Part shown: in pieces, positions 1-64,000 of the stretch
Position numbering within the stretch: the first letter of the stretch is position 1
Layout: each line of letters starts with the position of its first letter
Assembly (NCBI GenBank): GCA_029256085.1
Contig: JAQSYP010000002.1
Span: 264,426 to 328,425 of the forward strand
Length of the DNA: 64,000 nucleotides
Reading direction: 5' to 3'
Source: Bacillales bacterium
GTDB taxonomy: Bacteria; Bacillota; Bacilli; CAJFEE01
The notes under the pieces: generated by a model
The model's database searches: none
Told to the model about the DNA's origin: nothing
What the model saw: the letters and a program-made list of their open reading frames with translations, nothing else
Made by a program: the position numbers and the translations under genes

Positions 1-107
1 AGCGCACCACCACAAGCTGACCAACCGATTGAAAGGTTCCTCGGTTGCCAAATAACTAGCACTAGTGTAACTAAAAATATAATTCCTGCTAAAACCGCTT
101 CTAACAA
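1..107 (-). CDS. arsB: arsenical pump membrane protein ArsB, N-terminal fragment (gene continues past window start)
   Basis: Minus-strand translation from the TTG at 107 reads [35 protein letters not shown], matching the conserved ArsB/YdfA N-terminus. GGGGAG RBS upstream; overlaps the arsR stop, so likely translationally coupled. Confidence 0.6.
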
Positions 108-430
108 TTTAAATCTCCCCTTAATCCCTTTTGTTCTATTTCATTAATCTTTTCTGCCTGGCTTGGAATATATTTAAGAACGTCTAAAACTAATGGATAA
201 TATTCGCTTTCACTATTTAATGAATAAATAATCCATTGTCCTTTTCTTTTTTCATTGACTAACTTTGCATCTTTTAACTTTCGTAAATGTTGGCTTATCG
301 CAGGTTGCGTCATTTGAAAAACTTCAACGAATTCACAAACACAACACTCGTTATGTGACAAGAGCCCAATCATCGATAGTCTTGTTTTATCTCCTAGTAG
401 CTTTAAAATATTTGCAGTACTGTCTAACAA
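101..430 (-). CDS. arsR: ArsR/SmtB family metalloregulatory repressor
   Basis: 109 aa with an ECCVCEF metal-binding motif followed by an HTH ([19 protein letters not shown]). Sits immediately upstream of arsB. Confidence 0.8.
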
Positions 431-609
431 GATTATTCACCCCCATGGCATAAATATATAATTAATTACTTATATAATAGAACACTTATATATAAAAATA
501 AAGTGAAAATTTCAAACTGTTTTTGAATTACATTCCTCAAAATCCGACAAATTTCAATCAAATATTAGTTTATAATAAACATAATATATTAATTTTGGGA
601 GCGAAATTA

Positions 610-1107
610 GTGGAACGAAAAAGAAAATTTTTAGTATTGTTTATCTCGGCATTTTTGGTTTTATCACTGTACTATAAGAATAAATCTATTAATGTTTCTA
701 ATAGTGATAAACTAGTTATTGAAGATTATCTTAATAATAATATTCTAAAACCTCAATTTGGTGGAAAAGTGATTAGTGCGTTTGAAATACTAGGCTCCAA
801 CAAGGACAATGGAGAGATATTTTTGTGGGCATTACTAACTGAATACTATATGGATGGAAATAATTTAGAAATGGGTACTGGGAGATCTGGACCTATTGTT
901 TTAAATGTAGAACTAATAGATGATCACATTAAAATAAAGGGCTATGTACAGCCAAGAGATGGAAGCTATTATTCAAAAGATATTGAGAAGATGTTCCCAC
1001 TTTTAACTCACAATAAGATATATAATTACTCATCAAAACACATTGATAAGTTGATAAGAATACTAGACATGAAAAAAGAGGAATTATTAAATAAGAAATT
1101 TACATAA
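610..1107 (+). CDS. hypothetical membrane-anchored protein
   Basis: ORF 523..1107. The GTG at 610 is preceded by GGGAG and precedes a basic-then-hydrophobic signal anchor (VERKRKFLVLFISAFLVLSL). No recognisable domain. Confidence 0.4.
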   Translation: MERKRKFLVLFISAFLVLSLYYKNKSINVSNSDKLVIEDYLNNNILKPQFGGKVISAFEILGSNKDNGEIFLWALLTEYYMDGNNLEMGTGRSGPIVLNVELIDDHIKIKGYVQPRDGSYYSKDIEKMFPLLTHNKIYNYSSKHIDKLIRILDMKKEELLNKKFT

Positions 1108-1116
1108 AATATATAG

Positions 1117-1146
1117 AGCCTTCCCAATAATCGGGAAGGCTCTAAA
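1117..1146. terminator. bidirectional rho-independent terminator hairpin
   Basis: Perfect inverted repeat AGAGCCTTCCC-AATAATC-GGGAAGGCTCT lying between convergent genes. Confidence 0.6.
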
Positions 1147-1150
1147 CATA

Positions 1151-2620
1151 TTAATGTGCAGTACTACTTTCTAATCCACCTGGCTTGTTGAAAACTGCTA
1201 CTTTCTCAATTAAATGTGCGCAATTTTCATTTAAACCCACTAGATTAACTTTAATACCATTCTGATGATACTTAATTACAACTCTATCGATTGCATTCAC
1301 ACCAGATTCGTCTTTAACAAACGTATTAGCAAAATTAATTTCTACTTCTTCTGTATTAAGTTTGTAATCAAAAGCACCAAGAAAGTCCGTAGTTGAAGCA
1401 AAAAATAAAATCCCTTCAACAGAGTAAACGTGCTTTTCATTTTTTAATTTATGCTTAACTTTAATTTTCGCCATTTGCGAAGCGAAGAAAATAGCACTCA
1501 GAAGAATTCCACTTATCACACCTATTGCTAAATTGTGTGTAACTACAACTGCAGCAACAGTTACTAGCATTACAGCAGCATCTGATTTAGGAATAGTTAC
1601 TAAACGTTTTACAGAGCCCCAATCAAAAGTACTAATAGACACCATAATCATTACGGCTACTAGAGCTGCTAATGGTATTTGTATAACAAACTTATTTAAC
1701 ACGACAATCAAAATCATAAGGAAAACTCCGGCAACTAACGTAGATAATCTACCACGACCACCTGATTTTACATTAATTATTGATTGACCAATCATTGCAC
1801 ATCCTGCCATACCACCAAAGAAACCTGTAGCAATATTAGCAATACCTTGCCCTCGAGATTCTTTGTTCTTATCACTATCAGTGTCGGTTAAATCATCAAC
1901 GATTTGCGACGTTAATAGAGATTCTATTAAACCAACTAATGCGAGTGAAACAGCATATGGAAAAATAATTTTTAAAGTTTCCAAATTCAACGGAACATTA
2001 GGAAGAATGAAACTAGGTAATGAACCTGTTATCGTGCCCATGTCTCCAATCGTACTTACATCACTTTTTGTGAAAACAGCTATTAAGCTAATAATTATAA
2101 TTGCAACCAACGGTGACGGTACAGCAGTAGTAATTCTTGGGAAAATATAAATTATCGCTAAACCTAGAGCAACTAATGCATACATTACCCATGACTCACC
2201 TTTGAAATACGGTAACTGGGCAGAAAATATTAGAATCGCTAATGAATTAACGAACCCAATCATAACCGAACGTGGAATAAATTTTACTAGATTACCAATT
2301 TTCAAGAAACCTAAAATAATTTGGATTATGCCTGTAAGAATAGTAGCCGCAAACATATACTCAATTCCGTACTTTGCAACTAAACTAACTAAAACTAATG
2401 CCATTGCACCTGTAGCGGCTGAAATCATTCCCGGACGCCCACCAACAAACGCAATAATCACAGCAATACAAAATGATGCATATAGTCCTACCATTGGATC
2501 AACGCCTGCAATAATTGAGAATCCAATTGCTTCAGGGATAAGTGCTAAAGCAACAACAATTCCTGCTAGAACATCTCCTCGCACGTTGGAAAACCATTCT
2601 TGTTGTAACTTTTGTATCAC
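1151..2620 (-). CDS. SulP family inorganic anion (sulfate) permease with C-terminal STAS domain
   Basis: 489 aa. N-terminus ([33 protein letters not shown]) is the SulP signature. Multiple TM segments, then a soluble STAS-like C-terminus. Confidence 0.85.
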
Positions 2621-2876
2621 AACAACACCTCTTCCTTTATTAACTTAATTTTGACTTCCACCATATGAAAGTCGCTCCGGCACAATACTGAGAATTATAT
2701 AATAATAGTTTTCCTATTACAACCTGAGAAAATTTAACAATTAAGCTGTACTTATTGATACTTTAATAAATAAAACGTTTACATAAGTAGTAAAATATTT
2801 TTACTAGAAAATAATGGGACAATTTATTTGTTATTCTCTATAATTAGAAAAAGGTAATATCGAGAGGAGTGTTAAT

Positions 2877-3296
2877 TTGTTTAATAAAATTTTACTTGCA
2901 TCTGATGGATCTCCACATTCATTAAGAGCAGCCGAGAAAGCAAAAGTTCTTTGTGAGAATAATCCTAATGCAGAAATTACTATAATTTATATTCTAGATT
3001 CATTAACTTCAAAGTCTGATGTCTTATCTGAAGGAAATATTGAAGATAGGGAAGTAATGAGAAAGCAGCGTTTATCTCAAACAGAGAAATTATTAGATAA
3101 TGCTAATATCAATTACTTAACTAAAATTATTAAAGGTGATCCTGGAACAAGTATAGTTTCCTATGCAAATGAAAATAATTTTGACATAGTAGTAATCGGA
3201 AGTCGTGGACTTAACGGTTTACAAGAAATGGTTCTTGGAAGCGTTAGTCATAAAGTAGCAAAGAGAGCAATTGCACCAGTCTTAATAGTAAAATAG
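2877..3296 (+). CDS. universal stress protein (UspA family)
   Basis: 139 aa. ILLASDGSPHSLRAAEKA at the N-terminus and DIVVIGSRGLNGLQEMVLGSVSHKV at the C-terminus are typical Usp ATP-binding motifs. Confidence 0.8.
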   Translation: MFNKILLASDGSPHSLRAAEKAKVLCENNPNAEITIIYILDSLTSKSDVLSEGNIEDREVMRKQRLSQTEKLLDNANINYLTKIIKGDPGTSIVSYANENNFDIVVIGSRGLNGLQEMVLGSVSHKVAKRAIAPVLIVK

Positions 3297-3297
3297 A

Positions 3298-3322
3298 AAA
3301 AGCTGTCCGCGGACAGCTTTTA
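3298..3322. terminator. bidirectional terminator hairpin
   Basis: AAAAGCTGTCCGCGGACAGCTTTT palindrome between convergent genes. Confidence 0.6.
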
Positions 3323-3784
3323 TTAACTAAAATCTACAAAATCCTCTGAGTTATTTCTAATATATCTCCCAATTATATTAATCGTAGGTTGTGAAATTTT
3401 TGTAAATTTCTCCCTAAATTTTTTAATGACAGCATTACTATCCTTTTTAAATAATCCTTCTAATTCCTCAAAGTGCTGGAACATATCTTTAGCGCAAAAA
3501 TAATCTAATGCTGCTTTAATACCAATCCATACTTTGGGTTGATTATAGTAATACTTAGTCCACCAGCAGTATTCTTCTATGGATTTACTTGCATGATTAT
3601 AGTAAATGATAAACATAAATATTTCTTGTTGGCCTTTACTTAAATCATTATAAACTTCTTCTTTAACCTCTTTGCTTTTCCCCATGATCCTTGGAATTAT
3701 CGGTTCAAAACAGGCATGAACAAGTTGTTCTTCAGATATAGAATCAAATGTTTTTCTACTCATTTTCGCAAGCAATATTACCAA
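3323..3784 (-). CDS. hypothetical protein
   Basis: 153-aa ORF with no recognisable motifs. Start codon uncertain (TTG at 3784 or the ATG giving MSRKTF). Confidence 0.35.
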   Translation of the reverse strand: MVILLAKMSRKTFDSISEEQLVHACFEPIIPRIMGKSKEVKEEVYNDLSKGQQEIFMFIIYYNHASKSIEEYCWWTKYYYNQPKVWIGIKAALDYFCAKDMFQHFEELEGLFKKDSNAVIKKFREKFTKISQPTINIIGRYIRNNSEDFVDFS

Positions 3785-4007
3785 CCCTCAATATATTTAA
3801 TAATTCCTCTGTTATTTTTATTGTAGCAAATTCCTCATGTTAAGTCGCAAGGGTCATATCATGAGCAATAAATGTTTAACTTCCCTATTTTTTACTTTTA
3901 AAGACATAGTCATTTTTTTCATTTATTCTAAAACTACGCAATAGCTTGTACATCAAACTCTCCTTCTACATATTTTGTATAGACTTTGAAAATAAGGAGG
4001 TTTTTTT

Positions 4008-4229
4008 ATGTCACAGTGTCCTGATGGTTGTTGCCAAGGTAACGAAATACTATGTGTTTCCATTCCTTGTCCAATTTCAATTGTACTTTTAGGTCTTGAG
4101 CTTCAATTAGAGTTACCTTGTATTAAACTTACTGCACAAGATAGTTTAACTCCTGCTCAAATTCAACAAATTCTAAGTGTACTTTCTGGAATAATTGGAA
4201 GTCTTGGAACTAATATTGCTTCTGAATAA
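4008..4229 (+). CDS. small cysteine-rich protein (73 aa), function unknown
   Basis: Strong RBS (AAGGAGG) 8 nt upstream of the ATG. N-terminal half has 8 Cys (CPDGCCQGNEILCVSIPCP); C-terminal half is hydrophobic and Gly/Ser-rich. Confidence 0.5.
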   Translation: MSQCPDGCCQGNEILCVSIPCPISIVLLGLELQLELPCIKLTAQDSLTPAQIQQILSVLSGIIGSLGTNIASE

Positions 4230-4283
4230 GGTAACTAAAAATGTTAGAGACTACTTATCTTTAGTAGTCTCTAGCTACATAAT

Positions 4284-5297
4284 CTATTTTAAGAAATGTT
4301 GTGTTACTTTACCTTTCCCCTCTTTAACTTCAACTTCTGCATATGCTCCATTTATAAAAGTAATTTGAGGCGGTAAGTGACCACAGTCAATATCGTATAT
4401 AATTGGTACCTTTAATTCTTCATAAATATCAGAATAAACATCTTCTATTGTATAATTTTCAACACTATGGTTTTCTGGGCTACGACCGAACAAAATCCCT
4501 GAACAATTATCAAACCACCCAGCCAACTTCATCTGTACTAAAGATCTTCTTAGATCAGTTGTTGATAGTTCACAGTTTTCGAAATACCATAATATAGGTT
4601 CTTTCTTTAAATACTCCTTTGAAAATTTTTCAACATTACCATACGGTGTTCCAATTATATGTCGTATTATATCGACACATCCACCGAGTAATCGCCCTCT
4701 AATTTTTTCATTTTGTTTAGATACTGTCTTCCAATAGGTATCTTCCGTTAAGTGGAAAATACAAGGAGACGGGTTGCTATGCTGCCACTCTTTTTGATAT
4801 TTAGGTGAAGATAATTGGGTGATAGATTCCCCTACTTTAGTTGATAAAACGTCTTCCCACATAGCTGTTGTTTCATCGCAAGTCTCACCCCTTAAGTCAA
4901 TTAAGTTTGTACCGTGAGCCGTTGCGATTCCAGTGTTTAACGTGATTGCTAGTAAGAGAAGACTTGTGTCTGAGTAACCTAAAACCCATTTGTTTTTTAC
5001 TTTATCAAAATCAAGATGTTCAAGAATTTCTATTAAAAGTTCTCCACCCCAAGGCGGTATAATAATATTTATATTTTCATCTTGCAGCATCTCATTTAAT
5101 TCTGCTGCACGTGTTTTTGCAGGTGCCGATTTCGCCTTATCTTGAGTCCATGTTGTCTCACCGACTAACACTTTATAGCCTTTTCCCTGCATTTTGTTAA
5201 CTGCGAGTTTAAGTGCATCATGTAAATCTTCTCTTACCCCAGAAGATGGTGCTGTCACACCAATTGTTGATCCTTTTGATAAAAACGGATAAGTAAT
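4284..5297 (-). CDS. S66 family LD-carboxypeptidase (MccF-like)
   Basis: ITYPFLSKGSTIGVTAPSSG N-terminus and a GYSDTSLLLLAI serine-nucleophile motif. Start set at the ATG preceded by GGAGGG (listed ORF 4284..5348). Confidence 0.75.
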   Translation of the reverse strand: MTYPFLSKGSTIGVTAPSSGVREDLHDALKLAVNKMQGKGYKVLVGETTWTQDKAKSAPAKTRAAELNEMLQDENINIIIPPWGGELLIEILEHLDFDKVKNKWVLGYSDTSLLLLAITLNTGIATAHGTNLIDLRGETCDETTAMWEDVLSTKVGESITQLSSPKYQKEWQHSNPSPCIFHLTEDTYWKTVSKQNEKIRGRLLGGCVDIIRHIIGTPYGNVEKFSKEYLKKEPILWYFENCELSTTDLRRSLVQMKLAGWFDNCSGILFGRSPENHSVENYTIEDVYSDIYEELKVPIIYDIDCGHLPPQITFINGAYAEVEVKEGKGKVTQHFLK

Positions 5298-5380
5298 CAT
5301 AAAAATCCCTCCTACGTTGCCCACATTATACATAAATTTCGCCTTCAATGGAAAAATAATACAAAAAGGAGGATAATAAA

Positions 5381-5680
5381 ATGTTTAGAAAAATTATATT
5401 AATAATCAGTTTTAGTTTACTAATGAATTTAGGCATAGCCTCTGCAAAGACTACATTGCCTGGTGCAAAAATCACTGAAGAACAAGCTAAACAAATTGCG
5501 ATGAATACTGTAAGTGGCAAGGTTGTGAAGGTTGAATTAGAAATTGATAATGAAGTACTAGTTTATGAGGTAGATATCCAGACTCCAAACATGGTTTACG
5601 AAGTGAAAGTATGTGCGAAAACAGGTAAAGTTTTAGAGGTAGAAAAAGAAGACGACAAAGTTAAACAGAAAAGAAAGTAA
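5381..5680 (+). CDS. PepSY domain-containing secreted protein
   Basis: Signal peptide followed by a single PepSY-like repeat (EEQAKQIAMNTVSGKVVKVELEIDNEVLVYEVDI). Confidence 0.6.
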   Translation: MFRKIILIISFSLLMNLGIASAKTTLPGAKITEEQAKQIAMNTVSGKVVKVELEIDNEVLVYEVDIQTPNMVYEVKVCAKTGKVLEVEKEDDKVKQKRK

Positions 5681-5687
5681 TTAGAAT

Positions 5688-5712
5688 GCCCCGAACATTT
5701 TTCGGGGCTAAT
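5688..5712. terminator. rho-independent terminator
   Basis: GCCCCGAA-CATTTT-TCGGGGC hairpin between convergent genes. Confidence 0.6.
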
Positions 5713-5751
5713 TTTGTTATATTATTAAGTTTTAGAGTTAATCAGAAACTT

Positions 5752-6384
5752 TTAAGATAGTACTGAAAATCTTTTGTTTTCATGTTTAGGGTTTTCAATT
5801 TCATCTATAACAGCAATTGCATAATCAGCGTAGCTAATATAACTATTTCCATTTGAATCCATTGTTAAAATTTCACTGGCTAACCTATACTTACCGGTTC
5901 TTGGTCCTTCTGGATCAAAGAAAATTGCTGGACTAAGAAACGTCCAAGTAAAGGAATCAACTTTTCTTAATTCATCAAGATTTTTGGCCATACTGCTTGC
6001 TGTTGCATAATATAGTTCCGGAAAATCTGGAGTATTGACTAATTGCAGCTTCATTGAATCATCAACATATAAGCTTCCTGCTCCACCGACAACAAATAAT
6101 TTTGTGTTTGGTGTTCCATTAAGTGCATCGATTAATATTTTGCCTGCAGTCAAGTGACCTTCTTCCTCACCAGGAGCAGTATTAAATGCATTTACAACAA
6201 CATCAAATTCTTTTAAGTCATCTGTAGTTAAATCAAAAATGTTTTTTTCCAAGATACAGACATTTTTGTTTGAAACCTTATCACGGTTTCTAACGATTGC
6301 AGTTACATCATGACCTCTTTCTAATGCTTCCTTCATAATTAGACTACCTGATTTACCACTAGCTCCAATAATACCTAATTTCAT
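5752..6384 (-). CDS. NAD(P)H-binding protein (NmrA/atypical SDR-like)
   Basis: KLGIIGASGKSGSLIMKEALERGHDVTAIVRN Rossmann motif. Start at the ATG after a GGGGGAAAG RBS. Confidence 0.7.
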   Translation of the reverse strand: MKLGIIGASGKSGSLIMKEALERGHDVTAIVRNRDKVSNKNVCILEKNIFDLTTDDLKEFDVVVNAFNTAPGEEEGHLTAGKILIDALNGTPNTKLFVVGGAGSLYVDDSMKLQLVNTPDFPELYYATASSMAKNLDELRKVDSFTWTFLSPAIFFDPEGPRTGKYRLASEILTMDSNGNSYISYADYAIAVIDEIENPKHENKRFSVLS

Positions 6385-6385
6385 C

Positions 6386-6997
6386 TTACTTTCCCCCATT
6401 TCTATTCATTTCCTTCAAAATAACTTTTTCAAAATGTTCTTTACTAGCGACACCCTCAATTCTTTCTTCTCCAATAATGAATGTTGGAACGACACGTATT
6501 CGCTCTTCTGTATATGCAAACTCAAGTGCTTTAACTTGTACAGCTTTATACTTCCTAGAATGTAATGCGTTAGCAAACAAACTAGTATCTAGTCCAATTT
6601 CTCCACCAAGTTTAGTTAGAACTTCGATTTCTCCAATGTTTTGACTCTCTTGAAAAAGAGCTATAAAAATTCTATCGTTATACTCCTTACCTTTACCAAA
6701 TTCTTTTGCGAAGTGATAACCTTCAAAAGCTAAATCGGTATATGGGTGTGGGGAGAAGTTTGGTAGTTGCATTTCGACACCAAATTTTTCAGCCATGGGC
6801 TTAATCGATGTTTCCCAAGCATTTCTTTTAGCAGGATCATTAACCGGATCTAACTTAGGCGAAGGACTAGGGCACAATTCATATGGCATCCACTCAACTT
6901 CAACATCTTTATCTACTACTGCTGCATCAAATGGCGCTTTCGCTAAAAAACAAAACGGACATACATAATCTGAAAAAACTTTTATTTTTAAAGCCAT
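6386..6997 (-). CDS. DsbA family (FrnE-like) thiol-disulfide oxidoreductase
   Basis: CPFC active site inside a thioredoxin-like fold (KIKVFSDYVCPFCFLAK). Confidence 0.75.
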   Translation of the reverse strand: MALKIKVFSDYVCPFCFLAKAPFDAAVVDKDVEVEWMPYELCPSPSPKLDPVNDPAKRNAWETSIKPMAEKFGVEMQLPNFSPHPYTDLAFEGYHFAKEFGKGKEYNDRIFIALFQESQNIGEIEVLTKLGGEIGLDTSLFANALHSRKYKAVQVKALEFAYTEERIRVVPTFIIGEERIEGVASKEHFEKVILKEMNRNGGK

Positions 6998-7068
6998 TTA
7001 ACTTTCTCCCTCCGTTGTAACCGTAACAATTACAGTTACATCAAATTTTAAAAAAAATCGAACAATTA

Positions 7069-7497
7069 TCATTCAATTTTTTTGTTTAATACCTCAACTA
7101 GATCGTTCATGGTAACATTTTTCAAAACATTTTCCATTGCTTCCTGAGCTTGAAGTAATATTATTTCAAGTGTTGCCTGGATATTTGCACCGATTGGACA
7201 ATTTGGATTAGGATTTTCATGTATTTGAAAAAGTTCGCCCTCATCAACAACTTCGACTGCTCTATACACATCAAGTAGTGTAATTTCAACCAATCTCTTT
7301 TGAAGAGATGCTCCTCCAGTACCTAGTCGTACTTGGATGTAGCCAGCCTTTTTTAACATACCCATAATCCTTCTAATTACAACTGCATTAGTATTTACAC
7401 TTCCAGCAATAAACTCAGACGTACATATGTCCTCATTTTGAGTAGAAATAATACTAAGGATATGTACAGCTACTGAGAAACGACTACTTATTTTCAT
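7069..7497 (-). CDS. Rrf2 family transcriptional regulator
   Basis: N-terminus MKISSRFSVAVHILSII…GMLKKAGYI is the Rrf2 winged HTH. First gene of an apparent three-gene minus-strand operon with the DsbA-like and NAD(P)H-binding genes. Confidence 0.8.
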   Translation of the reverse strand: MKISSRFSVAVHILSIISTQNEDICTSEFIAGSVNTNAVVIRRIMGMLKKAGYIQVRLGTGGASLQKRLVEITLLDVYRAVEVVDEGELFQIHENPNPNCPIGANIQATLEIILLQAQEAMENVLKNVTMNDLVEVLNKKIE

Positions 7498-7696
7498 TTA
7501 CAATCACCTCCTGATGTAACTATTATAGTTACATCATTTGTTAAATGTCAAATATTATCTTCCTTCTAAATTAAATATTCGCTGACTATCTGCTCTGACT
7601 TTTACCTATCCAAAAAATACACAATTTAGTTTTTCGCAATATTCTGAAGTTTTGTAGTAAAATTATATGTAAGATAGTTTAAGGGTGGTGGGTAAA

Positions 7697-8398
7697 ATGA
7701 GTCTTGATTTTGATTATAATTATGTCAGGCAAGATAATATTATTGTTTTTTATAAAGAGAAATCATATATTGATGAAACAATTAATGTAATTAAAGAAGC
7801 CCAGGTTACGTTATCCAAATATTTTGAACTAACTTTAGAAAATCATAATATTCGAGTCGTTTTAACACCGAGTAGACTTGAATTTGATAAGCAAGTTTTA
7901 AATTTCTTAAAAATATCTTCCGAAACTCCCTCAAGAAGAAGCAGAATTGCCCAACCTCAAGGTACCGACCTAGTTCTTTTATCACCTACAGCATACTTTC
8001 TAGATTCAATTTACCGCTACAATTATGAAGAATATTCGCGCCTCCTTTGTCATGAACTTACACATATTTACCATGAAATATTATCACCTGATATGGAAAA
8101 AGTTCCGCGATGGTTTTCAGAAGGACTTGCTATATATCTTTCAGAACAGTGGATATATGAAGACGAGTTTAAATTACCTGTTGCTAGTGGGAATATCCCA
8201 ACACTTGATGAAATTAATGAAGATATTAATCTAGCATATGAGTGGGGTTGGCCAATAATTAAATATACAAATGAGATTTATGGAAAAGAAACTATTCTAA
8301 GATGCATCAAACAGGATAATTATCAAGAATTCACTAATTTCATGAGTGCTGAATTTGATTTAATAGAAGAGAACAGTAGGGAGTGGTTTAGTAGGTGA
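7697..8398 (+). CDS. putative zinc metallopeptidase-like protein (HEXXH…E motif)
   Basis: HELTHIYHE followed about 19 residues later by WFSEGLA, a gluzincin-like arrangement. Start at the ATG after GGTGGG. Confidence 0.4.
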   Translation: MSLDFDYNYVRQDNIIVFYKEKSYIDETINVIKEAQVTLSKYFELTLENHNIRVVLTPSRLEFDKQVLNFLKISSETPSRRSRIAQPQGTDLVLLSPTAYFLDSIYRYNYEEYSRLLCHELTHIYHEILSPDMEKVPRWFSEGLAIYLSEQWIYEDEFKLPVASGNIPTLDEINEDINLAYEWGWPIIKYTNEIYGKETILRCIKQDNYQEFTNFMSAEFDLIEENSREWFSR

Positions 8399-8934
8399 AG
8401 AGGATGCTTATTACTTTTTCGGCTTTCATCTTAATTTCTGGTTGTACCGAACACAGAAAATTTGATACTTCAAAACTTGAGGTTGTTGATGCAACTAATA
8501 CTAGTGAAATAGATGAAAATATAAAAAAAGAACAACCTATTGACTATGAAGCACCTTCATTAAAAATAGCTATAGAGTCTCTGCCGTATGATTTAAAACT
8601 TCCGGAAAAGTTACCATTTGAAACTGAGGGATTTAGAGTTAATAGTTTACAAGATTTAAACAAAGAAGGGAAAAAAGGTAATATTATTAGGATTCATTTA
8701 ATGGCTGTTAGTAAAGATAAAAGCAATCCAAAAATAGTAGATATCTTGGTACAAAATCAAAAAATTGAAGTTAATGGTGCAAATGAGGTTGAACTAAAAA
8801 ATAACCTCCATGGATATATTGCTGGTACAACTATTTTTGTTTATAAAGATGGAATTTCTTATTTAATAGGAATTATGGGACATGACGCTAAGAAAATTGA
8901 AAAAGCACTCATTGATCTTGCGAATCAAATATGA
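8395..8934 (+). CDS. hypothetical lipoprotein
   Basis: Signal peptide with lipobox (FILISGC). Start overlaps the upstream stop, suggesting translational coupling. Confidence 0.5.
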   Translation: MKRMLITFSAFILISGCTEHRKFDTSKLEVVDATNTSEIDENIKKEQPIDYEAPSLKIAIESLPYDLKLPEKLPFETEGFRVNSLQDLNKEGKKGNIIRIHLMAVSKDKSNPKIVDILVQNQKIEVNGANEVELKNNLHGYIAGTTIFVYKDGISYLIGIMGHDAKKIEKALIDLANQI

Positions 8935-9001
8935 TTTTCACCATTTCAAAAACACAAGCAATTAGTATAAAATGTAATTTGATGCTTCTTGAGAGGTGAA
9001 C

Positions 9002-10174
9002 ATGGTGAAAAATGTAAAAACTTTACTAGAAATTCTTTTCGTATCAACTTATCTTGGATTAACATCGTTCGGTGGGCCGATCGCACACTTGGGATATTTC
9101 CATAATGAATATGTTCGTAAAAGAAAGTGGCTAGACGAAAAAGCGTACTCTGAATTAGTTGCACTTGCACAATTTTTGCCAGGACCAGCTAGTAGTCAAG
9201 TCGGAATTGGGATAGGGGTAATGCGCGCTGGTTTATTAGGTGGTATCGTATCATTTATAGGATTTACGCTACCTTCTGTCTTAGCTCTAATTTTCTTCGC
9301 ACTCGCAATACAAACAGATATCGCAAAATCTGGTTGGATTAACGGATTAAAAATAGTGGCTGTCGCAATCGTAGCTCAAGCTATTTTAGGTATGGCGAAT
9401 AAACTCACACCCGATTTAAAAAGGAGAATTATTGCCCTTATCTCATTCGTAATTCTATTAATTTGGCAAACGACTTTTACACAAATTAGTGTAATTGTTT
9501 TTTCTGGATTAATTGGATTTCTTCTCTTCAGAAATAAAAGTGAAGTAGAAATTAGTACGGATTTTAATTTTCCAATATCACGAAGTTTCGGAGCAGGCTG
9601 TCTAATATTATTTTTCGGTTTACTCATTCTTCTACCAATATTAAGGGAAAACACTACCTTCAGTTGGGTCCAGATGTTCGATAGTTTTTATCGATCTGGT
9701 TCTTTAGTATTTGGAGGAGGTCACGTAGTGCTCCCACTTTTAGAACGAGAATTTGTTCCATTAGGATTGTTAAGCAAAGAGGATTTCATAGCTGGATACG
9801 GGTTGACTCAAGCGGTTCCCGGCCCGTTATTTACTTTTGCAGCTTATATAGGAGCGGTAATAGGAGGTTGGAAAGGTGGGTTATTAGCAACTTTCGCTAT
9901 TTTTCTTCCGGCATTTTTATTAATATTGGGTGCACTTCCGTTCTGGAATTCGTTACGAAAGAATCCTAAAGTAAATAGTGCTTTTATGGGAGCAAATGCA
10001 TGTGTTGTAGGTATTTTAATATCGGCATTCTATGATCCGATTTGGACAAGTACGGTTAAATCTCCTACCGATTTTGCATTTACTGCAGTATTGTTTAGTA
10101 TGTTAACCTTTGGAAAGCTTCCTCCTTGGCTAGTCGTAATTTCCGGGGCAATTGGTGGTTTTTTATTTTTATAA
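9002..10174 (+). CDS. chrA: chromate efflux transporter ChrA
   Basis: LGLTSFGGPIAHLGYFHNEYVRKRKWLDEKAYSELVALAQFLPGPASSQ is the ChrA signature, duplicated in the C-terminal half (GSLVFGGGHVVLPLL). Start at the ATG after GAGAGG. Confidence 0.85.
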   Translation: MVKNVKTLLEILFVSTYLGLTSFGGPIAHLGYFHNEYVRKRKWLDEKAYSELVALAQFLPGPASSQVGIGIGVMRAGLLGGIVSFIGFTLPSVLALIFFALAIQTDIAKSGWINGLKIVAVAIVAQAILGMANKLTPDLKRRIIALISFVILLIWQTTFTQISVIVFSGLIGFLLFRNKSEVEISTDFNFPISRSFGAGCLILFFGLLILLPILRENTTFSWVQMFDSFYRSGSLVFGGGHVVLPLLEREFVPLGLLSKEDFIAGYGLTQAVPGPLFTFAAYIGAVIGGWKGGLLATFAIFLPAFLLILGALPFWNSLRKNPKVNSAFMGANACVVGILISAFYDPIWTSTVKSPTDFAFTAVLFSMLTFGKLPPWLVVISGAIGGFLFL

Positions 10175-10216
10175 TAGGCTCTGTTTGTTAAGATTGACTT
10201 GATTGGGAGTGTATAA

Positions 10217-10369
10217 ATGAACATTGATATTTTATTACAAAAACTTGCTAAACCAGCTCAAAGAGCAATTCAAAATGAAGGAATAACAACAATAGAACAG
10301 CTATCAAAGTATAGTGAAAAAGAATTTTCTGAACTACATGGAATTGGAAAAACGCTATTAATGTCATAA
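10217..10369 (+). CDS. small hypothetical protein with HhH-like motif (50 aa)
   Basis: ATG to stop; contains ELHGIGKTLL (helix-hairpin-helix-like). Followed by a terminator at 10428–10456. May be a gene remnant. Confidence 0.25.
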   Translation: MNIDILLQKLAKPAQRAIQNEGITTIEQLSKYSEKEFSELHGIGKTLLMS

Positions 10370-10427
10370 AACGAACAATGGATGAGAACGGTATAACATT
10401 TTCACAAAAAAAGTAATACATAAAAAA

Positions 10428-10456
10428 TGGAACTTCTTAGCTTATCTGAAGTTCCA
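10428..10456. terminator. terminator hairpin
   Basis: GGAACTTCTTAGC-TTATC-TGAAGTTCC inverted repeat. Confidence 0.5.
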
Positions 10457-10463
10457 TTTCTCG

Positions 10464-10961
10464 TTATACTTGAGCTTTTCCAGTTAAATGTTCCACATTA
10501 ATTTTAACTACTCTAGCCTTCTCTTTCATTCTAGCAATATACTTTTCACCTTGTTCGATGTACTCAGGTGAATATTTTTTTATTAATTCGAGTAAAGCAT
10601 TGTCTTTTTCAACACCAAAGATCTCTTCAGCTCGTCCAAAAAGAACGACACTTTTGTAATTTGTATCAAATTTATCTGCTAAAAGTTCAACGTCTGTTGA
10701 CACACAAAAAGACACCTTATTACACTCGGATATGTTATCTAACTTCTCTCCTTCTAGCGCCGAGTGAAAGTACAAAACATTATTGAAATACACAAAATTT
10801 AACGGTGTAACGTATGGATAACCATTTTCATTTATTGTTGCAAGAACCCCGTGCTCGCCCTTCGCTAAAACTTCTTCACACTCAGTTATCGTTAGTTGCT
10901 TATCTTTTCTCCTCATTAATCTAAACAATCTCTTCACCCAATTCTTTAAAAATGAATTCAT
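10464..10961 (-). CDS. pyridoxamine 5'-phosphate oxidase family (flavin-binding split-barrel) protein
   Basis: VLATINENGYPYVTPLNFVYFNNVLYFHSA is typical of the PNPOx/NimA-like fold. Confidence 0.65.
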   Translation of the reverse strand: MNSFLKNWVKRLFRLMRRKDKQLTITECEEVLAKGEHGVLATINENGYPYVTPLNFVYFNNVLYFHSALEGEKLDNISECNKVSFCVSTDVELLADKFDTNYKSVVLFGRAEEIFGVEKDNALLELIKKYSPEYIEQGEKYIARMKEKARVVKINVEHLTGKAQV

Positions 10962-11095
10962 TTATACTACAGGATTAGACTTATCAAACTTCATAATCAA
11001 AGCACTCCAACACTTTTATTTCACTATAAAGGAATACTGTCGATTTCATAGAACTACTTATATAGTAAATTCTCTGATTGAAGGGAGCAAGGAAA

Positions 11096-11572
11096 TTGAA
11101 TAAATTAATTTTGGTTAGTATAGCTTGTCTAATTTTTTTAGTTGGGTGTTCTAACGAGAAAGTTACTAAAACTCCTAAAAAAGAACCTGTAATTACTTTA
11201 ACTAGCGAAGAACGAGAGATTTACAATAAATTTTCTTTAGATTTAAAAGAAGAGCATTTAAAAAATTTATCACCTTTAAGCATTGCAAAATTATATATAA
11301 ATGCTGGGCTTGAGAGAAAATACGAAGTTGAGTATGCTCTTTATACTGATAGAAAAAATTATGTTAGATGGTCAAAAGAGGATCACATGAAGTTTCCAGA
11401 CTCAGATAGATTAAATAAATCTATTGCCGAAACTATATACAGAGGAATTGAACAGGCCACGTTTAAACAAAAAAATGACTTTGAAGGTACACTAATTTAT
11501 AACAACAAAGGTTTTCAACTAATTAAAGACGAGGATGGAATATGGAACGTTGGGTTTATGCCAATTCAATAA
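11096..11572 (+). CDS. hypothetical lipoprotein
   Basis: TTG start after GGGAG. Signal peptide with lipobox (LVGCSNE). Confidence 0.45.
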   Translation: MNKLILVSIACLIFLVGCSNEKVTKTPKKEPVITLTSEEREIYNKFSLDLKEEHLKNLSPLSIAKLYINAGLERKYEVEYALYTDRKNYVRWSKEDHMKFPDSDRLNKSIAETIYRGIEQATFKQKNDFEGTLIYNNKGFQLIKDEDGIWNVGFMPIQ

Positions 11573-11917
11573 TCATAAAGCCATGAAACGCCTAACTGAA
11601 AATTCTATTACTAATAATGGTGCCAAAATTATAAGAAACACTGGCACTATGATTGATGGATTGTAATGCCAGTAAAAGTCAAATACAGTACCTTTTATTA
11701 ATGAGAGCCAGTTAAAGTACATTATTAGCCAAACACTATATGTTAAAAAACAGCTTCGCCTCAAAATATAAAAAGCCGCTAATGTTAAAAGACAAAAATC
11801 AAGAATAAATCTAGCTAAAAATAATTGGTCTACACCAAAAGTAATTACAGTCCATAAGTACAGCCGAATTCCAACAATTATTAGAATAAAGTGAAATAAT
11901 ATAAGTAGCTTTTTCAT
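11573..11917 (-). CDS. hypothetical integral membrane protein
   Basis: 114 aa with three or four hydrophobic helices. Confidence 0.4.
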   Translation of the reverse strand: MKKLLILFHFILIIVGIRLYLWTVITFGVDQLFLARFILDFCLLTLAAFYILRRSCFLTYSVWLIMYFNWLSLIKGTVFDFYWHYNPSIIVPVFLIILAPLLVIEFSVRRFMAL

Positions 11918-12078
11918 ATTCTCCCCTTAGCATCCTAGTTTTTAAAAGGAATCATAATATGAATATGTTCGCAGCAAATTTTATAGAACATTATTTTAAA
12001 TATTTAAATTTAAAGATATAAAATAACGCTAATTTCAATATTATTTATAAAATGATATAGCAAATTTGAGGTGTGACA

Positions 12079-12531
12079 ATGTTAGTCAATACATTTGGAA
12101 ATAGACTTCAAGGTATTAATTACACAGACAGAATTAGCGTATATGCAATAACCTTTAATAATGACAATAAAGTTCCCGTTGTTAAAACTCCTAACGGTTA
12201 TTTTTTACTGGGTGGTGGTATTGAAAGTAACGAAACACACAAAGATTGCCTTACCCGAGAATGTCTTGAGGAAGCAGGTCTTTCTATTGAGGTTAAGGAA
12301 TTTATATGTAAAGGAGATATTTACTTTTGGTCGACTAAATTTGATTACTACATGCATGCTGTAGGTTTTTTCTATTATGTAGAATTGAATGCTGACGTAA
12401 CTTTACCAACTGAATGTGATCACGAACTATTATGGCTTAATATAGATGACTGTTGTAATAAATTATTTCTAGAACATCAAGTGTGGGCTGTCAAACAAGC
12501 TTTTTTATTAAAAAATAATCTTAAATGCTGA
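12079..12531 (+). CDS. NUDIX hydrolase
   Basis: Nudix box GGGIESNETHKDCLTRECLEEAGL (GX5EX7REUXEEXGU). ATG after GAGGTG. Confidence 0.7.
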   Translation: MLVNTFGNRLQGINYTDRISVYAITFNNDNKVPVVKTPNGYFLLGGGIESNETHKDCLTRECLEEAGLSIEVKEFICKGDIYFWSTKFDYYMHAVGFFYYVELNADVTLPTECDHELLWLNIDDCCNKLFLEHQVWAVKQAFLLKNNLKC

Positions 12532-12625
12532 AACGCTAAATTGCGTTCAGCATTTTTTTGAAAATGGAATAATTTTCTTGCAAATAACAAAAGCTAGGTG
12601 TTGTGATTTTATTGGTTGAAAGGTT

Positions 12626-12916
12626 GTGAACTCATTGGCTAAAGATGATAAGATGAAAATAGAAGCACTAACATTATCTGAAATATTAGATGTGGAAAGA
12701 ACTATATTAGCTAATGAACGAACTCTTCTTTCATTTATTAGAACATCACTTACGACTCTTGCTGCTGCCGTTTCGCTAATTCAATTTTTCGAGCATAAAG
12801 TTTATGATTTTGTTGGATATTCACTAGTTCCAATTGGACTTTTAGTTCTTCTTATTGGATTAATAAGACATTCTAATACTAAAAAATTAATTAGAAAAAT
12901 GGTTTCTAAAGGATGA
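12626..12916 (+). CDS. DUF202 (YidH-like) small membrane protein
   Basis: LANERTLLSFIRTSL motif followed by two TM helices. Confidence 0.55.
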   Translation: MNSLAKDDKMKIEALTLSEILDVERTILANERTLLSFIRTSLTTLAAAVSLIQFFEHKVYDFVGYSLVPIGLLVLLIGLIRHSNTKKLIRKMVSKG

Positions 12917-13455
12917 TTACAGTGAGAAAATATTTATTAAAAAATGGCAAGGAAGTATCTATTAGATTTTCTATACCCTCTGATGCTGAAAATATAATTT
13001 CATATATTAATAGAGTTGGTGGAGAAAGTAACTATCTTACTTTTGGAAAAAATCAATTCCCGCTAACTGTTGAAGATGAAATTAAACATATAGACTCGCA
13101 AGCTCAAAAGGAAAATTGTTGCTCAATCATTGCTGTAGTTGCTGGAGAAGTTATAAGCTGCGCTAATGTTTCGGCTTCCGATAAGGATAGAATTAAGCAT
13201 ATCGGTACAGTAGGTATTTCCGTACGAAAAGATTTCTGGGGCGTTGGTGTTGGAAAACTTGTAATGCACGAACTGATAGATTGGGCTAGGGAAGGTGGCA
13301 TTCTTAAAAAATTATGTTTGAAAGTTAGAGAAGATAACGTTGCTGCAATAGATTTATATGAAAAATTAGGCTTTGTAACGGTCGGCCTTCTTGTAAATGA
13401 TTTTTATATAGACCAAAAATATTATAATTGTATTTTAATGGAATTATTTTTATAA
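12913..13455 (+). CDS. GNAT family N-acetyltransferase
   Basis: VGVGKLVMHELIDWAREGGILKKLCLKVREDNVAAIDLYEKLGF is a GNAT motif A/B region. Confidence 0.75.
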   Translation: MITVRKYLLKNGKEVSIRFSIPSDAENIISYINRVGGESNYLTFGKNQFPLTVEDEIKHIDSQAQKENCCSIIAVVAGEVISCANVSASDKDRIKHIGTVGISVRKDFWGVGVGKLVMHELIDWAREGGILKKLCLKVREDNVAAIDLYEKLGFVTVGLLVNDFYIDQKYYNCILMELFL

Positions 13456-13462
13456 AATTTTT

Positions 13463-13580
13463 TCATATTCCATAATTTCTGCACAATTATATTTTATATT
13501 AAGTACATGAAAACCTTTCAAACCTTAAAACCCTAACCTTTTTTCTGTGGACTACCCGAAAACCACAGATTTTTTTTTGT
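13463..13580. repeat. interspersed ~105-bp repeat, copy A (bcr-type / MITE-like element of the B. cereus group)
   Basis: Shares ATATTTTCTGCACAATTATRTTTTATATTWAGTACATGAAAACCTTTCAWRCCTTAAAACCCTAACCTTTTTCTGTGGA…CCACAG with 16329–16436, 19337–19453 and 21441–21558. Ends in an inverted repeat (CTGTGGA…CCACAG). Confidence 0.7.
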
Positions 13581-13591
13581 GTTTTTTTAAC

Positions 13592-13710
13592 TTATAATCC
13601 AAAGATTGAGGTTTATAATCCGAACTAGCTATTATTTAATCCGATATATGTGTTTTTTAATCCGAAATTTATTTTTTTAATCCAAACTCAAAGTTTTATA
13701 ATCCAAACAA
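13592..13710. repeat. phased array of six T(T/A)TAATCC(A/G)A motifs at ~20–22-bp spacing
   Basis: ttataatccaaa / ttataatccgaa / tttaatccgat / ttaatccgaaa / ttaatccaaac / tataatccaaac, seen directly in the sequence between two convergent gene ends. Confidence 0.6.
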
Positions 13711-13758
13711 AAAAATAGACCAAGTTTCTTATAAGGAAACCTGATCTATTTTTATTTA

Positions 13759-14619
13759 TTAAATTTTCCAACTTACAATATACTCGGTATGAGGACTAGC
13801 TGGTAAATCTAACATTGGTTCTTCGAGTACCCAATCACCCTTTAAATTCAATTCATTACAAGCTAGCTCAAACTGCGCTATCGCTATTCCCATATCTAAC
13901 ATCTGCATGTCATATCCCATCCGATTATAATTGGGTGTATGCTCGATATAAAAATGATATAAGGTGCGATCTTCTGAAACGATAATTCTCCAAGGCTGTT
14001 TGTTTGAAGCTGATGGACCTATTCTGACCATTTCTAACGGCGCTTCTAAAAGTCCTGAATCTGATTTAGAAAGTGGCTTACCTAATTGTGCATCAAAAAA
14101 GATCTGGTCCCACGATTTTCGATTATCAGACTTTGCCAGAAAGCGAAGTGTCTTATCGATAAAACTTTTATTATCAAGAGGGTAGCCGATTGGAGTTATA
14201 CAAGGAATAAACTCTCCCTCATTTAATTCAATCTCCTTTTCAAAGGAACTTCTGCTAAACGTTCCCCCCATCCAACACGTCCCAATCCCTAGCTCGGTCA
14301 AAAGTATAATTAGTTTCTGCAGGGTATATCCCGATCCTACAATTGAATACTTATCATTTTTCGTAATACCGATTAAATATCCTCTAGGATTTTTGATAAT
14401 TCCATATGTTCCGAGCTTAAGACCTTTATCAGAAACATTTTTAGTAACTTTTACTAGCTCTATTTTATTAGTTTTGCCAAAAGGATCTGTAAGATTTTGT
14501 TCGTCACTTATGTAAGTTAATATTTTATCAAAATGTGCATCAGTTATATTTTTTTCATCAAAAGTTCTTACAGAATAACGTTTCTTCATTGATTCAATTA
14601 AAGATTTTTCAAAAATCAT
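13759..14619 (-). CDS. nitroreductase family protein
   Basis: Nitroreductase-type RYSVRTF motif near the N-terminus and a second nitroreductase-like half (WMGGTFS). Confidence 0.55.
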   Translation of the reverse strand: MIFEKSLIESMKKRYSVRTFDEKNITDAHFDKILTYISDEQNLTDPFGKTNKIELVKVTKNVSDKGLKLGTYGIIKNPRGYLIGITKNDKYSIVGSGYTLQKLIILLTELGIGTCWMGGTFSRSSFEKEIELNEGEFIPCITPIGYPLDNKSFIDKTLRFLAKSDNRKSWDQIFFDAQLGKPLSKSDSGLLEAPLEMVRIGPSASNKQPWRIIVSEDRTLYHFYIEHTPNYNRMGYDMQMLDMGIAIAQFELACNELNLKGDWVLEEPMLDLPASPHTEYIVSWKI

Positions 14620-14632
14620 TTAGCGTACCTCT

Positions 14633-15172
14633 CTATAATTCAATTTTTACCGCATCGACAATTAAAGAAGGAAAGACTAATTTTTCACCTTTGTTTCTTG
14701 GATCATACTTTTTAGAACGAAAAATAATACCATCATTGCCATCCCAATCATTTATGCAAAAATCACCGTTTTCATTACAATACTCTAATAAGTTAACCTT
14801 AAATCCAGCACATTCAAACATTTTTGTTAAAGTTTTATAATTATGTACAATTTTATGAGTAGCAGCTGGGCCGGGGCCATCAACTTTTACAAGGTTTTGG
14901 TATACATCATCTTGAAAGTAGGCATCCGGAACGGCACAACGTACATACCCATTCTTAGCTAAAAATTTATAACAGATTTTCGCTGCTATCATTCCCTCAT
15001 CAAACGTTAAATGCTCCCATACATGTTCCGCAAGTATTGCTGATAAAGATTGTTCTTCAAATTTATCTTGCCAAGTTTTTTCATCTAGTAGGTTAAGCGT
15101 ATCCTCATTTGTATGCAACCAACCTGGGTTATTATTATATTCACCCGAACCAACTACTATCTTTAATACCAT
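14633..15172 (-). CDS. hypothetical protein (possible methyltransferase-like fold)
   Basis: 179 aa with IVVGSGEY and AEHVWEHL motifs; only a weak resemblance to SAM-MTase-like proteins. Confidence 0.3.
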   Translation of the reverse strand: MVLKIVVGSGEYNNNPGWLHTNEDTLNLLDEKTWQDKFEEQSLSAILAEHVWEHLTFDEGMIAAKICYKFLAKNGYVRCAVPDAYFQDDVYQNLVKVDGPGPAATHKIVHNYKTLTKMFECAGFKVNLLEYCNENGDFCINDWDGNDGIIFRSKKYDPRNKGEKLVFPSLIVDAVKIEL

Positions 15173-15184
15173 TAATATCCCCTC

Positions 15185-15481
15185 TTAAGGCTTATACTTT
15201 TGTGGATTACTAAAAAAATCACTATAGTTGTATCTTCCTACTACATCGAAAGTTTTTAAATCCTTTTTAAACTCAATTACAAACACTTCTCCGTGAAGTC
15301 CAGAATCATAATTATTATCTACTATTGCAAGCCTATTTTCTCCAAGAGGCACTACAGTGGTAGAAATTGAGTTGTATGTAGGTTGTTCAACATTGTTAAA
15401 ACTTGGTACTGGTTTTAAAGCGATAAAAATTAAACAAATTAAGATTCCAATTAAAATGTACTTTGTAGAATTATTATTCAT
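15185..15481 (-). CDS. hypothetical membrane-anchored protein
   Basis: Start at the internal Met (MNNNSTKYILIGILICLIFIALKP) followed by a signal anchor. The listed ORF extends further upstream without support. Confidence 0.35.
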   Translation of the reverse strand: MNNNSTKYILIGILICLIFIALKPVPSFNNVEQPTYNSISTTVVPLGENRLAIVDNNYDSGLHGEVFVIEFKKDLKTFDVVGRYNYSDFFSNPQKYKP

Positions 15482-15561
15482 GTGTTCTCCATTTCTCTTA
15501 ATAAAGGGTTTTGACAAAATTTGTAGAATACCTATTCTATTAGAAAAAAAGTGAGGTAAAT

Positions 15562-15876
15562 ATGGTAATAGATACAAGCATTATACAAATAGCGCTTATT
15601 ATAATTGTACTATATTTTTTATACAGTTGGAGTCAGCTAGAAACAAAGCGTTATAAAATTTTCTTATATTTCATCGTTAGTACTATAATAGTTCCACTTT
15701 TCGTGACAGAAACTCGAGAGAATAGACTAGAGTTGTGGTTCCCACTAGGTTTTACATATTTGTTTGTTTATTTAATGTTAAAAGAAGATAAACAACCTAA
15801 TAAAGTAAAAGCTTGTATTCTAGGATTAGTAGTTGGAGTTTATATGCTAATTTCAAAATATTGGGGAGTTTACTAA
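15562..15876 (+). CDS. hypothetical membrane protein
   Basis: 104 aa with three hydrophobic helices. RBS GTGAGG upstream. Confidence 0.4.
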   Translation: MVIDTSIIQIALIIIVLYFLYSWSQLETKRYKIFLYFIVSTIIVPLFVTETRENRLELWFPLGFTYLFVYLMLKEDKQPNKVKACILGLVVGVYMLISKYWGVY

Positions 15877-16319
15877 TGAAAATAATTAAATGGACTACGG
15901 TGTCTATAGTTCTAATATCTATATTATTTATGGCAGTAAAAGCACTTGAATATAATAATCTATTAAAACTAACTTATAACCAAAGAGATATGGAAGATTT
16001 GACTAAGGTTGAATATCAACTTAAAATTCCATCCAGCGAACCAGCAAGTTATACAGATGAACAAGTTTTGAATGATAAAGAGAATTTTACTAAGCTACAA
16101 GATATTTTGCAAAACATACGTTGGGAAAACAACTGGAAGTGTTGTGTCGACGGAGATGTAAGAGCAAACTTAACTTTTAAAAATAAAGAAAAGATACTTT
16201 ACCATATTAATTTTGAATCAGACGGAGCAACGATTGCTTCTTTCGAAAATAAGAAAAAAACGAAGTTCTATAAAATGGATGAAAAAAGTTCCGATCAATT
16301 GAAAAAAATTTTCAATTAG
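15876..16319 (+). CDS. hypothetical membrane-anchored protein
   Basis: ATG overlaps the upstream TAA (TAATG coupling). N-terminal TM (MKIIKWTTVSIVLISILFMAV). Confidence 0.4.
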   Translation: MKIIKWTTVSIVLISILFMAVKALEYNNLLKLTYNQRDMEDLTKVEYQLKIPSSEPASYTDEQVLNDKENFTKLQDILQNIRWENNWKCCVDGDVRANLTFKNKEKILYHINFESDGATIASFENKKKTKFYKMDEKSSDQLKKIFN

Positions 16320-16328
16320 AATCTTTTT

Positions 16329-16436
16329 TGCATATTTTCTGCACAATTATGTTTTATATTAAGTACATGAAAACCTTTCATACCTTAAAACCCTAACCTT
16401 TTTCTGTGGATTCTCGAAACCCACAGATTTTTTTGT
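16329..16436. repeat. interspersed ~105-bp repeat, copy B
   Basis: Over 90% identical to copies A, C and D. Confidence 0.7.
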
Positions 16437-16440
16437 TCTC

Positions 16441-16545
16441 ATTCAAATTAAGGAAATCTTCTTTATCCTCTTGTGCAAAAACAATTACCTTTTATCCACC
16501 TTTTGGCATTGGAGCTCCATTGACAATAATTTCTACCAGACGAAA
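16441..16545 (-). pseudogene. relic fragment paralogous to the 219-aa gene at 21567–22226
   Basis: Minus-strand translation LVEIIVNGAPMPKGG*KVIVFAQEDKEDFLNLN aligns with LVAVTFNGIPLSKVGEKVILFAGEDKEDFYNLN of the intact gene, with an in-frame stop. The first 20 nt (GAAATCTTCTTTATCCTCT) are identical at DNA level. Truncated where repeat copy B begins. Confidence 0.55.
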
Positions 16546-16886
16546 TATTTTCATGTATTTTCATCTTTCCACTATTATTTTCAATAATTCCTATTTTGGT
16601 TATACACCTAGGTTCTACTAATCCAATCACATTTTCATTCAACCAAAAAAATAGAGTTTAAGTAATACACATTAGTAACGAGTCAAAATTAAGTGATATC
16701 CACAAACTTTTAAATTTATGTTTTTAATGAATTGCGAGTCCTGAGTAATTCCCTCTAAATGAACATCCCATTACTATTATCAAATCCAATAGTTTCATAG
16801 TAAAGTGAAATAATATTAAAAGAATTATTCTAGAGTGTAACTTTTAGATGATTTATCTGTCTATATAGGCAGAGAGGAGAACGCGC

Positions 16887-17386
16887 ATGTCAGACCCTAG
16901 GATTGAACTATATGAGACTTACAAAGATACTGTTTATTTGTATCTTTATCGGTCATCTCTAAATAAGCAAATAGCCGAAGATTTAACACATGATACTTTT
17001 TTAAGTGCCTTCCAATCTCTAGGTAAATTTAGAGGAGAGTCGTCACTGAAAACATGGTTAATCAAAATTGCAAGAAATAATTATATTAGCTTTTCCCAGA
17101 AGAAACAAAATAAGTTGAAATACATACCAAAGACATATATGAATACGAAACCAATCAACGTGATCATTATAAATGCCTCGATGAGAAGCTGTTAATACAA
17201 TTAGTTCTTGTTAAAATGCAAGAAAATTATCGAACATATATTATTTTGCGTGATGTTAACGGTTTAACTTATGAAGAAATATCTGTAGTAACTAATGAAA
17301 CGATTCATCAAGTTAAAGTTGGCCTTTACCGTGCTAGGAAAAAATTTCGAGAATTATATAAGGAAGTGAATGAAGAATGGAATTAG
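16887..17386 (+). pseudogene. ECF (sigma-70 family) RNA polymerase sigma factor, disrupted by a frameshift
   Basis: Region 2 (…DLTHDTFLSAFQSLGKFRGESSLKTWLIKIARNNYIS) is in frame 0 and stops at 17195. Region 4 (LDEKLLIQLVLVKMQENYRTYIILRDVNGLTYEEISVVTNETIHQVKVGLYRARKKF) continues in another frame to the TAG at 17384–17386. The shift maps to the A-tract near 17105–17115, consistent with a 1-nt deletion. Confidence 0.7.
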
Positions 17387-18828
17387 AACACGATGTAGTT
17401 AAAGACTTATACCCATTATATATTGAAAATGATTTGAGTCCATCCGTTAAAATGGCAGTCGATGAACATTTAAAAAAATGTGACCACTGTTCAAAAAATT
17501 ATAATAGCAGCGTAGGATTTTCTGAGAATTTAAAAGAGTTGGAAAAACCCGTAATTGCAAATAAGGTTGATGAAAAAATAATACTTAAAGTAAAGATAAA
17601 TCAATTAAAATACTTAACTATGTTTTTAGCTAGTATTATACTTACAATTTTAATTTTAGATTACAAAAATGACCGAGAAAAACTATTAACTAAATTTCAA
17701 GATTACTTTATCGCAGCCGACTTTTTACCAGATTCATTTGCTCCTATTAAAGACAACACACACAGCAACCTAGAATATTTAAAAGAAGACATTTTCCGTA
17801 TATTTGAGAAAAAAATAATTTTAGAAGAAAACTTAAATTACTTTGAAAAACGCGAACTGAATAATACAGAGTACCGTTTAACATTACATGATGATAGTTT
17901 TAATAAAATGCTCGAAATTATGGAAATGCGCTATGACCAGGGTTTATGGGATAAAACAGACGAGGCAGTATATCAAAAAACACAAAAATACTTCCTAGAT
18001 TTTAGCAAATTACTTGGTAAGCAAGAAAATAAGTTAAATCATGGTTATAGTTCCTATTTTGAAACACTAGATATTGTAGAAATGGATAAATTTTACAAAA
18101 AGATCAATTTATTAAGTGATAGTTATACTAGATTTCATAAACTTCCAGAACAATTACATCCTATCGGCAAATCAAAATTAAAGAAAATAATAGCAAGAAA
18201 ACTTAACGTAAGTGTCAGCGATGTAAAGATATTAAAAAATAGATTGAGTGAAATTCCCTTTAACTATGAATTTGTAATACAAGATAAATACAACGGTTGG
18301 ATAGACGGATATAATGGACAAATTACTACCGTAAATGGAAATCATGGTCTATCTGACGGTCAAGTAATGACAACTGATAATGCAAAGAAAAAAGCGCACG
18401 AACACCTCCAAAATATATATGGTGATAAAATTAGTTTCAACTTAGTTTCGTTAGGTTTTAACTATAATTATGAATTTTCCAACTCAGATTTTAAGGTACA
18501 TAGCTTTAGAGTAGTTCCAGTACTTAAAGGATACAAGTTCTATACACGATACAATGAAGGTACGATTATTCACATAGATTCAGATACTGGTAAGCTTAGA
18601 ATGTTAAGTCTTGATAATAGAATAGGAGATCTTAACGAATTCCCTAAAACTGACTTAACTATTAAAATATCTAAAGAAAAACTACAAAATAAAAATCTAA
18701 CCGACACAGTTATCATATACTCCGAACTAACAGGTAAATTCGAATTAGTATATATGAACCCTAGGCTGGAGGATTTTGAAAAAGAGAAATTTTATTCAAC
18801 AAAAGGAAATTTCAAACTTTCTTATTAG
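17377..18828 (+). CDS. anti-sigma factor with N-terminal zf-HC2 zinc finger, one TM segment and a large extracytoplasmic domain
   Basis: ATG overlaps the sigma stop (ATGGAATTAG). HLKKCDHC matches the H-x3-C-x2-C motif. TM segment YLTMFLASIILTILILDY. 483 aa. Confidence 0.7.
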   Translation: MELEHDVVKDLYPLYIENDLSPSVKMAVDEHLKKCDHCSKNYNSSVGFSENLKELEKPVIANKVDEKIILKVKINQLKYLTMFLASIILTILILDYKNDREKLLTKFQDYFIAADFLPDSFAPIKDNTHSNLEYLKEDIFRIFEKKIILEENLNYFEKRELNNTEYRLTLHDDSFNKMLEIMEMRYDQGLWDKTDEAVYQKTQKYFLDFSKLLGKQENKLNHGYSSYFETLDIVEMDKFYKKINLLSDSYTRFHKLPEQLHPIGKSKLKKIIARKLNVSVSDVKILKNRLSEIPFNYEFVIQDKYNGWIDGYNGQITTVNGNHGLSDGQVMTTDNAKKKAHEHLQNIYGDKISFNLVSLGFNYNYEFSNSDFKVHSFRVVPVLKGYKFYTRYNEGTIIHIDSDTGKLRMLSLDNRIGDLNEFPKTDLTIKISKEKLQNKNLTDTVIIYSELTGKFELVYMNPRLEDFEKEKFYSTKGNFKLSY

Positions 18829-18832
18829 CAAA

Positions 18833-18862
18833 AAAAGGACTCCTCAGAGTCCTTTTTAAGTT
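18833..18862 (+). terminator. rho-independent terminator
   Basis: AAAAAGGACTCCTCAGAGTCCTTTTT hairpin followed by a T-run. Confidence 0.65.
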
Positions 18863-18958
18863 TGTTGTTTGTTATCGTATTCTTTAAAACCTATTTGTAA
18901 TTTATTTAGCAACTCAGCTTGAGCTTTTTTATTATAAATTATTTGTGTTTCACTATAT

Positions 18959-19144
18959 TTATTTATCTATAACTCTGTAAGCATTCGTTGAATTTAAGTG
19001 GTTATCAAAAATCCACTGCTTTATTTCATCTTTTTCTCTTAATCTATCCATCTTTTTCTTATATTCTACTGGATCGTCAGGTTTACTCTTTCTTGTGTTT
19101 CCAGAAAATATAGCCTCTAAGATATCTTTGAAAAAATCCTCCAT
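18959..19144 (-). CDS. small hypothetical protein (61 aa)
   Basis: Short charged ORF; no recognisable motif. Confidence 0.3.
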   Translation of the reverse strand: MEDFFKDILEAIFSGNTRKSKPDDPVEYKKKMDRLREKDEIKQWIFDNHLNSTNAYRVIDK

Positions 19145-19336
19145 AAAATCACTCTCCCTATTATCCGTAACCTACAATTTTTCACTCTATCAATTGAAAC
19201 GTAAACGGTAACCAATAATTTCTATCTTAAATATCATCCAATGATTCTTTAAGAATAACTTGAGAAAGTAAAACCTTTCGTCTTTATCTATTATTCTTTC
19301 AAATTTTACCTCAATTTAAAAATTTTGATAAGGGAT

Positions 19337-19453
19337 TTTCCATATTTTCTGCACAATTATGTTTTATATTTAGTACATGAAAACCTTTCATACCTTAAAA
19401 CCCTAACCTTTTTCTGTGGATTCTCGAAACCCACAGTATTTTTTTTGCCTAAA
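19337..19453. repeat. interspersed ~105-bp repeat, copy C
   Basis: As copies A, B and D. Shares the extended 3' tail TATTTTTTTTGCCTAAA with copy D. Confidence 0.7.
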
Positions 19454-19490
19454 TTTGAAATAGTGCAAATAAATTTTGTCCGCACTACTT

Positions 19491-20186
19491 TTAAAACATT
19501 CCTGGTTTCTTGTTTAGAGGCTCATTAAAAAGATCAACATTTAAATTACCTGTTGAGTCTAGTTCGGCTAAAAATATGTCTTCTGCTTTTTGCGCGCCTT
19601 GCTTTACTATCTCCTGCTGCAACCACTTAGTATCTAACTTTGCAAATTTCAAATTATTATATTGTATTTCCCCATCAATAATTAGTGGTAGTGTTAGTCC
19701 CTCATATTGGGTATCTATATTCAAATCACTAGGAGTTACAGGTCTATTTTGTGATGTTGGAATTACAGATAGATTACCATCCGGTTCTATTATAGCGAAC
19801 TCTACATCTGAAACTTTTGCATATCCTTGTAATCTCAATAACGATAATAAGAAAGGCAAATTCATTCTATTTCGTCTCATTGCTTGTCTGTCAATTTTGC
19901 CGTTCACAATTATAATTTCAGGTTTAACATCAAAATTATAAAACCATTTATTTAATGATAATCTACCTATAATAACAGCCATAACGGCAATCGTGACTGT
20001 ACCTATGAAAGCTTTAGTTGTTACCTTGTATACTAGCGGTTCAGCCGCAACGTTAGCTAGAACCATAAGCGCCGTGAAATCATAGGATGTTAGCTGAGAA
20101 ATAGACTTCCTTCCAATTAGCCTAACACTAAACCATGAGAAAATTAATACAACTATACATCGAGATACATAAACTAAGAAATCCAT
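19491..20186 (-). CDS. DUF421 (YetF-like) membrane protein
   Basis: SISQLTSYDFTALMVLANVAAEPLV together with the C-terminal YetF-type soluble domain. Confidence 0.7.
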   Translation of the reverse strand: MDFLVYVSRCIVVLIFSWFSVRLIGRKSISQLTSYDFTALMVLANVAAEPLVYKVTTKAFIGTVTIAVMAVIIGRLSLNKWFYNFDVKPEIIIVNGKIDRQAMRRNRMNLPFLLSLLRLQGYAKVSDVEFAIIEPDGNLSVIPTSQNRPVTPSDLNIDTQYEGLTLPLIIDGEIQYNNLKFAKLDTKWLQQEIVKQGAQKAEDIFLAELDSTGNLNVDLFNEPLNKKPGMF

Positions 20187-20198
20187 TTTTCACCCTTC

Positions 20199-20618
20199 TT
20201 ATGGCTCTGGAACTATTCTTAAAAAATTGTTCCAAAGTTTTAATGCAGACATTGCCTGTCCAACCGTCTCTGTATCATCTTTGGTCTTTATAGCACCATT
20301 CATACGGGAAAGATTATCTACAAAAAGTAAATAGTCTGCCTCAGCATAATTCAAAGCAATTAAGTACTTATTTTTCTCCCACGAAGACATTAGCTTTCTT
20401 GACGAAACCTCCGCATCACTCCATCGTTCTTCCTGTGCATAATTAATTATGTTGTTAAGTTCACTTTCAATTGGTTTAGTTGAAGTAAGAACTGCATATC
20501 TTGCAATGAAGTATGCTATAAATAGTAAAACTACAATACCAAGCAATGAGTTAGTAACAGTTCTATTTCTCACGCCTAGTCCCCCTTTTTTCTTAACGCT
20601 ATAACCGATTATTGACAA
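20199..20618 (-). CDS. DUF4363-like membrane-anchored protein (partner of DUF421)
   Basis: 139 aa with an N-terminal TM. Gene order with DUF421 is conserved in Bacilli. Confidence 0.45.
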   Translation of the reverse strand: MSIIGYSVKKKGGLGVRNRTVTNSLLGIVVLLFIAYFIARYAVLTSTKPIESELNNIINYAQEERWSDAEVSSRKLMSSWEKNKYLIALNYAEADYLLFVDNLSRMNGAIKTKDDTETVGQAMSALKLWNNFLRIVPEP

Positions 20619-20704
20619 AAGAATGACTGCATAAACATTATCTTTTTTGCTTTTAGATTAAATAAAAGACACACTTTATAATAATAAGTGTGTCTTTTAG
20701 TCTA

Positions 20705-21412
20705 CTATTTTTTTCCTAATGAAAATCCTTCAAACAGTCTACCACCATATGGTTGTAGAACCTCATCTACTAAATTAATTACTGCACATTTTTTATTATT
20801 TTTATAGAATTCATCAAAAGCATATACAAACTGTTCTGCAAACTCTAAATCATACTGCTTTAATGAACGCAAAGCCCATTTTGATGTACCAGTCCACTTA
20901 CGGTTTGTTCGCAAAACAAATTCGATTACTAAATCAGCTAAAGCATTTGCAACAAAAATCCCTTCTGGTCTATTACCGCATCCGATAAAATCTTCTAATA
21001 CATCTGTTATAAAATATCTTTTAAAATTTATAGTTTCGCTAGTCCAGGCTTCTGGACCCTTATCAAGAAGTTTTTGCGCTTCATTTTTTATAATGTCGAG
21101 TATATTTTCATCCTTTAAAACAAATCCCTCTGAAACCATTCTAGGCAACGAAGGTCTTGCCCTTTTACAGTCATTTTCAAAGTAATCTTTATAAGAAATA
21201 AAGTTATGTACAAATATTTCAATCGGCCATCCGAAAGCTATTAGTGATTCGCGATAGGCTGTGGAGATATCGTTACAGAAAACAACAATATCTAGATCAG
21301 ATGTTTCAGTAAATTCTCCCCTAATAACACTCCCTGCCAATACTGCTCCTTGGCAATCTGGAAAATATTCACTAATAAAGTTTCTTGCAGCTTCAATAGG
21401 CTCTTGTCTCAT
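20705..21412 (-). CDS. nucleotidyltransferase domain protein (Pol-beta superfamily; possible antibiotic nucleotidyltransferase)
   Basis: AVLAGSVIRGEFTETSDLDIVVF is the GS…D.D NTase motif; plus a C-terminal helical domain. Confidence 0.6.
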   Translation of the reverse strand: MRQEPIEAARNFISEYFPDCQGAVLAGSVIRGEFTETSDLDIVVFCNDISTAYRESLIAFGWPIEIFVHNFISYKDYFENDCKRARPSLPRMVSEGFVLKDENILDIIKNEAQKLLDKGPEAWTSETINFKRYFITDVLEDFIGCGNRPEGIFVANALADLVIEFVLRTNRKWTGTSKWALRSLKQYDLEFAEQFVYAFDEFYKNNKKCAVINLVDEVLQPYGGRLFEGFSLGKK

Positions 21413-21440
21413 TTTTTGACCTCATAAAATTTTTATATGT

Positions 21441-21558
21441 TTTCCATATTTTCTGCACATTTATGTTTTATATTAAGTACATGAAAACCTTTCATGCCTT
21501 AAAACCCTAACCTTTTTCTGTGGATTCTCGAAACCACAGTATTTTTTTTGCCTAAAAT
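21441..21558. repeat. interspersed ~105-bp repeat, copy D
   Basis: As copies A–C. Confidence 0.7.
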
Positions 21559-21566
21559 CCACTTTT

Positions 21567-22226
21567 TTAATTATTTTCTATTTTGTTAATTAATTCAGCT
21601 AGTGACATTTTTAAATTATCATTTTCAGTGAATTCTATGTGTCTAAATACCTTATTGCTTTGTTCATCGATAATAAATTTACCTTGATTTGAACCTATAG
21701 GGTAATAAACTTTTTCATTCAAATTATAGAAATCTTCTTTATCCTCTCCGGCAAAAAGAATTACTTTTTCGCCAACCTTTGAAAGTGGAATCCCGTTAAA
21801 AGTTACAGCTACTAAATCAGATGACAATTTTACAGGTATGTTAAACTTATCACTGACATACTTTTGAATATTCCCTTTCGTGGTTATACCTCCAGCTTCA
21901 ACTACACTAATAACATCACCCTTTTTTATATTACTAGTAAAATTTTTTGTAACTCTTATTTTTAATTTAGAGAATGTATTTGTTTTAAAATCAAAGTATT
22001 CAATATCGAGTATTTTACCTTCGAAAATTGTATCAGAATTTAACTTTAATTCTGATACGGTATTATATGTTTTTACGGAATCCGCAAAAGCCGAAACAGT
22101 TTTTATATCGCTTAATTTTACTTTGTTGCTAATGTTTAGTATTTTAACTCTATCTTTCTGATAATATGTAAATATACCTATCACAATGATTGATAGAGAT
22201 ATAAAGCTGATTATATATTTTTTCAT
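21567..22226 (-). CDS. hypothetical signal-anchored extracytoplasmic protein (219 aa)
   Basis: N-terminal TM (MKKYIISFISLSIIVIGIFTYY). Intact paralog of the relic at 16441–16545. Confidence 0.5.
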   Translation of the reverse strand: MKKYIISFISLSIIVIGIFTYYQKDRVKILNISNKVKLSDIKTVSAFADSVKTYNTVSELKLNSDTIFEGKILDIEYFDFKTNTFSKLKIRVTKNFTSNIKKGDVISVVEAGGITTKGNIQKYVSDKFNIPVKLSSDLVAVTFNGIPLSKVGEKVILFAGEDKEDFYNLNEKVYYPIGSNQGKFIIDEQSNKVFRHIEFTENDNLKMSLAELINKIENN

Positions 22227-22345
22227 TAATTTTCACCCCATATTTTTATAACTATAATTTTATCATAGGTTGGATAATTATCTATTTAAAAGAACTTAGA
22301 AATTACAAAGGAAAGGAGCTGATCCAAATGGGTAGCTCCTTCATT

Positions 22346-23113
22346 TTATAAAACTATATTAAAATATTCTTTTAATGCGTTGTTATATTCTTCGTCTGTT
22401 TTTGGTACAAAAGTTTTAATACCTTCACTTGTCGATACCCTAAAATCTGAACCTAATATAGTATTTATTCCATAATTCGTTCTAATTGCAACTCTAACAG
22501 TATTTTTAAAAATAGAGTCATCAGAATTTTCGCACCAATAAGACGGCATGATGAAATCTTTTGGCAACTGTGGTTCTTCAGTAAACGAATATAATTTATG
22601 CCACTGATCCTCTTCCTTCTCAAAAAGTATCCAACCAAAATAATAATCTTTTACTAACTTGTAAGAGGTGTGACCATCATTTTGTACTAATCCTTCTATC
22701 ATCTCTATCGGTTTAAGTGGAGAATTCACACCGACTCCTACATCGCATATATAAAATTTACCGTTAATTTTTACTTTTAAAACATGGTGTTGACGCATTG
22801 GAGGCAAATTTTCCTCATATCTCCAAAAACGCGCTATATAATCAGTTACCCTAAATCCAAGTTCTCGAAGTAAAGAACCGAATAGCGCATTCAGTTCAAA
22901 ACAAAAACCCCCGCGATTATTACACACAATTTTTTGATATAGCTGTTCAACGTCAAGTGAAATAGGTTTACGGTTTATAATATCAAAATTTTCAAATGGG
23001 ACCCTCTTAAGATGACATTCTTGCAATTTTGAGAGTGTATTCAAGTTAACTTCTATTGTACCTTCATAACCAATTCTCTCTAAATATTTAGTAACCTCAC
23101 TGCTCATAATCAA
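22346..23113 (-). CDS. arylamine N-acetyltransferase (NAT)
   Basis: RVPFENFDI and NRGGFCFELN motifs (catalytic Cys in RGGxCxELN). Confidence 0.85.
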   Translation of the reverse strand: MIMSSEVTKYLERIGYEGTIEVNLNTLSKLQECHLKRVPFENFDIINRKPISLDVEQLYQKIVCNNRGGFCFELNALFGSLLRELGFRVTDYIARFWRYEENLPPMRQHHVLKVKINGKFYICDVGVGVNSPLKPIEMIEGLVQNDGHTSYKLVKDYYFGWILFEKEEDQWHKLYSFTEEPQLPKDFIMPSYWCENSDDSIFKNTVRVAIRTNYGINTILGSDFRVSTSEGIKTFVPKTDEEYNNALKEYFNIVL

Positions 23114-23251
23114 GTCCCCTATAATACAGTTTATACTACTAGTCTATTATATTTAAATATCTAGTAATCATGTTATTTATGGCTATTTAAAGGAGTTAGA
23201 TTAGTATGTACTGAATTAATAATATATAAGAGAAAACTGGGGGGAATTCAA

Positions 23252-24196
23252 GTGGAAGATGTCAAAGTAGCCGTAGTTCAAGCCGCGTCAGTTGTTATGG
23301 ATAAAGATAAAAGTACAGAAAAAGCTGTAAAACTAACACTAGAAGCAGGAAATAACGGAGCAAACATTGTTGTTTTTCCAGAAGCATTTATTCCTGCTTA
23401 TCCAAGAGGTCTTAGTTTCGGAGCAGTAGTTGGGAGCCGCTCTCTTGAAGGTAGAAAAGATTTTTACCGATATTGGGAAAATTCGATAGCTGTTCCGAGT
23501 GAAGAAACTGATAGATTAGGTGAAGCAGCTCGTAAAGCTGGAGTTTATTTAGATATTGGTGTAATTGAGAGAGATAATGAATATAGCAAAGGAACTTTAT
23601 ACTGTACTATGTTATATTTTGGACCTGACGGCACATTGCTAGGTAAACACCGTAAATTAAAGCCAACAGGCTCGGAAAGATTAATTTGGGGCGAAGGTGA
23701 TGGAAGTACTCTGCCAGTATTTGATACGCCTTTCGGAAAAATCGGCGGACTCATTTGCTGGGAAAATTACATGCCCCTCGCAAGAGCAGCAATGTACTCG
23801 AAAGGTGTACAAATATACATTGCTCCAACTGCTGACTCGAGAGACTTGTGGCAATCTACTATTCGTCATATAGCGGCTGAAGGTAGATGCTTCGTGCTTT
23901 CATGCAATCAATATGTAACTAAAGAAATGTACCCTTCTGACTTAGCTTGCTTTGAAGATTTAGTAAACTCACCTGATGAGATGTGCCCTGGTGGGAGTGC
24001 AATTGTTGGCCCGTTAGGTGAATATATAGTCAGTCCAGTTTGGGGGAAAGAAGATATCTTATATGCTTCCTTGAACTTACAAGATATCGCATATAGTCAG
24101 TTCGATTTCGATGTTGTTGGCCACTATTCAAGACCTGATGTATTTCAGCTAGTTGTTAATGATGAGAAAAAAGAAAATGTAGTATGGAGAAGCTAA
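23252..24196 (+). CDS. nitrilase / carbon-nitrogen hydrolase family protein
   Basis: VKVAVVQAASVVMDKDKS…IVVFPEAFIPAYP (catalytic Glu), KHRKLKPT (Lys) and GGLICWEN (Cys) form the catalytic triad. GTG start. Confidence 0.85.
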   Translation: MEDVKVAVVQAASVVMDKDKSTEKAVKLTLEAGNNGANIVVFPEAFIPAYPRGLSFGAVVGSRSLEGRKDFYRYWENSIAVPSEETDRLGEAARKAGVYLDIGVIERDNEYSKGTLYCTMLYFGPDGTLLGKHRKLKPTGSERLIWGEGDGSTLPVFDTPFGKIGGLICWENYMPLARAAMYSKGVQIYIAPTADSRDLWQSTIRHIAAEGRCFVLSCNQYVTKEMYPSDLACFEDLVNSPDEMCPGGSAIVGPLGEYIVSPVWGKEDILYASLNLQDIAYSQFDFDVVGHYSRPDVFQLVVNDEKKENVVWRS

Positions 24197-24198
24197 AA

Positions 24199-24228
24199 GT
24201 TGGTTCCATGAACCAACTTTTTTATTTG
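24199..24228 (+). terminator. rho-independent terminator
   Basis: GTTGGTTC-CAT-GAACCAAC hairpin followed by TTTTTT. Confidence 0.6.
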
Positions 24229-24302
24229 AAAAATCTCCTTCAATTATTTCGGATTTCCATTATAATTAGTTAGTATGTCTAATTTGAAAGAGTGGATTTA
24301 TT

Positions 24303-25241
24303 ATGAAAAATAAAATTGTGTTTGGTATTTTGTGTGCCATAGTTTGCGAGATTATATTTGGTTTTAGTTTTCTTTTTACAAAAAAAATTACAAATACTGT
24401 TTCAACTTTAAATTTATTAAGTTGGAGATTTATAATAGCATTTCTATTTTTAAATATATGTGCACTACTTCGAATAATTAAGTTGAATTTCAAAGGAAAA
24501 CAACTAAAGTCTTTATTTTTAGTAGCTTTGTTTCAACCAGTAATTTATTTTATCGGAGAAACTGTTGGTATTAACCTTACTACTGCTTCTGAAAGTGGTG
24601 TAATAATTTCAAGCATTCCGATAGTTACCCTGTTATTTTCAGCATTAATATTGAAGGAATCTCCAACTAGATTACAAATTTTAGGCGTTAGTACTACTGC
24701 TGTTGGTATTTTGATCATGGTACTAGTTAAAGGGATTGAAGCTTCATTTAACCCAATTGGCTATATTATGTTATTTCTCGCAGTAATTTCATATAGTTTA
24801 TATTCCGTTTACTCAGAAAAAGCTACAGAATTCAGTAGTATTGAAAAAACATACGCAATGATGGCATTTGGTGCTATCACATTCACATTTATGGCACTGA
24901 TTCAAAATATTAATTCAGGAACACTTAAGGAATATTTACTATTACCAGTAGAAAACCCTGATTTTTTAAATGCGATTGGTTATCTAAGTATTGTCAGCTC
25001 AGTTGTTGCATTTTTATTATATAATTTAGCAATAGAATATCTTGGAACTAATCGTACAGCCTCATTTGTAGGTGTTTCAACAATTGTAACTGTAGTTGCT
25101 GGTGTTATTTTTTTGAAAGAAGATTTTTCTTCGTATCAAATTATTGGAACGATTCTTGTAATTGTTGGAGTTTATTTAGCTAATATTATTAAAGATGACG
25201 ATTTAAAATCACAAAACTATGAAGTTAAAAAGGTAAGCTAG
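24303..25241 (+). CDS. DMT superfamily (EamA-like) transporter
   Basis: About 10 TM segments with the two-repeat EamA architecture. Confidence 0.65.
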   Translation: MKNKIVFGILCAIVCEIIFGFSFLFTKKITNTVSTLNLLSWRFIIAFLFLNICALLRIIKLNFKGKQLKSLFLVALFQPVIYFIGETVGINLTTASESGVIISSIPIVTLLFSALILKESPTRLQILGVSTTAVGILIMVLVKGIEASFNPIGYIMLFLAVISYSLYSVYSEKATEFSSIEKTYAMMAFGAITFTFMALIQNINSGTLKEYLLLPVENPDFLNAIGYLSIVSSVVAFLLYNLAIEYLGTNRTASFVGVSTIVTVVAGVIFLKEDFSSYQIIGTILVIVGVYLANIIKDDDLKSQNYEVKKVS

Positions 25242-25247
25242 AAAGTT

Positions 25248-25775
25248 CTAGCTTACCTTTTTTTCAACTTTTTCAATAATTATTGTGAAAAATAGCAAAA
25301 CAATTAACGGTATTAATAGTAAATTTTCTCTTAAAAATAAATTATATGCAGCCTCATATCCAGATTGCGGAGTTGGGTACCCAACCTCTTTTTGAAAGTT
25401 AAAAATCAATTCTACAATTATCGCAATAAAAATAACAAGTTTAATCTTCAGTCCACTCTTAACTAATTTAATCATATACGCTTCTAGCTTATTAGACTTT
25501 ATATATAAAACTATTTGATAAACTATTAAAACTAAACTAACAAATATCACCAATCCATGTGGAGTAAGCGGTTTAAAATAATTGCCCCAAATTTCATTAC
25601 TACTACTAAAATCATTAATATACTTATATGATGCTAGAAATGATATACAATTACCAATAGCAATAGGCATATATGTTTTAAGAACCTTACTGAGAATTAC
25701 TAAAAACAATGAACATACAAACATTATTAAGTATCCTATCAATGACCTCTCTTTGAAATCATTTAACATAGCCAA
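25248..25775 (-). CDS. hypothetical integral membrane protein
   Basis: 175 aa with 4–5 TM segments. Confidence 0.4.
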   Translation of the reverse strand: MAMLNDFKERSLIGYLIMFVCSLFLVILSKVLKTYMPIAIGNCISFLASYKYINDFSSSNEIWGNYFKPLTPHGLVIFVSLVLIVYQIVLYIKSNKLEAYMIKLVKSGLKIKLVIFIAIIVELIFNFQKEVGYPTPQSGYEAAYNLFLRENLLLIPLIVLLFFTIIIEKVEKKVS

Positions 25776-25857
25776 ATAAACATATGGAATACTACTAAGA
25801 AAAAGTAATAGTAATTGATAGTATTTAATATTTATTTCCCCCTGATCTTAGAGCATT

Positions 25858-26496
25858 TTAATCTAAAATCGCTATTGCTCTTACTGGTGCCCCGTCTGCT
25901 TCTTGAAATTTTATAGGTAACGCAAAAAAAGTAAACAACTCCTCACCAATTTCACCTAAACGAGTTAAGTTTTCTATAACAACGATATCATTTTCTGCAA
26001 AAAGTTTCTTGTGAATTGTTAAGTTAAAATCTGAAATTGGATCGATTCCAATAACATCTAATCCAACACCCTTTTTCTTTGTCTTTATTAAGTAATCTGC
26101 AACTTCCTCAGTAATGTACGGGTAATCACCGAAGTATGATTCCGATCCCCATTTTTTATCCCATCCTGTATAAAATAGCAGGAATTCAGCATCGTTTGCC
26201 TTTTTTTCATTAATAAAATCCATAGTAATTTTGTCGCCATCTCCTAATGAACTACAATCAACTACTAGTGCTTTTCCTAAGAATTGTTCAACTGAATAAG
26301 AATCCAAAGTTGGCCTATGCGAAAATAAATGTGCCGGTGCATCCATATGTGTTCCAGTGTGCGAATACATAGTTAGCAATGTTTCTTTAAATCCGTGTTG
26401 TTCATATGTATTAGAAACTCGTAGTTTAGGACCCTCTGTACCTGGATAAACAGGCATATTTTCTGATATTGTATGTGTTAAATCAATAATTTTCAT
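25858..26496 (-). CDS. cyclase family protein (kynurenine formamidase-like)
   Basis: IDLTHTISENMPVYPG and HTGTHMDAPAHL motifs. Confidence 0.75.
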   Translation of the reverse strand: MKIIDLTHTISENMPVYPGTEGPKLRVSNTYEQHGFKETLLTMYSHTGTHMDAPAHLFSHRPTLDSYSVEQFLGKALVVDCSSLGDGDKITMDFINEKKANDAEFLLFYTGWDKKWGSESYFGDYPYITEEVADYLIKTKKKGVGLDVIGIDPISDFNLTIHKKLFAENDIVVIENLTRLGEIGEELFTFFALPIKFQEADGAPVRAIAILD

Positions 26497-26562
26497 ATGA
26501 TCACCCTCGATATTTTTCTAGTACTTTTCTTATTTAACTTATATAGGTTTCTATCGGTAGTT

Positions 26563-26904
26563 TTAGTCTATAACTGTAATCTTTTTTGCTTTTGCTTGAG
26601 CTGGATACGACTCGTTAATTCCACCCTCTATGATGTATTCTACTTTATTACCCTTTTCAAAAACTTCATCACCATCATAACTTAAATAAATTAGTGAAAG
26701 ACCTTCCCCCATTAGGTCCTCAAATGAAATATTTTTTATTAATTCATATTTTTCATGAGTAATGTTTTCTGCGACTAGTATTCTATTATCTTCAACCTTT
26801 ATTACATACCCGGTGTTTTTTATAGTAGGTTCTGACACCTGAGTGCAACCTGTTAATATAAAAATTAAGACAAAAAATATCCAGTATTGACACTTTGACT
26901 TCAT
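26563..26904 (-). CDS. hypothetical lipoprotein
   Basis: ATG after AGGAGTG. Lipobox LTGCTQ. Confidence 0.45.
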   Translation of the reverse strand: MKSKCQYWIFFVLIFILTGCTQVSEPTIKNTGYVIKVEDNRILVAENITHEKYELIKNISFEDLMGEGLSLIYLSYDGDEVFEKGNKVEYIIEGGINESYPAQAKAKKITVID

Positions 26905-26923
26905 GTTTTCACTCCTATCATAT

Positions 26924-28327
26924 TTAATCCACATACCCGTAACCCACAATTTTCACCTTATCAATCGAAGCGTAAACGATAAAGTTATTAGGGATTTGAT
27001 ATTTTTCTGTCGTAGTAAAATCTAGAAGATAAACTTCTTTACCAATATAATTACTATCTTTGATTTCACCCATATATTCTTTTAACAGGACTTTTGAAAG
27101 TCGAACCTCTTTATCTTTATCAATTCTTGATTTGTGTTTATCTGAAAGCTGGCTTTTCACTTTTTTAATAACTGTATCCGTACTTTTAAGCTGAGACACA
27201 AATGCTTTTGGAACAGTAAAATTAAAAAAGTTTCCGATTTCAATAGACTCGCAACCTACTAAATAATACTCTATTCCGTAATCTGTCTTCCTATCTTCAA
27301 CATATTTACAAGCCGTAGTGTTAATCCCTGCACCAGTTCCAGCATATCCATCTTGCGTGTTATCTGATGTGTAATGAATTAACTTGCCATCAAAAACTAG
27401 ATTATCAAATATTGGATCACCCTCTACCGTGTACCTTGTAATCCGGATGGTATCTGTAATATTATTTTTGACATTTTCTAAAAATCTAGCAAACTTATCT
27501 AAATTTTCAAACCCACTTGAAGAAGAAACAACATCGCCATTTATGATTGCATCCGCTACGGAGTAAGGTTTCTTTGGATTTACTACCTTTGTAGTTGTAG
27601 GTTTTTTACGTTTATTATTGTTGTATTTCAATAAGTCTGATACTGTTGTAAAAGTGTAGCCTTGTTCGTGCAGTGAAACTATGATTTTCTCTACGGACTC
27701 TAGTGATTCTTTTCTACTTTCATACATAACATGCAACAATATTATTGAACCTGGTTTGGTACTTCCAACCACATAATTAGCAATTGTATCCGAATTACTA
27801 TTAACTTCTAAGACGGTTTCTGGCTCTATATTCCAGAAAATAGTTTTTCTATTATGCTTTGATAAATAGTATGGTAGATATAGCAGTCTTTTTCCATATG
27901 GAGGTCGTACGTGTATGTCTCCCTCATAACCAATTTTGCGAATCAATTCATCAGTTTTTTCGATTTCATTTCTTATGAAGCTCGGCGACTTTAAGACCAT
28001 TCGTTCATGAGAATATGTATGATTACCAACTTCATGCCCTTCGATGACAATCTTTTCTGCTGCCTCTAAATCTTTTTCTATCTCTTTGCCTGTTAAGAAA
28101 AATGTCCCTTTTACATTATGCTTTCTTAATATATTAAGGATTTGATCCGTATTTACTCCAGGTCCATCATCAAAAGTCAAAGCGACCACTTTTTCTTTTG
28201 TCTCTACTTTAGTAACGAGTCCACCAAAAAACTGAAAAGACCTAGATTTTGAGATTTGAAAAAGCGAGAATGCTATTCCAATAGTCAGCATTATGGCAAT
28301 AATTGCAATAATAATTTTCTTTTTCAT
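26924..28327 (-). CDS. polysaccharide deacetylase (NodB-domain) family protein with N-terminal TM and a C-terminal extra domain
   Basis: VALTFDDGPGVNTDQIL and HEVGNHTYSHE NodB motifs. Start at the MKKK Met, with GGAG upstream. Confidence 0.75.
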   Translation of the reverse strand: MKKKIIIAIIAIMLTIGIAFSLFQISKSRSFQFFGGLVTKVETKEKVVALTFDDGPGVNTDQILNILRKHNVKGTFFLTGKEIEKDLEAAEKIVIEGHEVGNHTYSHERMVLKSPSFIRNEIEKTDELIRKIGYEGDIHVRPPYGKRLLYLPYYLSKHNRKTIFWNIEPETVLEVNSNSDTIANYVVGSTKPGSIILLHVMYESRKESLESVEKIIVSLHEQGYTFTTVSDLLKYNNNKRKKPTTTKVVNPKKPYSVADAIINGDVVSSSSGFENLDKFARFLENVKNNITDTIRITRYTVEGDPIFDNLVFDGKLIHYTSDNTQDGYAGTGAGINTTACKYVEDRKTDYGIEYYLVGCESIEIGNFFNFTVPKAFVSQLKSTDTVIKKVKSQLSDKHKSRIDKDKEVRLSKVLLKEYMGEIKDSNYIGKEVYLLDFTTTEKYQIPNNFIVYASIDKVKIVGYGYVD

Positions 28328-28352
28328 ATTTTTCTCCATCTAGTTTGATTTA

Positions 28353-28733
28353 TTATCTTATAATCTCAATAATCAACATAACAGCCAATCCAATACATAT
28401 ACCACTGTCCACAAAACTAATTATAAACTCCTTTTTATCTGGTTCGGCTTCAAGCTGATCCAAACCAGTAATCACATTATAAACTGCAATAAAAATCAAA
28501 TAACATATTGTAATAATTCCTCCAGTTGATACTTTCAATATAATTACTATTATGGAAAAAACAAATATTGTTATGAAGAATACCTTTTGAAGCTTCCTAA
28601 TTAATTCTTTATTTCTCTCATTAAAGTACTCATATCTCTTAAATGGATTACTTTTTATCTTTAGAAATTTCTTAAATGCTAAAAATGATATAAACTGGGC
28701 GACAATACAGACGAGAAGAACCTTTAAAAACAT
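28353..28733 (-). CDS. hypothetical membrane protein
   Basis: Four hydrophobic helices. Start at MFLKV after GGAGGG. Confidence 0.4.
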   Translation of the reverse strand: MFLKVLLVCIVAQFISFLAFKKFLKIKSNPFKRYEYFNERNKELIRKLQKVFFITIFVFSIIVIILKVSTGGIITICYLIFIAVYNVITGLDQLEAEPDKKEFIISFVDSGICIGLAVMLIIEIIR

Positions 28734-28925
28734 ATTTCCCTCCAATTTGAGCCATTTTCTTACTCTTACTGTTTAAAAATTCTACATGACTAATCTTAAT
28801 ACCTTTTATTACAAATTGTAGAGGTAATGTTCCTATATTTGTGGAATATATAACGCATAGAAGTATTAATAGGTGGGATTCATATTCGAAAGATAATAAC
28901 ATTTTCAATTACAATTTTTCTGCTT

Positions 28926-29201
28926 TTGACACTTAATAAGTTTTTATCGGAATTTTTCGAAGTAAAGTTTGTAGATCTCTCCGTGTTTGTTGGAGTTATA
29001 GGAGTAGCAGTAATTTATCTTTTTACATCATCTGGTGGATATTTTAGCAATAATTTAAACCTTCAAACTCAAGCTAGTACAGGAATAAAAATGGTTGAAG
29101 AGCAGAGGAGTTTTGCTGTTTCAATGGCTTTTTATGCTTCGGTTATTTATTTCCTTGTATCTTTAATAGTCACTTTTTTCGTCTATAGAAGCTACTTTTA
29201 A
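28926..29201 (+). CDS. hypothetical small membrane protein
   Basis: 91 aa with two TM segments. Confidence 0.35.
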   Translation: MTLNKFLSEFFEVKFVDLSVFVGVIGVAVIYLFTSSGGYFSNNLNLQTQASTGIKMVEEQRSFAVSMAFYASVIYFLVSLIVTFFVYRSYF

Positions 29202-29225
29202 GTTCTCGAACAGTGGGGTTTACAA

Positions 29226-29765
29226 ATGAAAAAAATTCTAATTTTAAATACAATTTTATTCGTCTTTATTGGTGTAGCTAAATTTTTAAACTATAAAAGT
29301 ATAAAGCGAATTTTAGATCATCATGATGGGAGTTTTATTAATATTGAGATGGATTTTTTAACTACTATGTATAGCACATCATATGACACTCGTGTTGGAA
29401 TTATTGATTTCTCAGTCTATATAATTTTGTTTGGAATCCTAATAAACGTATATTGGCTGTTTAAAGGATTTTTCATAAAACAAAAAAATCCATTAGCGAT
29501 CGCCTTAGGATTGTTTGCTCTAATTACAGCTATACTAGATTTATTTATGAACAACATTACTAATCTTCTGCTCCAACAAAATCCTGTCTTGCATTTTTTT
29601 CGCGAGTATTTCTATGAAATGGTTGTAGTAGAGAATTTACAATATAAAGAAGCAGGTAGTTTTTACATTCATTATTCTTATACAGCATACTTAATCCATA
29701 TAATCAGTTTTATAATAATTGGATTGCTAATAGATTCTTTTAGAAATAGGTATTTAAAAAAATGA
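29226..29765 (+). CDS. hypothetical membrane protein
   Basis: 179 aa with four TM segments. Confidence 0.4.
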   Translation: MKKILILNTILFVFIGVAKFLNYKSIKRILDHHDGSFINIEMDFLTTMYSTSYDTRVGIIDFSVYIILFGILINVYWLFKGFFIKQKNPLAIALGLFALITAILDLFMNNITNLLLQQNPVLHFFREYFYEMVVVENLQYKEAGSFYIHYSYTAYLIHIISFIIIGLLIDSFRNRYLKK

Positions 29766-29793
29766 CACTTCAACTCGTGTCATTTTTCTTATT

Positions 29794-29991
29794 TTATATT
29801 ATTTTCCTTTTCATAACTGCAATAACTTCTCTTGAAGTGCCTTGCCCAAAACTAGTATCAAAGCAAGAAATTAATTCCCAACCCTCTTGCCCGTTCTCAT
29901 TTAGTTCTCTTTCAAATTGTTCTTCATTCAGCTTTCCGCCAAAGAAGCCACCTGGCTTGAACTTAATAGATTTGTATTCCCATCTCTCCAT
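29794..29991 (-). CDS. DUF4177 domain-containing small protein
   Basis: MERWEYKSIKFKPGGFFGGKLNEEQFERELNENGQEGWELI matches the conserved DUF4177 pattern. Confidence 0.55.
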   Translation of the reverse strand: MERWEYKSIKFKPGGFFGGKLNEEQFERELNENGQEGWELISCFDTSFGQGTSREVIAVMKRKII

Positions 29992-30128
29992 ACTACAACC
30001 CCACTTTCTTATTTCTATTTAGTACAAATTAATATAATAATTCAATAAAATCAACCTCAAAAAAGCTATACGAAGGAAAAAGACTTTAACATATTGAATA
30101 TATTAATAGACTTTATTTATAATTAGAG

Positions 30129-30728
30129 GTGACTATATTGGAAGATACCTTATCAGCATTAATTAAGATTATAAAACAAGTTCCTATAAACGGTCGTTAC
30201 ATTCTGGGCATTGATGGATTAGGTCGTGCTGGCAAGACCACAATTGTTAAGGAAATAAGTAATAAATTAACTGACAAACCATTTTTTATTTTTCATATAG
30301 ACGATCATATCGTTGAAAGAAAATTTAGATATAACACTAGTTTAGCAGAATGGGAAGAATATTACTTTTTACAATGGAAAGTTGGTTGGCTTGCTGAAAA
30401 CTTTTTCCAAAAGTTAAAAGATTCTAGTAGTAACTTTGATTTGCCATATTATGATAAGGCAACTGACCAAATTTCAATCAAAAGTATCGAATTACCTACT
30501 AATTGCCTCATAATTATTGAAGGTGTTTTTCTCCAAAGAAAAGAATGGCGAGATTTCTTTGACTATGTAGTATATATGGACTGTCCAAGAAAAGAGAGGT
30601 TTCAACGAGAAGATGAGTTAACACAGTTAAATCTTAATAAGTTAGAAAAACGGTACTGGAAGGCTGAAGAGTATTATTTGCAAACTGAAAAACCAATGGA
30701 AAGAGCAAATTTTATTATAAGTGGTTAA
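30129..30728 (+). CDS. P-loop kinase (uridine kinase-like family)
   Basis: Walker A GIDGLGRAGKTT. About 200 aa. Confidence 0.55.
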   Translation: MTILEDTLSALIKIIKQVPINGRYILGIDGLGRAGKTTIVKEISNKLTDKPFFIFHIDDHIVERKFRYNTSLAEWEEYYFLQWKVGWLAENFFQKLKDSSSNFDLPYYDKATDQISIKSIELPTNCLIIIEGVFLQRKEWRDFFDYVVYMDCPRKERFQREDELTQLNLNKLEKRYWKAEEYYLQTEKPMERANFIISG

Positions 30729-30762
30729 TTATTTAAAGATACATTAAAATAGGGGTCTAAAT

Positions 30763-31488
30763 ATGAAAAAATATAAACACATAATATCACTTGGATTCTT
30801 TTGTAGCACAGCACTTGAATTAGAAAGGATTGGATTGAGAGATAGTAGCAGTCCTTTTGATTGGCTAATTTCAGATTTTAAGGGTGTAATTGAATGTATT
30901 GATAATGGATTTGATGATTTATTGAACTATGATAATATTTCACAGTACAAAGAAATACCTCAATATTATGTAGATAATAAGTATAATCTACACTTCTATC
31001 ATGATTTTTCTGGCTATGCTAGCTTGATGAATCAATTACCAAAAGTTCAAGAAAAGTATAGAAGGAGAATTGATAGGTTCTATAAAAACATAAAAGAACC
31101 AACATTATTTTTATATTATATAAAGGATATGGTTGAACTAGAATATATTGAAAGGGATTACTCTTCTATTATTTCAATTCTAAAAAAAAGCAATTCGAAT
31201 AATAATCTAATTTTAATTTCAAACGAAGACATTACTTCTCAATCATTATATATTTATTATGTGAAAAAAGATGACACTGATTCTGTTGCTAGAGTATTTC
31301 TAGAAAAAAATAAAGAGCTAAACGATTATTTGTGTTCTGATATCTATGATTCAAATAAAAGGCAATCTAACATTAATAGATTTAAAAGTGGTATTAAAAA
31401 GAAAAAACTACTATCTTATTCTGAAGTAATTATATCTAAAGTGCAAAGGAAATTACTTAAAAAATACATTCATAGTTCAACATGTTAG
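30763..31488 (+). CDS. DUF1796-like hypothetical protein (putative papain-like peptidase family)
   Basis: ISLGFFCSTALELERIGLRDSSSPFDW N-terminus. Confidence 0.4.
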   Translation: MKKYKHIISLGFFCSTALELERIGLRDSSSPFDWLISDFKGVIECIDNGFDDLLNYDNISQYKEIPQYYVDNKYNLHFYHDFSGYASLMNQLPKVQEKYRRRIDRFYKNIKEPTLFLYYIKDMVELEYIERDYSSIISILKKSNSNNNLILISNEDITSQSLYIYYVKKDDTDSVARVFLEKNKELNDYLCSDIYDSNKRQSNINRFKSGIKKKKLLSYSEVIISKVQRKLLKKYIHSSTC

Positions 31489-31520
31489 TAATAAATACGA
31501 ATATTATCCCAACTATTTTT

Positions 31521-31556
31521 AGTACATCAATCCCAATTGTTCAGTCTCACAATTGG
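31521..31556. terminator. bidirectional terminator hairpin
   Basis: ATCCCAATTG-TTCAGTCTCAC-AATTGGGAT hairpin followed by TTTTT. Confidence 0.6.
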
Positions 31557-31572
31557 GATTATTTTTAATGAT

Positions 31573-32238
31573 TTAGCATTTGTTTAATAACATATAATCA
31601 TTAAGTTTTTGTTTAAAATCATCTATTTTGAATAATACGTTATTTGGCTGTGTTACAAAATTTGATGTTTGATAATTAGGTAACCATTGAACTCCTATTG
31701 TATAAACGTTTGCCTTTAGACCTGCAACTATATCTGCCTCGCTGTCCCCAATAAATAGTGCGTCATCATTTTTCACATTCAATAGATTTAGAGCTTTAAT
31801 TATTCCTTCAGGATCAGGCTTTGGATTCTCAACATCCTCACTAGTAATAATTACATCAAATAAAGTTTCCATTTCAAGTGCCTTTAATGAAATATCTAAG
31901 CTTCTTTTACCTTTGCCTGTAACGATTCCGAGTTTTACCCCTTTTTCTTTAATACTCTTGAGCAAATCTTCTATATCACTATTTTTCTTAACCAATTCTG
32001 AATGGTTTTCAAAATACTTTTCATAATACATTTCAATTGCTTTCTCTTTATCTGAACTTAATAAATTCTTAAGTATAATACCTTTTTCACATGGACCAAA
32101 CATCCCTACAATCTCTTCTGGTGAGATGTCCCTATTATCAAACTCTTTAAATACATACTTAAAAGCGTAAAAACAAATAGGTAATGTGTCGGCTAGTGTC
32201 CCATCAAAATCAAATATAACTGCTTTAATACCAATCAC
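31573..32238 (-). CDS. HAD family hydrolase (phosphatase)
   Basis: VIFDFDGTLADT motif I, plus GDSEADI. Confidence 0.8.
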   Translation of the reverse strand: MIGIKAVIFDFDGTLADTLPICFYAFKYVFKEFDNRDISPEEIVGMFGPCEKGIILKNLLSSDKEKAIEMYYEKYFENHSELVKKNSDIEDLLKSIKEKGVKLGIVTGKGKRSLDISLKALEMETLFDVIITSEDVENPKPDPEGIIKALNLLNVKNDDALFIGDSEADIVAGLKANVYTIGVQWLPNYQTSNFVTQPNNVLFKIDDFKQKLNDYMLLNKC

Positions 32239-32262
32239 TTCCTTTTACTTTTTATTGAAAAT

Positions 32263-32748
32263 CTATAATGTACTCCTATCTAATTTCTTTTTAAAAACGA
32301 CTCTATCTTGATTAGGTCCATCATAATCTTGAAAAACTGAAATACTGTCAGTCATTTTATTTCCCTTTTCAATACTAAATCCCATTTTCATATGGAAGTT
32401 AATTGAATCCTTATTTACAGGTGAGGTTACGCAACGTATAATACTTCTACCATTTTGGCGAGAAATCTTAAAAAACTCTTCATATAACACTTTTCCGATT
32501 TTTTGTTTTCTGTATTTAGGATGAACTCCTACAAAATGGATATAAGCTTCATCTGGATTTGATTGAGAGAGGAACCCGATTAGGAAACCAGTTACTTCTC
32601 CATCCTTTTCAGCAATAAAACTAGTATTATTAAAGTGCTCAAAAAATAACATAGGCAGCATATCAGACATTTGTCTTCCACCCCACCATTCATTTATCTG
32701 AGCTAGTATCGTGTCATAATCTGATGCAATAACAAAACGAAGCTTCAA
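32263..32748 (-). CDS. GNAT family N-acetyltransferase
   Basis: HPKYRKQKIGKVLYEEF acetyl-CoA-binding motif. Confidence 0.7.
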   Translation of the reverse strand: MKLRFVIASDYDTILAQINEWWGGRQMSDMLPMLFFEHFNNTSFIAEKDGEVTGFLIGFLSQSNPDEAYIHFVGVHPKYRKQKIGKVLYEEFFKISRQNGRSIIRCVTSPVNKDSINFHMKMGFSIEKGNKMTDSISVFQDYDGPNQDRVVFKKKLDRSTL

Positions 32749-32895
32749 TGTTGTCCCTCCTTTTTAAAACTCTTTATTAACATTCGACATATTTTTTTAA
32801 TAGTCCTTTTAATCATGGTTAGCAAACCTACAGAATTTACATACTCAAATATGTTATATTATACAGAGCATAGTCAGTAAAGGAGTTCGAACAGT

Positions 32896-35082
32896 ATGGC
32901 AAAAAGTGTAGTAATAGCTGAGAAGCCTTCCGTTGCACGTGATATCGCAAATGTCCTTAAGTGTACGAGAAAAGGTAATGGTTTTTTAGAAGGGGATAAA
33001 TATATAGTAACTTGGGCACTAGGACATTTAGTTACCCTAGCTGATCCGGAAGCTTACGATAACAAATATAAAGCATGGAATTTAGAAGATCTTCCAATGC
33101 TTCCTGAAAATATGAAGCTAGTAGTAATGAAGCAAACAGGAAAGCAGTTCAATACTGTGAAGGCACAATTAAGTCGTAATGATGTAAATGAAATAATTGT
33201 AGCTACAGATGCAGGTAGAGAAGGAGAATTAGTTGCACGTTGGATTATTGACAAAGCAAAAGTACATAAACCGATAAAACGTCTATGGATTTCTTCTGTA
33301 ACTGATAAGGCTATTAAAGATGGATTCAATAACTTAAAACCAGGTAAAGCTTATGAAAATCTATATGCATCAGCGGTAGCTCGCTCTGAAGCTGACTGGT
33401 ATATAGGATTAAATGCTACTCGTGCTTTAACGACAAAATTCAATGCTCAATTAAACTGTGGCAGAGTGCAAACTCCAACAGTTGCCATGGTTGCAGCACG
33501 AGAAGATGAAATTAAAAGTTTTAAACCGCAAACATATTATGGCATTGAAGCCCAAACTGATCAAATCAAGTTAACTTGGCAGGATGCAAATGGGAATAGT
33601 CGTAGCTTCAATAAAGAAAAAGTTGCCGATATCGTAAACTCTATTGGTAGAAAAGATGCGACTGTTATCTCGGTTGACCGCAAGAAAAAGAAAACATTTG
33701 CACCAGCACTTTACGATTTAACCGAGTTGCAGCGTGACGCTAATAAAATCTTTGGGTATTCTGCTAAAGAAACATTAAATATTATGCAAAAATTGTACGA
33801 ACAGCATAAAGTTTTAACTTACCCGCGTACCGATTCACGATATTTGTCTTCTGATATAGTGGGCACAATTCCGGATAGACTTAAAGCTTGCGCTACTGGC
33901 GAATATCGATCGCTTGTTGGGAAAATTAGCAAGCCTATTAAAGCATCAAAATCATTCGTTGATGACAGCAAAGTCAGTGATCACCATGCCATCATTCCGA
34001 CTGAGGAATATGTTAATTTTTCTGCGTTCACTGATAAAGAACGTAAAATATATGATCTTGTTGTGAAAAGATTTTTATCTGTTTTATTGCCTGCTTTTGA
34101 ATACGAACAGTTAACAGTACAGGCAAAAATCGGTAACGAAAAGTTCATAGCAAAGGGTAAATCAGTAATTAATTACGGTTGGAAAGAAGTTTATCAAAAT
34201 CGGTTTGAGGATGAGGAAACTGACGATGTCAAAGAACAACTTCTGCCCCGTCTTAACAACGGAGATATCTTAAAGACTAAATTAATCGTGCAAACTTCAG
34301 GACAAACAAAGCCACCTGCACGTTTTACTGAAGCAACACTACTTTCGGCAATGGAAAATCCGACTAAATATATGGAAACAAATGATAAAAAGCTTGTAGA
34401 CATGTTAAAGTCAACAGGCGGATTAGGTACAGTAGCCACACGAGCAGATATCATTGATAAATTATTTAATTCTTTTTTATTAGAAAAACGTGGAAGTCAG
34501 GAAATTTTCATTACTTCAAAAGGGCGCCAACTTTTAGATTTAGTCCCTGAGGAATTAAAATCTCCAGCAACAACAGCCGAGTGGGAACAAAAGCTTGAAC
34601 TAATTGCTAAAGGTAAGCTGAAGAAAGATGTTTTCATTAACGAAGTAAAAAAACATACAAAAGAAATTGTCAGTGAAATCAAATCTAGCACTAAAAAGTA
34701 TAAGCACGACAACATCTCAACAAAGTCATGCCCAGACTGTGGTAAGGCAATGCTTGAGGTTAATAGTAAAAAAGGTAAAATGCTAGTTTGCCAAGACCGA
34801 GAATGTGGACATAGAAAAAATGTAGCTCGCGTGACAAATGCCCGTTGCCCACAATGTAAGAAGAAAATGGAGCTCCGTGGTGAAGGTGAAGGTCAAATAT
34901 TTTCATGTGTGTGTGGACACCGTGAAAAACTATCGGCATTCGAAGCAAGACGTAAGAAAGAATCTGGTGGCAAAATCGACAAACGAACTGTTCAAAATTA
35001 TTTAAAACAGCAAGAAAAGGAATCAGAACCAATTAATAACCCTTTCGCTGACTTATTAAAAGGGATGAAGTTTGATAAATAA
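32896..35082 (+). CDS. topB: DNA topoisomerase III
   Basis: 728 aa. TOPRIM N-terminus (SVVIAEKPSVARDIANVL…YIVTWALGHL), the active-site tyrosine region, and C-terminal Cys4 zinc ribbons (CPDCGK…CQDRECGH; CPQCKK…CVCGH). Confidence 0.9.
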   Translation: MAKSVVIAEKPSVARDIANVLKCTRKGNGFLEGDKYIVTWALGHLVTLADPEAYDNKYKAWNLEDLPMLPENMKLVVMKQTGKQFNTVKAQLSRNDVNEIIVATDAGREGELVARWIIDKAKVHKPIKRLWISSVTDKAIKDGFNNLKPGKAYENLYASAVARSEADWYIGLNATRALTTKFNAQLNCGRVQTPTVAMVAAREDEIKSFKPQTYYGIEAQTDQIKLTWQDANGNSRSFNKEKVADIVNSIGRKDATVISVDRKKKKTFAPALYDLTELQRDANKIFGYSAKETLNIMQKLYEQHKVLTYPRTDSRYLSSDIVGTIPDRLKACATGEYRSLVGKISKPIKASKSFVDDSKVSDHHAIIPTEEYVNFSAFTDKERKIYDLVVKRFLSVLLPAFEYEQLTVQAKIGNEKFIAKGKSVINYGWKEVYQNRFEDEETDDVKEQLLPRLNNGDILKTKLIVQTSGQTKPPARFTEATLLSAMENPTKYMETNDKKLVDMLKSTGGLGTVATRADIIDKLFNSFLLEKRGSQEIFITSKGRQLLDLVPEELKSPATTAEWEQKLELIAKGKLKKDVFINEVKKHTKEIVSEIKSSTKKYKHDNISTKSCPDCGKAMLEVNSKKGKMLVCQDRECGHRKNVARVTNARCPQCKKKMELRGEGEGQIFSCVCGHREKLSAFEARRKKESGGKIDKRTVQNYLKQQEKESEPINNPFADLLKGMKFDK

Positions 35083-35088
35083 AAAAAT

Positions 35089-35110
35089 GGTGAGTCGACA
35101 TTGACTCACC
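35089..35110. terminator. perfect 8-bp-stem hairpin GGTGAGTC-GACATT-GACTCACC (first copy)
   Basis: Seen in sequence. AAAAAAA on the 5' side gives a T-run on the minus strand. Confidence 0.5.
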
Positions 35111-35357
35111 AGGGTTGATGTTTTGGAATCTGCAAGACTCCTACGGGATCAGCGAGAAGCTACTTAAAAACTAAATTGATTCTTTGGATTGGAAAAATAG
35201 ATACTTTAATAAATCTGTGTTGATTGAAGCGAAGGTGATCGACTCCAGCGGGAACAGCACGAGCCGAAAATCCATTTTTGCTAGTGAAACTAGCAAAAAT
35301 TAGTTGAGGCCGTGCCCGCGGAAAGCGAGCACCGAAAGCGCAAATCAACAAAATAAT
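35111..35357. other. ~250-bp GC-richer block bounded by two identical hairpins; candidate structured ncRNA or mini-insertion
   Basis: Contains the perfect palindrome TTTTTGCTAGT-GAAA-ACTAGCAAAAA nested inside a longer-range pairing (GCGGG…GCACG with CGTGC.CCGC). No credible ORF. Confidence 0.3.
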
Positions 35358-35379
35358 GGTGAGTCGACATTGACTCACC
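35358..35379. terminator. identical second copy of the GGTGAGTCGACATTGACTCACC hairpin, with T-runs on both sides (bidirectional terminator)
   Basis: Seen in sequence. Followed by TTTTTT on the plus strand and preceded by AAAATAA. Confidence 0.6.
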
Positions 35380-35384
35380 ATTTT

Positions 35385-36221
35385 TTAGTAGCTTTTTCGT
35401 TTGTTAGAAAGGATTATGTAGTTAATTACTTTTTGCAAAGTAAAACCAACTAATAAAATCACAACTAATAATAGTGTAATACTAGCGCCTGGAGGAGTAC
35501 CCATTTCATACGATGATACTAGACCAGTAAAAATCCCAAAGACCGACGTCATTACCGCAACTACAAAAACTAATTTAAAACCTTTAGCGATTCGTATTGC
35601 AAACGCAGCCGGTAAAACTATTAACGCCGATACTAGTAAAACCCCTATCATCGGAATTATCACTGAGATTGCTAGTCCAGTCATTATACTAAATGACAGT
35701 GAAAGTAAGTTAGTATTAATCCCTACTGTATGCGCTGTGTCTTCGTCAAATGTTAGAAGATACAATGGCTTAAAAAATACCGCCAAATATAAGAGAATCA
35801 ATACAGTAATTCCTGCCAGAATATAAACTTGCTCTGGAGAAATAGTGACAATTGAACCAAATAAGTATTGTTCAATACTTACAGTTGAATCTCCTTTATT
35901 AAAGTTTGCTAAAAACAAAGCGAATGAAAGACCAGCAGCCATTAAAATAGCTATTGAAACCTCTGAATATGACTTATAGGCTCTTCTCATATATTCAATA
36001 CAAATAGAACCTACTAAAACTACTAAAATAGTAGCAAAAGTTATATTAATGTTTGCAAAAATCCCAATAGCAACCCCAGATAATGATATATGTGAAAGGG
36101 TGTCGGCCATTAAAGCCTGTCTTCTGAGAACAAGAAAGACTCCAAGAAGGGGTGCAATAATCGCTATTAGACTACCCGCCCAAAATGCCCGTTGCATGAA
36201 TTCAAGACCAAGCATTTCCAT
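35385..36221 (-). CDS. znuB: zinc/metal ABC transporter permease (ZnuB-like)
   Basis: 278 aa with about 8 TM segments, from the ABC-3 family ([27 protein letters not shown]). Last gene of the zur–znuACB cluster. Confidence 0.8.
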
Positions 36222-36874
36222 CCTCCTTGTTCACCCCTTTCAATGTTAATTAATTTACTTAAATATTGTTGAACTTCGGCCTGATTATGAGTAACCATTA
36301 CAACTGTAATCCCATGGTGTTTAACTTGATGAGTCATAAATTCATAGAAACTTTTTCTACTTTCAGCATCCATTCCTGTTGTAGGTTCATCTAGAACTAA
36401 TAAATCTGGCTCTGAAGCTAGGGCACGTGCAATACAGATTTTTTGTTTTTGTCCACCTGATAGTTCACCGATTTTACGATTCCTAAGTTCCCACATTCCT
36501 ACCATCTTCAATGAATTTTCCACCTTTGTTTTGTCAGCAGTGGATAGTCTTTTGAACCAAGCGCCTTTTTTAAATCTACCTGATTCAACTAATTCAAGAA
36601 CTGTACTTGGAAATCCTACATTAAATGATGAAATCTGTTGGGGAACATAACCTATCGTTAGATTTTTTCCTTGAACATTTTTATTACTAATATAAACATC
36701 ACCTGACCACGGCTTAATAAGGCCAAGCATTAATTTAAGTAAAGTTGATTTTGACGCTCCGTTCTGCCCGGTAATTGCAACGAATTCACCTGATTCGATA
36801 GTAAAATTAACACCATTCAAACTAGGTTCATGTGAATAACCGAATACAAGATTTTCAACAGATGCAAGAATCAT
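36167..36874 (-). CDS. znuC: zinc/metal ABC transporter ATP-binding protein (ZnuC-like)
   Basis: Walker [10 protein letters not shown], signature LSGGQKQ and Walker B LLVLDEP. Confidence 0.85.
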
Positions 36875-36950
36875 GAAATATCCCCCGTCTTGAGCATTAT
36901 AATAGTCAGAAGTGTACGTCTATTTATTGACGCACACTATTTAAGCAGTT

Positions 36951-37922
36951 CTATTGTTGCGAAAATGATTTTTCGATAGAATTTAAATTTTTCTTCATTA
37001 CTTCAATATAATTTAATCCTTTTTTCTGATCCTCTTTACTCAAGCCTTCAAGTGTGTTCAGAACGTCTGTCTTAGCACCGATTTCTGCTGCGAGAGTTTT
37101 AGCTACTTTGGGGGAAGCTAATTCTTCAAAAAAGATTGTATTTATTTTGTGTTCCTTAGCAAACTTTTTTAATTCTGCTAGTCGTGCTGGGCTAGGTTCA
37201 GCTTCTGGTGATATTCCAGAAATAGGAACTTGTTTAATATTGTATTCCCTAGTTAAATAACCAAACGCAGCATGTTGAGTAATCATTTCACTACCAGCGT
37301 GATTATTTAACTCATCTTTAAAAAGTTGATCCAATTCTGCCAATTTAGCAATATAGTTTTTACTATTTTGCTCATAAATGTCTTTATTATTTGGATCTAT
37401 TTTAATAAATGCCTCGGTAATCTTTTGAACTTCTTGTTGAGCCAACACTGGACTTAACCAAACGTGTGGGTCAACTTCATGGCTTTCTTCTTCATGGCCA
37501 TGTTCATCTTCTTTATGACCTTCTACTTCATGCTCTTCTATTCCTTCAATTAGTTCAATGTCTTCGCTAGCATTTACGAATAACGGCTTATCATTAGCAG
37601 TTAAGTTCTTCTCAACATCAGGCACCCAAGTTTCAAAATGCTCACTATTATAAATTATCATATCAGCATTTTGTATTTTCGCCATATCTTTAGGAGAAGG
37701 TTCCCAGTCATGTGGCTCTATATTTGAAGGGATCAATAATTCAACGTCAGCATTTTCACCAGCAACATTTTTAGCGAATTCATACATTGGATAGAATGTT
37801 GTTAGAATATGAATCTTTTCTTCCTTTGATTTTTCTTCATTCGGAGTACTGCCACAACCTGATAGAAGTCCTAGGAAAGAAACAGTAAGAACGCTTATTC
37901 TAAATACTTTATTAAAACTCAT
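36951..37922 (-). CDS. znuA: zinc ABC transporter substrate-binding lipoprotein (ZnuA/AdcA-like) with His-rich loop
   Basis: Lipobox LLSGCGS. HEVEGHKEDEHGHEEESHEVDPHVW is the acidic/His-rich loop characteristic of ZnuA. Confidence 0.85.
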   Translation of the reverse strand: MSFNKVFRISVLTVSFLGLLSGCGSTPNEEKSKEEKIHILTTFYPMYEFAKNVAGENADVELLIPSNIEPHDWEPSPKDMAKIQNADMIIYNSEHFETWVPDVEKNLTANDKPLFVNASEDIELIEGIEEHEVEGHKEDEHGHEEESHEVDPHVWLSPVLAQQEVQKITEAFIKIDPNNKDIYEQNSKNYIAKLAELDQLFKDELNNHAGSEMITQHAAFGYLTREYNIKQVPISGISPEAEPSPARLAELKKFAKEHKINTIFFEELASPKVAKTLAAEIGAKTDVLNTLEGLSKEDQKKGLNYIEVMKKNLNSIEKSFSQQ

Positions 37923-37944
37923 TGCTAAAATCCTCCATTTATAT

Positions 37945-37963
37945 AGTAATCATTACGATTTAG
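37945..37963. promoter_or_regulatory. Zur box-like palindrome 1 (TAGTAATCATTACGATTTA)
   Basis: Matches the Firmicutes Zur operator (AAATCGTAATnATTACGATTT). Lies upstream of znuA. Confidence 0.55.
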
Positions 37964-38013
37964 TTAATAAAAAAAATCAACTCACAATTATATATAATAT
38001 CATAAATCGTAAT

Positions 38014-38030
38014 TATTACTATTATCAAGA
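38014..38030. promoter_or_regulatory. Zur box-like palindrome 2 (AAATCGTAATTATTACT)
   Basis: 12 of 14 core positions match the Zur box consensus. Sits in the zur–znuA intergenic region. Confidence 0.55.
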
Positions 38031-38036
38031 CTTTTT

Positions 38037-38450
38037 TTATTTATTACACGGTGGGCAGTAGCCGAATAATTCGAACTTGTGATTATTGATTTGATACCCA
38101 GGCAATTGATGTTCAACGGTTTCTATCGGACAAATATTTATAGGTTTAATTACTCCACATTTTTTACATATAAAATGGTGGTGATGCAGTTTAGTATTAC
38201 AATGAACCCTGAACTGTTTTTCATTATTCATATCAATTGATTCTAGAATTTCGAGCTCAACAAACGTATAGATGTTACGATAAATCGTATCAAAACTAGC
38301 TCCAGGAAATTCTTTTTGAAAAGCCAAGATTATATCTTTTGCCGGTACATATTGATCTTGATTAAAGAACAATTCCAATAAGTGTTCTCTTTGCTTTGTA
38401 ATTTTATAACCATTTATTTTTAACTTGTTAATCGCTTGCTCAATATTCAT
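38037..38450 (-). CDS. zur: Fur family regulator, zinc-specific (Zur)
   Basis: 137 aa with a Fur-family DNA-binding helix (TKQREHLLELF), an HHHHF…CKKCG metal site and a C-terminal CPPC. Adjacent to the zinc ABC transporter and the Zur boxes. Confidence 0.75.
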   Translation of the reverse strand: MNIEQAINKLKINGYKITKQREHLLELFFNQDQYVPAKDIILAFQKEFPGASFDTIYRNIYTFVELEILESIDMNNEKQFRVHCNTKLHHHHFICKKCGVIKPINICPIETVEHQLPGYQINNHKFELFGYCPPCNK

Positions 38451-38537
38451 TAACTTCTTCCTTTTCTATACTTCATACTGATATTTTAACATAGAAAAAA
38501 CCTTCTCGCGAGAATAGACAAAGGAATTAGGGCTATT

Positions 38538-39077
38538 TTATAACTCTAATTCCATATATCTAGCACCTTCGATAGGATTGAATACGTATTGATCAATATC
38601 ATAAAATCCAAATAACAAATATAATTCTTGTGCTTTTATCATTGTAGGCAAAGTATCAAGCCTAATAAAATCATATTTTAGCAATCTTGCTTCTTCAATA
38701 ACCATTTCAATTAACTTTGCCCCAATACCTAATCCTCTAAAATCGTCACAAACATATAATCGCTTCATTTCACATATACCATCTGAAATTTTACGAAATG
38801 CGACACACCCTACTGCTTTACAATTAACTACAGCTATAATTAGAGCCCCATCCGGTGGAGCATATTTTCCAGGTAATGTTTTCAGTTCCTCTTCAAAATT
38901 TTGAAAACAAAGATCAACCTTCATTGACTTAGAATATTTTATGAAAAGTTGTCTAACTTCATCTATCATTTCTTGATTAGTTACTTTTAAATATTCAATC
39001 ATATCGTAGACCTCCGACTCTGTTGTTAATATGTATGTTCTACAAATTAGGTTGCTAATCCTTTTTTCACTAGACAT
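38538..39077 (-). CDS. GNAT family N-acetyltransferase
   Basis: RLYVCDDFRGLGIGAKLIEMVIEEA acetyl-CoA-binding motif. Confidence 0.7.
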   Translation of the reverse strand: MSSEKRISNLICRTYILTTESEVYDMIEYLKVTNQEMIDEVRQLFIKYSKSMKVDLCFQNFEEELKTLPGKYAPPDGALIIAVVNCKAVGCVAFRKISDGICEMKRLYVCDDFRGLGIGAKLIEMVIEEARLLKYDFIRLDTLPTMIKAQELYLLFGFYDIDQYVFNPIEGARYMELEL

Positions 39078-39135
39078 CCTTAAACTTTTTGTTCAAAATA
39101 GTAAATATCAACATGTACTATAAAGGAGAATAATC

Positions 39136-40008
39136 GTGGCTCAATTAACATTAGAACAATATAGCTCGAAAATTAATTTATTTGAAAAATTTATCCCAGC
39201 AGTTGATAAAATGATACACCCGATGAAAACAGTAGATAAATTACTAGAATTAATTATAAATGAAAATGGCGAATTAAATAAAAACGGGGTACCAGATGCG
39301 TATGAAGATAAAAGAAGTTTTTTAGACGCATACTTAACAGTCAGAAAACCTATGGAGCTTTCTGATGATTTCAACGTAAATATTAATACACTTTTACAAT
39401 TTGAATCACAACAAAGAGGCATTGTTAATGTGGACAACATCAATATTATCTCAAATAAAATTGCTCTTTGGCCAGGCGATATAACTAGACTTGACGCTGA
39501 TGCAATTGTAAATGCTGCAAATAATCAATTATCAGGATGTACTGCACCGTTTCATAAATGTATTGATAACCTAATTCATAGTGCAGCAGGTCCGCAACTT
39601 AGAAATGACTGTGATAAAATCATCACACTGCAAGGTGAGTTAGAAAAAACAGGTGGGGCGAAAATCACTAGAGCCTATAATTTACCGTCAAAATACGTAT
39701 TACACACGGTTGGGCCTGTTATCGAGCAAGGGACATTACTAACAAAAGAATATGAGTCTCTACTTGCTTCTAGCTATACATCATGTCTTGAGCTAGCTAA
39801 CGAAACTAATGACATTAAAACAATTGCATTTAGTCCGGTTTCAACAGGTGAATATGGATTTCCAACTCAAAAGGCAGCTGAAATTGCTATTAATGCAATA
39901 GCTGATTGGTTAGCTAACAATCCTAATAATTTTGAAAAAATAATTCTAAATGTAGTTACTAAAGATGATTACACTACTTATCAAAAAGTTATGGATCAAG
40001 AACTTTAA
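39136..40008 (+). CDS. macro domain protein (ADP-ribose binding / protein-ADP-ribose hydrolase-like) with an N-terminal extension
   Basis: The C-terminal ~180 aa (IALWPGDITRLDADAIVNAANNQLSGCTA…GPQLR) form a macro domain. The N-terminal ~110 aa are unassigned. Confidence 0.7.
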   Translation: MAQLTLEQYSSKINLFEKFIPAVDKMIHPMKTVDKLLELIINENGELNKNGVPDAYEDKRSFLDAYLTVRKPMELSDDFNVNINTLLQFESQQRGIVNVDNINIISNKIALWPGDITRLDADAIVNAANNQLSGCTAPFHKCIDNLIHSAAGPQLRNDCDKIITLQGELEKTGGAKITRAYNLPSKYVLHTVGPVIEQGTLLTKEYESLLASSYTSCLELANETNDIKTIAFSPVSTGEYGFPTQKAAEIAINAIADWLANNPNNFEKIILNVVTKDDYTTYQKVMDQEL

Positions 40009-40065
40009 TACTTCTTTGAAATTTGGCAATGCTAAACCTATATTAAATTAGTAAAGGTGATGTAA

Positions 40066-40218
40066 ATGCCACACAAGGATCATGACGATAAAATTCAAGA
40101 ACACGAAAGTAACCTTCTTGAGGATAATAGAAAAAATCCAGCGAACGAAGCATTACAAAGATATTTAAACCCTTTTTTTCCTAGAAATAATGATCGTAGT
40201 GAAACAGATCGTAAATAA
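40066..40218 (+). CDS. small hypothetical acidic/basic protein (50 aa)
   Basis: ATG 7 nt after AAAGGTGA. Followed directly by a strong terminator. Confidence 0.3.
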   Translation: MPHKDHDDKIQEHESNLLEDNRKNPANEALQRYLNPFFPRNNDRSETDRK

Positions 40219-40221
40219 GAG

Positions 40222-40256
40222 AGTGTCCCAATAGTTTTTATTTGGGACATTTTTTT
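40222..40256 (+). terminator. rho-independent terminator
   Basis: GTCCCAA-TAGTTTTTATT-TGGGAC hairpin followed by ATTTTTTTA. Confidence 0.6.
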
Positions 40257-40280
40257 ATTTTTAAAGATTTTTCGACAAGT

Positions 40281-40440
40281 CGGTTGATAATAATGCATAT
40301 TGGGTTGATAAAATTGCATTTTCGGTTGATAAAATTGCTATTTCGGTTGATAAAATAACTATTTCGGTTGATAAAAATGCTTATTCGGTTGTTGATAGAA
40401 GCGTCATTTCCGCCGATAGAACTATCATTTGCGTTCATAG
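40281..40440. repeat. tandem array of about seven ~21-bp repeats (consensus CGGTTGATAAAATTGCTATTT), the last three degenerate
   Basis: Seen in sequence. Lies inside listed ORF 40238..40618(-), where it translates to FINRNS(N/Y) heptads. Confidence 0.7.
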
Positions 40441-40614
40441 TACTAGTAGCATCACTGCTTGACTCAATCGACAATTGTTCTGACTCTAAAATATATATAA
40501 TTGCACCGTGAATCGGATTTTTTGCACCGCCTTTAATTAAAATTGCACCTCCTTGTCGAAAACTAAAAATCAAGAAAAAAAGCAAGACTCCTTTGATCTG
40601 AAGTTTGCTTTTTT

Positions 40615-42951
40615 TCACTCTTGAATTAAATATTCTGATGATATACCTTCCGAAAAGGTGGATGGCTCACCTACACTGTATAGATGCAAGTAATGCATTG
40701 CGCGAGTGCATGCTGTGTAGAACAACCTTCGAAGACTTTCATCACCGTATACTTCCGCCGATGCATTGTAAATTATAACTGCGTCAAACTCGATACCCTT
40801 AGCCAGATACGTTGGTATGACTACTACTCCTTGCTCGTACTCAGTTGAACCATTTTTAACAATTTTAATATCCTCGATCTTACTCAATGCTACGTATGCT
40901 TCAGCACACTCTTTAGCTGATTTGCAAATTACAGCTATAGTATTGTAATTACGCTCCTTTAAGTCATTAACTTTTGACATTATGCGTTGATGTAGTTCAT
41001 CACGAGTAGGCAGTTGCGTAAGCACAGGCACTTCGCCATCCCGTTCAAACGGAATTATTTGATCGCCGCCATTAATAAGATTTCGTGTGAATTCAACGAT
41101 AGGTTTTGTTGATCTATAGCTTCGATGCAATTTTATTGTTTTTGATTCATTAGCTCCGTACAAACCTTGAAGTATATTGAAGTCAACCATATCACTGCTA
41201 GTATGAGCAAATATCGCTTGGTTGAAATCACCAAGCACAGTCATGCCAGCTGAAGGAAATAACCGTTTTATAAATTCAAATTGAAATGGCGAGTAATCTT
41301 GAGCTTCGTCTACTAGTACATGTTTGATCGAAACATTCATTTGAAACCCTTGAATTAACTCTTTCAAAAGTAAAAACGGAGTTGTATCCTCATATAAAAG
41401 TTTGCCTTCTTCTAACATTTTAATTGTTAAAAGACAAATATTTTCCCATTCCACAGGGGTCTCGCCATTAATCCAACTTGGATCGTTAAAAAGTTGTTTA
41501 TAAATTCCAACAATGTTTATGAATCCTAGTTTTTGCACCCATTTTCGTATTGGCTTTAATTTTCTACGGACAACCATTCGACTAAGTACTTCAAATTCTT
41601 TATCATAATCATCGTGTGTTTTTTCAGTATAACTACCTTTTTTATGCAAGTATTTATAGGCCTTTTGATGATCATCCTTACTGAGGAATTGAATTTCTTC
41701 TTGTACCCACGGCTTACTCAGTTCACTTTTGTCTACTTCATCTATTTTCTCATTCAACCATTCTGTCAATTTATCTAGCCTATTATGAAATTTTAGTGTG
41801 GTATCGAAATTATAAAATCTATTAGTAATTTCTTTTGAAGAAACAATCCATTCTCCTCTAAATTTAATACCTTTAAAAAGCATACCTGATGATTCTAATG
41901 ACTGTCTGTAAGCTTTAATAATTTCGAAAAATTGAAGAGATGCTTTGAACTTGATGTTTGCAATCCTAGTCTGATAGTCAGGATCATCATTTGCTGTTAA
42001 TACATATTCCATTTGCTCATAGTTATCTTCAATATTAAATGTTTTGCCTAATCGATGGGTCAAATATCGTTGGAACGTCACCTGTTGCATATTTTCCTCG
42101 CCAAGTTCAGGTAACACTCTGGAAACGTAATTATTAAACATTGCATTTGGCGAAAAAAGAATAATTTGATCCGCTCTCAGCCATTCTCGGTATTTATAAA
42201 GCAAGTAGGCAATTCGTTGAAGAGCTGCCGATGTTTTTCCACTACCAGCTGCACCTTGAACAATGAGCAATTTTTTCTTATCATACCTAATTATTTGATT
42301 TTGTTCTTGTTGAATACTAGCTACGATACTGTGAAGATGTTTATCTGTTCGTTTTCCTAGCACATGCTGTAGTATCTCATCTCCGATTGTAAGACTTGTA
42401 TCAAATATCGATTCGATAAAACCGTTACGAATTATATATTGCCATTTTGTATCTAAAACTCCTGAAACTTTTCCCCCTGGGGTGTCATACTCCGCAGGTC
42501 CAGGTGCATAATCATAGTAAACGCTTGAGATCGGGGCACGCCAATCGTAAATTAGAAAATCCTCACCACTGCTATCTGTAAGTGTAGATACCCCAATATA
42601 AATACGTTCAACATCAGAAGTTCCTTCTTCAATGAAGTCAATCCGTCCGAAATACGGGATTTCCCGCATTCGTCTCAATGAGGATAACCGTTTCGTTGCT
42701 TGCATATGAGTACTTTGAGAAACCGACAAGGCTTGGGTCTGTTGTCGCAAGCTAATAATTGTCTCGAGATAATCATCAAAACTATCAGTATTTACTTTGA
42801 CTTCATCCCAAAAGTTTTTCCGTATATCGACCACATTATTTAGAGTTTGATCTGTTTCAACTTCAAACTTAATAATCTGGTCATTAATTATTTCTAAAAT
42901 ACGGTCTACACGATCTTGCTCCAATCGAAGCTGTTTATCCATGTCATGCAC
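40615..42951 (-). CDS. helD: RNA polymerase recycling motor ATPase HelD (UvrD-like helicase IV family)
   Basis: 778 aa. N-terminal coiled-coil domain, Walker A LLIVQGAAGSGKTSAALQRIAY, and UvrD-like motifs (VLVDEAQDYSPFQF; …YRS). Same length and architecture as B. subtilis HelD. Confidence 0.8.
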   Translation of the reverse strand: MHDMDKQLRLEQDRVDRILEIINDQIIKFEVETDQTLNNVVDIRKNFWDEVKVNTDSFDDYLETIISLRQQTQALSVSQSTHMQATKRLSSLRRMREIPYFGRIDFIEEGTSDVERIYIGVSTLTDSSGEDFLIYDWRAPISSVYYDYAPGPAEYDTPGGKVSGVLDTKWQYIIRNGFIESIFDTSLTIGDEILQHVLGKRTDKHLHSIVASIQQEQNQIIRYDKKKLLIVQGAAGSGKTSAALQRIAYLLYKYREWLRADQIILFSPNAMFNNYVSRVLPELGEENMQQVTFQRYLTHRLGKTFNIEDNYEQMEYVLTANDDPDYQTRIANIKFKASLQFFEIIKAYRQSLESSGMLFKGIKFRGEWIVSSKEITNRFYNFDTTLKFHNRLDKLTEWLNEKIDEVDKSELSKPWVQEEIQFLSKDDHQKAYKYLHKKGSYTEKTHDDYDKEFEVLSRMVVRRKLKPIRKWVQKLGFINIVGIYKQLFNDPSWINGETPVEWENICLLTIKMLEEGKLLYEDTTPFLLLKELIQGFQMNVSIKHVLVDEAQDYSPFQFEFIKRLFPSAGMTVLGDFNQAIFAHTSSDMVDFNILQGLYGANESKTIKLHRSYRSTKPIVEFTRNLINGGDQIIPFERDGEVPVLTQLPTRDELHQRIMSKVNDLKERNYNTIAVICKSAKECAEAYVALSKIEDIKIVKNGSTEYEQGVVVIPTYLAKGIEFDAVIIYNASAEVYGDESLRRLFYTACTRAMHYLHLYSVGEPSTFSEGISSEYLIQE

Positions 42952-43208
42952 TCCTTAAAAAAAATTATAAACGGGGGTTGACTTCAGTTAAAATATGTTA
43001 TAAAATTAAGATAGGGATAGTTTACACTTACACTAAACACCCTGATGCATTCTATACTAATTTATCACATTTTTATTTATAAATCAATGAATTCTATCAT
43101 TAGTGCAAAACTTCTTTTTCTAAGATGTTTTGCACTTTTTTATTTATATTTGGCATGAATTAATTTTTGTGTTTTAATATGAATTAATTAATTTGGCGGA
43201 GGTAGCTT

Positions 43209-43682
43209 ATGTCTATAGCAAGTGTAAAATCTTATCTAAAAGAGTTTGGAGTGGAAAATAGAATCATAGAGGCACCAGTTTCAAGTGCCACTGTAGAATT
43301 GGCTGCCCAGGCATTCAACTGTGAACCCATGCGGATAGCTAAATCTATCACCTTTGATGCGGAAGGTAGATATTTACTTATTGTAGCTGCAGGTGATGCT
43401 AAAATTAATAATCAAAAGTTCAAATCACACTTTGGCACAAAGCCGAAAATGCTTGGTTTTAGCGATGTAGAAACAATAATTGGACATGCTGTTGGCGGGG
43501 TTTGCCCATTTGCAGTCAATCCAGGAGTAGATATTTATCTTGATGAATCTCTAAAAAGATTCGAAACTGTATTTCCTGCATGCGGAAGTGGGAATAGCGC
43601 AATCGAACTAACAATTAATGAATTAGAACAATACTCACAATCATTAGGTTGGGTAGATGTATGTAAGGGATGGGATGAATAG
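43209..43682 (+). CDS. YbaK/EbsC family aminoacyl-tRNA deacylase domain protein
   Basis: 157 aa; IAKSITFDAEGRYLLIVAAGDAKIN and GHAVGGVCPF motifs. Confidence 0.65.
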   Translation: MSIASVKSYLKEFGVENRIIEAPVSSATVELAAQAFNCEPMRIAKSITFDAEGRYLLIVAAGDAKINNQKFKSHFGTKPKMLGFSDVETIIGHAVGGVCPFAVNPGVDIYLDESLKRFETVFPACGSGNSAIELTINELEQYSQSLGWVDVCKGWDE

Positions 43683-43686
43683 AGTT

Positions 43687-44946
43687 TTAACTAGTCGGAT
43701 CATACTTCCTACTTTTCTCTTTAATCATATTAACACCTATGAATCCAACAAAGGAAAATATGCTTGGAATGATAAATGCGTAATGGAATGCAATTTCTAT
43801 TGAATCTTTTGGAAAAGCATCAATTAAATTACCAAAAGCAATCGGCAACAAAAAGGCGCTCAAAAAACCACCCGTATTGGAAAAGCCAGAAACAACACCA
43901 ACTTCTTTTATGGGGAAAGATTTACGCACAACTGCAAAGGTTAATGCACTAGCTCCACTTCCAAAACCGATAATAAAAAGAAAAACCACTACCATATTAA
44001 AAGATGGATTAACGCCTAGTAGGAATAGACCTAACCAGCTACAAAATACCATTAAATGTGTTAAACTATATATTTTTTTTATGGAACCAAATCGACTAGA
44101 AATCCAACTTGTAAGTGGGCCACCAATGATTGCACCAAATAAACCATACATCATCAGTTGACTCGCATCTGAGCGTGATAAACCAAAAACATGCATTCCA
44201 TATGGCACTCCCCAAGAACCAATAAATCCAAAATATGTCCCGACAATACCAAAGTGGCAAATTAACGTTGCCCATGCCTGACGCTTTGAAATTACACGTC
44301 GCAAAATATTTAAAAAATTTTCACGAGGTTCATTTGATTGTTCATCGGTTACAACATCATCCTTAAAAATTTGTTTAGCTTTCTTTATCAGAACAATATA
44401 AAGAAGATAAGATAATAAAATTAAAGTTATTCCGACACTAAGAAATGGAGTTCTCCACCCAACGAAAGAAATCCAAGTGGAAAATGGGACAGTCGCTGAT
44501 AATGAACCAAGGCTTGAAGCTAAAGAAATAATACCTAATAATTTTACAAATTCTATTATCTTAAACCATTGACTTAAAATTAAAACCAAGTTTACATAAA
44601 TAGTCGCATCACCGATACCAACTAAAAATCGAGAGAAGATCAGAACATATTCATTTGGAGCACTACTGTAAATCACACTTCCTACACCATTAAGAAGTGT
44701 TCCAATAATGAGAAAACGATTTGGTCCATATCGATCAGATAGTAAACCTATCGGGATTTGTAAACCCGCATAAGCAAAAAATTGAATACCAGCCATAAAA
44801 CCTATTGTTGAAGCAGAAACGTTGAATTCGTTTATAAGTTGATTTGTAATAAGTCCTGGCGCGGTTCTCTGACTCACAATTATAAAGTAAGCAAATAATG
44901 TGGTATAAAACACAACCCATCTATAACTACTTTCCTGCTTGTTCAT
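43687..44946 (-). CDS. MFS transporter
   Basis: 419 aa, 12 TM segments, MFS loop motif (GLLSDRYGPNRFLIIG). Confidence 0.8.
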   Translation of the reverse strand: MNKQESSYRWVVFYTTLFAYFIIVSQRTAPGLITNQLINEFNVSASTIGFMAGIQFFAYAGLQIPIGLLSDRYGPNRFLIIGTLLNGVGSVIYSSAPNEYVLIFSRFLVGIGDATIYVNLVLILSQWFKIIEFVKLLGIISLASSLGSLSATVPFSTWISFVGWRTPFLSVGITLILLSYLLYIVLIKKAKQIFKDDVVTDEQSNEPRENFLNILRRVISKRQAWATLICHFGIVGTYFGFIGSWGVPYGMHVFGLSRSDASQLMMYGLFGAIIGGPLTSWISSRFGSIKKIYSLTHLMVFCSWLGLFLLGVNPSFNMVVVFLFIIGFGSGASALTFAVVRKSFPIKEVGVVSGFSNTGGFLSAFLLPIAFGNLIDAFPKDSIEIAFHYAFIIPSIFSFVGFIGVNMIKEKSRKYDPTS

Positions 44947-45037
44947 CTCAGACGCCCTCTCTTATGTCAAAATCACATAACAATATTTTTGAGGCATATA
45001 GTTATTTATATTAAAATTCATGGAATTAATTAACCTA

Positions 45038-45068
45038 AAAAAAAACAGTGGGAAATGTCCCACTGTCT
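45038..45068. terminator. bidirectional terminator
   Basis: AAAAAAACAGTGGGA-AATG-TCCCACTGTCTTTTTT hairpin. Confidence 0.65.
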
Positions 45069-45090
45069 TTTTTGCGTTATTTATATATCC

Positions 45091-45312
45091 CTAATTTTCG
45101 TCCGGTTTGTACTCTATAATATCTCCTGGTTGGCAGTCTAGAGCTTTACAAATAGCTTCTAAAGTTGAGAAACGAATGGCTTTTGCTTTTCCATTTTTTA
45201 AAATAGAAAGGTTAGCCATTGTTATACCAACTCTTTCCGAAAGTTCTGTTACACTCATCTTCCTTTTAGCAAGCATCACATCAATATTTATTATAATCGC
45301 CATTGTTTTCAC
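45091..45312 (-). CDS. XRE family HTH transcriptional regulator (YozG-like)
   Basis: MSVTELSERVGITMANLSILKNGKAKAIRFSTLEAICKALDCQPGDII. Confidence 0.8.
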   Translation of the reverse strand: MKTMAIIINIDVMLAKRKMSVTELSERVGITMANLSILKNGKAKAIRFSTLEAICKALDCQPGDIIEYKPDEN

Positions 45313-45313
45313 C

Positions 45314-45799
45314 TCAGACTATTAAGTCATTTTCTGATTTTATATCAATAGCTTCTTGTAAAAGCCTTTGAAGAACGGCAGCAAAAACTGCAATTACCAT
45401 TGAAGCAAAAATAGGTACCATTCCCATTATTATGAGACCAGGGGCATCGTCTAACTCAGCAACCATATAAACAAACGGAAGAATTAACACGTACAAAGCG
45501 CTGATTGTTACTGCACACATTTTAATATTCTTCAAACCTTTAACAGACAATTCAGAGAAAGCTTGGTTGTTATCAATATAACTTAAAAGTTTAAACGACT
45601 GAATCAATGCAATAAAAAATGGAACGATCGCTAAATACATACCTATTACAATCGGATATAGCATATAAGCATAATCTGGGTTAACAGGATTTTTAGCTAA
45701 CCACGGTATCCCATATAAACCTAAAGCCAGAACTGGTAATCCAATAAGAATTACAGCTAATTTTAAAAATAGAGTCGAACCATGTTTCATTAGAAACAC
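45314..45799 (-). CDS. DUF2975 family membrane protein (usual upstream partner of YozG-like HTH)
   Basis: 161 aa with four TM segments. Stop overlaps the regulator's start. Confidence 0.6.
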   Translation of the reverse strand: MFLMKHGSTLFLKLAVILIGLPVLALGLYGIPWLAKNPVNPDYAYMLYPIVIGMYLAIVPFFIALIQSFKLLSYIDNNQAFSELSVKGLKNIKMCAVTISALYVLILPFVYMVAELDDAPGLIIMGMVPIFASMVIAVFAAVLQRLLQEAIDIKSENDLIV

Positions 45800-45892
45800 C
45801 TCACTTAATTATTGTTAATTTAATTTTACTATATTATTTATCGTTTCGCAATAAATTATTACCTTTTTTTAATATATTTTTGCCGTTATAAA

Positions 45893-45942
45893 AATAAACA
45901 CCATGTACTTATACAAAATAAACACCATGTACTTATACAAAA
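45893..45942. repeat. perfect 25-bp tandem duplication (AAATAAACACCATGTACTTATACAA ×2)
   Basis: Seen in sequence. Lies in the promoter region upstream (on the minus strand) of the DUF2975–HTH pair. Confidence 0.7.
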
Positions 45943-46036
45943 TAAAAAACATTCCCATTCCATAGAAATGCTCTTTAAAACTTAAATTTATATTATACTA
46001 TTTGGTCATTAAAAAATATAATATTTCTAAAAATTA

Positions 46037-46285
46037 TTAAAAACCGATTATCTTAAATACGAAAAAAAACATTACTAACAGAAAAGAAAACACTAAACAG
46101 CCCCCTATAAAATAACCGAAGTACTTTAGTGGTTTTGGCATACTATCCATATCTACATTAGCTAGGTTTGCACCGTTACCTTCTATTTTGTTCATGTGAT
46201 CTATCGCATCATTAAATGGTTTATTTTCATGATTCATAGTTAGCCGCCAGTGAAAAACATATTTATAAATTTTGTGTATTGTCAT
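46037..46285 (-). CDS. small hypothetical membrane protein
   Basis: 82 aa with a C-terminal TM. Confidence 0.3.
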   Translation of the reverse strand: MTIHKIYKYVFHWRLTMNHENKPFNDAIDHMNKIEGNGANLANVDMDSMPKPLKYFGYFIGGCLVFSFLLVMFFFVFKIIGF

Positions 46286-46402
46286 ATATAAAGGAAATGT
46301 AACGATATTTGTGGAATATAAATAGATTGTGGTACTATCAAGCGCCGTTCGTACAATAATATTTATTTACTATATTAACTAAAGTGATTTAGGAGCTGAA
46401 TT

Positions 46403-46816
46403 ATGAACGATAACTTTAAAGTAACATTAATGTTTACGGTGATTTGTATGATAATAACGGGCGCTGTGAACTTCAATGTCTTTTTAACCTCAGAACCAGT
46501 AGAATTATACAATTTTTACACTACTCTGATATATATAGTTTATTGGCTTGCGGTAATTGGCATATCAGTACTTTTTAAAGAACAAAGCATATTAAATTTC
46601 ACTAATAAATTTTGGATTTTTATGTTTATAATTTCTCTGCTATCGGCTATTTACAAACCTACTATATTATTACCGTTTATAATTGCTTTTTTTCCACAAT
46701 TTGCAGGACTTACATTATATATTTATACTAATGATGTTTTCATGTTTACAACACTTTTATCAGCATTCTTATGTGCTATATCTTGGTACTTTAATATGAG
46801 ACTTAAAAACTTATAA
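46403..46816 (+). CDS. hypothetical membrane protein
   Basis: 137 aa with four TM segments. RBS GGAG upstream. Confidence 0.4.
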   Translation: MNDNFKVTLMFTVICMIITGAVNFNVFLTSEPVELYNFYTTLIYIVYWLAVIGISVLFKEQSILNFTNKFWIFMFIISLLSAIYKPTILLPFIIAFFPQFAGLTLYIYTNDVFMFTTLLSAFLCAISWYFNMRLKNL

Positions 46817-47075
46817 ACTTTTTAAATCGTTGTGCAATCAAATATGAGGTACAAGTTATACCTATGTAAAAGGGAATCCACATCGGATAACCAGATAGCA
46901 CATCATTTCCCCAACAAATATATTGTAAAGAAAAATCGACTGGAAGCGGGACTAACATACTAGGTAGAAGTTTGTTTGTAAATAACGATATCACCATCGT
47001 AATTATACCTATAATAAATGGTAGATAAAAAAACACAAACTTTAGTGGCTCAATACTTCTGATTAATTCAATCAT
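46803..47075 (-). CDS. hypothetical membrane protein
   Basis: 90 aa with two TM segments. Confidence 0.35.
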   Translation of the reverse strand: MIELIRSIEPLKFVFFYLPFIIGIITMVISLFTNKLLPSMLVPLPVDFSLQYICWGNDVLSGYPMWIPFYIGITCTSYLIAQRFKKFISF

Positions 47076-47112
47076 TCTTTATACCTCATATGTCGCAGAG
47101 TTTAAGGTGGAG

Positions 47113-47271
47113 TTATTTTTCTTTAATAGCTTTTAATATTTCTTTCAAAGTCGAATTTATGTTAGTTAGACTTAACAAAATTATTCCTAACATGGCAAAT
47201 GTAACGATTTCATTTGTTAAAAATGAAATAACTCCCAGTGCAAAAAAATACAAAGTATATAACCAGTTCAT
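47113..47271 (-). CDS. small membrane peptide (52 aa)
   Basis: Strong RBS (GGAGGTG) 8 nt before the ATG. Two predicted TM helices. Preferred over the overlapping plus-strand ORF 47090..47299. Confidence 0.4.
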   Translation of the reverse strand: MNWLYTLYFFALGVISFLTNEIVTFAMLGIILLSLTNINSTLKEILKAIKEK

Positions 47272-47421
47272 TTATGATACACCTCCAATTGCAAGTTAGA
47301 AGATATAGATGCAACATGATATATTTCGACAAAGAAAAGCACTTATCCTTTGAGAAATGCTCGACAGTACTCCAGAGATACTTGATTTTACAATAAACTA
47401 CCCTACTAGGAGCTAAATTTA

Positions 47422-47880
47422 ATGAAAAAAGCGTTAAAATTTATAGTACTTTTTACTACATTCTTTGTTTTATATGTTGGTTTTTTTGACAAACCATCTT
47501 TAGTTAATTACGCTTTTTGGAAATATAAATGGGGACTAGATGTACCGTATTCGAATAAAATAAATACAGTTTTTCAATCTAATGGAATGAATTATGCGGC
47601 CTACCATATAGTTAGCTATGACAACAAACTTACCCATTTGGCACTTAGATTTAGTGAGTGGAATAAAATTTCTGGTAATGAGCGGGATTTTATAAATGAA
47701 AAAATAAGCAACATTAAACAAGATAAAGAAGATGTTTTTACTAGGCATCCAATTCTTTTCGATGAAAATAGCTATTATATATTTTTAGATAAAAGCAGTT
47801 CGTATAATGCAGAAATATTCTTTGCTATATTAAATCCAAAGACAAAGAAAATGTATATATATGAATACTGGGGCATTTGA
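47422..47880 (+). CDS. hypothetical signal-anchored protein
   Basis: 152 aa. N-terminal TM. RBS AGGAG upstream. Confidence 0.4.
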   Translation: MKKALKFIVLFTTFFVLYVGFFDKPSLVNYAFWKYKWGLDVPYSNKINTVFQSNGMNYAAYHIVSYDNKLTHLALRFSEWNKISGNERDFINEKISNIKQDKEDVFTRHPILFDENSYYIFLDKSSSYNAEIFFAILNPKTKKMYIYEYWGI

Positions 47881-47883
47881 TAA

Positions 47884-48276
47884 TTACTCTTTAATAGCTT
47901 CAATTGGAACTTCCCAAACAAAGTATTGGCTAGTTGTATATTGCCTTGTCGATACATGAATTTTTTTATTACCTTTTTCAAAAAAATACCCTGCCCCCAT
48001 TTGTTCTTTATATTCCCAACCGTATTCTTTCATGTAATTCTTCATAACATTGATATTTTCGTCGTATCTACCTGTCTTGGTTATTAATTTAATATATTTG
48101 TCATTTCGAGATATTTCAGCATACCCATCCTTAGAATCTTCGATACTCATAATTGCTGTTATAGTATTAATTGGGTTTCCTTCATAGAAAATAATTTTTC
48201 CAAAAAACACTTCAGTAATCCCAATTAAAAGCGTTATAAATAGTGCAATTGCTATTAAACCAGTTTTTAACTTCAT
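47884..48276 (-). CDS. hypothetical signal-anchored protein
   Basis: 130 aa. N-terminal TM. Confidence 0.4.
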   Translation of the reverse strand: MKLKTGLIAIALFITLLIGITEVFFGKIIFYEGNPINTITAIMSIEDSKDGYAEISRNDKYIKLITKTGRYDENINVMKNYMKEYGWEYKEQMGAGYFFEKGNKKIHVSTRQYTTSQYFVWEVPIEAIKE

Positions 48277-48286
48277 AAAAATTCCC

Positions 48287-48715
48287 CTATCTCTTTTCCT
48301 TATGCTTCAACTCTCTTAAATCTTTATTTGTTGAATAAGTATTTTGATAGATATTATCTTTACTTTCAACCCAATAGTGATAGGTTGTGTTAGGTTCATT
48401 TTTGAAAACTACTCCAATATCGTATGGATTCATATGTTTAAAACCATCTTTTCTATGTGGGACTGTTGAAATTTTCCATTCTTCACTAGGATAAAGTTCC
48501 AATAAGTAAGGTTTCAACAATTCAACTTTCTTATTAATCTGATAATCTATCCAATACGGTCGGGCTACGAAAAAAACAGAATATCCTATTAATATAATAA
48601 GTGCTAAATACCTAAAAACTTTGCTATATTTTCCTTTTAAAAAAAGTGATAAAAATATAATTGTAACAATGGCAATACCGACAAATATAAACTCTAATAG
48701 TTGAGATGGATGCAT
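48287..48715 (-). CDS. hypothetical membrane protein
   Basis: 142 aa with two TM segments. Confidence 0.4.
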   Translation of the reverse strand: MHPSQLLEFIFVGIAIVTIIFLSLFLKGKYSKVFRYLALIILIGYSVFFVARPYWIDYQINKKVELLKPYLLELYPSEEWKISTVPHRKDGFKHMNPYDIGVVFKNEPNTTYHYWVESKDNIYQNTYSTNKDLRELKHKEKR

Positions 48716-48728
48716 ATTCCTGCCCCCT

Positions 48729-49595
48729 TTATAACTCTTTTACACGTTTAAGGTATTTGTGCATTGCTTTATCGTCCTCGAAAGGATAATTATATGAAAA
48801 TTTATCAGCAACCTCTATTGCTAAACTTCTAAATAATTCACAAGCAACAAAAACAGAATCCCACATATTTTCATAGTTACTATCAGAGTATGTTTGTTTA
48901 TACATATTCCAGTAATTTTCTTGAAGGTAATTCTTAAAGTACTTACCCATTTTCCCTGAAGAAACTTGGAAGTTATTATTCATCCCAATCCACCAAGATA
49001 CCATTTGATCAAGTCTAGCCCTTATGACAAGCTCAAACATTTGTTTTGCATACGGTAACTCATCACGCCAAATGCCTTTTGCAACATTTTGTAAGCACCA
49101 CCAGAAATCATTACAACAACTCAAATATTCTGCTTCAGTTGGTGCTTTCACATAATAATCACTGTCAGTTGGAGCACCAATAATTGGCAAAATATTATCC
49201 TTGTCTAGTAATGGAATCGTAAGTTTATCTTTACCGTAGGTATCATAAATTGAATGTATTGACTCGATTCGCAAATCTATACGATTGCCATCTTTAAATA
49301 GCATTAAATAGCCATATGACTTATCAATATTAACTTCAATACCAATAGATTTATCGTTCCTATCTGGTTGCTGCATCATTAGCAAATCTCCAAAGACGCA
49401 AATCCATTTTTCATCATTAATGAATGAAGCTGTTTCTGTTACAACATATACAATATCGTAATCTTGAAAAATATCCTTTTTAACATTTGGATTTGCTCTT
49501 GAACCATTCATATATACGGCTCTTACTCGTTGATCCTCTATTGCAATACTTAAAATCAAATTAAACATTTCTTTTTCAGATCTCAATGTTTTCAC
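48729..49595 (-). CDS. aadK: aminoglycoside 6-adenylyltransferase (ANT(6), AadK-like)
   Basis: RSEKEM…NGSRANPNV..DIFQDYDIVYVVTETASF and the CCNDFWW motif are characteristic of ANT(6)/AadK. 288 aa. Confidence 0.8.
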   Translation of the reverse strand: MKTLRSEKEMFNLILSIAIEDQRVRAVYMNGSRANPNVKKDIFQDYDIVYVVTETASFINDEKWICVFGDLLMMQQPDRNDKSIGIEVNIDKSYGYLMLFKDGNRIDLRIESIHSIYDTYGKDKLTIPLLDKDNILPIIGAPTDSDYYVKAPTEAEYLSCCNDFWWCLQNVAKGIWRDELPYAKQMFELVIRARLDQMVSWWIGMNNNFQVSSGKMGKYFKNYLQENYWNMYKQTYSDSNYENMWDSVFVACELFRSLAIEVADKFSYNYPFEDDKAMHKYLKRVKEL

Positions 49596-49800
49596 CTACT
49601 CTAGGTATTTTTATAATTTATCTCTATACTTATTTGTTTTTATTGATTTTTCAGCTACCATACTTATTTAAACCCTTTTGATAGTTTAATAAATTTCATG
49701 ATGTTTTTTTATTAAGATAGTATTATAATAACAATACTTTAAATTTCCAATATTTGTTATATTAATATTAAAGTAAAATAATTTTTATGGGGAGATTTAA

Positions 49801-50610
49801 ATGTTGAATAGCAAATATAAAATTGCTTATGTTTTATCGTTTGTAATCTTGGTTTTGGCAACTTTGGCATCTACATGGGGACTTTTTTCTGAGTCAATTT
49901 ATCGGGACAATGATTTAATTATCGCTGCTTGGAAAGGAAATGATTTAGTTACATTATTCGTCGTAATTCCGTTAATGATTATATCACTACGCGGGTCCTC
50001 GAAAGGTTCAAATCGATCGCATTTAATTTGGATGGGTACACTTTTATATATGCTCTATAATTATATGTTCTACTTATATGGTGCTGCATTTAATAAATTA
50101 TTCTTAGTTTATGTAGCACTATTTACGCTTTCAATTTATGCATTAATAATAGCACTTCTTAAAACTGATGCTTCAAATATATCTAGTCTATTTTCAAAAA
50201 AGACACCCATTAAATGGATTAGTGGTTTTATGTTATTCTTTGGTACATTATTAGGTATTCTTTGGATAATTATGTCACTAAGCTTCGTATTCACTAATAA
50301 AATACCTCAAGCAATTACACAAACTGACCATCCTACAGGTGTAGTATTTGCAACAGATTTATCAATCCTAATTCCAGCTTTAATAATAAGTGCAATTTTC
50401 CTCTTAAAAAGAAAAGATTGGGGCTACGTATTTTCATCGATGGTTTTAATAAAAGCAACAACATACGGTATGGCATTAATTGCAATGTCAGTAATTGCAA
50501 AATTCAGAACTGGAGAAGGCGACCCTATGATCCCACTATGGGCGTTTTTAAGTATTGGTTGCTTTATATCATGTTTTGTATTATTGAAAAATATGAAAAA
50601 AATTATTTAA
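49801..50610 (+). CDS. hypothetical integral membrane protein
   Basis: 269 aa with about 8 TM segments. Confidence 0.45.
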   Translation: MLNSKYKIAYVLSFVILVLATLASTWGLFSESIYRDNDLIIAAWKGNDLVTLFVVIPLMIISLRGSSKGSNRSHLIWMGTLLYMLYNYMFYLYGAAFNKLFLVYVALFTLSIYALIIALLKTDASNISSLFSKKTPIKWISGFMLFFGTLLGILWIIMSLSFVFTNKIPQAITQTDHPTGVVFATDLSILIPALIISAIFLLKRKDWGYVFSSMVLIKATTYGMALIAMSVIAKFRTGEGDPMIPLWAFLSIGCFISCFVLLKNMKKII

Positions 50611-50649
50611 ATCTAAAAATAAGCATTTCTCTAAATGAGAAGTGCTTAT

Positions 50650-51219
50650 TTATTGATGTTTGCTTAACCACTCACTCTTTATACTTGCATAAATAGCCAT
50701 ATCACAAAACTCTTTCTTGTTACGTATATATGCTTGTCTAAATGTTCCTTCGTGCTTCATTCCACTTTTAACCATTACTTTACCTGAAGCAACGTTATTT
50801 ATATCGTGTTTTGCAGTAATTCTATTAAATCCTATTTCTGAAAATAAATAATTAATAACCCCTTGAAGGGTTTCGCACATGATACCCTTTCCCCAATAAG
50901 TTTTTGACATACAAAACCCTAACTCACAAGATAAATTTTGTTCGTCTAAATTGAATACTCTAATTCCACCAATAACTTCTCTAGTTTCATTAAGTTCAAT
51001 AGCCCAATGGTATACGTTAGCTTCCTTATACTCGTTTACCCACTGTACGATAAATCCTTTAGTAACCTCAATGTCACTATGTGGATCCCAAGTTAAGAAT
51101 CTTGTAACTTCACTATCATTTGCCCAATTTTTAAACATATCATTAGCGTCAGTCATTTCAAACCTTCTAAGTATGAGTCTATCTGTATTGATTGTATTTG
51201 TTCCTTGATGTGATAACAC
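50650..51219 (-). CDS. GNAT family N-acetyltransferase (RimJ/RimL-like)
   Basis: TDRLILRRFEMTDANDMFKNWANDSEVTRFL N-terminus and WGKGIMCETLQGVINYLF motif. Confidence 0.75.
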   Translation of the reverse strand: MLSHQGTNTINTDRLILRRFEMTDANDMFKNWANDSEVTRFLTWDPHSDIEVTKGFIVQWVNEYKEANVYHWAIELNETREVIGGIRVFNLDEQNLSCELGFCMSKTYWGKGIMCETLQGVINYLFSEIGFNRITAKHDINNVASGKVMVKSGMKHEGTFRQAYIRNKKEFCDMAIYASIKSEWLSKHQ

Positions 51220-51330
51220 AATAAATCCCCCTAGTAAAAAAATCTAATATTGTTTAATTCTACATTTCAGATTCTGAATCTTTTGTAGCTAAACTAGTAG
51301 GCCACTTAATCAGAAAGTGTTGTTTTTTAA

Positions 51331-51545
51331 TTTGGATTAAATATTTCGAAAAGTTAGTGGCATATTACGAAAAGTTAGTGATATATTGCCAAAAGTTAGT
51401 GATATATTGCCAAAAGTTAGTGATATATTGCCAAAAGTTAGTGATATATTGCCAAAAGTTAATGATAAATCGGTAAAAGTTAATGATATGACAAAAGGCA
51501 CCGAGACTAAGTCTTGATGCATTTTATGAGTTGAGCCAAATGAAT
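51331..51545. repeat. composite element 1: TTTGGATTAAATATT leader, seven ~21-bp tandem repeats (AAAAGTTAGTGATATATTGCC), a conserved ~40-nt hairpin segment, and a GTTGAG…CTCAAC-TTTTTT terminator hairpin
   Basis: Seen in sequence. A related element lies at 52092–52245. Confidence 0.7.
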
Positions 51546-51548
51546 ACC

Positions 51549-51941
51549 TCAACTTTTTTCTTTAGTTATTTTCTTTTTGTATTTGTGTGTTTTTGCAGAT
51601 TTTATAGCTACCTTACTTACTTTAAACCCTTTTGATAGTTTAATAATTTTTAACATTTTACCTAGCTTCCCTATTTTAACAAAACCCGATAAAAATGCTA
51701 AATGACTTGCATTTAATGATATGACTATTGCTAAAATGCCAATAATGTTATCTTTTAGAAATTCCTTTTTATCTTTTGAAGCGTAGCCTATAATAATCAA
51801 CTCTACTAAAAAGATTAATAAGATTGCGTTGGTTAATACTTCTGAATATATACTTTTAATAAAAATTGATAGCACTAAATAGATTGCTAAAATAAAAGCT
51901 GCTATATTATATACTTTATAAAATTTGTCTACTATTCTCAC
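51549..51941 (-). CDS. small membrane protein with lysine-rich C-terminal tail
   Basis: 130 aa with three TM segments and a KSAKTHKYKKKITKEKS tail. The 3' end coding IKLSKGFK is also found as a DNA fragment upstream of aadK. Confidence 0.4.
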   Translation of the reverse strand: MRIVDKFYKVYNIAAFILAIYLVLSIFIKSIYSEVLTNAILLIFLVELIIIGYASKDKKEFLKDNIIGILAIVISLNASHLAFLSGFVKIGKLGKMLKIIKLSKGFKVSKVAIKSAKTHKYKKKITKEKS

Positions 51942-52091
51942 ATTAATATCTCCTAAACCCTACTTTACTTAAGCTTAACTCAACTTTAATTAATTTAATA
52001 TAAAAATGGCATAAAAAAAGTGAGGTTCAGAATGTAAACAAACCTATGCAATCTAGTCTGCCTACAGCCTATTTGAAGTTTAAGAAAGTGG

Positions 52092-52245
52092 TTTGGATTA
52101 AATATTGTGAAAAGTAGATGGTATATTGTTAAAAGTAGATGATAAAGTTATTAATATTACTATTTAAAAATGACAAAAGACACCGAGGCCAAGTCTCGAT
52201 GCCTTTTGTCGACAATTTGAAGTGAGGTTTTACCCTCACTTGAAA
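52092..52245. repeat. composite element 2 (paralog of 51331–51545): same leader, two AAAAGTAGATGGTATATTG-type repeats, the conserved GACAAAAGACACCGAGGCCAAGTCTCGATGCCTTTTGTC hairpin, and a GTGAGG…CCTCAC hairpin
   Basis: Seen in sequence. Confidence 0.7.
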
Positions 52246-52251
52246 CATCTT

Positions 52252-52779
<528 letters not shown>

Positions 52780-52799
52780 TTAGCTCCCTATATTTAAGA

Positions 52800-54077
52800 T
52801 TAAGTTATTTTTCTACGAGACCATATCACCACTGGAATTAGTAATAAAGATAAAATTCCGCCAGCGAGTGATAAAGTTAGATAACTAGATCCTGCTACAA
52901 TTAATCCCGACAGCGCACTACCAGCAGCCCCTGATAACGCAATCATTACATCCACTTTACCTTGAGTCTTAGCTCTTGTGGAAGTTGTAGTAGAATCAAC
53001 AATAAGTGCCGTCCCACTGATCAAACCAAAATTCCAGCCTAACCCTAGCAATGAAAGTGCAATTACTAACATAACAAAGGAATCTCCTGGTGCAAATGCC
53101 GCAATAAGTCCTGCCAAAAGTAATGTAGTACCAGATGCAATACTCATCGCTGTACGCCCTAGCTTATCAACTAGTACACCAGTAACTAGTGAAGGAAGAT
53201 ACATTGCACCTATATGGAAACCAATAACCATTCCAACTGCACCAAGATTGTGTCCATGATGCATCATATGAACCGGAGTCATTGTCATAATCGCTACCAT
53301 TACAATTTGGGTAACAACCATGATCGTTGCACCAACTATTATTCCTCTTTTGTTTTCTATTTGTTCAGTTGTCCCCAAAATTCCTTTGTCAGTTGTAACC
53401 TGGTTGCTAGTTTCTAGCGATCTTGCTATTACTAAAGGATCTGGGCGAAGCATTATAAAAAGAACAACACATGCTAAAATATAAGCTGCTGCCGCTAAAA
53501 TGAACGGACCTGCAAGAGATGGTACACCTATTGACTTAGAAAAGTTTCCCATCACATTCACCATGTTTGGACCAGCAACGGCACCAAAAGTTGTAAAAAC
53601 CATAGCAATACTAATAGCAGTCGCTCGCTGTTTACTATTTGCTAAATCGGTACCGGCATACCGAGCTTGTAAGTTTGTTGCAGACCCAGCACCATAAAAA
53701 AGTAGAGAAGCAAATAACAGTGAGACACTATTAATTATCGCTGCGATTATAACTCCAATCGCCCCAATTCCACCAATCATAAAACCTGTTGATAAACCTG
53801 TACGACGACCATACGCTTGTGACAGTCTCCCAACTAATAATGCAGCACCTGCTGACCCCAAAGTTAATAAGGCTGAAGGTATTCCAGCATACGCATCCGT
53901 TCCAAGCATTTGCCGAGCAAGAAGAGCACCGACGGTAACTCCAGCGGCAAGTCCTGCACCACCAAAAATTTGTGAGATACTTACAACAATTAATGTGCGT
54001 TTGTATAAATTTTTTAGTCTTTCAGTTGACCAAACCTCTGAATGTGTCTCTGATACTCTTATCCGCTCGAGTTGCAT
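52800..54077 (-). CDS. MFS transporter
   Basis: 425 aa, 12 TM segments, LVGRLSQAYGRR MFS motif. Confidence 0.8.
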   Translation of the reverse strand: MQLERIRVSETHSEVWSTERLKNLYKRTLIVVSISQIFGGAGLAAGVTVGALLARQMLGTDAYAGIPSALLTLGSAGAALLVGRLSQAYGRRTGLSTGFMIGGIGAIGVIIAAIINSVSLLFASLLFYGAGSATNLQARYAGTDLANSKQRATAISIAMVFTTFGAVAGPNMVNVMGNFSKSIGVPSLAGPFILAAAAYILACVVLFIMLRPDPLVIARSLETSNQVTTDKGILGTTEQIENKRGIIVGATIMVVTQIVMVAIMTMTPVHMMHHGHNLGAVGMVIGFHIGAMYLPSLVTGVLVDKLGRTAMSIASGTTLLLAGLIAAFAPGDSFVMLVIALSLLGLGWNFGLISGTALIVDSTTTSTRAKTQGKVDVMIALSGAAGSALSGLIVAGSSYLTLSLAGGILSLLLIPVVIWSRRKIT

Positions 54078-54245
54078 GCTTCAACCAACTTTCCGAATCT
54101 TTAACTAGATTTGAACTATCATAACACGCACAAAAAATCCATACAATATTAAATTGCATGGAGAGCATTCGACAAAATATACCTGATTTTCTGTATAGGA
54201 TAAAGGATTACTTGATAGGACAACATATTTGATGGGTGATATTAT

Positions 54246-55013
54246 ATGAAATTCAAAAAATATATGCAGATAATTTTGTTTTTATGTATTGTTCTAACTC
54301 CAATGCCCATAAGAGCTCACAGTAATGACCCTAATATTTCGGTTACTCGTCAACTTTTTTCAGCTATCCATGATAGAGACGCACGTAAATTAAAGTCTTT
54401 GGTTACCCCATCAGTAAAGATACCTGAGATTAGAGAAGTTACCCCGATTACGAGATTTCAATCTTTTCCATCATATAAGAAGGAAAACTCAAGAATTATA
54501 GTTGGTCGATTTGGTGAGGAATATGAAAGATTTGCATTTATATGGGAGGTATCTTTTAATAAAGATCATAATAAAATTACAGAAATTAAAGTAATTTCAG
54601 ATTTGGCGAACCCACATATGAACGAGCAGCCCATAGTCAAAAAATATACTAAAAAGTTTAAGAAGAATATACTTGTTCCTGCTTTTTTTCCATTTGATGT
54701 CACACATGTTACAGGGAAAGTAACTGGCAATATGATAAATTTATATTATAAAAACCTAGATATTAATGGTGTTCTGGAAATTAAAGCATCGCCACAATTA
54801 ATAGAACAGACTGGAAAAACTACAGTAACATTAAATAATGGAAAAAATGCTTTTTTAGAAAAAATACAATCAGGTTTTGTGTGTACCCTTATTCACGAAA
54901 ATATGCAGTATGAAGTTAGCGTTTATAAAATTAATGGGGGAAGTTATAACCCATCGAAGAAACAGCTAATAAAAGTTGTTGAATCTATGTTTCCCACTGT
55001 CAAAATAAAATAA
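54246..55013 (+). CDS. hypothetical secreted protein
   Basis: Signal peptide (MKFKKYMQIILFLCIVLTPMPIRAHS). 255 aa. Confidence 0.45.
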   Translation: MKFKKYMQIILFLCIVLTPMPIRAHSNDPNISVTRQLFSAIHDRDARKLKSLVTPSVKIPEIREVTPITRFQSFPSYKKENSRIIVGRFGEEYERFAFIWEVSFNKDHNKITEIKVISDLANPHMNEQPIVKKYTKKFKKNILVPAFFPFDVTHVTGKVTGNMINLYYKNLDINGVLEIKASPQLIEQTGKTTVTLNNGKNAFLEKIQSGFVCTLIHENMQYEVSVYKINGGSYNPSKKQLIKVVESMFPTVKIK

Positions 55014-55048
55014 TTTTTTATTCATTAATAACGATATAATAAATACAT

Positions 55049-55363
55049 TTATGTCGTTATTTTTAATCCAATTACTGCTACTAAAATCATAGCTATGCAT
55101 AAAATCCGTTTCCAATCCTTTGCATCACCATAAAAAACCATTCCAACTATAGTGGCACCCACTGTCCCAATGCCTGTCCAAACCGCATAGGAAACTCCCA
55201 TGGGAAGGGTTTTCATCGCTAAACTTAAAAAACTAAAACTAAATACGAATCCAAGAACTAGCACCATGTATGACTGCAAGTTTTTGTCCTTGGCTACTTT
55301 ATTCATACCTGTAACACCTACAACTTCAAAGACTCCAGCAAGTATTAGATATACCCATCCCAT
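55049..55363 (-). CDS. SMR family multidrug efflux subunit (second of a heterodimeric pair)
   Basis: 104 aa, four TM segments, conserved membrane Glu (VFEVVGVTGMN). ATG overlaps the upstream stop (ATGA). Confidence 0.75.
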   Translation of the reverse strand: MGWVYLILAGVFEVVGVTGMNKVAKDKNLQSYMVLVLGFVFSFSFLSLAMKTLPMGVSYAVWTGIGTVGATIVGMVFYGDAKDWKRILCIAMILVAVIGLKITT

Positions 55364-55364
55364 T

Positions 55365-55706
55365 TTACGATGCACCTTCTTTATTACTAGTGTCTGTTGT
55401 AACAAGCTTTAACCCTACAACACCAGAAATCAATAAGATAATAAGTAATACTTTTGTAAAATTGAACGCTTCACCGAAAACGAGTATCTCCACGACAACA
55501 GTCCCTGCCGTTCCTATTCCTGTGAAAATTGCGTAAACAGTAGACACTGGCAAGGATTTTGTTGCCTTAATAAGAATAACAAAAGACATATATATAAGTA
55601 TTGCAGTTACAGTCCAAGCCAACCAGTTACTAGAATGCTTTAATCCTACTGCCCACAACATTTCTAATATTCCAGCAAATATGACCAATACCCAATCTCG
55701 GTTCAT
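55365..55706 (-). CDS. SMR family multidrug efflux subunit (first of a heterodimeric pair)
   Basis: 113 aa, four TM segments, conserved Glu (ILEMLWAVGLK). ATG preceded by GGGGGA. Confidence 0.75.
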   Translation of the reverse strand: MNRDWVLVIFAGILEMLWAVGLKHSSNWLAWTVTAILIYMSFVILIKATKSLPVSTVYAIFTGIGTAGTVVVEILVFGEAFNFTKVLLIILLISGVVGLKLVTTDTSNKEGAS

Positions 55707-55963
55707 TTCTGATTCCCCCGTTGTAATATTTTTATCACGTTCAAATGTCAATTCGCTTAATATTTATACTATTTACCTAACTTCGAGCAAATCATTAAAT
55801 AATATTATACTAGATTATACTACCAAATTGCAGGGATTCTTCTGATCCTCAAAACATTATTATTTGTTGAACTAAAGGTAAATTTGAAAAGGAATTGGTG
55901 ATAGATGAGTAGAATATTATTATGAAATAAAGTCGTTATTCACTAACATAGGGGAGATAATAA

Positions 55964-56524
55964 ATGTTTACATATAAAATCGATGAAGAATTATCGTTAA
56001 AACTAATCGAGTCAAAAGATGCACAAGAAATTTTCGAACTAACGGATAAAAATAGAGAATACCTAAGAGAATGGCTTCCATGGGTTGATATTACGAATAA
56101 GGTTGAAGATACTCAGAATTTCATTAAAATGTCGTTGAATGGTTTTGTAAATAGAAAATCTCTTGATGTTGTAATTTTATATAAGGGTAAAGCAGTTGGA
56201 ATTGTTGGTTACAATGAAATCAACAACGTAAATAATATCGCTTATATTGGGTATTGGATTGGTAGCGATTATCAAGGTAAAGGCATTATGACAAGATCAA
56301 CAAAATCTATAATTGACTATGCTTTTAATAATTTAGGTCTTAATCGAGTTGAAATTAGAGCTGCTGTTGAAAATACGAAAAGTAGAGCTGTTCCTGAAAG
56401 ACTTGGCTTTACTAATGAAGGAGTTATTCGAAGCGCTTCCTTCGTTAATGACAAGTATTATGACATGGTAGTGTATGGAATGCTTGCTGACGAGTGGAAT
56501 ATAAGAGAGACCGAAAACAGGTGA
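55964..56524 (+). CDS. GNAT family N-acetyltransferase (RimJ/RimL-like)
   Basis: YQGKGIMTRSTKSIIDYAFNNLGLNRVEIRAAVENTKS. Confidence 0.75.
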   Translation: MFTYKIDEELSLKLIESKDAQEIFELTDKNREYLREWLPWVDITNKVEDTQNFIKMSLNGFVNRKSLDVVILYKGKAVGIVGYNEINNVNNIAYIGYWIGSDYQGKGIMTRSTKSIIDYAFNNLGLNRVEIRAAVENTKSRAVPERLGFTNEGVIRSASFVNDKYYDMVVYGMLADEWNIRETENR

Positions 56525-56612
56525 AATTAGTATAAGTTAGTGGAATTATATATATTTTTTGGGGAATGTATCATAAAAAAGAACTAGACTGTTGAGTTTT
56601 CTGGAGGTAAAA

Positions 56613-56864
56613 ATGAGAAATTTATTTATTATTATGTGTGCAAAATTTATTGTAGGTATGTATCTAATTTTTAATGCATTTACATTTGGTGAGAGTTTTG
56701 TCAGTACAAAAACTGCAAACAACGGGGGCAGTATGGACTCAAACTTGTACAATATTACATTACAAGAAAGTACTAGCAATATACGAACTGCCGGGGAATT
56801 ACTGTCACTAGTGGGTGGAATCGGAATAATATTTTATGGTTATATCCTTTTTAAAGACAAATAA
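56613..56864 (+). CDS. small membrane protein
   Basis: ATG 5 nt after GGAGG. Two TM segments. Confidence 0.4.
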   Translation: MRNLFIIMCAKFIVGMYLIFNAFTFGESFVSTKTANNGGSMDSNLYNITLQESTSNIRTAGELLSLVGGIGIIFYGYILFKDK

Positions 56865-57088
56865 TATAGTATTAGGGTCGACTATTATTATTTAAATGGC
56901 GTAGTTACTGAAGCCTATTATACTATCAAAGATAATAACATATTGGACGAGAACGGAAAGTATTACCTTTATTTAGAAGATCACAAAATTGAGGTTACAG
57001 AAGGATTAAATAAGAAAGTAGTAGTCAGTAAGAGATCTACTCTAACTGAAATGTTTTTAGTACACATATAATTAAACGGAGGAAAGGC

Positions 57089-57541
57089 ATGAATAATAGA
57101 TTTAAGGTTTTTTACTTTTTTATAAGTATTGTAATGCTTCTTATTAATAGTGGGTGCATCGATAAGACTCCAACAGCGGAAGAGTTAAATGGGAAGATTC
57201 AAGGTGCTAAACAAATTGAAGAACATATTATTAAGCTTGAAAAGGCATCTATAGACAAAGCAAATGCTATGCTGAAAAATAAAGAAGATATACTTGTTAA
57301 AAGTGTCGAACCTTATATTTATAAATATGACGGTGAAGCAAAAGTTAAGTTAGATGATAACAATATGTATACCGATAGTATTCAAGGTGTATTCACTGGA
57401 GAAATAGGTGGACATAGACTTTATGCAACGAAACTACCTGTGGGCACGAAAGTTTATTTCGATTCATCTGGTCAATATCTTTATTCAGAAGTTAATCATA
57501 AAATCAAAAGATATAAAGCACTTTCTATCAAAGTTAAATGA
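57089..57541 (+). CDS. hypothetical lipoprotein
   Basis: Lipobox LINSGCID. RBS GGAGGAAAGG upstream. Confidence 0.5.
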   Translation: MNNRFKVFYFFISIVMLLINSGCIDKTPTAEELNGKIQGAKQIEEHIIKLEKASIDKANAMLKNKEDILVKSVEPYIYKYDGEAKVKLDDNNMYTDSIQGVFTGEIGGHRLYATKLPVGTKVYFDSSGQYLYSEVNHKIKRYKALSIKVK

Positions 57542-57634
57542 AAAATGCATCCTAATTCATTACACCTCTTTCCAGATTATTTATATTTATAGCCCCTTAT
57601 CGGATTTATTGAGTATAGGTATAGGGTTCCTATA

Positions 57635-58450
57635 TTAGTTTAAAGACATTGTTAAACCATTTTTAAAACCCTTGATTTCATACTTGATTTCTAGTTCAAC
57701 TTTTTCACTCGATTTAATAGTAAAGTTGTTTGATTCCCACTTTTTTATGTCATCTTGTAAGTATTTTGAATGTGCAACATAATAAGTTGCGCTTATCCCA
57801 CCTGATAGCTTTATTTTTATATTCCTTAAATCATCAAGGTCCTTTGCCATAGGTTTTATTTCTAAACTGTACGTAGAAGTTTTATTTCCTGTAAGTTTCT
57901 TAATTGTTGTGATTTCCATAATCCCCTCAATACTTAAAACATCCTTTGAAGTTGTGGGAGTTAAATCGGCTTTTTGAATAACCTTTTTGTGATTAATAGT
58001 TTTACCTTTATACTTATAAGATACATTCAAAGTCGCTTCCCCATCTTTACTAACAAAAACACCATCACTTATAGCTTTTTCAAGATTAGATAAGTGTTTT
58101 GCTTTCTTAGTATTAAATCCGAAAGTCTCCCCGTCCTCTGAATCGATTGATATTTCAATATCAGATACACCATCAACTACGGTTTTTGCCTGTAATTTAT
58201 GATTAACAGCAGTGTCGGTCTTTCTAATTGAATGGGAAATAAGTATTTCTTTTAAGTCAATCAAATTTGTTTCAACGCTCTTATCATTTTCCTGATAGGA
58301 GTTAATAAATTCTGCACATTTAGAGCGTTTGTTTTCTTTTTTATCGCCACATTTACTTATTCCTGCAGTTTCATAATTACTAGCACACCCACTTATAAAA
58401 ATCAATCCAAAAAGTAATGTGCTTAATAATAAATTTTCTCTAATATTCAT
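57635..58450 (-). CDS. hypothetical lipoprotein
   Basis: Lipobox FISGCASN. 271 aa. Confidence 0.5.
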   Translation of the reverse strand: MNIRENLLLSTLLFGLIFISGCASNYETAGISKCGDKKENKRSKCAEFINSYQENDKSVETNLIDLKEILISHSIRKTDTAVNHKLQAKTVVDGVSDIEISIDSEDGETFGFNTKKAKHLSNLEKAISDGVFVSKDGEATLNVSYKYKGKTINHKKVIQKADLTPTTSKDVLSIEGIMEITTIKKLTGNKTSTYSLEIKPMAKDLDDLRNIKIKLSGGISATYYVAHSKYLQDDIKKWESNNFTIKSSEKVELEIKYEIKGFKNGLTMSLN

Positions 58451-59003
58451 AAAATCCCCCTTATAGCACTATCGCATTCACTTTGTTTACTAGTACTATT
58501 CAACAAAAAAAGCACTACTCCTTTAAGAGAAACTATCAATAGCGCTTTCTGTGTTTTAATCCTCTTTTAAAAGATGATATTAAAGTCAGAATTATAGTTA
58601 AAGTGATAAAGAAGGCAGTTAATCTAAACTACCACTACCTTTAAAACTTTGAGAAAATATTATGTCTTTTATGTCAGATTCGTTAGGAATTCTATAAACT
58701 AAGACTCTACCATAAATTAGTGATTAAAAAATATATATTCGACAAAATATACTTTAATCCTTCATTGTAATATGAATACCAAAAGGGATTTGTATTATTT
58801 AAATAGAATACTACTACAAGAGAAAAATTATAAAATGGAAATACTCTACTCCTTTTACTCAATTACTTTACAGAGAAATTTCAGATTATAAAGATATTGA
58901 TTTAATTTAGCAATCAAAAAAAATAACTTTAAACTACAAATCTATGTAAAAGTGGGGTTATATTATTTTAACAAATATCAAATTCCTTTTAACTTTAACT
59001 TTT

Positions 59004-59636
59004 TTGTCTGTTGTACTTTTTGGGTGTCAATCAAATGAAAACACTGTTAAGCAAGATAAAGCTAATAAGTTGCAATCAGAAAACAATAATAAATTAAAAT
59101 TAGAATCTGAAATTTCAAAGATCAATGTTAATAATGATAAAGGTACTGGTACAAAATTTTTTGATGATGATGAAACGATTGAAACTTTTAAAAATGTAAT
59201 TTCAAGCGCTGTAAAACACGAAGGTATGGTTGATATGGCTAGTCCTAAGTTTTTTGTAAGTGTGGGTTATGTAAAAGGAACCGGGAAATTTTTATTTTTA
59301 TGGTTAGGCGAAAAAGGGCATAGAAGTTCACTAATGGACCCTAATGATACACATACAATTTATACTGTCTCGGAAGAAATGACTGCTAAGTTAATTGACT
59401 TACTAAGTTCAAGTAACCAACAAGTGAAAGAAAATGAAAATGAAATAACAAAACAAATTGACGATGAACTAAATAGAATTATTCACAAAACTGATTTTAT
59501 GCTTTTTTCAGGTAGTCCCTTAAATTATTTTGAGAATAACCATGAACAATTTGATTATATTATTTCAAAAAAAGATATTACCTTAAATCATTTTTTGAAC
59601 AATTTTTCGGAAAATAGAATGGTTTACTGGTCGTGA
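59004..59636 (+). CDS. hypothetical lipoprotein-like protein with an anomalous N-terminus
   Basis: The lipobox LFGCQS sits only 5 aa after the first available TTG. The upstream in-frame sequence (KWGYIILTNIKFLLTLTFLSVV) looks like the rest of a signal peptide but has no canonical start codon. Confidence 0.35.
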   Translation: MSVVLFGCQSNENTVKQDKANKLQSENNNKLKLESEISKINVNNDKGTGTKFFDDDETIETFKNVISSAVKHEGMVDMASPKFFVSVGYVKGTGKFLFLWLGEKGHRSSLMDPNDTHTIYTVSEEMTAKLIDLLSSSNQQVKENENEITKQIDDELNRIIHKTDFMLFSGSPLNYFENNHEQFDYIISKKDITLNHFLNNFSENRMVYWS

Positions 59637-59727
59637 ATGGTACGTAAAATACTCTAAATTCGTTAAAGTCAGTTAATAACAAGGAACCTACTTAAAATTT
59701 TGGAGTGCAATGGAGGTTGAGTTAATC

Positions 59728-60063
59728 ATGGCAAAATATGAAACTACAATTATTGGTCAATTCGATGAAGTAGTTAGTCATTTGGAAAATGATATTAGTA
59801 ATAGTGGAATGAGTATGAAATTAGTTGATGAAAGCAACTACACTATTGGAGATACAAACGTTGCTGTTCGAGTTTATGATAAATATTTTATGAGAAATGG
59901 AAACAGAGCAAGTTTAAGTCTTACTGTTGTAGGTAATAACAGCAATATTTTCATTTCAGCAATTGGTGCTGGCGGTGGACAAGGTATTATTTTTAACTTT
60001 AGTCTTGGTGCTGAAGATAATATGGTGGAAATCGTGCAAAAAAGTATAGAACAAATGGAGTAA
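59728..60063 (+). CDS. small conserved hypothetical protein, paralog 1 (~111 aa; MAKYETTIIGQFDEV…AIGAGGGQGIIFNFSLGAED)
   Basis: ATG 9 nt after GGAGG. About 95% nucleotide identity to 62989–63324. Confidence 0.55.
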   Translation: MAKYETTIIGQFDEVVSHLENDISNSGMSMKLVDESNYTIGDTNVAVRVYDKYFMRNGNRASLSLTVVGNNSNIFISAIGAGGGQGIIFNFSLGAEDNMVEIVQKSIEQME

Positions 60064-60069
60064 TACTAT

Positions 60070-60106
60070 TTGTTGAAACAGTCACGATATAAAATCGTGA
60101 CTGTTT
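60070..60106. terminator. bidirectional terminator
   Basis: AAACAGTCACGAT-ATAAAA-TCGTGACTGTTTTT hairpin. Confidence 0.65.
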
Positions 60107-60110
60107 TTGA

Positions 60111-60920
60111 CTAATTATTTTTTATACTCTGATTAATATTTTTTAACTCATTTCCAACTATTCTTTTTATTTTTTCATTACCTATAACTCCACTATGAAA
60201 TGTATTTGTATCTATCCAATAAGTTTGCCAGAAGGTAATTCCGTTATTAAGTTCAATTTCTAGGAAAATGCGTTTACCTTCCAACTTACGTTCATCAATT
60301 AATGTTTGGACATCTCTAAGTTTTAGTTTATACCATTCTTCTAAAAACATATTTTTACTAAATTGAGAAAATGTATGAATTCTACTACCATCATCAGTGC
60401 TTTGTATATAAATTTTATTAACAAAGTTTTTCATAGGAAACAGCTCATCAGCAGTTTTTGCTTTCATGTTATTATATACGACATATACTTGATTATTGGC
60501 ACTTACAATTAAGTTCGAAGGGTAACCACGCACCTCATAAATTGGTGTATTTATATCTAAGTATGTTGCATCACCATTTTTCATTTTATGGTCACTACAT
60601 GCATAGCCTGCCATAGTATAACTTACTTTCCCAATTTCATTGCCATTTTCCACTTGAATGGTTGTATCACCTCGATATTTATTACTTTCATATCTAATAT
60701 CATTAATCTTAAGTGTATCCACCCAACTAATTTCCGCATCAGGACATTCTTTTCTATCTTTATATAAATGGTCTAAGTCCTTATTAATTTGTTCAGATTC
60801 CTTGTATTCTTCACCTTCAGAAACTACATCATAAAAATAGTTTCTAATCGTAATGGATGAAGTATAAATTAATATGATAACTATTATAGATATTAGGATT
60901 TTAATTTTACTAATATTCAT
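60111..60920 (-). CDS. signal-anchored hypothetical protein, paralog 1 (269 aa)
   Basis: N-terminal TM (ISKIKILISIIVIILIYTS). Paralog of 63377–>64000. Confidence 0.5.
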   Translation of the reverse strand: MNISKIKILISIIVIILIYTSSITIRNYFYDVVSEGEEYKESEQINKDLDHLYKDRKECPDAEISWVDTLKINDIRYESNKYRGDTTIQVENGNEIGKVSYTMAGYACSDHKMKNGDATYLDINTPIYEVRGYPSNLIVSANNQVYVVYNNMKAKTADELFPMKNFVNKIYIQSTDDGSRIHTFSQFSKNMFLEEWYKLKLRDVQTLIDERKLEGKRIFLEIELNNGITFWQTYWIDTNTFHSGVIGNEKIKRIVGNELKNINQSIKNN

Positions 60921-60958
60921 TTTAATCTCCTTAAAGTTACTCTCAATCTTAATATATA

Positions 60959-61549
60959 TTAAATTGAGATTTGGAGGTAATTTCTTCTTTTTTTATACAT
61001 GTAACCATAAATTAGTCCTACTACAATTCCTACCGCATGCGCTGCTCCACCTATTGAGGTTTGAGGATTTTGTAATGTTAATAATAAGTTAACAACAAAT
61101 AATGCTATTAACCAATGTTTTGATTTAGATTTTAAAATTATAGCATTAGGTTCCAGGACTGAATAAACCGCAACTACTCCGAAAGCTGCCGCTGATGCAC
61201 CTGCTACCGGGTCACCATCCCATCCAATTAGTGGAGCATATGCCAAAGTAGCCAAGCTCCCTATTAATCCACAAAGAAAATATGAGTAAACGACTTCTTT
61301 TGCATTTGTTACCTTTTCTAACTGAGCTCCAAATACAAAAATCAGTAAAATATTTAATAATGCATGGATAGTGACTTTATGTGAAAAAAAAGCAGTCAAT
61401 AATGTCCAAGGTTTATCCATTACCAAATTAGGATCAAGTAAAAATACATCAGTTAAATGTGGAAAAAAATTTAAAGTAATATAAATTAGAATGTTAATTA
61501 AAATTATTATCAATGTACCGGGTTTACTAGAATATTCTTTAAGTTTCAT
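60959..61549 (-). CDS. rhomboid family intramembrane serine protease
   Basis: Six TM segments; GASAAAFGVV (GxSG serine motif) and HALLNILLIFVFG regions; conserved His in AHAVGIVVG. Confidence 0.75.
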   Translation of the reverse strand: MKLKEYSSKPGTLIIILINILIYITLNFFPHLTDVFLLDPNLVMDKPWTLLTAFFSHKVTIHALLNILLIFVFGAQLEKVTNAKEVVYSYFLCGLIGSLATLAYAPLIGWDGDPVAGASAAAFGVVAVYSVLEPNAIILKSKSKHWLIALFVVNLLLTLQNPQTSIGGAAHAVGIVVGLIYGYMYKKRRNYLQISI

Positions 61550-61958
61550 TTAAGCACACTCCTAAGATTTATTTATAAACTACATATTATTTCTTTAATA
61601 TTTACATGCCTACTAATATGAATATGATAATAAAATCAAAAGTTTTTAAATTTATTCGAGTCTAAGTATTCATATTTTCCACTTCTCATCTCATCTAATA
61701 ACACGAATTTGTTTCCTATCGCCTTACATACACCATTAAATGTGTTATTCGACAATAAAAGCATTTCTCCTTTTAGAAAATGCTAAAAATAAATTTGTAT
61801 ACTTAAAATTCCTATGAAGGTTTATAAGCACACATATAGAATATAGTTAGGTATAGTGATGAATAAATAGAACGACTTATGTAATATAGACCATTATGAT
61901 AATAGGATTGGTTTTATAGATTTTTGCTAGAAAGAAAATATAGCACAGGGGTGTAAAA

Positions 61959-62456
61959 ATGAAACAATTAGGAACCCTATATTTTTTCTGTGGAAAAATG
62001 GGGGCAGGAAAATCAACTAAATCAAATCAATTGGCTAAAGATAAAAATGCTGTACTTTTATCTGAGGATGAATGGATTTCATCTCTTTATCCCAATCAAG
62101 TAACATCGTTTGAGGAATATATAAAATACTCGGCGCTGCTTAAACCGTTAGTGAAAAAGCATGTCCAAAATATACTAAGTGTCGGTACAGATGTAGTGAT
62201 GGATTTTCCAGGAAACACTAAAAGGTTGCGAAAGTGGTTTTTAGAAATCGCTTCAGAAATCAATGCAAATCATCAACTAATTTTTCTTAATCTAAGTGAC
62301 CAACAATGCTTAAGTCAAATTGTACAAAGGCGAATCGAACAACCTGAAAGAGCAGCTTTTGACACGGAAGCCGTCTTTATTCATGTTACTAGTTTTTTTG
62401 AAGAGCCCGAAGCATCTGAGGGGTTAAATATATTAGAGTTTAGAAGAAATGATTAG
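61959..62456 (+). CDS. P-loop kinase-like ATP-binding protein (zeta-toxin / chloramphenicol phosphotransferase-like superfamily)
   Basis: Walker A FFCGKMGAGKST. 165 aa. Confidence 0.5.
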   Translation: MKQLGTLYFFCGKMGAGKSTKSNQLAKDKNAVLLSEDEWISSLYPNQVTSFEEYIKYSALLKPLVKKHVQNILSVGTDVVMDFPGNTKRLRKWFLEIASEINANHQLIFLNLSDQQCLSQIVQRRIEQPERAAFDTEAVFIHVTSFFEEPEASEGLNILEFRRND

Positions 62457-62775
62457 ATTAAATCTATTTATAATTCCTATCTTTGCAATATTATCAATCT
62501 ATTATAAAGAGTATGGATATACATTCATTACAATTTTGATGTTACTAATTTTATTTACAGTTGATTATCTTAAAGATAAAAAAATAGATAAAATTGCTAT
62601 TTTAATTTTATGGTTATTTATTATAAATCTGAATCCCGTGTATTATTTAGCTGCATCTATTGCTGAGTATACGGCTAAAACATCATTAATCATTAACACA
62701 ATTTACATTTTAATTAACATCATCGCAAATATATATATTGATAGGATAAATATGATATTAAAAAAATCTTTATAA
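62449..62775 (+). CDS. hypothetical membrane protein
   Basis: Three TM segments. Overlaps the kinase stop. Confidence 0.35.
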   Translation: MIRLNLFIIPIFAILSIYYKEYGYTFITILMLLILFTVDYLKDKKIDKIAILILWLFIINLNPVYYLAASIAEYTAKTSLIINTIYILINIIANIYIDRINMILKKSL

Positions 62776-62988
62776 ACAAAAATACACTTTATCACAGTGT
62801 ATTTAAGTGCAATTTCAAGTGCCGTAAAACAAAATGGAATTGTGAATATGGCTAAACCAGAATTCGATTTAAATTTCCTTAGTTCAAGTGAGAGAACGAA
62901 AAAGTAACTAAAGAACAAATTGACCGAGAATAAACAAAATTAACTAAGAAAGCTACTTAAAAACGAAGCGCTGGAGGTTGTGTTAATC

Positions 62989-63324
62989 ATGGCAAAATAT
63001 GAAACTACAATTATTGGTCAATTTGATGAAGTAGTTAGTCATTTGGAAAACGATATTAGTAATAGTGGAATGAGTATGAAATTAGTTGATGAAAGTAACT
63101 ACACTATTGGAGATACTAGCATAGCAGTTCGAGTTTATGATAAATATTTTATGCGAAATGGAAACAGAGCAAGTTTGAGTCTTACTGTTGTAGGTAATAA
63201 CAGCAATATTTTTATATCAGCAATTGGTGCTGGCGGCGGGCAAGGTATCATTTTTAACTTTAGCCTTGGTGCTGAAGATGATATGGTGGCAATTGTGCAA
63301 AAAAGTATAGTACAAATAGAATAA
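62989..63324 (+). CDS. small conserved hypothetical protein, paralog 2
   Basis: Near-identical to 59728–60063. Confidence 0.55.
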   Translation: MAKYETTIIGQFDEVVSHLENDISNSGMSMKLVDESNYTIGDTSIAVRVYDKYFMRNGNRASLSLTVVGNNSNIFISAIGAGGGQGIIFNFSLGAEDDMVAIVQKSIVQIE

Positions 63325-63338
63325 TATTATTGTTAAAA

Positions 63339-63370
63339 CAGTCACGATACAACACCGTGACTGTTTTTTT
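63339..63370. terminator. bidirectional terminator
   Basis: AAACAGTCACGAT-ACAACAC-CGTGACTGTTTTTTT hairpin. Confidence 0.65.
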
Positions 63371-63376
63371 GCGAAC

Positions 63377-64000
63377 TTATGGTTTTTTATTACCCTGTTT
63401 AATATTTTTCAACTCATTTTCAATAATTCTTTTTATGTTTTTATTACCAATAACTCCGTTGTGAAATGTATTTGTATCTATCCAATAAGTTTGCCCGAAA
63501 GTAATTCCGTTATTTAGTTCAATTTCTAAAAAAATACGTTCACCTTCCAACTTACGTTCATCAATTACTGTTTGAACATCTCTAAGTTTTAGTTTATACC
63601 ATTCTTCTAAAAACATATTTTTATTAATTTGAGAAAATGTATGAATTCTACTACCATCATCAGTGCTTTGTATATAAATTTTATTAACTAAATTTTTCAG
63701 AGGTAATAGTTCTTCAGCAGTTTTTGCTTTCATGTTACTATATACTACATATACTTGATTATTGGCACTTACAATAAAGTTTGAAGGGTAACCACGGACT
63801 TCATAAATTGGTGTATCGATATCTAAAAATGTTGCATCACCATTTTTCATTTTGTGGTCACTACATGCATAGCCTGCCATAGTATAACTTACTTTCCCGA
63901 TTTCATTGCCATTTTCCACTTGGATGTTTGTATTACTTCGAGAAAAAATAATTTCATATCTAATATCATTAATCTTAAGTGCATCCACCCAACTAATCTC
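63377..64000 (-). CDS. signal-anchored hypothetical protein, paralog 2 (C-terminal part; N-terminus beyond window end)
   Basis: About 90% aa identity to the protein at 60111–60920 over the visible 203 aa. Confidence 0.5.
   Translation of the reverse strand, partial: EISWVDALKINDIRYEIIFSRSNTNIQVENGNEIGKVSYTMAGYACSDHKMKNGDATFLDIDTPIYEVRGYPSNFIVSANNQVYVVYSNMKAKTAEELLPLKNLVNKIYIQSTDDGSRIHTFSQINKNMFLEEWYKLKLRDVQTVIDERKLEGERIFLEIELNNGITFGQTYWIDTNTFHNGVIGNKNIKRIIENELKNIKQGNKKP

Follow-up and report, generated by a model that had tools for sequence, protein, structure and literature searches.

Two intergenic loci in a 64-kb stretch of Bacillales DNA (the window, i.e., the whole stretch that was analyzed) are, judged from their sequence, copies of a lineage-specific intergenic module of ~130-215 bp. 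They are located at ~51312-51528 (locus 1, carrying element 1) and at 52083-52210 (locus 2, carrying element 2) with a small membrane-protein gene in between, and the JGI annotation calls no gene at either place. Both contain the 15-mer TTTGGATTAAATATT, identical in the two, along with a AGAAAGTG box, a tandem array with a 21-bp unit and a hairpin of 39 nt, and with 72-77% identity between element 1 and element 2 the loci are indeed paralogous, as a preliminary description of this DNA had stated. The same description assigned a four-part architecture to them, of which leader, array and hairpin are present above chance at the coordinates given, whereas the fourth part, a terminal stem-loop, is not homologous. 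We propose that the loci represent a duplicated terminator-plus-array module, that the arrays belong to a class of repeats described before, and that the array might serve as a platform at the level of the DNA. The anatomy, the origin and the class membership as described here are considered well founded; the platform mechanism is tentative and judged slightly less probable than its negation, and for the explanation taken as a whole the chances appear even.

The source is an uncultured Bacillales MAG with ~30% GC, represented by a JGI metagenome contig. NCBI lists it as 'MAG: Bacillales bacterium', and an origin from the B. cereus group, which had been assumed, is not supported. The source samples are JGI 3300042934 and 3300042923. 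For comparison a sister genome is available (GCA_029239855.1), showing ~90% DNA identity to the window (89-92%).

The left edge of element 1 is formed by the AGAAAGTG box (51312-51319, plus strand, read directly), which recurs in element 2 of both the window and the sister genome. It stands 2-11 nt left of the leader and extends the similarity beyond what was described earlier; the gap between box and leader is ~11 nt in element 1 and in the sister copy, while element 2 of the window carries a deletion there. The leader TTTGGATTAAATATT occupies 51331-51345 (plus strand) in element 1 as an exact 15-mer match, and in element 2 box and leader together span 52083-52106 (plus strand), conserved exactly in the sister genome. 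Within the window this 15-mer occurs only at 51331 and 52092, in agreement with the conserved leader claimed before. Judged from its sequence, the leader of element 1 is a degenerate outermost repeat unit with the core TTYGGATTAWA, which is the core of a further array, array A, discussed below. This core has seven matches in the window vs. 0.76 expected, array A and the two leaders accounting for all of them.

The leader is followed in element 1 by seven 21-bp units AAAAGTTAGTGATATATTGCC (51349-51489, plus strand; unit table), for which Tandem Repeats Finder reports a period of 21, 7.1 copies and 91% matches at 51341-51489. The count of seven units given previously is correct, but only the four central units are identical; three are diverged, with the divergence at the edges. 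The Logan assembly contig breaks within this array. Element 2 contains two 21-bp units, AAAAGTAGATGGTATATTGTT and AAAAGTAGATGATAAAGTTAT (52110-52151, plus strand; Tandem Repeats Finder and alignment), reported by the program with period 21 and 1.9 copies at 52102-52141; again the number is as described, but the repeat sequence quoted for it fits one unit and the other is diverged. The reading of the 21-bp unit as two helical turns holds. Folded as RNA, the array shows no significant structure (z=-1.45), leaving the idea of a structured array RNA unsupported by folding. Promoter prediction yielded no plus-strand promoter in or upstream of either element, and the downstream minus-strand promoters lack, inspected by eye, a recognizable -35 element. 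Pfam and gene scans of the window and ~10 kb on either side revealed no candidate regulator gene. DnaA, Spo0A, Fur/ARG and MraZ boxes, RTP Ter sites and sigma-54 or extended -10 elements were set aside as identities of the units, the likeness seen by eye being only partial or inconsistent across units.

The conserved hairpin is located at 51490-51528 in element 1, where an A-run, a GC-rich stem and a T-run were recognized by pattern matching and folding, and at 52172-52210 in element 2, where the terminator scan and folding gave a 16-bp minus-strand stem followed by AUUUUUAAAU. Its sequence follows the pattern GACAAAAG...CTTTTGTC, and a degenerate 36-nt pattern derived for the hairpin has two matches in the window vs. 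0.00 expected. The earlier notion of a conserved hairpin of ~40 nt is thereby confirmed, both copies folding with z of -3 to -8 (-3.0 to -8.2); the consensus given for it matches the loci except that locus 1 ends with TTTTATG, not TTTTGTC. Because of the succession of A-run, GC-rich stem and T-run the hairpin is interpreted as a predicted bidirectional intrinsic terminator. The terminator consensus scan flagged 52210-52172 on the minus strand with 16 pairs, and on the plus strand the inner stem with its T-rich tail was flagged as terminator-like at both loci. In three of three copies, folding favors the minus strand, which is the sense strand of the genes: with its neighboring stem-loop, the element 1 hairpin reaches -22.7 kcal/mol on the minus vs. 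-17.2 kcal/mol on the plus strand, the element 2 hairpin -39 vs. -32.2 kcal/mol, and the hairpin of the sister genome -30.4 kcal/mol on the sense vs. -22.3 kcal/mol on the antisense strand. Known bidirectional Rho-independent terminators likewise consist of a GC-rich stem-loop with a 5' A-run and a 3' T-run and likewise lie just past a stop codon, in tandem with a first terminator. In contrast to these, the predicted hairpin is duplicated here within a repeat-bearing module, and in the sister genome's element 2 its apical 15 nt are rewritten (8/15 nt) with the A/T-rich outer stem conserved unchanged. A comparison of the whole window with Rfam, as had been suggested, resulted in zero matches at the gathering threshold, and at permissive E-values the region 51200-52300 gave only noise with E>3.

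The stem-loops beyond the hairpins are private to the minus-strand gene upstream of each and do not constitute a fourth common module. At locus 1 the stem-loop GTTGAG...CTCAAC (51528-51555, minus strand) overlaps the stop codon of the membrane ORF, and it is predicted to be this ORF's own terminator, outside the paralogous element, because both ORF copies of the sister genome keep the hairpin and a T-run on the gene strand. At locus 2 the stem-loop AAGTGAGG...CCTCACTT (52220-52241, minus strand), identified by folding and 100% conserved together with the gene 3' end in the sister genome, is the predicted first terminator of a paiA-like GNAT gene (52252-52773), again outside the element. The canonical plus-strand terminator that had been assigned to locus 1 is not supported, its T6 at 51554-51559 being part of the ORF, where it encodes lysines of the K-E-K-S tail. 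The same applies to the terminated non-coding plus-strand transcript proposed there: no promoter is predicted for it, and the hairpin is steadier on the minus strand in 3/3 copies.

The lysine-tailed membrane ORF itself (51549-51941, minus strand, 130 aa, from the ORF list) has an AGGAG ribosome-binding site 8 nt upstream of its GTG start. Among 5.8 billion proteins its sole match was itself, its similarity to Ion_trans is weak and non-significant (E=0.15), and its DNA is 89% conserved in the sister genome, where a second, partial copy is also found; judged from these comparisons the ORF is lineage-restricted. A piece of its 3' end had been noticed upstream of aadK, and this is real and longer than the 45 bp described: a relic of a second membrane ORF 3' end at 49614-49696 (minus strand) matches 51567-51650 with 81% identity over 84 bp. 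No further paralogue of the ORF was found within the window. In the sister genome the second copy is longer (L092 14850-15183) and lies beside the same 269-aa neighbor gene, and the local rearrangement that had been suspected is supported.

Comparison with the sister genome shows which parts of the module persist. Locus 2 is kept there with five units vs. two (Tandem Repeats Finder: 5.0 copies, L092 10628-10733), the three known copies of the array holding 7, 2 and 5 units, and the units of element 2 differ between the sisters in number and sequence, with only AAAAGT...TGATA persisting. The orthologous junction lacks element 1 and has a gene for a 179-aa GNAT in its place. The sequences indicate that the duplication is older than the split of the sisters, because the identities of 72-77% between the elements and of 81% for the relic are below the 89-92% found for the sister genome. 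Two copies were found in the 64 kb and ~13 kb of flanks, the flanks adding none, and one copy in ~39 kb of the sister genome. A scan for the hairpin-core pattern in 185,579 species-representative genomes gave 0 matches; in viral sequences it gave one and in metagenomes four, four of these five being, on inspection, chance matches with unrelated flanks. A BLAST comparison of the region with plasmids and phages returned nothing, and 80 Bacillaceae loci fetched via the neighboring MFS gene revealed no synteny and no homologue of the elements. Beyond chance matches, the elements were found outside the window only in the sister MAG.

Two further arrays with this period are present in the window. 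Array A (13593-13715, minus strand) consists of six phased units (spacing 21, 20, 21, 21, 21) with the core TTYGGATTAWA and variable spacers, and sits between two convergent predicted terminators. Array B (40277-40400, plus strand; unit table) is made of six 21-bp units that have the core TTCGGTTGATAAAA in common but differ in their spacers; a predicted plus-strand terminator (fold z=-6.9) immediately precedes it. In both arrays cores of 12-14 nt are conserved and the spacers variable (core vs. spacer conservation, Fisher p=3e-5 for array A and p=4e-5 for array B). All six units of array A are retained in the sister genome, with two units lost in the sister's NCBI assembly. It is ~10% diverged from the sister copy, which is about the genome average, and its core and spacer positions changed alike (4/54 vs. 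8/72), which is compatible with neutrality. TTYGG and GATWA are common to arrays A and B and to the leaders, while the elements' own units keep only the TGATA part, as seen in these 64 kb of genome. All four arrays of the window (A, B and those of elements 1 and 2) adjoin a predicted intrinsic terminator. A scan of the window over lags 9 to 39 resulted in four arrays at lag 21 and in no more than one (0-1) at any of the others; the chance of at least three of six independent arrays falling at one lag is at most 0.02. In 1.6 Mb of other Bacillaceae DNA six arrays are found at lag 21 and five at lag 20; the 80 loci fetched via the neighboring MFS gene were used as control set for the period.

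The possibility that the 21-bp repeats encode 7-aa repeats was rejected. The minus-strand ORF of 71 aa that crosses element 1 lacks a ribosome-binding site, stops interrupt locus 2 and array A is without ORF, all reading frames being closed at both of the latter; the ORFs crossing both loci are mechanical only and lack ribosome-binding sites. This rejection covers element 1, locus 2 and array A; at array B a 126-aa ORF overlaps the helicase stop codon. The earlier statement that the repeats are not CRISPR is correct: the units are contiguous 21-mers, Pfam scans gave no cas genes, and the repeats of at least ~23 nt with unique spacers that define CRISPR are not seen, arrays A and B consisting of ~12-nt cores and 9-nt spacers.

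The preliminary description found no repeat family that the elements match. The arrays do fit a class of non-coding tandem repeats reported from Bacillus and other bacteria, in which the size is constant at 20-21 nt and the sequence variable (Subirana and Messeguer, Int J Mol Sci 2021; PMC8161180), and are a new example of this class and not a new kind of element. According to this survey, which also cites a J Bacteriol 2020 paper by the same authors, a genome holds several families of the same length, each with a species-specific sequence and a short characteristic signal; strains conserve the arrays only partially, which is documented with B. coagulans strains and repeats of the 52-nt class; and the length of two helical turns is remarked on, with transcription raised as one possible role (PMC8161180). 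The arrays of the window agree with this in unit length, both loci having period 21, the sole enriched lag in the window, and in not being protein-coding, both loci lying between genes. The survey's threshold of at least four units compares with seven at locus 1, two at locus 2 and five in the sister orthologue. Furthermore, the period-21 families of the window differ in sequence (TTYGGATTAWA in A, TTCGGTTGATAAAA in B, AAAAGTTAGTGATATATTG in the elements), the elements are species-specific, being matched only in the sister MAG, and conservation is partial, with two vs. five units in element 2, element 1 absent and array A lacking two units in the NCBI assembly. In contrast to the situation here, where 4/4 arrays adjoin predicted terminators and two of them were duplicated together with these, the survey is silent on terminators, promoters and intergenic placement (PMC8161180). 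Moreover, three arrays of at least four units per 64 kb are a density far above the ~7 per Mb in '21-nt-rich' genomes, a difference that may be local.

Other known systems share single features with the module. The gamma origin of R6K contains seven 22-bp iterons, and plasmid iterons resemble the arrays in unit length (~21-22 bp), in the direct orientation and number of the repeats (five to seven) and in the AT-rich DNA that borders them. The setting here differs in being chromosomal and in holding several arrays of differing sequence within 64 kb, and the iteron context is missing: Pfam scans of the genes, which are GNATs, transporters and housekeeping genes, gave no rep, par or mobile-element gene, and no plasmid or phage similarity was found. 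The BOX, REP/BIME, bcr and STAR families consist of tens to hundreds of dispersed copies shared within a species group. The mosaic repeats of the BOX type are similarly modular: their ends are conserved, the tandem units inside vary in number, and hairpins may form close to the 3' ends of genes. The module, in contrast, is present as two adjacent paralogues, lacks inverted termini and has no match in the collections searched. Finally, at the Bordetella ptx promoter six BvgA dimers bind every 22 bp on one face of the helix (PMC7250471). BvgA and LytTR sites repeat every two turns on one face, reach up to six copies, are weak singly and act jointly (PMC6193735; PMC7250471). They differ from the present arrays in abutting the -35 element and in having a known regulator, while here no promoter adjoins and the copy number is unstable between close relatives.

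Taken together, the following mechanism is proposed. The hairpin would serve as a second terminator behind the private one of the minus-strand gene upstream, and any antisense transcription would be halted by it as well. The two copies most likely stem from an old duplication, local to a region that is prone to rearrangement and also holds the membrane-ORF relic, and the copy number of the array then shifted via replication slippage to 7, 2 and 5. The array, we infer, acts as DNA and not as RNA: a sequence-specific protein might bind along one face of the duplex with a spacing of two helical turns, and the array, placed between the terminator and the next promoter, might insulate or tune the downstream gene. 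A role at the DNA level is suggested by the conserved cores, the adjacency to predicted terminators, the unstructured RNA, the lack of a predicted plus-strand promoter and the precedent of BvgA. The turnover of element 2 in unit number and sequence between the sisters counts against a tight operator. The lack of a candidate regulator gene in the window and ~10 kb on either side, the divergence of array A in core and spacer alike and the dispensability of element 1 at the sister junction count against the explanation, too. Moreover, given the two known hairpin copies, the pairing of terminator and array may be an accident of a single duplication.

A serious rival to the DNA platform is that the array is a neutral, slippage-prone minisatellite tolerated in untranscribed DNA past a terminator, with only the hairpins being functional and the paralogy a relic of segmental duplication. 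We regard this as possible but rather unlikely. The four identical central units of element 1 point to recent slippage, and the copy numbers of 7, 2 and 5 with turnover of the unit sequence, the absence of element 1 at the sister junction, the partial deletion of array A in the sister's NCBI assembly, its divergence close to the genome average and the other segmental duplications of the window all speak in its favor. However, neutral decay should strike evenly, whereas arrays A and B keep cores of 12-14 nt with scrambled spacers (p ~3e-5). Neither does neutrality account for the constant period of 20-21 bp that unrelated arrays and other Bacillaceae share, for the same size constraint seen across genomes in the published survey (PMC8161180), or for the recurrence of the TTYGGATTAWA core in array A and both leaders. 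The units might also be operators for a LytTR-type or another oligomerizing activator of an adjacent promoter, which is considered improbable. Nikolskaya and Galperin reportedly gave in 2002 the LytTR consensus [TA][AC][CA]GTTN[AG][TG], and to this AAAGTTAGT and AAAGTTAAT conform, with TCGGTTGAT of array B fitting 8/9 positions; such a degenerate 9-mer has by our estimate a ~2-3% chance per 21-bp unit, and the locus 2 units AAAGTAGAT and the sister units AAAGTTTAT stray from it. LytTR sites consist of a pair of 9-bp direct repeats with a spacer of 11-13 bp, in most cases 12 bp, and lie upstream of the -35 element (PMC6193735), a geometry matched by AAAGTTAGT and AAAGTTAAT with their 12-bp spacers and kept as 9+12 in all units. 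Locus 2 holds exactly two such repeats, and the lack of a recognizable -35 element in the downstream minus-strand promoters would fit an activator. The repeats, however, point to the hairpins and not to a promoter: no plus-strand -10/-35 pair follows, the hairpin starts right after the last unit where a promoter would be expected ~4-11 bp downstream, and for the minus-strand genes the orientation is wrong and the array ends at least ~80 bp upstream of the likely -10 element. Six or seven copies are atypical, too, and no LytTR gene is found in the window or ~10 kb on either side.

Marginally less probable still is that each element represents a small plus-strand RNA gene or a transcribed repeat RNA, acting as antisense RNA or as protein sponge, with the hairpins as its 3' end. 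Transcription was raised as a possible role by Subirana and Messeguer (PMC8161180), locus 1 has a hairpin and T6 on the plus strand, at both loci the inner stem with its UUUU tail is terminator-like on this strand, and two differences in the stem keep pairing via G-U on the plus strand only. On the other hand, neither element has a predicted plus-strand promoter within or upstream of it, no Rfam family matches, the array is unstructured as RNA (z=-1.45), the hairpins fold better on the minus strand (in the sister genome -30.4 kcal/mol sense vs. -22.3 kcal/mol antisense), the T6 belongs to the coding sequence of the lysine tail, the terminal hairpin of locus 2 has no T-run on the plus strand, and the overlap with the neighboring genes amounts to just a few nucleotides. 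The pneumococcal BOX element is composed of boxA, n copies of boxB and boxC. A similar mobile mosaic repeat of the BOX, MITE or REP/BIME type, inserted after terminators, would explain the modular layout, in which the ends are conserved and the internal units vary in number, and the presence of element 1 in the window together with its absence at the orthologous sister junction; the other dispersed intergenic family of the window (110-121 nt, four copies) is in line with it. We nevertheless consider insertion highly improbable, as just two copies are present in 64 kb and ~13 kb and one in ~39 kb of the sister genome, terminal inverted repeats are lacking, as is a target-site duplication where element 1 joins its flanks, the window contains no transposase gene, and 185,579 species-representative genomes, JGI metagenomes, viral contigs, plasmids and phages gave no matches beyond chance. 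Furthermore, the sister site of element 1 is not empty but filled by a different gene.

In many Bacillus-type genomes the length of non-coding repeats is fixed (20-21 nt, two turns) and their sequence is not. The finding itself is mostly ordinary, consisting of two predicted terminators and a variable-number repeat, and its value is that of a small and clean test case for this phenomenon. With paralogues and an orthologue at hand, the persistent features are the unit length, the AAAAGT...TGATA core, the end motif and the outer hairpin stem, and the changeable ones are the copy number, the spacer and the hairpin apex. To this, the window adds arrays with conserved cores and scrambled spacers and their constant adjacency to predicted terminators, the latter being undiscussed in the published survey. 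As a speculation to which we assign a low probability, arrays with a TTYGG...GATWA-type core beside terminators could be landing pads for a putative Bacillales DNA-binding protein polymerizing on one face of the helix, hairpin and array together forming a boundary device. If so, the hairpin would stop RNA polymerase and the coated array would insulate the next promoter or anchor the nucleoid, which would provide a first function and a genomic logic for the 20-21-nt repeats across Bacillaceae. Apart from the two loci, the window carries further segmental duplications and another dispersed intergenic repeat, the above-mentioned family of 110-121 nt.

The two repeat-plus-hairpin elements flanking the lysine-tailed membrane ORF (51549–51941, minus strand) are copies of one module, which consists of a AGAAAGTG box, a leader to its right, a tandem array and a 39-nt hairpin and which occupies 51312–51528 (element 1, locus 1) and 52083–52210 (element 2, locus 2). 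Within the window, exact matches to the leader 15-mer TTTGGATTAAATATT occur at positions 51331 and 52092 only, and the two elements are 72–77% identical, supporting the paralogy proposed in the preliminary description; the AGAAAGTG box is a further part of the block common to both loci. The proposed two-helical-turn spacing of the repeats also holds, with a period of 21 bp in both arrays (Tandem Repeats Finder: 7.1 copies at 51341–51489 and 1.9 copies at 52102–52141). However, of the seven units of locus 1, described as alike, four are identical and the three that flank them have diverged. The shared hairpin was recovered as a 36-nt degenerate pattern with two matches versus 0.00 expected, although the end given for it does not apply to locus 1, whose hairpin ends in TTTTATG.

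An orthologue of the paiA-like GNAT (52252–52773) with 90% identity is present in a second MAG (JGI Ga0456365_0000456, NCBI GCA_029239855.1), here called the sister genome, and syntenic blocks of this genome show 89–92% DNA identity to the window. Since the two elements resemble each other less than the two species do (~90%), the paralogy is older than the species split. In the sister genome, the MFS transporter gene, paiA, element 2 and the membrane ORF form one uninterrupted, conserved block, and within element 2 the leader, the AGAAAGTG box and the outer hairpin stem (GACAAAAGGCAT / GTGTCTTTTGTC) are conserved as well. The array itself has five units of the AAAAGTTTATGATATATTGTT type there versus two in the window, and array copy number is unstable. 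No element 1 orthologue was found at the sister-genome junction of membrane ORF and GNAT; its site is taken by a GNAT gene of 179 aa on the opposite strand, and homology returns at window position 51291.

The conserved hairpin, whose GC-rich stem stands between AAAAG and CTTTT, is by its predicted shape a bidirectional terminator. At locus 2, a consensus terminator scan flagged the minus strand of the hairpin (16 pairs, tail ATTTTTAAAT); for the plus strand, its inner stems were flagged at each of the two loci. The gene-sense minus strand folds more stably than the plus strand (−22.7 versus −17.2 and −39 versus −32.2 kcal/mol in the window), and the same was seen in the sister genome (−30.4 versus −22.3 kcal/mol); two positions form G-U pairs on the minus strand and are mismatches on the plus strand. 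Judged from its structure, the hairpin would terminate the transcript of the minus-strand gene that lies upstream and would also block antisense transcripts. Locus 1 had been read on the plus strand as a terminated non-coding transcript, and a terminal stem-loop had been counted among the parts shared by both loci. No plus-strand promoter is predicted in either element, which together with the higher minus-strand stability in both genomes argues against such an RNA, making it very improbable despite the flagged plus-strand stems. The terminal stem-loop is no shared module either: both sister-genome copies of the membrane ORF end with GTTGAG...CTCAAC and a T-run on their own strand, so that this hairpin is the private terminator of the membrane ORF, and the plus-strand "T6" run in the window comes from the codons of its K-E-K-S tail, seen on the opposite strand. 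The first stem-loop after paiA is 100% conserved in the sister genome and is the terminator of paiA itself. At the apex of the conserved hairpin, 15 nt (sister-genome locus L092 10574–10588; window 52184–52198) carry eight differences between the sister genomes, although ~70 nt to one side of them and 24 nt to the other are identical; this clustered change in a quasi-palindromic hairpin could stem from template switching or a small conversion tract.

When the window was scanned by lag autocorrelation, lag 21 gave four arrays (at 13.6 kb and 40.3 kb, plus elements 1 and 2), and each of the remaining lags between 9 and 39 gave one at most; the chance that three of six arrays share one lag is ≤0.02, counting elements 1 and 2 as one event. 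Array A (13593–13715, minus strand) and array B (40277–40400) each comprise six units, with the cores TTYGGATTAWA and TTCGGTTGATAAAA, respectively, and combine a conserved core with a scrambled spacer (Fisher p=3e-5 and 4e-5). All seven occurrences of TTYGGATTAWA in the window fall within array A or the two leaders, so the leader is an outer unit of the array that has degenerated but carries this signal. A terminator adjoins each of the four arrays, array A having one on either side, in convergent orientation. The same scan of 1.6 Mb from 80 other Bacillaceae yielded six arrays at lag 21 and five at lag 20, most of them apparently non-coding and several with 3–9 conserved cores and variable spacers. 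Intergenic arrays of 4–9 units with 20–21-bp spacing occur in Bacillus sp. J37 (L037 11339–11460), Neobacillus sp. DY30 (L049 11280–11440), Bacillus yapensis (L032 21025–21230) and Gracilibacillus xinjiangensis (L057 16465–16590), each with its own conserved 9–13-nt core and variable spacers; several cores show a TCG/CCG...GATA-like theme resembling the window arrays.

Non-coding tandem repeats of constant size (52 nt or 20–21 nt) and variable sequence were described by Subirana and Messeguer in a survey of 176 Bacillus genomes (PMC8161180). Several families of the same length occur per genome, their sequences are species-specific with only partial conservation between strains, as demonstrated for the 52-nt class, each repeat contains a short characteristic signal, and the repeats have no known function; 20–21 nt correspond to two helical turns, and the authors suggest a protein polymerising on DNA or transcription into small RNAs. 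The present arrays share six of seven features drawn from this paper and belong to its 20–21-nt class, contrary to the earlier statement that they match no repeat family, while in the units of elements 1 and 2 the shared signal is only partly present. Moreover, terminators and promoters go unmentioned there, whereas the window arrays adjoin terminators. The elements are thus a further case of an already described, unexplained repeat class, joined to ordinary terminators. Searches of Rfam (whole window and element region), plasmids, phages and 185,579 species-representative genomes gave no match to the elements; of five pattern matches in metagenomes and viruses, the four examined have unrelated flanks, and the matches were put down to chance.

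The array might act at the level of DNA as a phased platform, on which a putative protein would bind one helix face every two turns. This tentative reading draws on the core/spacer pattern of arrays A and B, the fixed period, the position in untranscribed pockets beside terminators and the lack of significant RNA structure (z=−1.45), and it has precedents in six BvgA dimers at 22-bp spacing (PMC7250471) and in LytTR sites of 9+12 bp (PMC6193735). Against it, unit sequence and number of element 2 drift between the sister genomes, the core and the spacer of array A have both diverged at about the neutral rate, the sister genome dispenses with element 1 and no binding protein was found for the arrays. 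For these reasons a neutral minisatellite, although rather unlikely in our estimate, stays a serious rival to the phased platform. The surrounding genes are small accessory ones (for GNAT acetyltransferases, aadK, MFS and SMR pumps and a nitroreductase), and genes for transposases, replication, partition, cas or LytTR proteins are absent; that the units are LytTR operators is highly doubtful notwithstanding the LytTR spacing, and there is little to recommend the module as a mobile element.

An origin from the B. cereus group, as assumed before, is not borne out: the proteins are listed at NCBI as "MAG: Bacillales bacterium", and the GC content is ~30%. The window agrees with full identity with the 475-kb JGI metagenome contig Ga0456364_0000041. 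The suspected local rearrangement is confirmed: the 3′ end of the membrane ORF is repeated near aadK (49614–49696 versus 51567–51650, 84 bp, 81% identity), and this stretch is a relic, explained by a second, partial copy of the ORF that adjoins the same 269-aa neighbour gene in the sister genome. That copy (L092 14850–15183) is apparently decayed. Local duplication in this part of the chromosome is further supported by two segments of 92–94% identity (59711–60417 / 62972–63683), a segmental duplication that spans a DUF6054 gene, a terminator hairpin and a portion of a 269-aa membrane gene. Within 52252–54147, the MFS gene has 40–44% GC versus ~30% in its surroundings and is 71–87% identical (best segment) to orthologues of Neobacillus, Bacillus and Lysinibacillus, and the adjoining paiA-like GNAT is ~75–80% identical to Bacillaceae/Paenibacillus proteins; this gene pair, together with element 2 and the membrane ORF, has a different left-hand context in the sister genome, beside a DDE transposase. 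GC content, identities and changed context suggest a recently acquired block. For the 130-aa membrane ORF no protein homologue was found among 5.8 billion sequences; its layout and a non-significant Pfam Ion_trans match (S1–S4 region, E=0.15) suggest a stand-alone voltage-sensor-like domain, the last helix of which would have a basic residue at every third position.

Array B is overlapped by a 126-aa ORF (40238–40618, minus strand), whose GTGA start overlaps the stop codon of a 778-aa UvrD-like helicase gene and which has a signal-peptide-like N-terminus and reads the array as FINRNSx heptads; it is either a genuine gene whose tail is repetitive or a mechanical ORF that crosses a non-coding array. 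In array A, the NCBI assembly of the sister genome (L096 ~4090 versus L095 11005–11060) lacks 56 bp, so that units 5–6 are missing together with one arm of the adjacent terminator hairpin, with a short TGG microhomology common to the breakpoints, reflecting either strain variation or assembly collapse. The sole strong non-21-bp array in the window is a 24-bp tandem repeat, TTATACAAAATAAACACCATGTAC (45886–45946, 2.6 copies, 97% matches), which lies just upstream of a DUF2975 membrane gene (45314–45799, minus strand) and may be an operator. Four plus-strand copies of a ~110–121-nt intergenic element (13454–13585, 16314–16445, 19324–19455 and 21428–21560), 72–90% identical to the reference copy, each end with a CTGTGG...CCACAG hairpin followed by 8–9 T, and two begin directly where a plus-strand gene has its stop codon; the element has no Rfam match, is conserved in the sister genome and looks like a dispersed 3′-UTR/terminator module or a small-RNA gene. 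Finally, a 37-nt sequence with the palindrome TGGTGAGTC...GACTCACCA occurs twice (35075–35111 and 35344–35380, 92% identical, 269 bp apart) between a topoisomerase gene and an ABC-3 metal transporter operon.
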